A DNA stretch of 43,551 nt, filler included, from Catajapyx aquilonaris (lineage: Eukaryota): NCBI GenBank assembly GCA_000934665.2. It is 2 parts of 2 records of this genome, joined end to end, with 100 filler letters (N's around TTAATTAATTAA, not from the genome) between each part and the next. Parts side by side here need not be neighbours in the genome. Positions count along the whole stretch, not along the records: positions 21,925 to 43,551 come from JYFJ02006009.1; 1 more part is not named here. One strand, given 5' to 3'. The notes under the pieces are model-generated. The model was not told the origin of the DNA, did not search any database, and saw only the letters and a list, made by a program, of their open reading frames with translations. The stretch's first letter is position 1; the number at the start of each line of letters is the position of its first letter. The translations under genes were made by a program, and so were the position numbers. Below, one piece after another: positions 1 through 43,551 of the stretch.

Positions 1-72
1 TCCATCTGGGGGAAGGGGGGGGGGGTGTAGAAAATGGTGAGAAAAGTGTCCACGTAATTTATGGACGGCCCC
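1..72. mobile_element. Right end of a MITE (GGGGCCGTCCATAAATTACGT terminus, PIF/Harbinger-like)
   Basis: Terminus type recognised from arthropod MITEs; the other end lies outside the window. Confidence 0.45.
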
Positions 73-201
73 ATAGAGCAATTGCTATGTACTGTAATTG
101 GGCACCTCAATCTGGGTGTAAAGGGCTACACAAAAGTAACAACTTCAAGAGAAATTTCCTATAACTAAAGCAATTTGCATACCTGTAACACCCTGTACAT
201 A

Positions 202-396
202 CAGGTGTTTCAACGTTTTTGTCAGAACAGTTATCGGAAATATTGCTCTATAAGCTGCTACTTTGTAAGCAGTGACGTGCAACCGGTTTGTCGGAGGAAT
301 GGGGAATATTTCCTGCGAATCTTACGTTGAAGAGGTTGACGTGGCATACACTGCTTACAGAGTAGCAGTTTAGTGCAAAAAAGTTGAAACACCCTG
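202..396. mobile_element. Tc1/mariner-type MITE
   Basis: TA-CAGGTGTTTCAAC ... GTTGAAACACCCTG-TA; related copy at 5642-5851. Confidence 0.75.
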
Positions 397-1039
397 TATG
401 ATATGAAAGACAACTCTATAACACTACAGCCATCCCAGTGAGAGGTTGTGGCTAACAAAGCCCGTCCAACCTGATTAGAATGGTGCAGTGGTGTATGCAG
501 GGCAGGCTCCCACCCAAAATGTTTGAAATAGCATTAGAAATTACTAATTCATGATTTTTTTGGAAAAAGTGCTACAAATTTCATCAAATACATACCCATT
601 CAAATCTCCCACATTCACCTACGCTTGTGTGACCTTGAACCCCCCCCCCCCCCNCCCAATAAAAATTCCACCTGCGGAAGGCTTGCTCCCCGCCCTTTAC
701 AGCTTGTTCACCTATTGCTTATGAAATGGGCCCCCCTCCGAAAAAAATTTTGCCTACGCCCCTGGAATGGTGAATCTCACCTCGCTAGCTTCTCTACAGT
801 TAGGCAGATCAGCTAGAATTGGAATGAAGTGCTATCAGCATATCATAATTCTGGATACTTTGACGTGCCTGTTGTATGGAAGTGTGTCCACGATAATATT
901 CTGGCCATAGTACATCATCTACTTCACCATATTTGAAAAATTACATTAGGTTGTGTCGGGGACACAAGCCGCAGCTCTTGCGGACTCAACCTATACATTA
1001 TGTTTCACTTTTCTCAACTATAATGGCGGGGGCATGAAG

Positions 1040-1213
1040 GTGTGGATACGTCTTTAAAATCGGATCAGGGGGCATGCAGGCAAACTCGAGCGTTACAGAA
1101 AAGAGTTACCCAGCTGACCCCCCCCCCCCCTGGTAGGGGCTCTGACTGTCGCTTTTCTGTAACACTCAAGTTTGCCGGCATGCCCCTGATCCGATTTTAA
1201 AGTCGTATCCACG
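1040..1213. repeat. Palindromic MITE-like hairpin
   Basis: GTGGATACGTCTTTAAAATCGGATCAGGGG... pairs with ...CCCCTGATCCGATTTTAAAGTCGTATCCAC; arms about 65 bp. Confidence 0.85.
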
Positions 1214-1697
1214 TCAAAACTGTATTGTAACTGTTCAAGTAGTGTGACATTCTTCAAGAAAAGAGTTCCATCACACAGTAGTAAGATAATTATTGGGAAA
1301 GTACAAAATGTCAATTCAGGGGATCCTTGTTTAGTAGTGATTTCATAAGATGGCACCAGACATTTGCCCCATGGACGATCATAGCTCAGACCTGTGGCAT
1401 CATGCACTCTTCGCCCCATTGTTGCAAATGGTTCTTAATAAATTTATTGGCCTCCCTCCTCTCCAGTGGATGAGTATGGTACAGAAATGGAAGCCTGCAT
1501 TTGAAATTAATCTGTCTTGGGGAACAGGGAGAGGTCTGGCTGGCGAGTGTGGGGAGGGGCACATTGGGGAAGGGAGTAAGTCAACCACAACATCCCATTG
1601 TATATGACTCTAAAGCCAATGTTGAGATTATGCTGTTACAGAGTGATATGTGCACTTGTGCTTATGCTACCTCATAATCTTCATTTTTACAGATATA

Positions 1698-2693
1698 CAG
1701 GGTGGACGAAAAGTTTCGGACCCCCCAGGTTTTTAACCCTACTTTTCACAGCGTCTTTTCACATCTTTTAAAAGTTCACAAGCAGTTCTAATGTACACTA
1801 TCTTTTGAAGAATGATCTTGACAACATCTGAGCACCTTCGCTCTCGCAATTCCATTAATAACTTCGCCTTTGTGACTCATCTAAACATCCTATCGGTTTT
1901 GCGTTTATTTTGCTTGTTGCCTTGGAGGACACCTGGTCATATTCCACATCAGATAAGGTTTTTATGACCCTTTTCCATGAGTTCCCCTTCATGCAAATGT
2001 TGTGAACTCACTCCTGACCTTATTTTTCGCATTGGTCCACAACCTGGTCCAATAAAAATTTGAAAAGGAATGCATGAAATGGCGGACCCGGATGATTCAC
2101 TTTCGAATTGGTACCATCACATTTGTCTCCATTTTTACTTTAAAATAATTTTTTGGTGCGAAAGGACGTGAACGAAAGGATGTGTCATGTTGATTAATTT
2201 ACCAAGGTAGGACTGTTTACTGTCCTTTCCCACCAAAATATTATTTTAAAGTAAAAATGGAGACAAATGTGATGGTACCAATTCGAAAGTAATGCATCCG
2301 GGTCCGCCATTTCATGCATTCCTTTTCAAATTTTTATTGGACCAGGTTGTGGACCAATGCGAAAAATAAGGTCAGCAGTGAGTTCACAACATTTGCATAA
2401 AGGGGAACTCATGGAAAAGGGTCATAAAAACCTTATCTGACGCAGAATATGACCAGGTGTCCTCCAAGGCAACCAGCAAAATAAACGCAAAACAGATAGG
2501 ATGTTTAGATGAGTCACAGAGGTGAAGTTATTAATGGAATTGCGAGAGCGAAGGTGCTCAGATGTTCTCAAGATTATGCTTCAAAAGATAGTGTACATTA
2601 GAACTGCTTGTGAACTTTTAAAAGATGTGAAAAGACGCTGTGAAAAGTAGGGTTAAAAACCCTGGGGGGGTCCGAAACTTTCCGTCCACCCTG
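1698..2693. mobile_element. About 1-kb foldback MITE, Tc1/mariner-type ends
   Basis: TA-CAGGGTGGACG ... CGTCCACCCTG-TA; arms of about 470 bp are near reverse complements, with a spacer of about 55 bp. Confidence 0.92.
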
Positions 2694-2809
2694 TATTATG
2701 ACATGAGAATGGAGATAGTGCAACAACTTGCACTTTTACATACTTCTAGTATCATGGAACTTGGGAAGTATGCACATGCATTTTGACCAACAAAAAGGAA
2801 ACAGCCCAC

Positions 2810-3003
2810 CTGTCTTCGGTGGTGGCAATGAGGATTTATTCCGTGGGGATCCTCCCCTAGTAGACTGTGGTTTCCTCCGTGGTGCAGGACTCTGTGATGG
2901 TGAATGGGAGCGAGATCCATGATGAGACTGGCTGGAATATGAGCTGTAACTTGATCGACTGGAGGACCGGCTGGAGCTGGAATAGGACGATGACCTGCTG
3001 GAC
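2810..3003 (-). CDS. ZC3H18: ZC3H18 Ser/Arg-rich exon
   Basis: TTTTTGCAG acceptor in phase with the previous exon; SSRSSSYSSSSRS tract; probable donor ACAG|GTGGGC. Confidence 0.8.
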
Positions 3004-6000
3004 CTGCAAAAAAGCCACTCTTGCTGCAACACTACTACATCAACAAAATATTACGATACAAGCCTTGGAATGGGGCATCTTGCAATAAGGTTGATATATT
3101 ATTTTAGCAGGAGTTTGCAGGAGCTATAGGGAAAAGTTCAGCACGTCCGGATCACTTGTAACCCACAGATGGTGATGTGGGGCCTTTTTGGCCACAAGGC
3201 CACTTTTTTTTTTGTTATAACATGAAAAATTTAACACATCTGAGCTTCACCTTTGACAATAACTTCATTGGATTCCTTCTGTGATCAATGGCATTTAGTT
3301 TAAGTTTTTTGAGCAAATAGCACGATCAGGTAGAAAAAATATATGCACCAACATGTAGTTGGGGCCTAAATATGCTCACGTCACTGAGGCGGGACAGATT
3401 TTTGCTCCTGGATCCCAATTTATTATTTTTCTTTGATGTATTTTGCAAAATATTTAGTGTCTTGAGGCAATTCATGCAATGGCAAAATAAGTCAGAACCT
3501 CGGATTTCACAGAAAATATTTATTTTATTGCATCCCTACACTTCATACCATCACCTCCAATATTTACCATGCTCCCACCTGTCCCCCCGCACGTCCCGAT
3601 CACTGTGCTCCTACACTAGTCAGTCAGCAGATTCATCGCACATATTAATTCTAAAATGAAGCCCGCCTTCCTGCAACTTAGAAAAATAGGCAAACAACCT
3701 GTAACTCAATCTTATTGCAAGCTCTTGAAAATAACCCTGTCCAGCAACTATGCACTGGTGCAAAATAATTTTTTTCTGATCATGCTACTGTATTTGCTTA
3801 AAATATGTAAATGCCATTGATCACAGAAGTGTCAAGCCTAGCTTGCATTTATTTGAGTCCCCTGCACCTGTGTCATGTTGGGAATGCATATCTATTTCAC
3901 ATCAACATGTACACAAGATACAGGGATTCCGTAGCATCAGCACTTTCGTCATTTGCCCCATTTGGGTCTACCTCGGTACCGGGTGGCTGAGGAGTTCATT
4001 CGCGGATCAAGTCTCTGGCAGACTTTCCCCCTCTCAAGATGGTGATGAAACGTTGGTGCCTTCCTCATATCTCACCCCTATATTTTTTACTTCGATTGGG
4101 CTGATAATTAAACTGGTGGCATGATTTTGCACTGCTAAGATACACTGTTCTGGGTTCGATCCCCACCCGTGAGTTTCCTTCCGCCTGCGTCAGTGGGTCT
4201 CTGGCCCGCGCCTAAGACGGCGTCTTGGCAACCTAGCCTTCTGGGGGACTGCACATGACCCTTTTCCGACATTGCACTTGCACCTGTGTCCCCTCCCCAA
4301 AAATCCCTATCCTTACCCCATTTCCTTACTTCCCTGCATGGAGAATGAAGAAAAAAGTATAAATAATACTAGAAAACTGATGGTGGTATGCCACCCTCCT
4401 ATAACGACTTACAGTTGTATCCCAGGCTAAAACAAATAAATAAATAAATAATTTTGAATGGATGTCAAAGGGCTTTCTGGAACTGACTAGGCAGTGTGCA
4501 GATTCTTTGCAGGTAGGAAAAAGCTATGATACAGCCTCTACATCAAACCTCTGAGTAGCGCACTTTGAGCAGGTACTGTAATATATTGTCACATACATGT
4601 TACTTTAGGAGACTGAAAAAAACTTGACATTTTCATCTCTCTATTAACATGAATCCTAATATTTTTGTGGGGAAATCCTGGTAGGGAGGTTTGAGAAGAG
4701 TTCATTTTTCCTAACCAATTCATTGCCTATACAGGATGTTCCAAGTTAGTGGGTCCTTTTTAGTTATAGGAAATTTTGCTCCATGCTGTTATTTTTTCAG
4801 CTTGTTGCACCATTAACCAGGTGCCCTATTCACCTGGGAGTAATGGGACAACTGGATCAGGGCGCAACAACCTATACAAAAATAACTACTTCAGGTGATA
4901 CTAGTGATAACTAGAGAACTGATTTCTAGGTCATTACCTACTTTTTATTCTGTAGGCAGAACACCAGAACCAAATTATCTATCTGTTTCATAACACAAGG
5001 ACCTCAAAAATTGCAGTTTTATAGAACCTAAAATTGCCTATTTTTGGCACTACGACCTAAATGGCCTATTAGCATCCATTTTGCCCCTATTTCCACCTTT
5101 TTGACGCCACTCTGTCCGATTTTCGAGGAGTTTATGGGTTTTCCGTTCAAGGCATCCCACCAACTTCAACCTGTGAAGGCCGAATAAGCTGCAGGCATGC
5201 CAGATGAACTGACTGTAGAAGACATTTCACTTTTCAAGTATGATCCAGTTGCTTTGTGTGACATCGAGAGGTCATTTTCCGCGTATAAAGTTGTACTACC
5301 ACACAGGTTATCGCTGACAAATAATAACAACAACAACAACAACAACAACAACAATAATAATAATAAATAACTAAAATATGGAACTGCTAATGTGTTACTT
5401 AGGTGCGAAATTACATGGCCAAGAGTAAGCTGTGTGGAACTGAAAATAAATTAGGACCTGCTTGATTTTTAGTGCCTATTTAAGAGCCTATTTTGACTGT
5501 TTTCAGGACCTAAATGCCTACCTATTTGATGGTTTTTAAGAACATCAAAATCTGTTCCTTAGTGATAACTAAAAATGACCCACAAACTAGGAGCACCCTG
5601 TATAGCTATCAAAATTGTACTGATATAGTTATGTACTTATATAGGGTGTCTCAACTTTATTGTCCAAACAGTTATCGGCAAAGCCTATGTATCTTCTAGC
5701 TATGTAGCCAGATTATGCCCCAACATTCCTGGCACATCCCTCAACTGATAAAGCCAGAAAAGCATCACTGGGTGCAAGTCCCTGCCAAAAAATAAGCAGC
5801 TTAGTGCAACATTTCCGATAATTGTTCAGACAAAAAGGTTGAGACACCCTGTATAATTGTACTCATATACTGGCCAACGTAAGAAACATTCATAAGCACT
5901 TACCTGGAAGAAGAATAAGATGAGCCAGATGTGTATCCTGATTGTTTTGAGTCATGTCGTGATTTCCTTACAGGTGACTTGGACCTCATCCAAGGGTCAG

Positions 6001-9000
6001 CCCACTCATCACCACGAACTTTTTGACTACCAGGTTCACCAAATCGGTCCTCCCGCCACACACGTTCAGGTGTTCGTGTCCCAGGAAGCATATCCCGGTT
6101 TATGGGTGGTGTTTGTTGGGCTTTCCTCTTCTTATCGAAGGCTGCTACATCAGGCAACAAGGGGCGTTCTGTCCGTTCTCGAATTTTCCCTCTTTCTGCC
6201 TTTTGAGGTGAATAGTCCCGTGATCCAGGAGGCAATAACGGTGGGTGCTGATCTGTTGGGCGGGTGTTGTGATGACGACCATGTGGGGATGATGGATAAG
6301 ATCCTTCATATGATCTGCATGTTGGAAGCCAGTATCCATCCATTGATCTTGACATAAATGGTGGTGGGACCATATACAAATCATCATCTCTGTTTGGAGC
6401 TTCCCTTACAACTGGACTTGCTGGTCTGGTGTAATAATCATTCTCCTTATCTAATTCTTCTTGCCCTAATGTCAGGTTCATTTTCTTCTCCTCAAAGTCC
6501 AGATCAGTTTCTTTACGCTGCACAGACTTCTTAAGCATCTGTGAAAGTTGAAGATGTCTAAAATGTGTGTAGATACATGGTGCAAAGTAACAAAATTTGT
6601 CATTATACTGGCAGATTTCATGCTAAAATGTGCAATAAGCCTGTGAAAACATTGTACTGAAAGTCTGTGGTTGAATATTTTTCTGCCCTTTCAAATTGAA
6701 GACCTCAGGGTAAGAATGATCAAGGTCCATTTTTTGTCAAAAATTAGTTACATATCACAGAAGATAGTTTCAATAGCGTAGAATATGATGGTTTGGTCAT
6801 GGTTGAGAGTAATGATCATACTCCAATATGGAAGGCCCTGAAAGTGAGATTTACAATAGAATCTTATGGGCCTTCAAATTTTGAAATTATAATAATTATC
6901 TCAGTTTCACATGGGGTGGACCTTGATCGTTCTTCCCCCGAGGTCTTCAATAGTCATACCGACCATATACAAGAAATTTATATATCGCGTGAATTTTTTT
7001 ACTCCTAAGGCACTGTGCCCCTACCATAAAGGAGTGCCACACACACAAATATTTTGCTTATTTAACCCTAATAAGACTGGTGGTTTTTTGCGTTTTTGCA
7101 AGTATCTGCAAAAAATTCGCTTTCTTTGGGACTTGGGGGACGAGACTTGAAAACACTAGTGAATAAGATCGTATAGTGTCCAGGCTTGATCCTGAGGCCA
7201 TCTACGTGACCCTCCTCTCATACAATACAGAGATGTAAAGGTGCCAAACAAGGTGGCACAGGGATATGTTTTGCGCCTACTCCATTTTTTTTGTCACTCT
7301 GCCTGCTTGACAAAAAATTATTGGTATGTAGCCTTGGCACCTCTGAACAAAGCAGTTCATAAGTGCATGGCATGAATTACGTCACAGGACTGCGAGACTT
7401 GCAGCAGTCATAAACAAACAGCTCCTCACGAATGTAAACATTCAGCCATTCAAAAGGCGCGGGGGACCTGCGCCCTCGAGCCACACGGAGGCCTGCGTTG
7501 AAGTGCGCAGACTCCTGCCAGCCACTAATTGGCATTTACGAACATTATTTATTTATTTTAAAACTACTGAATCATCTTTTGCACTAATTTTAGGGTGGAA
7601 TCTCTTGAGGAGGTTTGGGGGCAACTATGTATGCCAAAAAATTGCCGGTCAAGGTAGTTTTTTTTGTTTTTAAAGTTTTTTTTCAGCGGCTGCAAAAAGA
7701 TGATTTCATTCAAGTTAATCCGGTTAATCCGGTTTATTCATGCACGATTTTGTAGGCCAAAACTCGCGATTTTTTACGCGCGAGAAAATTAAAAAAGCCA
7801 CACAGAAACCACGTTACATAGTGGGAAAATGATCTTTTTTAAAGCCACTGTCACATCATTTTTTTTTCATTACCCCACTTACTCCTTTGGGGGGGGGGGG
7901 GGGGGGGGGGNGGTGGGGTGGATTACCACCATCAGAATTTTTGGATCATATTAAGATGGATCTTATTAGTTTACTCCAAGGGTAGGTGGGAGGGGATGTG
8001 CAAAGTGCATGTGCGCTGTCGTTGAGTGGTCATTTTGTGAACTCCCCCGGGTGGATTAGTCTTTAGGAAATTTCCACCCGAAATGAAGCGAGAGATGGCC
8101 CAACTCTGCACGGATAAAGGTGGGAACCCCGGGTGGGGACTGAACCCACGACCTTCATATCCGTAGGCGCGCGCGTTATCGCGGCGCCACTTCATCTCCC
8201 CTACTGTCACAACATATGTGACGCCCGTCTTATTAGGGTTAACTGTATTGCATTGATTGTGATTGTCATATTTGGTTTGTAGTTGTTGTACTTTTTGTTA
8301 CTGGAAGGCTTACTTCTAACACTCCCTAAGAATTCCTTTTGGGTAGTTTTCCATCAGGCAACCACATTTTTTCTAACTGCCACTAAAATTGAGGCAGTCC
8401 AAGGAAAAACTAATTCCTGGCTACGTCTCTTGAATAATGAATGCTTGTAGAGGGATTATCACTAATTATGCCATTCTCTCTGGCACTGAAACTCTGCCGT
8501 GTTTAGGAAAAAGCATTGTGAAGTAAGGCCAAGTGTTGCTTGTCAGCCTCCATTACTATACTGCAGCTGGTGTGAATCCACACATTGTTACAGCCGATTG
8601 TCGATATGATTTTTTCCTCATCTTGGCAGAACTTCAGTGTGCTATCTCAGGCATTCCAAATGAGCCCAAATCCCCTTTTCATATTCGAGTAGTCTTTGAT
8701 AATCCCATTGATCTACACGTGAAGTGACTCTTATTCCTAAAGGTATAACAGACACACTTCCTAGGATGCACACACTTTCTAAGAACAAATTATAACTTAA
8801 ATGAACCACCGATACCTCATCATCATCATATCTCCCTGTGAAAGAGGTTTGGCAGGCTGCATACTGCTTGCAGCCTAACTTCTCAAAAAATAGGTGGTGA
8901 CCCTGCCCCCCCNGTATTCCACCCCCCCCCCCCCCCCCCCCCCCCCCAAGACATCCTATGCGATCTGATTGGTGGACCAGAGGTCAGGGGGATCAATCAG

Positions 9001-12000
9001 CTCGCTTAGGGAATGGTGGGTACAGGGGGTTCAAAAGAAAAGCCGGTTTTGAAACCCTACTCTGTGTGGCCTCAACAACATTTCTCCCATTTCAGGCCTA
9101 AAAATCGGCCAGAAGGGCTTGCAACCCCGAATATATTTTACCACGGCTGGATTTGAAAATGGCAAAATTTATCATTTCAGCGGCAATATGTAAGACCATT
9201 AAAGTTCCAGTTACCAAAGGTTTATCCTACCTGTATGTACATATTCTGAAAGGCCAAGACCTCTACTTTCAGGAAGTGAAAATCGGAACAGCCTATCTTG
9301 AATAGACACCAAACAGTAGCCCTTTTTCAGAACCCTTGCAAATGCTCGTTTCTGCTCGCCGCGATGAAGAAAAATGAGTATATAGCCAACATGGTGGCAG
9401 ATAAAAAATGAACAAAAATAGTTTTGAGAAAGTCAATATCAAGGCTACCTGTAGTGAAAATATAAAAAATTAACTAGAGGGTCGAGCAACCACCCTGACC
9501 CATCTCACATGGAATGACTGTTGGCGAGTACAGAAAATTTTCTCATTTCCCTCATTTCCAGGGTCGAGAGTAGGCCACATGTACAGAAAGGCTCAATTTA
9601 CGGAAAGAAGCGTTTGACTCGATTGTGACAATTGAATTGTTGAATCTAAGACTGGCAAAATAATGTCCATCACAGAGATTTTTTTACACCAAAACAACGA
9701 GGAACATTGTAAGTGTGATAGTGACAGTTATTTTTAAGATTTGAACACCTTTCATCGCTGGATATAAAGGTAGGCTTCCTTATAACTCTATGTGCTTTAA
9801 CAAATCCAAACTTCAACTCGAATCTTCTATAACTCGAAGTTTTTTCCCGGTCCCATGGATCTTCGACTTATGGAAGTTTTACTGTACTTAAAATATGCCC
9901 ATCTTTTTGAGAAGTCCAGCTGTGAGCAGTATAGCAGGATCCACAAGTTACAGTAACTCACATATGTAGCCTAAAATGTGCCACACACTAATGTAACTGG
10001 AAAAGCATTCAAGGGCCATAACTACAGCTCATCTTTCTTAAAGGGACACTCCACTCAAAATACAAGTTGGCCCCCAAAATTCGGGCAAAAAATCCTGATT
10101 CCGAATGTGCAATGGGTTTTTTCCTACGCCCAACGGTAACACGGAAAATAATATATCTACACACGTCGTCTGCTAAGAAGGGCGATACAACAGCATCTCG
10201 CGGCAAACCGGAGAAGTATAGTACGCATGCCGCGCCCAGGGTCACCTACATGAGTGCCTCCCCCACCTAGACAGTTAGGCAGTTAGGGTGGGGGAGGCAA
10301 CCATGTAGGGGACCCTGGCCGCGCCAGGATGCTTTCTCTAGTTCCGCCCGGTTCCACTCTGGTGGCGTCGCCACCTGCGCCCACCTTCCCCGCGCGCGGT
10401 TTTCGAACGACACACTTCCAGCTTTCACACTGGCTTTACCGTTCGTCTCTAAGAAAAACTGCTTATACCCTCGGAATCAAGATTTTTTGCCCGATTTTTA
10501 GAACCCAACTTGTATTTCGAGTGGAGTGTCCCTTTAAGTGGCACAATTGCAGTATTATGAGTGTCAGGGGGCTGGTTTAGCACATCAAAAAATGCCTAGC
10601 CTTGAACCTGCTTCCTGAAGGCTGTACAATTAATTTTAAAATACAATTTCAGCTTTTAATTTTGGTGTCAGTGTCCTTTAACCCTAATAAGACTGGTGGT
10701 TTTTCGCGTTTTTGCAAGTATCTGCAAAAAAATTCGCTTCTTTGGGATTTGGGGGACGGGACTTCAAAATACTAGTGAATACGATCGTATAGTGTCCAGG
10801 CTTGATCCTGAGGCCATCTATGTGGCCCTACTCTCATGCGTACACAGTGGAAACTCTAATATGTACAACAAGATGGCGCAAAGGCGCCTGTTTTGCGCCT
10901 ACTCTAATTTTTTGTCACTCTGCCTCTATGTATACTATGTATGCCTAAAATTTGCCGGTCAAGGTCGGATTTTTTTTTAAAGTTTTTTTCCGGCGGCCGC
11001 AAAAAGATGATTTCATTCAAGTTAATCCGGTTAATCCGGTTTATTTATGCACGATTTTGTAGTCCAAATCTCGCGATTTTTTACGCGAGAGAAAATTTAA
11101 AAAGCCACACAGAAACCTCGTTACATAGTGGGAAAACGCTATAGTTTCGCCAGCAGAATTTTTTAAAGCCACTGTCACAGCATATGTGACGCCCGTCTTA
11201 TTAGGGTTAACTAACGCAAGAAAAGTATCATGCAATTTAAAATGTTAGCAATAAAAGCCATAGATACATAACTTTTTGAAAGGAACACCTAACTCACCCA
11301 AACAACCATCTATGCATTGTAAGTGGTCTACACACAGGCAGATTTAGCAGTAGTTTCAGTTTTTGTCTAAAGGATAAGACAATTGACATGGGCCACTCAG
11401 TCCGAAGGATGGAGCACCCTGCACCAGTTGGTGGATCCTTATATCTAGTTCTAAAACCACCCATGTGTGGAGTGAATAATAATGATAGCAAGCTTTTACT
11501 GCAGAAGGCCTCTATTATGGTAGGCCCTAAACGCTAAAAATATACACCAAAAAAGGTGCACTAATTAGCATCTATCACTATTTAAAGTAAACTACCTATT
11601 AGGAAGTCAAAATACTCTTTGCCCAGCCAGCAGCACTGCATTTATATCACATGACATACCTCTTTTGCATGACGTAACCCTCTTTCCCAAGCTGATTCAA
11701 ACACTGGTTCTTTAACTTCTGCTTGAGGACGGCCCATCTGAAAAGTACATAATTAATAGTGAGGATATAATATTACTTACAATTGCAGAATTTTGCAGAA
11801 CAAAAAAAATTAAAAGTTACACTTGAAAGTTAGTCAACAAAAATTCCTAAATTACACCCATTTGCATTTCTTATCATAAGGCATATCTTGATATACTGGA
11901 GCATTATTCATTGTGTTTCTGTCATGAAAGGGAAGGACAACCCATTCAATGATTGTTTTTGCCATAGATTACAATCTTACACATACCTGAGGTTTGCATT

Positions 12001-14118
12001 AGGTCTATTTATTTGTTGGCCAATGTAGCCCTGGTGTAAAACCAGTGCAAACAGCATTTGTTCCAGTGCAGGGAGAACAGGAGGTGTGGCCCAGCTATAC
12101 TGCATTAGTTTTTTCTGGTCTATGCCATAGTGTGAGCGCTCAGTGGGGAGTGCAAGACCTGATAAGGCTTTCTGATACCTCCTTACAGAGTGACATTATT
12201 ACAGCGCCCCTTACATTGAACAATAAATGAGTAGACCTACAATACACCGCACAAGGAAATTAATAATTTTGGTGACCAGCTGTAAATGAAGTGGTCAAAA
12301 AACAGGTACAGTGCTAGCCTCAAGGCATGTCTACAAATGTCCATGAGCAACACTGTGCCCTATTCTATTTGGGTGGCCAGGGTACATTTGTAACTGCCCC
12401 GTTTCCTAAATTCTACATCTGACTCCGATGATTACATTCTCAAGTGTTCTGCAAATAGGAGTCTCTGGCATGAGCCCCTGACCCTGTCCTTTGGCTCCTC
12501 CCTGGGCACTTTCCTTCGCCCTTCCCTGGATTGGACTGTGGCACTTGCCCACCACCCTGAGTCGAAGAGCCAGCAAATAGGAGAAGAGATTTGGAGGAGA
12601 ACTATCCTATTTCTCAGGATGGACTGGTAGGAAAAAGTTGGAGACTAGAGAAGGGTGGGTGGGTGGAGTAGGATTGAAGGGAGGATCAAAACTTGGAATA
12701 AATGTCACTTGTGTGGAATAATACAGCTGAAGAAAGAGACGCTTCCACATTAGTAACATTTTCAACGGGTTTAAGTCCTCCCTTCAACCCCCACCCCATC
12801 TCTAGTTTTCTACTTCTCCATACCTGTCCACCATCGAGCAATGCTAATTTCACGCAAATGACATCTCTACTGGGCGCCACTGTGGCTAAAGGTGGAAGGG
12901 CAAGTGCCAGGAACTTTTCAAACGGTGAAGGGAAGTGCCAAGGGTCGAGGTGAGGGTCTAATATAAAATTGGACAATTTCACATGGAATGACCTTGTTTT
13001 TAATTCACACTAAGGAAAAGGACAAATAGAGGCTGAGGGATTTGATGGGTCTTCATTGGCTGAAAGTGCACTATTGGAAGGAAAATAATTGGATGTGACA
13101 ACATGTGAAGTTAGGCACATCTGGAATGACATAGCTTACATTTGTTATCCGTCCATGGCGCAAGTCAGGAAGAGGAATCCCTTGCGAGCCATTAACTGGA
13201 ACAAGTGGTCGTGGTGGATCAAACATGCTGTAATTCCCCTTGTCTGTAACACCTGGGTGCAAAAATCTGCAAATATGGTCATCAGCCCAGAGTTGTCATG
13301 AATGAATTTGAGTTGTCAGAAGAGCATAATACACACCTGCAGCTTGATCCCCAAGTACATTGCCCTTTACTATAAAATCGGCATATTGGTCTTGGTTCTT
13401 GTGAAAGTCTCCTATCACCTTCTTCCTCACTAAGTTCACCTTCTTCTAAATCTTCCCTGTCCTTAACTTCACCATCACTTCGATCATCTTTGGCCACCGG
13501 CAAAGAAGGACTTGGTTCATCACATTCTCCTGGTTCCTTGTCCTCTTCCTCTTCCTGAAGAGAGCCATTACATTGAATGGCAGTTACAAGAAAAGGGCAA
13601 TTACTTACAGAATGCTGATCATCTTTTATTTCCTCCACAGACAACTCTTTTGGAATGTCATCACCATCAGCTTCAAAGTCCAATTCAGTCTCTCGCATCA
13701 TTAAGGAATCTGTTTGAGTAATTCGTGGCCAACTGTCCCCTTTGTCTGCTGATGAAGTCTCCTCTGCTACATTTGTTGCTGCCCCTTCTCCATCCATTTC
13801 AGCATCAGACACGGCCTCCAAGCTTTCTTCTTGGTCTTGACATTCCATTTCAGATACATCCGATAATTCACCCTGACTACCATTCTCAGGGCTTTCATTA
13901 TCAACATTGTCAACCTCTCTTGAACTCGCATCATCTTCCTCATTATCAGGCTGCACTGTGACTCCAAGATTGGTAAAATCTGTTAATTCGTGGTCAGCGT
14001 CCTGTAAGTTTCCTTCACTGTCAGGTGAGTTAGGGCCACTGCCAAAAGTGTTATCCTTGACTTCCACATCACCAAAGTTGTGCCCATCCCCACTTGGTGA
14101 TTTTAAAATCTTGTCCAT
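2810..14118 (-). CDS. ZC3H18: Zinc finger CCCH domain-containing protein 18, spliced, 3'-partial. Coding exons 14118-13337, 13266-13140, 11737-11660, 6538-5904, 3003-2810; further exons expected beyond these
   Basis: Spliced translation gives an acidic N-terminus, DLEEGEL, the CCCH finger CRFYSKGQCTWGSSCRFLHPGVTDKGNY, ESAWERGLRHAKE-MLKKSVQRKETDLDFEEK, EWADPWMRSKSP and a Ser/Arg-rich tract, all motifs I recognise from animal ZC3H18. All four junctions are GT-AG and phase-compatible (2,0,0,2). Confidence 0.93.
3276..3829. mobile_element. Degenerate TIR element
   Basis: CTTCTGTGATCAATGGCATTTA ... TAAATGCCATTGATCACAGAAG inverted ends. Confidence 0.65.
4100..4450 (+). mobile_element. tRNA-derived SINE, second subfamily (5' boundary approximate)
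   Basis: B box GGTTCGATCCCC; shares GACATTGCACTTGCAC and CTGATGGTGGTA with the SINE at 33341; (TAAA)n tail. Confidence 0.7.
4912..5561 (+). mobile_element. Internally deleted hAT-like transposon with a transposase C-terminal relic
   Basis: 8-bp TSD GTGATAAC (4904-4911, 5562-5569); imperfect TIRs TAGAGAACTGATTT / AAATCTGTTCCTTA; 5197 onward reads MPDELTVEDISLFKYDPVALCDIERSFSAYK. Confidence 0.75.
5322..5370. repeat. Compound (AAC)n(AAT)n microsatellite
   Basis: Direct reading. Confidence 0.95.
5642..5851. mobile_element. Tc1/mariner-type MITE, same family as 202-396
   Basis: AGGGTGTCTCAAC ... GTTGAGACACCCTG-TA. Confidence 0.75.
5904..6538 (-). CDS. ZC3H18: ZC3H18 exon MLKKSVQRKE...SSYSS
   Basis: ORF 5900-6538; CACAG acceptor, GTAAGT donor. 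Confidence 0.9.
6695..6951. mobile_element. MITE with inverted ends of about 35 bp
   Basis: ATTGAAGACCTCAGGGTAAGAATGATCAAGGTCCA / TGGACCTTGATCGTTCTTCCCCCGAGGTCTTCAAT. Confidence 0.7.
7066..8238. mobile_element. piggyBac-type non-autonomous element, copy 1 (contains a SINE)
   Basis: TTAA-CCCTAATAAGAC ... GTCTTATTAGGG-TTAA; second copy at 10682-11206. Confidence 0.88.
7856..8202 (-). mobile_element. tRNA-derived SINE
   Basis: Reverse-complement match to the SINE at 33341; TSD ACTGTCACA (7847-7855, 8203-8211); empty site present in piggyBac copy 2. Confidence 0.88.
10042..10533. mobile_element. Kolobok-like MITE
   Basis: TTAA-AGGGACACTCCACTC ... GAGTGGAGTGTCCCT-TTAA; TIRs of about 60 bp, AG..CT termini. 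Confidence 0.8.
10682..11206. mobile_element. piggyBac-type non-autonomous element, copy 2
   Basis: TTAA TSD, CCCT..AGGG termini, colinear with 7066-8238. Confidence 0.88.
11660..11737 (-). CDS. ZC3H18: ZC3H18 78-nt exon MGRPQAEVKEPVFESAWERGLRHAKE
   Basis: Absent from the ORF track; TTTCAG acceptor, GTATGT donor; conserved ESAWERGLRHAKE motif. Confidence 0.9.
12480..12960. repeat. Old, degenerate inverted repeat centred near 12730
   Basis: TTCCACA..GT.ACATTT, TCCTCCCTTCAA, TCTCTAGT and GGGCAAGTGCCA blocks occur in mirrored order on opposite strands. Confidence 0.65.
13140..13266 (-). CDS. ZC3H18: ZC3H18 exon (R)FLHPGVTDKGNYSMF...GRITN
   Basis: TTGCAG acceptor, GTAAGC donor; supplies the His that completes the CCCH finger. 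Confidence 0.9.
13337..14118 (-). CDS. ZC3H18: ZC3H18 first coding exon (acidic region and start of the CCCH finger)
   Basis: ORF 13282-14118; acceptor TTACAG ends 2 nt before the ATG; donor GCAG|GTGTGT at 13337/13336. Confidence 0.9.
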
Positions 14119-14515
14119 TGCTGTAACAAAAGGAACTCGGTAACATGGGTTTTCAAGTCACTATCAAATTTGAAAGCAACACACACGTTACCAGTGCATT
14201 CCTACCTAAAAGGTTGAAAGTGTACTATTATGAAATTCTCCATTCCTAAGACAACACACCACCAGACAACACACCACCAGCCAACAAATAAAGCAAGCAG
14301 TTCTATAAAGAAACAGAAAGAAATGGCAACTGTGAAGCAACTCATGGCACATGCTGTCTGTCCAGCCCGCAAAACCTCATATCACTAAATTTACATTGCA
14401 CCAGCTACAGTGGTAGGAAATTCCAGCTTTCTAGTCGCCTTGAACCATCCTGGCCTTGTTAACACACCACAGGTTAACAAAAGTGCCACAAAATCTTCAA
14501 CACTCTCTCAACCAA

Positions 14516-14830
14516 GGGGGAGGTGGAGTAGCGCTGCAGTAACGAATGCGCCCACTGATGTTCATGTCCCAGGGTCTCCCCCCTTCATCTCATGGCGAGT
14601 TGGGTCTTCTCTGGCTTTGTCTCGGGTGGAATCTCTGACATATAATCCACCCGGGGAAGTTCACAAAATGTACCGTTTGAGACATTGCACTTGCACTTTG
14701 AACATCCCCTTCCACCCTGCCCTTGGACCTGGGTGATTCATAACAAACAGTTCTAACCTGGTAAAAGCCTGAAATCAAAAAGATCCCCTCATAAGGGCCT
14801 ATGTCATCCATCACGGGGTAATTAAAATAA

Positions 14831-14869
<39 letters not shown>

Positions 14870-14872
14870 AAA
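14516..14872 (+). mobile_element. tRNA-derived SINE, diverged copy
   Basis: Shares CCACCCGGGG.AGTTCACAAAATG and GACATTGCACTTGCACTTTG with 33341; (TAAA)n tail; imperfect TSD CTCTCTCAA.CA. Confidence 0.8.
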
Positions 14873-15345
14873 ACTCTCTCTCAATCAGCTTTGGCACGTG
14901 CAGCCCATTTCTGCACAACTGAACATGATGGAGCATCCTTCCCCAGTGCCCTGTCATGGCGTGTGTATGGCGTGAGTGTGGCGTGTGTGTGGCGGGGTGT
15001 GGCAAATTTGGTGTGGAGACTTTATGGTCTGGTCGCCTTAACTCTGACGAAGTGCCCTGTCATGTCCCTTTGCATGGCATTTGGACTCCTCTTTTTGGTA
15101 GTCAAATATTTCATGAGAGTACAATTATCAAAACTAGCCATAATGGACACACATTTCATTTCCACTATACTTGATTTTTTTTCTATCTTTGCTCCTTGTT
15201 GCAGCAGTATGGTTCAGCCTATTACAGTCATTGCATGACTGTTACCACCTACTAATATGGAAATTCTGGACTGACTAAGCCAATATGTGGCCCTGCAGCC
15301 TTCCTCCCATTTATTTCTCAACAAAATACAACAGAAACATCAAGA

Positions 15346-15412
15346 CTGAAATTGACAAGTCCAAAGTAATGTAAGGAATACTATCCATTACTTTGGACCT
15401 GTCAATTTCAGT
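15346..15412. repeat. Short hairpin
   Basis: ACTGAAATTGACAAGTCCAAAGTAATG / CATTACTTTGGACCTGTCAATTTCAGT: 27-bp arms with one mismatch. Confidence 0.85.
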
Positions 15413-15646
15413 ATTGAGGAGATAGAGCATTAGATCAGGCTTGGTGAGGTGGCTCGAGTGGGTGCTGATGATGGCTCATCATCACTTGCTTCAAGTGAAA
15501 AAACTGGCTTGCTGTAATGTTGTCCCATCTTTCCCATCGCACTATTACATGGTAATTCAGTAGTGCAAAACCATCCTATTCATGAATGTCAGTTTTAATA
15601 ATATTCAACTTGAAATAGAGGATGTCACTTACTCCATCCCTACAAA

Positions 15647-16326
15647 AATGGGGAAGTAGCCTTGGTCTGGGATTTGGGATTTTTGTTCATAACTAGCTAG
15701 CCCATGCCTGTAAACATACATTCCATCACTCTGTTGCATCAAAATGACATTACTGGATAAATTACGGCACATTTAAAAGTGACTTCAAAATTGGCGGGAA
15801 AAAAGGCGTGGCCGGGTGGTGCCAATCGAAAGGGTACACTGAAATGCCTGGTTGACTGGGAGAGATGAGGAAGTTGATTTAGAATTTACCGCGGGAGCGA
15901 CGGAAAGCATTCGCAAGGCGGCTGTAGGCCATCGAGGTGGAGAAGGGGGGCCTTCATGTGCCGAATTCGGGTGACAGATAATTCCGACCTGGTGGCATCA
16001 CTGCCATGTACAAAGCGGCTTGAGCGACCTGGAATAAATACGCGCCCCGGCCGCTATCTTGCTCACGGAATGGGACGGTTGCTAACAACAGCGAAGCATT
16101 TTACAACAATGACGGGGCGCGTTCTATAACACCATTTTTGCGTTCATTTCACTTCGCGTGACGTCAACATTTTCTAGGGAAACAGTGACGTCACCATTTC
16201 CCTACATAAAAACCCCAATTACTCCGGAACGGGAACTGATATCTTAAAACGGAATATGCCAAAAAAATCCAAAAAATATGGGCGAATTTATTATGTAGTT
16301 TCCAAAATGAAGGCTACTTCCCCATT
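15647..16326. mobile_element. TIR element with a GC-rich interior
   Basis: Perfect 17-bp inverted ends AATGGGGAAGTAGCCTT / AAGGCTACTTCCCCATT. Confidence 0.7.
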
Positions 16327-16864
16327 ATAAAATTTCGGCTACATGGCAATTTCTGTGATTGTTATTTAACTACTTCAAATGCCCACTCTCACTTCCAGCT
16401 AGCTTCTTATAAGGTTTAGCTACCACTTCTTAAATTGACACTACTAGATACTTTTCACACCAAAAACTTCAGTTTCCTAAGAAAAGTAGGTATCCTACAG
16501 ATTCCCTGAATTTTATTGGAGAGTATTCTGCAATCTTTCTGAAGGTTGTAATTGTGCCATGCAGGAAATAAATAAGGCTAAAGCTGACTAACCAAAATGG
16601 CTTCCAAGTTCTGGTGCGAACAATACCAGGGCAGGTTTTAAAACAAATTGCTACACATAAACAGTACTATCTCCTGTTAGCTGGTTCAATGAAATATGCC
16701 ACAGCCCTATTATACAGTTTTACAGATATTATGATAAGTAAGCATGTGCAAGATATAAGGTGCAGGCTACCTCCTTTACACAGAGTGCAACCACAAAAGA
16801 CAAGCATACACTGTTACATCCAGATTTGCAAAGATCAACTGAAGGAGCCTTAGCTACACTTTAG

Positions 16865-16990
16865 TGCCCGATTGCACCACGGAATTACAGATTCGATAGC
16901 TCCTAACAGATCGTTAGGATACGTTAAAAGGGCTACCTAACGATCTGTTAGGAGCTATCGGATCAGTAATTCAGTTGGTGCAATCAGACA
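16865..16990. mobile_element. Palindromic mini-MITE
   Basis: GATTGCACCA...GATAGCTCCTAACAGATCGTTAGG / CCTAACGATCTGTTAGGAGCTATC...TGGTGCAATC. Confidence 0.8.
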
Positions 16991-18130
16991 TAGGTCAGGG
17001 AAACCAAGAAATGGATGTTACATTATCAAGTCTGAAAAGGACAAAATTTGTAGCATTATGAAGGCCTACCTCCTTAGTGGTAGTCAATGACAATAATCAT
17101 TAAATTAACACATCTTCTCGTTTACAGCATATTTTTCCAAAGATTACCCTCCCTCACGACCCCAAACATTATGTTCGTGACCCCATTTGGGGTTGCGACC
17201 CACAGTTTTGGAAGCCCTGATCTAAGTCCTAAATTAACCATCCATAATCATGAAAACAATCAGCCGGGTCTCCCTGCCACATGTACAGTAGATAGGGCAA
17301 GTAGTTTAGTTATTCACAGACACCTTCCAAACATGACAAATAAATTAAGCATTCCTTGTTGAAAGGTCAAAGTTACAACAATACATACATGTAAACATGC
17401 AGGTTAATATATACATACAGAAGAAAAAAGATTTGGGGCTCCTTCAAATGCAACGGGCATAGAGCACTGGGAATCCACATCCAGAGTGCAGAGCAGTACT
17501 TTTTTCAAGGCTACAGAATCAACTGTATTGAACTCTGCCGGGACACGTTCCATATTGAACGAAAGCATTGAGCTGTTTGCCTAAGGTGGCCATAATGCAC
17601 CAAGCCATCACAAGAATTATTTAGTGGCATTGGTTTTTTATAGCGCTGCAGAGTCAATGTTGCAGCATTAACAATTCAGACTGTTACAATGAATTCCTCC
17701 AGATAATCTTGGAACCATAGTATTATCAAATCAATGCAAGTGTTCAGTTTTGTATCCAGTATAGCAAAATGTGACATGTAATTTAAAATCACAGATCATG
17801 AATTCATAATATGAAATAAACTAAGAGGAAAAAGGCAACATTTTGACTATCACATTTAGTAAAATGTAGACAATGTAGTACATTTAAAAGTGTACCATAT
17901 ATGACAGCTGAACTTGGCTGAAGTCCTTCCTTACAATAATTGTGCATATACCGTCAGCATACAACTGAAGTCTAGTAAGTCCAAAAAAACAGTTCTGAGT
18001 TAACTGAAGGCAAGCGTTTGACCTTGCACTTGCTTACATGCTAGTGAAGGCAGAAAACACTAGCTTTCTGGCTCATTATGAATCTTTAGGACTAAATGGA
18101 CTTCATCAGGTGACAGAGCAGGAAAATTCT

Positions 18131-18739
18131 ACTTACAACCAACATAACTCTTCTTACCCTCCTGAATTTTGAAAATTTTTGGATTTTCTAATTCTGCTAG
18201 GCCTATAGTGTTGAGAAAACATCACCTCCATTGCTAATTTCCACGTTAGCAGGGTGAAAATACAGCCAAAATGCGATGTACCAAAGGCACAACACCTTCA
18301 TCCGGCCCCGAGTCGCCGGTCACGGCTGCCCGGTCGCGGTCGCCTACCACCGCGTCTGTAGCGCTCTCCGGTGCCACGAAGGAGAAGGGTCATCTCGCAT
18401 GCTTTGAAGGCGATTATAATAATGGAGAGCTAGAAGGATCTCCTCTATTATAATCGCCTTCAAAGCGTGCGAGATGACCCTTCTCCTTTGCGGCATCGGA
18501 GAGAGCTACAGACGCGGTGGTAGGCAACCGTGACTGGGCAGCCGTGACCGGCGACTCGGGGCCGGATGAAGGTGTTGTGCCTTTGGTACATCGCATTTTG
18601 GCTGTATTTTCACCCTGCTAACGTGGAAATTAGCAATGGAGGTGATGTTTTCTCAACACTATAGGCCTAGCCGAATTATTAGAAAATAAAAAAACGTTCA
18701 AAATTCAAGAGGGTAATAAGAGTTACTTTGGTTGTTAGT
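18131..18739. mobile_element. About 600-bp near-perfect foldback element
   Basis: Arms of about 290 bp, loop of about 10 nt near 18434; mirrored ORFs MRCTKGTTPSSG on both strands. Confidence 0.9.
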
Positions 18740-20312
18740 GGCGCAAATAACTGCAAAAATAGGAATTAGTGAATTTCCCTCATTTGCCCAAGTATATTAA
18801 AAATATATTGAATAATCAGTATCATCTACTTCCAACGTTAAATAAAGCTTGTATTGATCCCATTTGCTGGGGAACTATCTCTGCTTTCCACTAGTATCCA
18901 TGTCATGCTTGTGGGTTCACGTTAACCTCAAGAAGACTGGAAAATGCAACACAATGAAATTTTATGCTCTTTTTAGTTTCTTAATAGGCACAAAAATTGT
19001 TGCCGTGGAGATTTCACGTTGAAATCTGTTCCTCATACCTCAAAATCTACTTTTGCTATGTCTGCCATCATCTCACCCTTTCATCCAAGAACATACAGAC
19101 AGAGTGAAGTACATTCCCTGATGAAACTCAAGGGTGTGTCCCTGACATCCCACATAAAACTTCAAAATCACCTTCCCCATTGCCAGATTGATGATAACTA
19201 CTCCCACTCTTCATTCTTGTCTCAGACACTCTGCTGATGCCTATTTTCAGAATAACAACTGCCAGATGTGAAATGCAATTACTATCCATAACACTGATTC
19301 ACAGTGCAACTGAAAATTATGAAAGTTAATGGCAATGACATAGTTTCATCTAAAGTATTTGCCTTGCCCTAAATTTATGACAAAATTCGGACAAGTAGCT
19401 CATACACCTAAGATCCCAAAAAAGATGTTTCTGTTATTAATCCACACTTTGGTCAGTAACTGCCCAAATACTGTCAAAATATTGCATTTTACAACGAAGT
19501 TAAAGGTCAGTCATAGCGTGGCATTTGCTCTACAGTTGACTTAAAACAAAGGGTTGAATTTTCATCCCATTCCTCTTTTCAATTGTCGACCCAAGCTCCT
19601 TAGTAATTTCCATGGATTGTCATTGTCCACGCAAAAATCCACCTTTCCAAGCACACGTGATTTCCTTGCAGCATACATTGAAATTATTAAGAAGATCCCA
19701 CATACTAGTTCATTATTGGACTAAATGCATCTAAGAGTAGGAAATGTCAGTTTCAGCCATAGCAGTCACATTCGATAAGGGCAAGTACGGAATCGACTAA
19801 CTGGGGGAACCTTAGAAAGTGAACACAACAGAAAAGCGTAGCATTAAAAATGCCATATAATGCCCTGTCTTCACAAATATATTTCCTCACCCTTGATTGC
19901 AAACTTAAGGTAAAGTTGTAGACATTCCCCTGCAGCTTACGATTGCCTCCTGATGGGACTGTGGAACAATGCAATGAAGATTACTGACACCATGTTGGAG
20001 CTTGTTATTTTTTAGTGATCGCCGAGGTGTGACAGTAATATACAGAGGATTTGAGAAGGTCCCAACTTTACAGACATTACGGCTGGTTCATAAACTACTC
20101 GTTACCTATACCAGCAACGTCATAAGCCTTGCATATGACCCAACTTGCACCTTGTCAATAGCTGCGTCTTATTCATTCCTTACAATGGATGAGGGTAAAG
20201 TATGCCCAGTTTATATGCCCCTTGCATTGTGTTAGGTCAACCCTGGTCTTCTTTTTTCTATCTGAAGGCAAAAACATCCATTAAACCAATAATGGATGCC
20301 CATGCCAATTAC

Positions 20313-20460
20313 CTTTCCGGGGTATCCTTTGTCCCGCAGACGATCGCAAAACCTAATACCTACAATTCCAATCTCTTCTGGCCAACAAAAGTGACGTCTT
20401 TTGCATAGATGTCTTCAACTCCTCCTCAACATGTCCTCTTTCTAACCAGAGATCCGGATA
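20313..20460 (-). other. Candidate non-coding 5' UTR exon of ZC3H18 (5' boundary uncertain)
   Basis: The first coding exon begins with a splice acceptor, so an upstream exon is expected; donor-like GGAAAG|GTAATT near 20313 in an apparently repeat-free region. Confidence 0.3.
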
Positions 20461-20664
20461 CTATACTATACTACTCACAGTTGACTCACAGAATGCAGGT
20501 GCATTTCCACACTATGCTCCAGGGTGGCCCCAATCTGTAAAATTAACTCTCAATTCTTCGATATTTAACAAATGTTTTCGTTCATATAGCCTTTCTCAAG
20601 GTCGAATTCGGCGTCGCTTGCAGTCATCAAGTTAAATACCTAGTTATGATAAGGCTAAATATAA

Positions 20665-20683
20665 CAGCGCCTCTTGGTGGCCA
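20665..20683 (-). promoter_or_regulatory. CTCF-like binding motif
   Basis: Minus strand reads TGGCCACCAAGAGGCGCTG, close to the CTCF core consensus TGGCCACCAGGGGGCGCTA. Confidence 0.55.
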
Positions 20684-21824
20684 CTGTTCGAACGAGCAAT
20701 TATTGTATTATAACTCGATTTAAAATGAACGTTTACATTTTTTGTTTTATTTTTACTTACAGCTCATGTTGTGCGTTTATAACAGTTATTTGTGAGATGT
20801 AAATAAAAACGCTGGAAAATGGAGTGGCAACAGCGCTGCAATTACCGGCCGGAATTGAAGCTAGCATATCCACCCACGAACCCTCCTGATGGCGTATCGT
20901 TTCCGTTGCTGTTGCCGTGCCTTGAACAGTGAATCGAATCGTGATATTCATGAATCGAATGTCGGATATCAGCTTCCACGATATGCCGTCTGGAGCGCTA
21001 GTGTGAAAGCGTACGCCTGTTAGGCGAAATGCCAACTTCAATTCCGGCGTGCAAATGCAGCTTGCCGAGTTGTCAGACCTCCGTGGTGGTGAGTCACCTT
21101 GCACAGAAATGGGGAGGCCCAAAAGGGGGGGGAAGCCTAGGGGAGAAAGTGACGTAACCGTTACTTTTAACGCTTATAATCACGTAACTAATATAACATA
21201 TTTTCTTGCCAACAATAGAGCGACTATTCTAATAAGCGATAAGAGTTTATCATATTGGCTCAGTACGGCTGAAAAGCATCGTGCATACAATTGGTCCTTG
21301 GTGTTCTCTTACCGTGATAGTAGTCTTAATAAAATCATCCCATGTATTCTCTCAATACAGCGCAATACAGTGAGCATGACAGTGAGTAACTAATGTTGCA
21401 ACATGTTCTTAATATAAGCTATAAATTATAACTAATATTTTGCATTAAGTAAGCGGCTATTTTAACTTAAATAACAGCTATTTCACACTCCATTTATTTG
21501 TTTAATAATATTGTTTTATATATTGTTGTGTGTGAGCACAACCCACTCGTGGTAATACATCATACACTCCCGGAGACAACAACCGAGTGCATTGACACAT
21601 GACGTCACGATTACATATCGATGCAAACATTGTTGGGATTCTTGACGCAGAGTGGTGAGGTTTGACTTGGACTTTCAGCTGGCTGCTGCTTCTGAGCCGA
21701 GAGAACTTCCCCGTACTGTACTTGACTGGGTTCTTCACAGTGTGGCATTGGCCAACAGCAGGGGAGGAAATATGTAGGCCGTAATTTGAACATTTAATCA
21801 AGTGACACGGAAGGGTTGAGTGGA

Positions 21825-21923
21825 NNNNNNNNNNNNNNNNNNNNNNNNNNNNNNNNNNNNNNNNNNNNTTAATTAATTAANNNNNNNNNNNNNNNNNNNN
21901 NNNNNNNNNNNNNNNNNNNNNNN
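21825..21923. other. Assembly gap with artificial TTAATTAATTAA linker
   Basis: N-run, TTAATTAATTAA (stops in all six frames), N-run. Confidence 0.95.
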
Positions 21924-22023
21924 NGTTTTATTAGTTCATATATTGGGTTAGCTTGCGTCTCCCTTCATCGCTGACTACCCCTCATAGGGAAATGTCGTGA
22001 TGTTGTTGTTGTTGTTGTTGTTG
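21924..22023 (+). mobile_element. Probable 3' end of a non-LTR retroelement (RTE-like (GTT)n tail) inserted in GR1
   Basis: GCTGACTACCCCTCATAGGGAAATGTCGTGAT(GTT)n abuts GR1 coding sequence. Confidence 0.5.
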
Positions 22024-22552
22024 TAAGTTTGGCACGGATCATTACGTAAGAAATTATCATTAAAGGCAAAAGAAAGCAAGCTGCAACTAGTAACAGAGAG
22101 TATTTCCGCAGCTTTCGTCTGTCATTTGTCACATCATGATTAGAGACGCGGAGGATCAGTTTCCAAATCTGGGTGACTTTGGGTTGAATCAAAACGAAGT
22201 TAATCCACGGGCCACCAATCATAACACCATCCAAAAGTAGACGAGTAATCTTGTGAGTGCAATATTCCGTTGACCATTCCTTTCGAATCCAATGTGGAAA
22301 TGGATAAGCACTAAGTACAGTTACGTAAATGGCGAATAAAAGGAAGTGAACTATTGTTGGCCACCGTCTGCACCACTTCCCTCTCAGATCCTCCTCTTTC
22401 CTTGGCCACGGAAAAGGAGCGATTCCTCCAACCACAGACATGATGGCCACTGGTCTCAACACTTCCCAAAATGCATTGTCCTTCTTTGCACTGTCTTCTT
22501 GCTTCTTCCCTTCCTCCATCTGAATCACTCTATTCGACCTTTCCCTGAACAT
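22024..22552 (-). pseudogene. GR1: gustatory receptor, 5' half of exon 1 only, cut by a (GTT)n-tailed insertion next to the gap
   Basis: MFRERSNRV...DNAFWEVLRPVA... follows GR3 closely up to IRAKL, then homology ends at a microsatellite. Confidence 0.75.
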
Positions 22553-23724
22553 GATGTCTAGGTCAATCCAACTGCCTCTGATTTGTTCCCTTTCTTCTGA
22601 ACGAGACCACAATCATATGAACACACCAGAACTCTCTGTGTTTCTCCGACAAGCAGATGATGGCTCACAATACCTATAGGGTCCAACAAGACGCCACTGC
22701 AACTGCCACGTATTTCTCATGAGCTCATAATATCATAGCCCCCTATACAGAAACGAACTTTTACTGCGCATATAATTATGATCAATTATTATCGTCTGGG
22801 TCTGGTATTATCAATATACAACCGATTTCCAGGTACCGCACCCAAGACTCGACTGAAGGTAACAAATGATATTAGTGGAGAGGCCATTATGGAACATAGA
22901 ACAACTTTATAGGTGTGCAGTACACTAGTGGCAAGAAAGGATATCTGTAATGGGGTTCCCATTGGACATTTTTCACTCCCCCATTTGTAGTGTGTTGCTT
23001 GGCCACTACGGTGAGAGATTGTATCAAGCAGAAAGAAACCAACCACCGGAGAGAGCGGGTGTTGACCTGCTCGTCTCTACCGCTGTATTCTGTATTTATT
23101 TTGACCGTTCCGCACGGTGTTTGTCAATTGGAACAATAGACTTTCTCCACTGTGACTTTGTTTTGGAACCTTCTTTTTGGCCACCTCTTTACAATATCAA
23201 TTATATTCTATTGATTTAGGATAGGAGGAGAGGCCACTGTCTGACTTTGACATGACCCGTTTTATCAATAAAAGAAACAATGGTATTGTTTCCTGCCGTC
23301 GATTGCTCTCTTCGTTGTCTGGTGTAATTCATGGTCTGTGCATCATCTACAGTTACTACAGTTACTCGGGTCGGGGTTGCATAAGTAGGAGGTGTTGTTA
23401 TCAATTTTATTCACAAAAGCATATTCAGACAAACGTATTCAGACATTCAGGCGAACTTTTCTGGGGTGAACTACTATAAGATAGAGTAGATAATAATTTG
23501 CTTGTTGTCCTTCAGTACAAGTTTTGCCATCTGAGGTGACTTCTGGGAAGGTTTGCAGCAACCGACCGCGAGGAGCAAGAAAACATACACAGCCATAACA
23601 TTATGGTGTGATTTTATTTGCTAAATCTTGTACATTGACGTACAGTAACTCTTATCTACAGGGTCATTTTATATGCATGTGCAATTTGGTCTCCGCAGCA
23701 TGGAACGCTGAGATTGTTATCATT

Positions 23725-23920
23725 AACAACGTGAGAGGGTGTTTTTTTATTTAAAGGGTTGCTTCAGATGCTACCGCCCCACGAACAATATGATTTGTTG
23801 CGTTAACAGATGTTGCAGTGGCAGAGAGTAATATGTTTATTCCGATTCTTGGAATAAATATTGTCCATTACATTCAATATGGCACCCTGTTCATGGAAAT
23901 GATCAACGCATCGGCTTGTT
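23725..23920 (-). pseudogene. GR3-like internally deleted gustatory receptor fragment
   Basis: TSRCVDHFHEQGAILNVMDNIY piece joined directly to the terminal codons and a 3' flank matching 27187-27320. Confidence 0.8.
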
Positions 23921-24416
23921 GCCCTAACCCAGTGGTTCCAAAACTGTCCCATAGTTCCGCAAAGGGCTCCGCGGAAGCTTTGAGCATAACATGACAATAT
24001 ATTTTGAAGAAAAAAATAATCACTTGTCCACCTGGATTAGGCCTAGGTTTAGAGTTCAGAAGAAGCCAAAGCAACTATGGCAGCGGTTCTTAACCTGCGG
24101 TGTACGCAACCCCAGGGGGTGTAAGGTGGCTTCCCTGGGGGGTGCGAGCAAGGTGCAACTCTGGACTTAATCTAATCAAGAGCTAATAACTGGTCTAACT
24201 ATGAACAGAATCAATCACCCATTGTATAGGGGGTGCGACAAGGTGCAACTGTTCAGTTGATAAATTATTATTTTGATGTAAGTTATGATAGGTGGACCTC
24301 TCCATAACTGTCCAAACCACACTCTTTCAATGGCCACCTGGGAAATATTCCCGGTGGATGTTTTTTCTTGTTTCTATGGTGACTACCACAATAGCTTACA
24401 CTATAGGCACACAATA

Positions 24417-24978
24417 CAGGGTGTCTATTGTAACTCTGCAAAGACTTTCAGGGGTGATAGAGGGGACCAAGACAAGTATTTTTGACATAGGAACCCGTGT
24501 CCGGAAACGTCATCTAGAGGGGGTTCATAGACAAGGAACGGGTGCGCTCAGACGCGTCAGGCGAGAGGCGCTAAGAGAGCGGACTGTTTTGTTGATAGAT
24601 GGCGCCCAGTTGTTGCCAGGTTATGGCGTATCGCGTCGTTGTACGCAAACAACAACGCGATACGCCATAACCTGGCAACAACAGAACCGCGGTTGACTAT
24701 CCGCGCGTCTCCTAGGAGGCATACTTTAGTTGCTAGATGGCTCTGCTGTTGTCAGGTTATGACACATTGCATCGTTGGTTACTATCCGAGCGCCATCTAT
24801 CAACAAAACAGGCCGCTCCCCTAGCGCCTCCCGCGTGACGCGTCTGAGCGCACCCGTTCCTCGTCTATGAACCCCCTCTAGATGGCGTTTCCGGACACGG
24901 GTTCCTATGTCAAAAATACTTGTCTTGGTCCCCTCTATTATCCCTGCTAGTCTTTGCAGAGTTACAATAGACACCCTG
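24417..24978. mobile_element. Tc1/mariner-type foldback MITE
   Basis: TA-CAGGGTGTCTATTG ... CAATAGACACCCTG-TA; arms of about 190 bp; empty paralogous sites near 29210 and 34078. Confidence 0.92.
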
Positions 24979-25155
24979 TACAATACAAACGAGCTGATTG
25001 CATCAACATAAAGCATTACACAGATTCAGATTGATTGACTGATCAAAAAATGACATCCTGTAATAAAATTCACGTAATTGCTATGGATTAATAGAGTCGG
25101 CTAATATTCAATCAACACAAGTTCCCTCAGATTCTATAGCGGCCTTATTGTTCCT

Positions 25156-26673
25156 CTATGAGTCTATGACATGTTGCAATGGCTGAGTCCTCATTCCGAT
25201 TTTTTTGAATTGTGCCATTACGATCAGGTATGTGGTCACAGCCCCTGCCACCTGCAGAATAAACACAACATGTTACATTGAAACACTCAGGGCAAAAATC
25301 GTATTTACTCATGTGAAGCCCAACTCACAGAGGTCAGTAGACTTCGATTGACTGTGAAATAGTTGGCAGCAGTTATCTCCATGGGAGGACCACTCATCAT
25401 CCTGATCAGTGACTTCATCTGAAGAAACACAATTCTCCTGATAATGAGTTTCGCGTAATGGTTGTGGCAAGTGATGATAATGTCTAATTCACTTACGTCT
25501 GCTTTGATGCGGGGGTTGACAACCTGACGATAAGCGTTGATGATGTCGGGCAAGGAAGATGTGCTCTAGAAGATAGTGTAATCAGACTAATACCATTGGA
25601 AGCGGAAATGGAAGTGCACAAAGCATTACGATTCATATTTAAATTAAAATCATTTTCGCCATGCATATACTCGTACCGATACATGCAATTACCTGATGTG
25701 AAATGGATCCCAAAATGACAGCAAGAAAAGACATTGAAGTAGTCATCGTGCACATTCCAATGCATGAAAACGCTACCACAACAGCGTTTGCCACCAAAAA
25801 TATGTAGAAGAGATAGCTTGTGATCCAAACCACAGCTATCAAGAAAATGTTCACAAGCAGCGGACCATAAATATCGTTCATGATGTTCACTAAAGCACCC
25901 AGTTCATGATAGTGATCGGCGGAACGGCTGATTGTCCTAACAATTTGATCATTGTACTGATGGTTTGTTGTTTGGGAAACAAGAAATGTGCATATTTTTG
26001 TAATTTCTTTGTTGAAGTGCTGTAAGTGAGACCGGTGAATAAGAGCCAAGAACGTTAGCTGAGCAGAAATAATGAACAGCAAGAATAAGGAGTGCCAGTA
26101 CAAGAATGTCACAAACAACATGTACGGGTCAAGTAAGTGCCAATCAAGAGAGATAGAGATGATCCATTCAGACAGAACTAATACAGGATTTAAAAAACAA
26201 GCGCCAACTAGCAACATGGAATATAATCGCAGCTTTCTCTTGTCACTTGTTACTTCCTGCTTTGAGAATCGAATAATTAGCTTCCAAATCTGACTGACTT
26301 TGGTTTGAACCAAGATGTAGGTAATCCAAGAGCCAGCCAGTAAAACACCTTGCGTAATGAAAAGAGAGATCATTGCCGTCGGGCTTGCGTATTCTTCAGA
26401 GTCAATAGTCCACTCCGGGAAAGGATGCACACTGACTATGGCGATGTAAACGGCGAGAAAAAGCAGGTGCACCATTGTTGGCCACCGTCTGTACCACCTT
26501 CCTCTCAAGTCTTCCTCTTTTTTTGGCCACGGAAAAGGAGCAACTCCTCCGACCACAGACATGATGGCCACTGGTCTCAACACTTCCCAAAATGCATTGT
26601 CCTTCTTTGCATTGTCTTCTGTCCGTTTCCCCTCCTCCATCTGAATCACTCTATTCGACCTTACCCTGAACAT
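25156..26673 (-). CDS. GR2: gustatory receptor (7tm chemoreceptor); exons 26673-25693, 25565-25497, 25418-25329, 25251-25156
   Basis: Multiple hydrophobic segments; exons of 981/69/90/96 nt, three phase-0 GT-AG introns; C-terminus AANYFTVNRSLLTS-VAGAVTTYLIVMAQF. Confidence 0.9.
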
Positions 26674-27300
26674 GATTTAGTTTCCAATCCAAGTTCCGAC
26701 TACTGAATGATTTTTGTCAATTTGTTGTTCCATCCATACTGTACATCAAAAGCTTTATGTAAGAGTGCAAAATTAATGTCCATGTTAATAAGTTATCATT
26801 ATAAAATAATGAAACTTGTGCCTGTTGCAGTGGAGTACAAGTCGTGTTTCAGACTGGTGGTTTGCAGTACCTGTGGCGTCTAACGCCATACTGCAACTGA
26901 TCATGTATGCTACACAACATTGAAGTAAATCCTCCTACGCAGAGGAGTTTGGACAGCGCATATTTGGTAAAATTAATATCCACAAAGCTGAGATATTGAC
27001 CCACAATGTAATGGGTTTTAATGTACCCTAATGGATCATGAATGTGATAAATGATATCCTGGTGATGGATCTATTGGCGACCCGATTCAGACATACCACT
27101 CACTCTTTGAAACACATGGCAGTAATTTTTCTCATGAAGGTCTTTGTCGGATGTTATTTTTATGGTCTGTCTAGCCCGTTATCATGAACAACGTGACGGG
27201 GTGTTTTTTTATTTAAAGGGTTCCTTCAGATGCTATCGCCAAACGAACAATATTATTTGTTGCGTTAACAGATATTGCAGTGGCAGCTAGAGTCATATGT

Positions 27301-28767
27301 TTATTCCGATCCTTGGAATTGTGCCAAGACAATCACATATGTGGTCACAGCTCCTGCCATCTGCAGAGGGAATGAAAAGCGACAGATTCAGACACTCAAA
27401 TAAGGTACATTAAATGAACTCACAAAGGTCAATAGGCTTCGATTGACTTTGAAATAATTGGCAGCGGTTATCTCCATGGGAAGTCCCATCATCATAATGA
27501 TCAATGACTCCAGCTGAAGAGAAATAATGCTATACAGATAATTCATATTAGTAGACCCAATATGATCATATTGGCTAATGCAGTTACCTCTGCTTTGATT
27601 TTGGTGTTGACAACTTGACGATACGCGCTGATGATGTCGGGTAAGGCCGTTGTGCTCTGGAAGTGTATGGCCCATAATTGCATGTTTAATATTACACAAT
27701 GTTAATTTATTGGAATAATTATTAATGAAGCAGTATTGCACGAGGTAGAAAATAATATCGAAATGCAACAAATATTCTATGCTCTTCGCAATATTCACCT
27801 GTCTTAAAATGGATCCCAAAATGCTGGTGAATGTAACTCCAGAAGTTGCAATGGTGCAAATTCTAAGAAACCGGAACACTGACATAATGGCGGGGGTTCC
27901 GGTTGCCGGAATAAACAAATAGAAAATTGTGCTTGTAGTCCAAACGATGAATACCAGGAATGTGTTGATAAGGAATACGCCATAAATATTGTCCATTACA
28001 TTCAATATGGCACCCAGTTCATGGAAAATATCGGCGCATAGGCTTGTTTCCATAACCATTTCACCATCATGCTGATGGTCCCTTGTATTTGTACGCAGAA
28101 TACGACAAATTTCTTTCATTTTGTCGTTAAAATATTGTAACCGTGACAGATGAACAAGAACTAAGAACATGAGCTGAGTAGGAATGACGAATAATAAGAA
28201 AAAACAGTGCCAATAGAAGATCATTGAAAGCATGAAGTTAGGTTCAAATAATTCCCCTGCAAGTGTGTCACGGATTATTATGTAAGAATTAATTATTAAA
28301 GGCAAAAGAAAACAAGCTGCAACTAGTAGCAGAGAGTATTTCCGCAGCCTTCGTCTGTCCCTTGTCACATCCTGATTAGAGACGCGGAGGATCAGTTTCC
28401 AAATCTGGGTGACTTTGGGTTGAATCAAAACGAAGTTAATCCACGGGCCACCAATCATAACACCATCCAAAATTAGACGAGTACTGTCTACCGTCGTCCT
28501 GTCCTTTCGCATCCACTGTGGAAATGGATAAGCACTAAGTACAGAGACGTAAGTGGCGAGTAACAAGAAGTGAACAATTGTTGGCCACCGCCTGTACCAC
28601 TTGTTCTTCCTTAAGTCTTCTTCTTTCTTGGGCCACGGAAAAGGAGCGATTCCTCCGACCACTGACAAGATGGCCACTGGTTTGAACACTTCCCAAAATG
28701 CATTGTCTTCTTCTGCCTCCTTCCCTTCCTCCATATGAATCACTCTATTCGACCTTATCCTGAACAT
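27301..28767 (-). CDS. GR3: gustatory receptor, 395 aa; exons 28767-27799, 27656-27588, 27513-27424, 27360-27301
   Basis: Intact spliced frame ending MAGAVTTYVIVLAQFQGSE*. Confidence 0.92.
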
Positions 28768-29546
28768 GATTTTTGAGCCAATCTAACTCCCGACTACGGA
28801 ATATCTCACAATTAGCAGTGCCTAGTCCCCACAAGACGCGAACGCTACTGCCACGTATTTCTCCGTAGTTCCTAATATCACGACGTTATTGGCTAGAACT
28901 TGAACATTACAATATTGATCCACAATATAAAATTCTAATGGGCTTTCCTGTACCCTAGAGACACATGAAACTGACAAATGGATGTGTTTATTGGTGGTAT
29001 GGCAACTATGTGTTGTTCCGTATAGAGGGGTGATAGATGAAGTTTATTTATTCTTTTCATGTGTGGTGTATGATGGGTGATGGGTGTGGTCTTCCATGGG
29101 CCTCTCCCTAACTGTCCAGACCACACCCTTTCAATGGCCACCTGGGAAATATTCACGTTGGATGGATTTTGTTTCAATGGTGACGACCACAATAGTCTTA
29201 AACTTCGCACACAATACATACGAAATTGATTGACTGATCAAAAAAAAAGTCCTCCTGCCCTTTCCTGCGCATTTCGTGATACGACTAGTGGTTAACATGT
29301 CTTCCTCTATCAGCTAGCGACATGGAATATATTCGCAGCTTTCTCTCATCACTTGTCATTTCGAGGTCAAACATTCGTGATCAAGAAAGAGATCAACAAC
29401 AGCACACATGTTCAGTTAACACCTGACTCTTCAGACTCACGCCTACAGCACATATTATTTCAATCAACTAATGTTCCTTCATGCGCAGTCGCCTTACTAA
29501 CAAAATTTGGTTAGTGGTGCAATGTTGCTCTGGTCCAATTATCTCT

Positions 29547-31007
29547 TCATTTCGATCCATTGAATTGTGCTAAGATGATTACATATGTGGTCACAGCCCC
29601 TGCCACCTTCAAAAGTAAACGAAACATGACACATTGAGACACCCAGAGCAACAATAAGTCACACTTTTGATGCCCAACTCACAGAGGTCAATAGACTTCG
29701 ATTGATTGTGAAGTAGTTGGCCGCAGTTATCTCCATTGGAGGACCACTCATCCTCCTGATCAGTGACTTCATCTGAAGGGAAACAATGTTCAGAACATGA
29801 GTTTTGCTTAATGATTGTGGCATAGTAATTAGTACACAATATTATAATAATGGCGAGTTCACTTACGTCTGCTTTGATGCGGGTGTTGACAACTTGACGA
29901 TATGCGTTCATGATGTCTGGCAAAGGGTTTGTGCTCTGGAAGGATGATACATTTTGGCGTACAATGATAAGATTGATTAGGTTGCAAATGGATATAGTTT
30001 TGCTTAATGTCTTCATGAGTACTTATGCACATTACCTGCCGTGTAATGGATCCCAAAATGACAGCAATAGCAGACACTAGAAACATCATGGTGCAAATTT
30101 CAATACACGTAAGCACTGTCTGAATTGGAGTCGTCGTCCCCAAAAATAAATAGAAGATGTCGCTTGTAATCCAAACGACTGATATCAAGAAAAGGTTCAC
30201 AAGGAGAACCCCATAAATGTCGGCCATAATGTTCACTAAAGCACCCAGTTCATAATAGAGATCAGCGCAACGGCTCGTTTCCATAACCGTTTGGTGATTA
30301 TATTGGCCCACCATTGTGTTTGCAACCAGAAAGTCGCATATTTTTGTAATTTCATTGTTGAATCGTTGTAAGTGAGACCGGTGAACAAGGGCCAAGAACA
30401 TCAACAGAGAGAAAATAACGAAGAGCAAGAATAAGCTGTGCCATAACAAGAATAAGAAAAACAACGTGTACAGTTGAAATAATTGTCCTTCCGCCGCGAG
30501 AAGGACAATCCAACTAGACATAATTATTGTAGGAATAAAAATGCAAGTGATAACAAGTGAAATAGAATATATTCTCAGCTTTTTCTTGTCATTTGTCACT
30601 TCCAGCTTTGAGAATCGAATAATTAGTTTCCAAATTTGAGTGATTTTTGTTTGAACCAAAATGTAGGCAATCCAAGGGCCAGCCAGTACAACACCTTCCA
30701 TAATGTAAAGAGCAATCATTTCCGTCGGGCTTGGGGTTTTTTCAAAAGTCCAGTCAGGGTAAGAATACACACTGAGTATGGTGATGTAAGTTGAGAGTAA
30801 GAGGAGGTGCACCATTGTTGGCCACCGTCTGTACCATTTTCCTCTCAAGTCTTCATCTTTGTTGGGAAAAGGAGAGATTCCTGCGACCACTGACAAGATG
30901 GCCACTGGTCGCAGCACTTCCCAAAATGCATTGTCTTTCTTTGCATCATCTTCTGGCTTCTTCCCCTCCTCCATCTGAACCACACTATTTGACCTTATCC
31001 TGATCAT
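29547..31007 (-). CDS. GR4: gustatory receptor; exons 31007-30036, 29935-29867, 29772-29683, 29606-29547
   Basis: Intact spliced frame ending VAGAVTTYVIILAQFNGSK*; last acceptor is AAG rather than CAG. Confidence 0.9.
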
Positions 31008-31862
31008 GGTTTTTTGTCCTAACGAACTTCCAACTACTGAATATTAATACTAGTCCCTATTTTGTGCCCGAGATTTTCTTTCTTCAGCTGAACGCATGCA
31101 AGTCCTGGTATAATGAAGCCTGATGCAGAGACCACTACCTAATGTACCATCATGACGTGATTCAGACATAGCATTCACTCCTGGAAACACAATCATGAAA
31201 TTATTAATTTTGCGGATGAAGGTCATTCTTTCTTTTGTCCTCTGATTTATGGCCTGTCTGGCTCACAGAATTTGTATGGTTGATGGATCCCTTTCACGGT
31301 CCCTTACATAACGAGTGAGTTTGAAGTTCCGTAGCAACAATCACTATGGAAATCTTGAACTACGTAGCAAATAATTCGTAGTTTTTCATTGCGTTCATTT
31401 TGTTATCAATTGATTCCAAAATGAACACTTACAATATAGTAACAGTATAATTATTGAGTCGTAACTGCCACTTATTTCTCCTTATTTCATAATATGACAG
31501 CCTCATACAGTAACGAACATTTTACTGCGCACATATGACAAAATTTGAATCTGGCACAATTATTATAACTTTACGATATTAATTTATCCACAATACAAAC
31601 GGTTTTAAAAATGATATCGTGATGATTGATCTATTCGTAGAGAGGCCACTACAAGGTAGTATGAAGTAAATTAATAGGTTCTTTGGAGGTACGGAGGAAG
31701 ATAAATATTGGTTCCTTTTCATTCACAATGGGTGGAGACTTGGACATGACCAGTTTGAAGTCTTACAATACTGACTCTGTTCAATGCCATCGACTGTTCT
31801 TGAGAAGCTTACTCTATTCTTCTTCGGCTCTAATTTATGGTCTGTCCAGCCTACGTATCTGC

Positions 31863-33292
31863 TTATTCTGATCCTCTAAATTGTGCCAAGACGATCAGAT
31901 ATGTGGTCACAGCACCTGCCACCTGCAGAACAAACAAAACATGACAGTAAGACACTCAGGACAACAACTAATAAGAGACCAACTCACAGAGGTCAATAGA
32001 CTTCGATTGACTGTGAAATAGTTGGCAGCAGTTATCTCCATGGGAGGACCACTCATCATCCTGATCAGTGACTTCATCTGAAGGAAAATAATGATTCAGA
32101 AAATGGTATTTGCTTAATTAAGTGTTAAGATGAATTCGCTTACGTCTGCTTTGATACGAGTGTTGACAACCTGACGATAGGCGTTGATGATTTCATGCAA
32201 GGAAGTCGTGCTCTGAAAGTGAAATAACATCAGTGAACAGAACGGTATGATTAATTCACAATGGAAATCCCTATATGAGTAGTATTCAGTAATGCACATT
32301 ACCTGACGTGGAATAGATCCCACAGTGATAGCCAGAGTAGAAACCGAAGACGTCATGGCGCAAATTCCAATGCACGAAAACACAGTTATAACTGGTGTAA
32401 GTGTCGTCAAAAATACGTAGAAGAGCGCGTTTATAAACCAAACGAAAACAGTCAAGAAAATATTCCCAAGGATCAGCCCATAAATATTGTTCATGATATT
32501 CACTAAAGCACTCAGTTCATAAAAGAGTTCAACGCAACGGCTTATTTTCCTAACCTTTTGGTGATTATACTGGTCCTCCGTTGTGTTTGCAAGAATAAAA
32601 AATTTGCAAATTTTTGTAATTTCATTGTTGAAGTGTTGTAAGTGAGACCGGTGAACAAGGGCCAAGAACATTAACTGAGCAGAAATAATGAACAACAAGA
32701 ATAAGGGGTGCCAGTACAATAAGAATATAAACCACGTGTATGGTTCAAATAATAATTGCCATTCAGAAGCAGTGTAGATTATGAAATTAGACAGTACTAA
32801 TACAGGATTTAAAAAGCAAGCGGCAACTAGCAACATGGAATATATTCGCAATGTTTTCTTGTTAGTTGTCACTTCTTGCTTTGAGAACCGGATTATTAGT
32901 TTCCAAATCTGAATGACTTTGGTTTGAACCAAGATGTAGGTAACCCACGGGCCAGCCAGTAAAACACCTTCCATAATGAGAATAGCGGTCATTTCCGCCG
33001 GGCTTGCGTAATTGTCATAGTTAATAGTCCACTCCGGGAGAGGATACACACTGAGCATGACGATGTAAGTGGCGAGCAATGCAAAATGCGCCATTGTTGG
33101 CCACCGTCTGTACCACTTCCCTCTCAAATCCTCCTCTTTCTTGGGCCAAGGAAAAGGAGCGATTCCTCCGACCACTGACAAGACGGCCACTGGTCTCAAC
33201 GCTTCCCAAAATGCATTGTCTTTCTTTGAATTGTCTTCTAGCGTCTTCCCTTCATCCATCTGAATCACTATATTCGACCTTATACCGAACAT
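31863..33292 (-). CDS. GR5: gustatory receptor; exons 33292-32303, 32212-32144, 32077-31988, 31922-31863
   Basis: Intact spliced frame ending VAGAVTTYLIVLAQFRGSE*; start assigned by alignment with paralogues (MFGIRSNIV). Confidence 0.92.
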
Positions 33293-33340
33293 GATTTTTG
33301 GGCCAATATAACTCCCTACTACTGGATATCTCACAATTCG

Positions 33341-33666
33341 GAGGGAGGTGAAGTGGCGCAGCGGTAACGCTCGCGCCCACGGATATTACGGTCCCGGGTT
33401 CGATTCCCACCCGGGGTTCCCACCTTTATCCGTGCAGAGTTGGGCCATCTCTGGCTTCATTTCGGGTGGCAATTTCCGATAGACTAAGCCACCCCGGGGG
33501 AGTTCACAAAATGACCGTTAGAGACATTGCACTTGCACTTTGCACATCCCCTCCTACCTATCCTGGAGTAATTAATTAAGATCTTCTTATATGGCTCAAA
33601 TTTCTGATGGTGGTAATCCACCCCCCTAAAGGATATGGTAAATCCCAATGGGGTAATGCAAAAATA
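33341..33666 (+). mobile_element. Full-length tRNA-derived SINE
   Basis: A box GTGGCGCAGCGG, B box GGTTCGATTCCC, 13-bp TSD ATCTCACAATTCG (33328-33340, 33667-33679); empty site at 28803. Confidence 0.92.
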
Positions 33667-34371
33667 ATCTCACAATTCGCAGTGCCTAGTCCCCACAAGA
33701 CGCGAACGCTACTGCCTCATATTTCTCCGTAGTTCGTAATATCACGACGATATTGATCCACAATATTATATTCTAATGAGTTTTCCTGTACACTAAACTG
33801 TACATGAAACTGACAAATGGATGTGTTGATTGGTGGTATGGCAACTATGAGGCAATGTAATACTTGTGTTGTTCCGTAGATGCGATGAAGTTGATTTATT
33901 CTTTTGGTGTATGGTGCACGATGGGTGATGGGTGTGGTCTGGACAGTAAGGGAGAGGCCCATGGGCCTCTCCCTAACTGTCCAGACCACACTCTTTCAAT
34001 GGCCGTCTGGGAAATACTATTCACGGTGGATGGCTTTTGTTTCCGTGGTGACGACCACAATAGTCTTAAACTTCGCACACAACACATACGAGATTGATTG
34101 ACTAATCAAAAAATGTCCGCCTGCCCGTTTCGTGATAAGACTACTGGGGAAAATGCGACACTGTAGTGGTATCTAAATTAATGCCGATTAATTTGCATTA
34201 ATGCAACTCGTCAGAAGTGCAATGTCAAGATCAACAATCAGTGACCAAAAAATAGAGAAACAACAGCAATGTTCAATCAACACCTGACTTTTTACAGGGA
34301 CGACTATAGCATATAATTTGCAATTAACACCACGTGTTCCTTTATCAGCAATCGCTGCACTAGCAAGATTA

Positions 34372-35931
34372 TTATGTTGGTGCATTAGTCGACGTTACAG
34401 TGTCAGAATAATCTGTTGCTGGTTCCGATCCTTTGAATTGTGCCAGGACTATCAGATACGTGATCACAGCCCCTGCCACCTGCAGAGTGAATGAAAAGTG
34501 ACTGATTGAGACACTCAGGGCAACAATATACACTTATGAAGCCCAACTCACAGAGGTCAATAGACTTCGATTGACTGTGAAATAGTTGGCCGCAGTTATC
34601 TCCATGGCGAGACCAGTCATCATCCTGATCAGTGACTTCATCTGAAGAGAAACAATGCATAAGAGAGAATCAGTCTTCCGTACTGATTAGAGCATGTGAA
34701 CTACTTACTTCTGCTTTAATGCTGGAGTTGACAACATGACGATAAGCTCTGATGATGTCGGGTAAGGACTTTGTGCTCTAGAAGAATAAAACCATTATGG
34801 AGCACAATGGCATAATTAATTCACAATGCGAATTAAACGGTTGAGATGGGAGTGCAAACCAAAGTAAATAATAATAATAGCAATGATAATAAATTATTAA
34901 ATGAAGATCATTTTCTACATGCCTACGTGAGGAATATCTCCACGTTACCTGGCGTGAAATAGATCCCATAATGATTCCAAGCATAGCAACTAAATACGTC
35001 ATGGTGCCAATTCCAATGCACTTAAACACTGTCGCAACAGGATTATAGGCAGTCGACAAAAATAAATAGAAGAGAGAGCTTGTGATCCTAACGACTGATA
35101 TCAAGAAAATGTTCACAAGAAGAACTCCATAAATGTCGTCCATGACGTTCACTAAAGCACCCAGTTCATGGAAAAGGTCTGCGCAACGGCTCGTTTCCCT
35201 AACAGTTTGGTGATTATATTGGTCCTCCTTTGCGTTTGCAATTAGATAATTGCAAATGTTAGTAATTTCCTTGTTGAAGTGCTGCAGGTGATACCGGTGA
35301 ACTAGGGCCAAGAACATTAACTGAGCAGAAATAATGAACAGCAAGAGTAAGCAGTGCCAGAACAAGAATAAGACAAACAACAAGTATGGTTCAAATAATA
35401 ATTGCCAATCAGAAGCAATATAGACCATGGAATCAGATATTACTAATACAGGATTTAAAAAACAAACGCCAACTAGCAACATGGAATATATTCGCAGCTT
35501 TCTCTTGTCACTTGTCACTTCCTGCTTTGAGAATCGAATAATTAGTTTCCAAATCTGACTGAGTTTGGTTTGAACCAAGATGTAGGTAATCCAAGAGCCA
35601 GCCAGTCCAACCCATTGCGTAATGAAAAGAGAGATCAATCCCGTCAGGCTTGCGTATTCTTCAGAGTCAATAGTCCACTCCGGCAAAGGATACAGGCTGA
35701 GTATGGCGATGTAAGCGGCAAGAACAAGCAAGTGAACAATTGTTGGCCACCTTCTGTACCACTTTCCTCTCAAATCTTCCTCTTTCTTGGGCCACGGAAA
35801 AGGAGCGATTCCTCCGACCACTGACAAGATGGCCACTGGTCTCAACACTTCCCATCGTCCTTCTCTGCATTGTCTTCTTGCTGCTTCCCCTCCTTCATCT
35901 GTATCACTCTGTTGAACCTTATCCTGAGCAT
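34372..35931 (-). pseudogene. GR6: frameshifted gustatory receptor, close paralogue of GR2; exons 35931-34949, 34777-34709, 34641-34552, 34479-34372
   Basis: 7-nt deletion near 35853 (AAGGAC-GA-TGGGAA versus AAGGAC-AATGCATTT-TGGGAA in paralogues) shifts the frame after about 25 codons; the ORF-track start at 35950 is TTG, not ATG. Confidence 0.8.
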
Positions 35932-36589
35932 GATTTACTTTCCAATCCAACTTCCGACTACTGAATGATTGTTGTCAATTTATCATTCCATCCATACTGT
36001 ATATCAAAAGCTTTATGTAAGATTGCAAAATGGATGTCCATGTTAAGTCATCACTCATCATTATAAAATAATACACCTTGTGCCTGTCACAGTGGAATAA
36101 AAGACGTGTATCAGACTGGTGGTGTGCAGTACCTCTGGCCTCTAACGCCATACTGCAACTGATACCACGTATGTCTCCGACAGTTGTAACATTGCGGTAT
36201 ATCCTCATGCAGAGAGGAGTTTTGACAGCGCATATTTGGTAGAATTAATATCCACCAAGCTGAGACATTGACTTAGAGATATTGACCCACAATTTAATAG
36301 GGGTTTTAATGTACCCTAATGGATCATGAATGTGATAAATGATATCCTGGTGATGGATCTATTGGGGAGAGGTCATTACTTAACACGACCCGATTCAGAC
36401 ATACTGTACCACTCACTCCTTCAAACACCTGGCAGTAATTTTGCCCATGGTTGCCATGGAGGTCATAAATTGTTTATGCAAGGCGTCTGGAGTGCAGTGT
36501 CTAGGTCAAAAATTGGTGATCAAGAAAGAGATCAACAACAGCCTATACGTTCAGTTAACAGCTGACTCCTCAGACTCACGACTACAGAC

Positions 36590-36762
36590 ACTGAATTGGT
36601 GGAGTCTTTGTCGCCAAAAATAAATAGAAGAAAGCGCTTGTAATCCAAACGACTGATACCAAGAAAATGTTCACAAGAAGGACCCCATAAATTTCGGCCA
36701 TGATGTTCACTAAAGCACCCAGTTCCCATCTGAACAACTCTATTTGACCTTATCCTGAACAA
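36590..36762 (-). pseudogene. GR4-like collapsed gustatory receptor remnant
   Basis: Start codon mutated to TTG; FRIRSNRVVQM fused out of frame to the ELGALVNIMA-type segment; both flanks match those of GR4. Confidence 0.85.
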
Positions 36763-37355
36763 GGTTTTTTGTTCAAACTAACTTCCAACTACTGAATGAC
36801 CCTATAGCAGATACTAGTATCTATTATCAGCTCGACATTAATTTTCTTCATCTGAACACATGCAAGTCCTGGTATAGTGAGTTATGGTGCACAGCCCACT
36901 ACCTAATGTACATTCGTGACCTGATTCACTCCTGGAAACTCAATCATAAAATTGATAACTACTGCCATTAATTTTGCGAATGAAGGTCACTCTTTCTTTT
37001 GTCCAGTGATTTATGGCCCACAGAATTTGGATGTTTGATGGATCCCTCTCACGGTCCCTTACAGTCATAAATTGTGAGTTAGAAGTTCCATGGCAACAAT
37101 CACTATGGAAATCTTGAACTACTCAGCAAATAATTTGTAGTTTTGTGTTCATTTTGTTATGATCCCAAAATGACGGAGGAAAATAAATATTGGTTCCGTT
37201 TGATTCACAATGGGTGGAGAGGCCAGTCTCTGACTTTCACATGTTTGAAGTCTTACAATAATGACTCTGTTCAATGCCATCGACTGTTCTTGAGAAGCTT
37301 ACTCTATTCTTCTTCGGCTCTAATTTATGGTTTGTGCAGCCTACGGATCTGTTTA

Positions 37356-38779
37356 TTATGGCCCTCTAAATTGTGCCAAGACGATCAGATATGTGGTCAC
37401 AGCACCTGCCACCTGCAGAACAAAAAAAACATGGCAGAAAGACACTCAGGACAACAATTAAGAGACCAACTCACAGAGGTCAATAGACTTCGATTGACTG
37501 TGAAATAGTTGGCAGCAGTTATTTCCATGGGAGGACCACTCATCATCCTGATCAGTGACTTCATCTGAAGGGACACAATTCTCCTGATAATGGGGTTTGC
37601 TTAATTAAGTGTCAAGATGAATTCGCTTACGTCTGCTTTGATACGAGTGTTGACAACCTGACGATAGGCGTTGATGATTTCATGCAAGGAAGTCGTGCTC
37701 TGAAAGTGACATAACATTAGTGAACAGAACGGTACGTTTCATTCACAATGGAAATTCCCATACGAGTAGTCTACACTTATGCACATTACCTGCCGTGGAA
37801 TAGATCCCACAGTGATAGCCAGAGTAGCAACTGAAGACGTCATGATGCAAATTCCAATGCACGTAACCACTGTCATAACTGGTGTAAGTGTCGTCAAAAA
37901 TACGTAGAAGAGAGAGCTTATAAACCAAACGAAAACAATCAAGAAAATATTCCCAAGGATCAGCCCATAAATATTGTTCATGATATTCACTAAAGCACCT
38001 AGTTCATAAAAGAGATCCGCGCAACGGCTTATTTCCGTAACCGTTTGGTGATTATACTGGTCCTCCATTGTGTTTGCAATTAGAATTTTGCAAATTTTTG
38101 TAATTTCATTGTTGAAGTGTTGTAAGTGAGACCGGTGAACAAGGGCCAAGAAGATTAACTGAGCAGAAATAATGAACAGCAAGGAAAAAGTGTGCCAGTA
38201 CAATAAGAATATAAACCACGTGTATGGTTCAAATAATAATTGCCATTCAGAAGCAATATAGATTATGAAATTAGACACTACTAATATAGGATTTAAAAAG
38301 CAAGCGGCAACAAGAAACATGGAATATGTTCGCAATGTTTTCTTGTTAGTTGTCACTTCTTGCTTTGAGAACCGGATTATTAGTTTCCAAATCTGGATGA
38401 CTTTGGATTGAACCAAGATGTAGGTAACCCACGGGCCAGCCAGTAAAACACCTTCCATAATGAGAATAGCGGTCATTTCCGTCGGGCTTGCGTAATAATT
38501 GTCATAGTCAATAGTCCACTCCGGTAAAGGATATAGACTGAGTATGGCGATGTAAGTGGCGAGAAAAACCAAGTGGATCATTGTTGGCCATCGTCTGCAC
38601 CACTTCCCTCTCAAGTCTTCCTCTTTCTTGGGCCACGGAAAAGGAGCTACTCCTCCGACCACTGACAAGATGGCCACTGGTCTCAACACTTCCCAAAATG
38701 CATTTTCATTCTCTCCATCGTCTTCTGGTCTCTTCCTCTCCTCCATCTGCATAACTCTATTCGATGTTATCCTGAACAT
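37356..38779 (-). CDS. GR7: gustatory receptor, close paralogue of GR5; exons 38779-37790, 37699-37631, 37564-37475, 37412-37356
   Basis: Intact spliced frame ending VAGAVTTYLIVLAQFRGP*. Confidence 0.92.
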
Positions 38780-38828
38780 GATTAATTTGTTGTCCAATCC
38801 AACTGCCAACTACAGAATGATCCAAGTC

Positions 38829-38975
38829 AAGGGGGTAACCACTTCGTTACTCCGGTGTACACCTGCGTGTGGTACTCTCAGTTACTCCTTAGGCACCTTA
38901 CTCTTTGGTACTCCTTGGTACTCCTTGAATTCGGTACTCCAGTGTACACTTCTCACTCGAGTGGTTAACCCCTTT
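38829..38975. mobile_element. 147-bp MITE with a 9-bp TSD (Mutator-like)
   Basis: ATCCAAGTC on both sides; AAGGGGGTAACCAC / GTGGTTAACCCCTT ends; internal GGTACTCCTT-like repeats. Confidence 0.65.
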
Positions 38976-39640
38976 ATCCAAGTCCCTATTACTGTATGTG
39001 GTAGACATATTCCTCAGAGCATTTGATTCATACAATGACTGCTCTAATTTTTTGTCAATTTGTTGTTCCAAAATAATTTCGCAACAGTGCAAAATGTCCA
39101 TGTTATGAGCATCAATGCAACAAAATACACTGAGACAGTCACAGAGGAGTTAATGATGCTGGTTGCAGTACAAGTAATGCAGTGTATCTAAACCCTCTAA
39201 ATCCGACAATGTATCTGACAAGTATTTCTGCTGAGGTCGTTCAGACAAGCTTTTTGACTGAAATTAATATCCACATTGTCACAGTGAGATATTGCGACTT
39301 TGTGATATTGATCCACAATTTAATGAGGTTTAAAAGTCCATGTGCAGACGATGAATGATTCCCTGGTGATGGATCTATCGGTGGGAAGGTCACCACCTTA
39401 CATGACTCGATTCAGACAGAGCACTCACTCTTGGAAACAATGGCATTAATTTTTCCTTGTCGGCTGTTATTTACGGACTGTCCGGCCCACATAATTTATG
39501 ATTGATGGCCAGACATTAACTGGACGAGGGCGTCCACCTACCATAAGTCATCGAAAATGCTTCAATTCTTGATTCTGATTTATGAGGTTGCCTTTCTATT
39601 ATCAAGCACCATTTAGTTGCATTAGGATAATTATACTTAC

Positions 39641-40122
39641 ATTTACCTTGAGTTGTGGGTTGTTCATAACTCTACCTGCGTAAATTAGATGTGGCAGTGA
39701 CCTTGTGCTCTGAAAGTACCAGATATTCATCTTCATTTCATTACAAAGGACTAAATCGCTGATTTAGTAAAGAGTTAAAGATCATGGTCCACAAATGAGG
39801 GTAGATTTAAAAGAGACAAACCCACCTGCAGGGGAAGGGATCCCAAGATCATCGTGAAGGCAATGACAGCAGGTATTAGGCCTGCCACTATGACTGTGAT
39901 GCCGGGTGCAGGCCATCGTTGGTACCACTTCCAACTCTGCACTTTTCTAGGCCAAGGACAAGGAGCGATTCCGCCAAAGGTGGCCAAAATGAACAGCGGT
40001 CTGAACAAGGTCCAAAACGCGTCTGTTCGCTCATCACTTTCTTCTGGTTGCTTTGTCACATTTACTTGAATCACTGGTGATGTAGGACGCGTAGTAAGAA
40101 AGATGCGATTTGATCTCTTCAT
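39641..40122 (-). pseudogene. GR8: divergent gustatory receptor with a large in-frame internal deletion; exons 40122-39826 and 39709-39641, exons 3-4 not found
   Basis: DAFWTLFRPLFILATFGGIAPCPWP N-terminus joined to the exon-1 end ILGSLPLQ|GT (99 codons versus about 325-330); 69-nt exon 2 STRSLPHLIYAG... Confidence 0.75.
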
Positions 40123-40919
40123 TTTGCTGCAACAAGTGGAAAATACTGTGACCTAAACTCTTGTGCTATGCTCAAACGTACGCACTTTGATGGAACCTGA
40201 CACGACAGTCAAACTGCTCTACTTGCTTCCAAGGCAGCAAAAGAAAGAGGGTGTAGTCCATTTCTGCATCACAACTGATGTACATAATTTAATGTATGTC
40301 TTAAAGAGTGACATTCATGACCAGTCGATGGCAGAGGACAATGCCATTGTTTCCAGGACGGATAGTTATGTCTGCATTTTGTTCAGGTCAGCCTTAGGGA
40401 GTGGCCTTACCACCGATCATCCATCACCACAGCTGAAGATGTGGACAAGCCACATACTTATTTGACTTTGCTTTCATATTTATTTTGCATGATTATTGAT
40501 AAATTTTGATGTATGGGGGGAGAAACAAAGAGACACAAAGACAACAAAGCGGGGTATGGGACCTGCCTCCGCGGAGCCAAAGGGTGACACTCACAGGGAG
40601 ATTCGATGACGGTGATTAATGCCGTTGTGTCCAGAAGGGAGTGTTTGGTCAGGGTGGAGACAGGTCAGGTCAAAGTCAGGGAGCGGCCTCTCCACCAATA
40701 AATCCATAACCAGGCTATAATCTGTCACCTTCCTGTGACTTTATGGTATATCCAATCCTATTCAATATTGTGGACAATGGTGGTCATAAATTTCATCTTC
40801 TGCGCAAGCAGGTTACATGACAGTTTCACCATTGCAGTGGAGTGACACGGATTGCTAAGAGGCAAGGTGCCAACTCAAGGGGACATTCACTAGTTGGCAC
40901 TTGGATTGGACAAGATATT

Positions 40920-42348
40920 ATGCACAGGGTAATGTCCAATAGGGTGATTTCGATGAAGGAAATGAACAGATCAAAAGGCAATGCAAAGATGGACAATGCA
41001 TTTTGGGAAGTGTTGAGACCAGTGGCCATCTTGTCAGTGGTCGGAGGAATCGCTCCTTTTCCGTGGCCTAAGAAAGAGGAGGATTTGAGAGGAAAAAAGT
41101 GGTACATATGGTGGCCAACAATGGTGCACTTTCTTTTGCTCACCACTTATATCGGTGTATTCATTGCCTATCCATTTGAGAACTGGACCAGTGACTATAG
41201 AGCGAAAAACCCGACGGTATATATTACAGATATAATTTTGGATGTGGTTATGCTGGGTGTCCCTTGGATTAACTTCATTTTGGTTCAACCCAGAGTCACT
41301 CAGATTTGGAAACTGATCATCCGCTTCTCTAATCAGGATGTGACAAGTCACAGAAGAAAGTTGCGGAAATATTCTGTGATATTAGTTGCAGCAGGATTTT
41401 TGTCTCCTTTTATGGCTATTTTGAATTTCATATTCGATGCCGCCATTGAAAGGAAGTTATTTGAACCACACTACATGTTTTCACTGTTCTCCTATTGGCA
41501 TTGTTTCTTCTTACTTTTCGTCATTCCTACTCAGTTGATATTCTTAGTTCTTGTTCATCAGTCTCGTCTACAGTATTTTAACGACACAATTGAAGATATC
41601 TGCAATTACATGCATAAAAATGCAGAGGAAGACCAGAATAATGATCAAATTGTAATTAAAACAAGCCGTTGCGCCGATCTCTTTCATGAGCTGGGTGCCC
41701 TAGTGAACATGATGGACAATATTTATGGCATATTTCTTGTCGACATTTTCTTGGCATTCCTCGTTTCGACTACAAGGACTTTTTTCTATATGATTTTGAA
41801 ACCAACCGGCCAACCCGCCATTGTGTCAGTGTTTCAGTTCATCGGAGTTGTCACATGGATATCTGCTGCAGCTGCATTCGCCAATATTGTGGGATCTATT
41901 CCACACCAGGTGAGTATTAATGACCGCAAGTAGAATGATAAATAAATACACCATTATGCTGCACAATGTTATCACTCTTCCAGAGCACAAGGTCTTTATC
42001 TGACCTCATCAACTCGTATCGTCATGTAGTCAACCCCCGCATCAAAGCAGACGTAAGTGCAGTGCCATTATAGTATGCTTCAATCATTATTGGAAATTCA
42101 TTATCAGGAGCATTGTTTCCCTTCAGATGAAGTCAATGATCAGGATGATGAGTGGTCCTCCCATGGAGATAACTGCGGCCAACTATTTCACAGTCAATCG
42201 AAGTCTATTGACCTCCGTGAGTTGGGCATCACAAGTGTGACTTGTTGCCCTGGGTGTCTCAATCTGTCCCTTTTCATTCCCTTTGCAGGTGGCAGGGGCT
42301 GTGACCACATATCTGATAGTCTTGGCACAATTCAAGGGATCGGAATAG
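40920..42348 (+). CDS. GR9: gustatory receptor, inverted relative to the array; exons 40920-41909, 41984-42052, 42127-42216, 42289-42348
   Basis: Intact spliced frame (990/69/90/60 nt) ending VAGAVTTYLIVLAQFKGSE*. Confidence 0.92.
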
Positions 42349-43441
42349 GGCTCAATTTTCAAGAGGACATCTCAATTAACAGTTTACCTTCACATGAGTG
42401 TATCCAATCAAATATTATATTTTTGATTGTAAATAGGCTGATCTCTTTTTATTTTCTCCAAGCACCAGGTAATAACTTAAAACTTAACCTTGGCATATAT
42501 TTATCAGATTGTCATGAATATTGTTGTGTCTGATGATCAATAGTTGCTGCTAATTACTTCACTGGTACCCATGATGTATAAATAGATTTCATGTTCACTC
42601 CGTAACCACTGACAAAGCCAGTAAAAATATTGTAATGTTCACAACACTAGGATCTTTCTTATTTAAAATAATTAATAGCAGCACAATTTTGAACGTTTTG
42701 ACGAGGATTAAGAGAAAACAATTTTTTGAAACACGGTAATTTTGTATAATAAAATTAATGGTATTTTAAAATATAATTTGATAAGTTTGCAAGCTGATGG
42801 GTGGGATGGTGTCGATTTAAATGTAGGATTGTGTCAGATGACAGGAAGGGTTGAAATAAATATATTTTCAGTTTGTTCACGCCCCGCCGCGCCGTTGCCG
42901 GAGGTGCTGAAAATATCTCAGATATATTTAGAATAATTCTAGTGCATCTACATAATGTTAAAACAAACCACTGACCAGCACACATTTTTGAGAGGGTGGG
43001 AAGGTTGATGAAAATGTCTTCATAATAAAGTCAGGAAATGCACTGACGACTTGACATGCAAAACAATGTATGAGGAATTTTCGTCCATTCTAACACATAG
43101 ATTATCTTGAAATATTGATATTAAATGGGTGCCTTCAGAGACTAAGCGAGCAATTTTATGCCCCTCAGAATGGCGGGAAAAGCTTCATTACCGTGTCAAT
43201 GTCAGCAATTTCGACGTTTAAATTGACAACCCCTCATTGTGCCTCGTATCATTCAATATTTCGAAGGCACAAAAGTCGTCATTTTTCACCCAGTTGTTGC
43301 ACATTTGATAATAATTAGTCACTTCATCGCGATCGGGCAAGCCACGTGTTACATTCTCCATAAATAATTTCTGAACGTGATATAGTTGTAATTACCATTG
43401 TAGGCAAAGTATTTTGGCAGCAAAATGTTTTGACCAATTGA

Positions 43442-43478
43442 TATAAAAACTCTGGGAATCAATAGGAGGGGATCAGTC
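43442..43478 (+). promoter_or_regulatory. Candidate TATA box plus arthropod initiator
   Basis: TATAAAA at 43442 and TCAGTC at 43473-43478, about 30 bp apart, followed by gccATGG. Confidence 0.5.
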
Positions 43479-43483
43479 GAGCC

Positions 43484-43551
43484 ATGGAGAGAGAAGTGGT
43501 TGCAGTGTGTCTGTGCGTCTTGGCCTGGGTCACATCTGGTCAAGTCCAGGT
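43484..43551 (+). CDS. Candidate first exon of a secreted or membrane protein (signal peptide), partial
   Basis: MEREVVAVCLCVLAWVTSGQVQ: charged start, hydrophobic core, T-S-G cleavage-like site; strong Kozak context; window ends at CAG-GT. Confidence 0.5.
   Translation, partial: MEREVVAVCLCVLAWVTSGQVQ

Follow-up and report, generated by a model that had tools for sequence, protein, structure and literature searches.

A tandem array of relict gustatory receptor genes in Catajapyx aquilonaris with a probable gene-conversion island at helix S0

The window (the whole stretch of Catajapyx aquilonaris DNA that we analysed; 43,551 nt, filler included) holds six intact gustatory receptor (GR) genes, as the initial annotation had proposed, each with four exons and one open frame of 395–411 aa. 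Five of these are on the minus strand: gene A (25156..26673, 411 aa; exons 26673-25693, 25565-25497, 25418-25329, 25251-25156), which reads as the published CaquGR151; gene B (27301..28767, 395 aa; exons 28767-27799, 27656-27588, 27513-27424, 27360-27301), which reads as CaquGR158; gene C (29547..31007, 396 aa; exons 31007-30036, 29935-29867, 29772-29683, 29606-29547), which reads as CaquGR148; gene D (31863..33292, 402 aa; exons 33292-32303, 32212-32144, 32077-31988, 31922-31863), which reads as CaquGR149; and gene F (37356..38779, 401 aa; exons 38779-37790, 37699-37631, 37564-37475, 37412-37356), which reads as CaquGR150. Gene G (40920..42348, 402 aa; exons 40920-41909, 41984-42052, 42127-42216, 42289-42348), on the plus strand, reads as CaquGR156, and its closest relatives are on other contigs. 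In all six genes exon 2 is 69 nt and exon 3 is 90 nt, the three introns are in phase 0 with GT-AG borders, and exon 4 carries the motif TY(L/V)I(V/I)(L/M)AQF. The loop words that had been quoted earlier (EWTIDSEEYAS, DWTFEKTPS, QWMRKDRTT and NWTSDYRAKN) are present in A, C, B and G. A repeat insertion with a 13-nt target-site duplication (33341..33666, strand unassigned) lies upstream of D, some 50 nt from its start, and a tRNA scan returned no genes.

Five broken copies, all on the minus strand, were also confirmed. Copy E (34372..35931) keeps all four exons, is A-like (82% over exon 1) and carries a frameshift, a 7-nt deletion near codon 26. The leftmost copy (22022..22552) retains the 5′ half of exon 1, resembles B at 84% and ends in a short triplet repeat about 100 nt from an assembly gap (N run 21826-21925), within which its missing half could lie. 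The copy at 23716..23929 consists of 76 nt of B-like exon 1 fused to a B-like exon-4 end and 3′ flank, the copy at 36591..36761 is a C-like exon 1 that has lost most of its interior, and the copy at 39907..40083 is a 5′ fragment from a second, more distant clade (85–88% like genes on other contigs). A 52-nt, E/A-like exon-1 remnant (29311..29362, minus strand) is a twelfth copy that the initial annotation had not counted. The presence of intact and broken copies side by side supports birth and death in a tandem array, which over a long period may have gained and lost copies through unequal exchange and deletion. Separately, the pairings A/E, C/remnant and D/F suggest block duplication.

Identity as gustatory receptors of the 7TM ion-channel family was borne out by profile and structural matches. 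All seven exon-1 translations matched Pfam 7tm_7 (PF08395) at 45.5–60.5 bits (curated cut-off 26.6), and none matched 7tm_6 (PF02949, insect odorant receptors); in the whole genome, one of 15 scored sequences matched 7tm_6, at 29 bits and overlapping a 7tm_7 match. A structure model of exon 1 only (S0–S6; pLDDT 77.9) had as its best eight matches among 48,161 chains only GR, OR or Orco structures (Z 15.4–20.8; next 8.2), and the GR/OR structures that took ranks 1–11 in Foldseek did not reach E 0.001. A sequence search against solved structures gave no matches. A GPCR reading was dropped, as no GPCR family appeared in the Pfam matches or among the strong structural matches. Hydropathy indicated seven to eight membrane segments per model, with orientation coming only via the fold match. 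The array genes are gustatory receptors of the 7TM ion-channel fold. Among structures described in the available parts of PMC11100771, Bombyx mori Gr9 shares the S0–S6 fold (Z 20.3, rmsd 3.2 Å over 288 residues) and, with other solved GR/OR channels, the TYhhhhhQF motif of pore helix S7b found in all six intact models; it differs from the array receptors in belonging to another GR lineage, at about 14% identity, and the comparison is with the exon-1 model only. By analogy with BmGr9 and other solved GRs, from which channel activity, tetramer and ligand are taken, each intact gene product would be a subunit of a ligand-gated cation channel, with exon 1 predicted to encode helices S0–S6 and the ligand pocket, and exons 2–4 the anchor and pore helix S7b.

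The exon plan points to the bitter GR supergroup (bitter, CO2 and relict GRs), which, in the portions of PMC13388675 at hand, is described as having a first exon that is long, a second of 69–72 nt, a third of 90 nt, a short last exon and phase-0 introns. We found this plan in all six intact genes and copy E, and in 20 of 23 relatives on other contigs, the models of the remaining three not being buildable. On balance, the likeliest role of these proteins would be that of divergent, bitter-type contact chemoreceptors, with the outer ends of S2–S4 holding the residues that tune each of them.

The suggestion that this expansion was probably undescribed did not survive: all six proteins are in a published alignment (PMC13388675, supplement), the outcome that the initial annotation had itself named as refuting novelty. 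The loop words are interrupted by trimmed columns in the published alignments, and a search with them gave no matches; words taken from the helices located all six genes. Read by eye in these column-trimmed alignments, the six proteins are identical, spliced C-termini included, to CaquGR148-151, 156 and 158, and so all six, numbered within 148–158, belong to the published relict GR clade of Diplura (CaquGR31-547; Mitchell, Moran and McKenna, 2026; PMC13388675), for which the accessible parts of that paper give 517 genes and 89 pseudogenes. Our genome search returned 714 first-look candidates, a similar scale. In the tree of PMC13388675, as far as its available parts describe it, relict GRs group with insect relict GRs (support 98–99 under one model, lower under another); its main text does not use the words “conversion”, “tandem” or “concerted”, and reports no selection test, ligand or expression. 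That the expansion is lineage-specific was upheld, with at least 121 relatives within the same genome and six weak relatives among 1.84 billion representative proteins in a profile search (best E 1.7e-12), their clusters being named as a Zophobas gustatory receptor, a Papilio uncharacterised protein and one hypothetical protein, with three unnamed. When the seven-gene alignment was run as a word-index query on 5.8 billion proteins, none of 8000 candidates scored. The best explanation is that the array is one of many arrays of the relict GR family, several hundred genes in the genome of an early-branching hexapod; with the genes and the family already in print, the array by itself contributes little.

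The array is neither uniformly young nor one clade. Of the 15 pairs, D/F alone is recent (dS 0.11); dS in the remaining 14 is 0.31–0.66, and the six genes require three separate placements on a 26-gene tree, forming a single clade in 0 of 200 bootstrap trees. These results bear directly on the reading from which the work began, in which the receptor clade is young, undescribed and expanded locally, and nothing but protein constraint lies behind its constant ends. The recent D/F split, the three pairings that suggest block duplication and the lack of a close relative in large protein collections speak for it; the published models of all six genes, dS values up to 0.66, the three placements and the homogenisation of synonymous sites described below speak against it. 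It is already refuted as to novelty and youth, and as a whole we give it almost no chance.

Diversification of the kind expected for ligand specificity, as had been proposed, was supported by site tests, which placed diversifying selection at outward-facing positions. M8 was favoured over M8a (2ΔL 43.1), and all nine sites with posterior >0.8 are in the outer halves of helices. Recombination is able to inflate such tests; on its own tree the S3–S4 segment still supported selection (2ΔL 35.1), and selection was not significant for segments 71–141 and 235–330 on their own trees. Positive selection on the outer halves of S3–S4 is therefore supported. In solved GR/OR channels, according to the sections of PMC11100771 available, the pocket is walled by S2–S5, and the selected sites fall there. 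Beyond the published catalogue, this short list of positively selected S2–S4 positions offers a direct way of finding the stimuli of relict GRs.

The termini had been described as nearly invariant. This holds for residues about 27–67 and 354–398, but the first 24 residues vary (pN 0.21) and the C-terminal tails differ. Nor do the constant segments follow from protein constraint alone, since in the N-terminal segment synonymous sites are homogenised as well. In G this block spans codons 28–50 (41001..41069, plus strand; helix S0 and the next loop), and the same block is present in every copy with a retained 5′ end. Across 59 paralogues on 38 contigs, the 69-nt block keeps about 92% identity while the exon middles of the same genes are 30–50% different, and it is as alike between contigs as within contigs. 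Of 104 rows, 50 (G itself among them) have a mid-exon amino-acid identity to G of 38% or more, and in the block every one of these is at least 84% identical. Block difference stays steady at 0.04–0.09 while that of the middle rises from 0.03 to 0.50 (Spearman −0.01), and the block retention index is 0.27 vs. 0.68. In 35 sister pairs, synonymous change in the block (61/687; 0.089) is at the normal rate, close to that in the middle (613/7460; 0.082). Likeness among distant paralogues, combined with ordinary rates of change between sisters, points to regional gene conversion.

Shared variants are consistent with such copying. Cross-clade pairs with at least five minor alleles in common numbered 18 against 2.0 expected (maximum 9 in 200 permutations), although a threshold of three minor alleles gave no excess (46 vs. 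39.0). Seventeen of the 18 pairs trace to one haplotype, found in seven genes of four of the seven clades, and gene B has a block haplotype in common with distant clades. An AU test of the block tree against the mid-exon tree was rejected, as was that of a control segment, and is hence uninformative. The effect was seen in only three of six other clades. GC at four-fold sites did not rise in the main pool, which holds the window genes (0.46 vs. 0.46), and was 0.52 vs. 0.43 in the second pool, the pools being defined by block similarity, which makes within-pool figures partly circular. Third positions of codons 31–45 are alike between the two pools as well (0.09–0.13 vs. about 0.65), which within-pool conversion does not explain.

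This last result would fit a DNA- or RNA-level element in the exon (an exonic enhancer, an RNA structure or a shared small-RNA target) that selection holds near one optimum, with no copying involved. So would the absence of a GC rise, the location of the block 80–150 nt past the start codon, and a codon choice that is nearly fixed at codons 28–50 when equally invariant residues elsewhere have mixed codons. Steady constraint, however, predicts about a quarter of the synonymous rate found in sister pairs; between D and F, differences are denser in the block region (7/30) than in the middle (15/182); clades farther off carry block sequences that are altogether different; in fold stability the block does not exceed shuffled sequences (z −0.01 and 0.83); and a multi-site haplotype is common to four of seven clades. 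We consider such an element unlikely. Two specific versions, an RNA three-way junction and a YY1/Pho-like transcription-factor site, were dropped, as distant clades have other sequences there.

Under gene conversion, a 69–120 nt island around helix S0 would be the longest stretch that protein constraint keeps alike, and this may let paralogues, including those of other arrays, copy from each other. The block also marks a change in relatedness. The upstream region of G with its first 25 codons (40620..40994, plus strand) is 77–92% like its counterparts in a clade that resembles G by only about 60% in the exon middles, and gene D has an F-like body and a B-like upstream region. The upstream 250 nt are in common in 24 of 1127 distant pairs, with the switch point at the block; in the largest case, three genes of G's clade are linked with five genes of a distant clade. 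A common upstream motif was not found, the best 7-mers occurring in only 12 of 58 genes, an occurrence that shared upstream ancestry explains. A short-read assembler that made chimeric joins where the block is near-identical might give the appearance of such swaps, given a genome in 20,583 contigs and runs of up to 94 nt that distant genes have in common. The swapped upstream regions are not identical but 75–88% alike, though, and the largest case would require several parallel mis-joins; we regard this explanation as very unlikely overall, although single chimeras may be mis-assemblies. Taken together, a relict GR array with conversion at an S0 island and upstream swaps is the reading in which we have high confidence, the swaps being an observed pattern and conversion their probable mechanism. 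No such island was found in the largely non-subscription literature that we searched on conversion in GR families and on relict GRs.

An exchange resolved at the S0 island would leave a pocket-coding body behind the upstream region and N-terminus of a different gene, and swaps of this kind could decouple expression from ligand tuning. A bolder and more tentative proposal, which we think possible though doubtful, is that the block is a standing recombination hinge of the whole clade, with exchange frequent enough that promoter-plus-N-terminus modules are reassorted with pocket-coding bodies across dozens of genes in separate arrays. If so, the site of receptor expression would evolve apart from ligand binding, and a hexapod lineage that lacks Orco, near the origin of insect olfaction, would have a route to chemoreceptor diversity in addition to duplication and loss. 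A fixed conversion island across arrays, with upstream swaps, would also bias whole-gene trees and age estimates.

A parallel to the island is found in the clustered protocadherins of fugu, for which the available parts of PMC1852091 describe one exon region homogenised at synonymous sites per sub-family while the specificity region diverges, with different homogenised versions carried by different sub-families, as in the array family. Protocadherin tracts are, in the same account, long, >99% identical, GC3-enriched and inside one cluster; by contrast, the island described here is about 70–120 nt, about 92% identical and, in the main pool, not GC-enriched. Of the signs of protocadherin-type conversion, we found synonymous homogenisation independent of gene distance, and tree-discordant variants with shared haplotypes, the latter resting largely on one haplotype; third-position GC was not raised in the main pool. 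Insect chemoreceptor families are usually treated as evolving by birth and death with little conversion, judging from the consulted parts of PMC4122928. The spider-mite GR expansion (689 genes; PMC5203786) and the Drosophila chemoreceptors (PMC4122928) are, in the sections available, likewise large clustered families with many pseudogenes and birth-and-death turnover. In the same sections conversion is merely suggested for the mite clusters and has small effects in Drosophila, whereas in the array family it appears focused on one position in dozens of genes.

Self-comparison of the window showed repeated units running from 22.0 to 42.4 kb. Six gene models from the sequence were intact: A (26673-25156, 411 aa), B (28767-27301, 395 aa), C (31007-29547, 396 aa), D (33292-31863, 402 aa) and F (38779-37356, 401 aa) on the minus strand, and G (40920-42348, 402 aa) on the plus strand. 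Each has four exons separated by phase 0 GT-AG introns, with 69 nt in exon 2, 90 nt in exon 3 and a TY...QF motif encoded by exon 4. Both this count and the five broken copies of the initial annotation agree with our models. Of the broken copies, two are B-like (a remnant, and a 5' half adjoining the assembly gap) and one is C-like with an internal deletion; copy E has lost 7 nt near codon 26, and the fifth is a 5' fragment belonging to another clade (39907-40083). A twelfth remnant of 52 nt lies at 29311-29362. Since the array begins on the contig after the gap (an N-run at 21826-21925 with a 12-base pad at its middle), its left end may be incomplete. The left border is a gene for the CCCH zinc finger protein ZC3H18 (minus strand; exons at 5903-6622 and 13285-14157, multi-kb introns), whose best named relatives, about 40% identical, come from hemimetabolous insects. 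At the right border an open frame starts at ~43482-43551 on the plus strand, is truncated by the window end and, read by eye, looks like a signal peptide. A dispersed repeat of ~290-330 nt has inserted 50 nt upstream of gene D (33341-33666), with a 13-nt target-site duplication, and has further copies at 7915-8200 and 14568-14727; by eye it resembles a tRNA-derived SINE, and a tRNA scan called no tRNA for it. An inverted repeat lying between gene A and the broken B-like copies (24415-24980; arms of 191 nt, 94% identical) is probably a small DNA transposon. Long inverted arms are also visible in a large palindrome-like element at 1689-2693, which is absent from the filtered self-comparison output.

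The assignment to the gustatory-receptor (GR) family was borne out: exon 1 alone scored 45.5-60.5 bits against Pfam 7tm_7 in seven of seven translations (cut-off 26.6), and a language-model search returned GR clusters at 0.96. A structure model of G exon 1 (pLDDT 77.9, pTM 0.77) contains six long helices in addition to S0 (27-41); the pore helix is encoded by the last exons. When compared with 48,161 chains, its top eight matches were GR, OR and Orco structures (Z 15.4-20.8; next 8.2), and Foldseek ranks 1-11 were GR/OR/Orco families, none at E 0.001. In BmGr9, whose structure is solved, the pore is lined and gated by S7b, the helix that carries TYhhhhhQF, and the walls of the ligand pocket are formed by S2-S5 (PMC11100771). 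By analogy with BmGr9, the array genes would encode tetrameric channels that bind a ligand.

At least 121 relatives of G are present in the genome (457 candidates; all 121 that were scored matched), as are at least 107 7tm_7 matches (107 of 111 scored; 714 candidates). An odorant-receptor set was not found in the genome, with one marginal match among 15 scored. Another array of at least 10 7tm_7 matches (G000:C453, 19655-76366) has a different exon plan with a long last exon; one member also scores weakly on 7tm_6, and the array may represent a "precursor OR" or another GR lineage. A 2026 paper on a japygid dipluran catalogues 517 "relict GRs" (CaquGR31-547), and the exon plan it reports for the bitter supergroup is exactly that of the array genes (PMC13388675). 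Matching words from each gene, followed by by-eye reading of the retained columns, identified C, D, F, A, G and B in its alignments as CaquGR148, 149, 150, 151, 156 and 158, identical with spliced ends included. The six proteins are thus already published, and the expansion is not "undescribed".

Nor is the array young, as had been proposed. D/F (dS 0.11) is the only recent pair, and of the 15 pairs the remaining 14 have dS of 0.31-0.66; exon-1 amino-acid identity to G is 50-60%, and the nearest relatives of G (83, 77 and 76%) sit on other contigs. A tree was built from 26 full-length models, six of them from the window and 20 from other loci, where 23 had been tried. The window genes required three placements on it, and none of 200 bootstrap trees united them in a single clade. 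The array is old and mixed, and some of its turnover is recent; a single block duplication behind A-C-D and E-remnant-F is suggested by their matching flanks.

The constant N-terminal segment proved constant at the DNA level too. Among 26 genes chosen by protein similarity, the difference at four-fold sites was 0.13-0.22 in codons 25-70 vs. 0.29-0.48 mid-exon; exons 3-4 were similar within the array (0.14) and hardly to other contigs (0.37). Codon choice was nearly fixed in codons 28-50, a 69-nt block covering helix S0 and the following loop (41001-41069, plus strand, in G), whereas invariant residues elsewhere used mixed codons. An 81-nt block query found at least 40 scored copies at 94-100% (125 candidates), and of 104 exon-1 frames, the 50 whose mid-exon identity to G was 38% or more all had a block at least 84% identical. 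Clustering by block gave a pool of 59 genes, a second of 32 and five small pools. The 59-gene pool, which includes the window genes, is spread over 38 contigs, and its distant pairs were equally alike between contigs (0.077; 1383 pairs) and within them (0.065; 12 pairs). In 1149 of 1163 distant pairs, codons 20-69 held the longest identical run. On three contigs (C2339, C2196, C2229) both pools occur together, each gene with its own pool's version; the fragment at 39907-40083 likewise shares a contig with other-pool genes and retains its own.

Such a block could be a cis-element under constraint, or be homogenised by gene conversion. Across the pool, block difference stayed at 0.04-0.09 while the middle spanned 0.03 to 0.50; in 35 sister pairs (from 172 genes), synonymous change in the block was normal (61/687 vs. 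613/7460 in the middle). Steady constraint predicts a far lower sister-pair rate, and repeated overwriting from the pool predicts the pattern seen. Conversion is the best reading, and we hold it to be likely. Block variants did not follow the gene tree, with retention indices of 0.27 and 0.23 vs. 0.68 and 0.73. At least five minor alleles were common to 18 cross-clade pairs (2.0 expected), 17 of which trace to one haplotype of B and six other genes in four of seven clades; at a three-allele threshold there was no excess of cross-clade sharing. More distant clades carry block sequences of their own, and three of six show the effect. Constraint on a cis-element, the main rival, gains from the lack of a GC rise in the main pool and from third positions of codons 31-45 (41010-41054 in G) that are alike between pools whose mid-exons approach saturation, and we regard it as improbable given the normal sister-pair rate. 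The RNA fold of the block was ordinary.

Homologous upstream regions were seen in 16 of 19 close pairs, in none of 218 pairs that are 30-40% apart, and again in 24 of 1127 at 40% or more. Gene G and locus L026 are 77-92% alike from -300 to +200 and 59-66% beyond, and G and the L003 gene show the opposite pattern. Between loci L006 and L047, identity is 83-100% up to +200 and drops to 53-63% past that point, and D has the body of F (84-98%) and an upstream region resembling that of B (76.6% along 535 nt, which an insertion interrupts). In each case the switch point is at the block. Mis-assembly could mimic single swaps; it accounts less readily for cases shared by several genes on each side.

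Site tests, in-house implementations with empirical-Bayes posteriors, covered 213 of 260 mid-exon codons in 26 genes, after removal of 47 near-gap positions. M2a was favored over M1a (2dL 49.5), M8 over M7 (58.1) and M8 over M8a (43.1), with omega near 2.5 at ~6% of sites. Nine sites had a posterior >0.8 (88, 104, 169, 170, 173, 174, 176, 188 and 192 in G), all in outward-facing halves. Tests of this type can be inflated by recombination. With trees re-estimated per segment, the S3-S4 signal was kept (2dL 35.1), and there was none in 71-141 (0.9) or 235-330 (0.2). The proposed ligand-side diversification is therefore supported for S3-S4 and only weakly so for the first loop, most of which was among the removed positions.

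Non-exhaustive literature searches on conversion in GR families and on relict GRs listed no paper on such a block island, and the main text of the relict-GR paper does not mention conversion (PMC13388675). Regional conversion is established in clustered protocadherins (PMC1852091); among chemoreceptors, a small effect is reported in Drosophila (PMC4122928) and one case in butterfly GRs (PMC6007367), and conversion has been suggested for mite GR clusters (PMC5203786). The array genes are already known. The block island, the upstream swaps and the selected sites add new detail, all of it on processes of known kinds.
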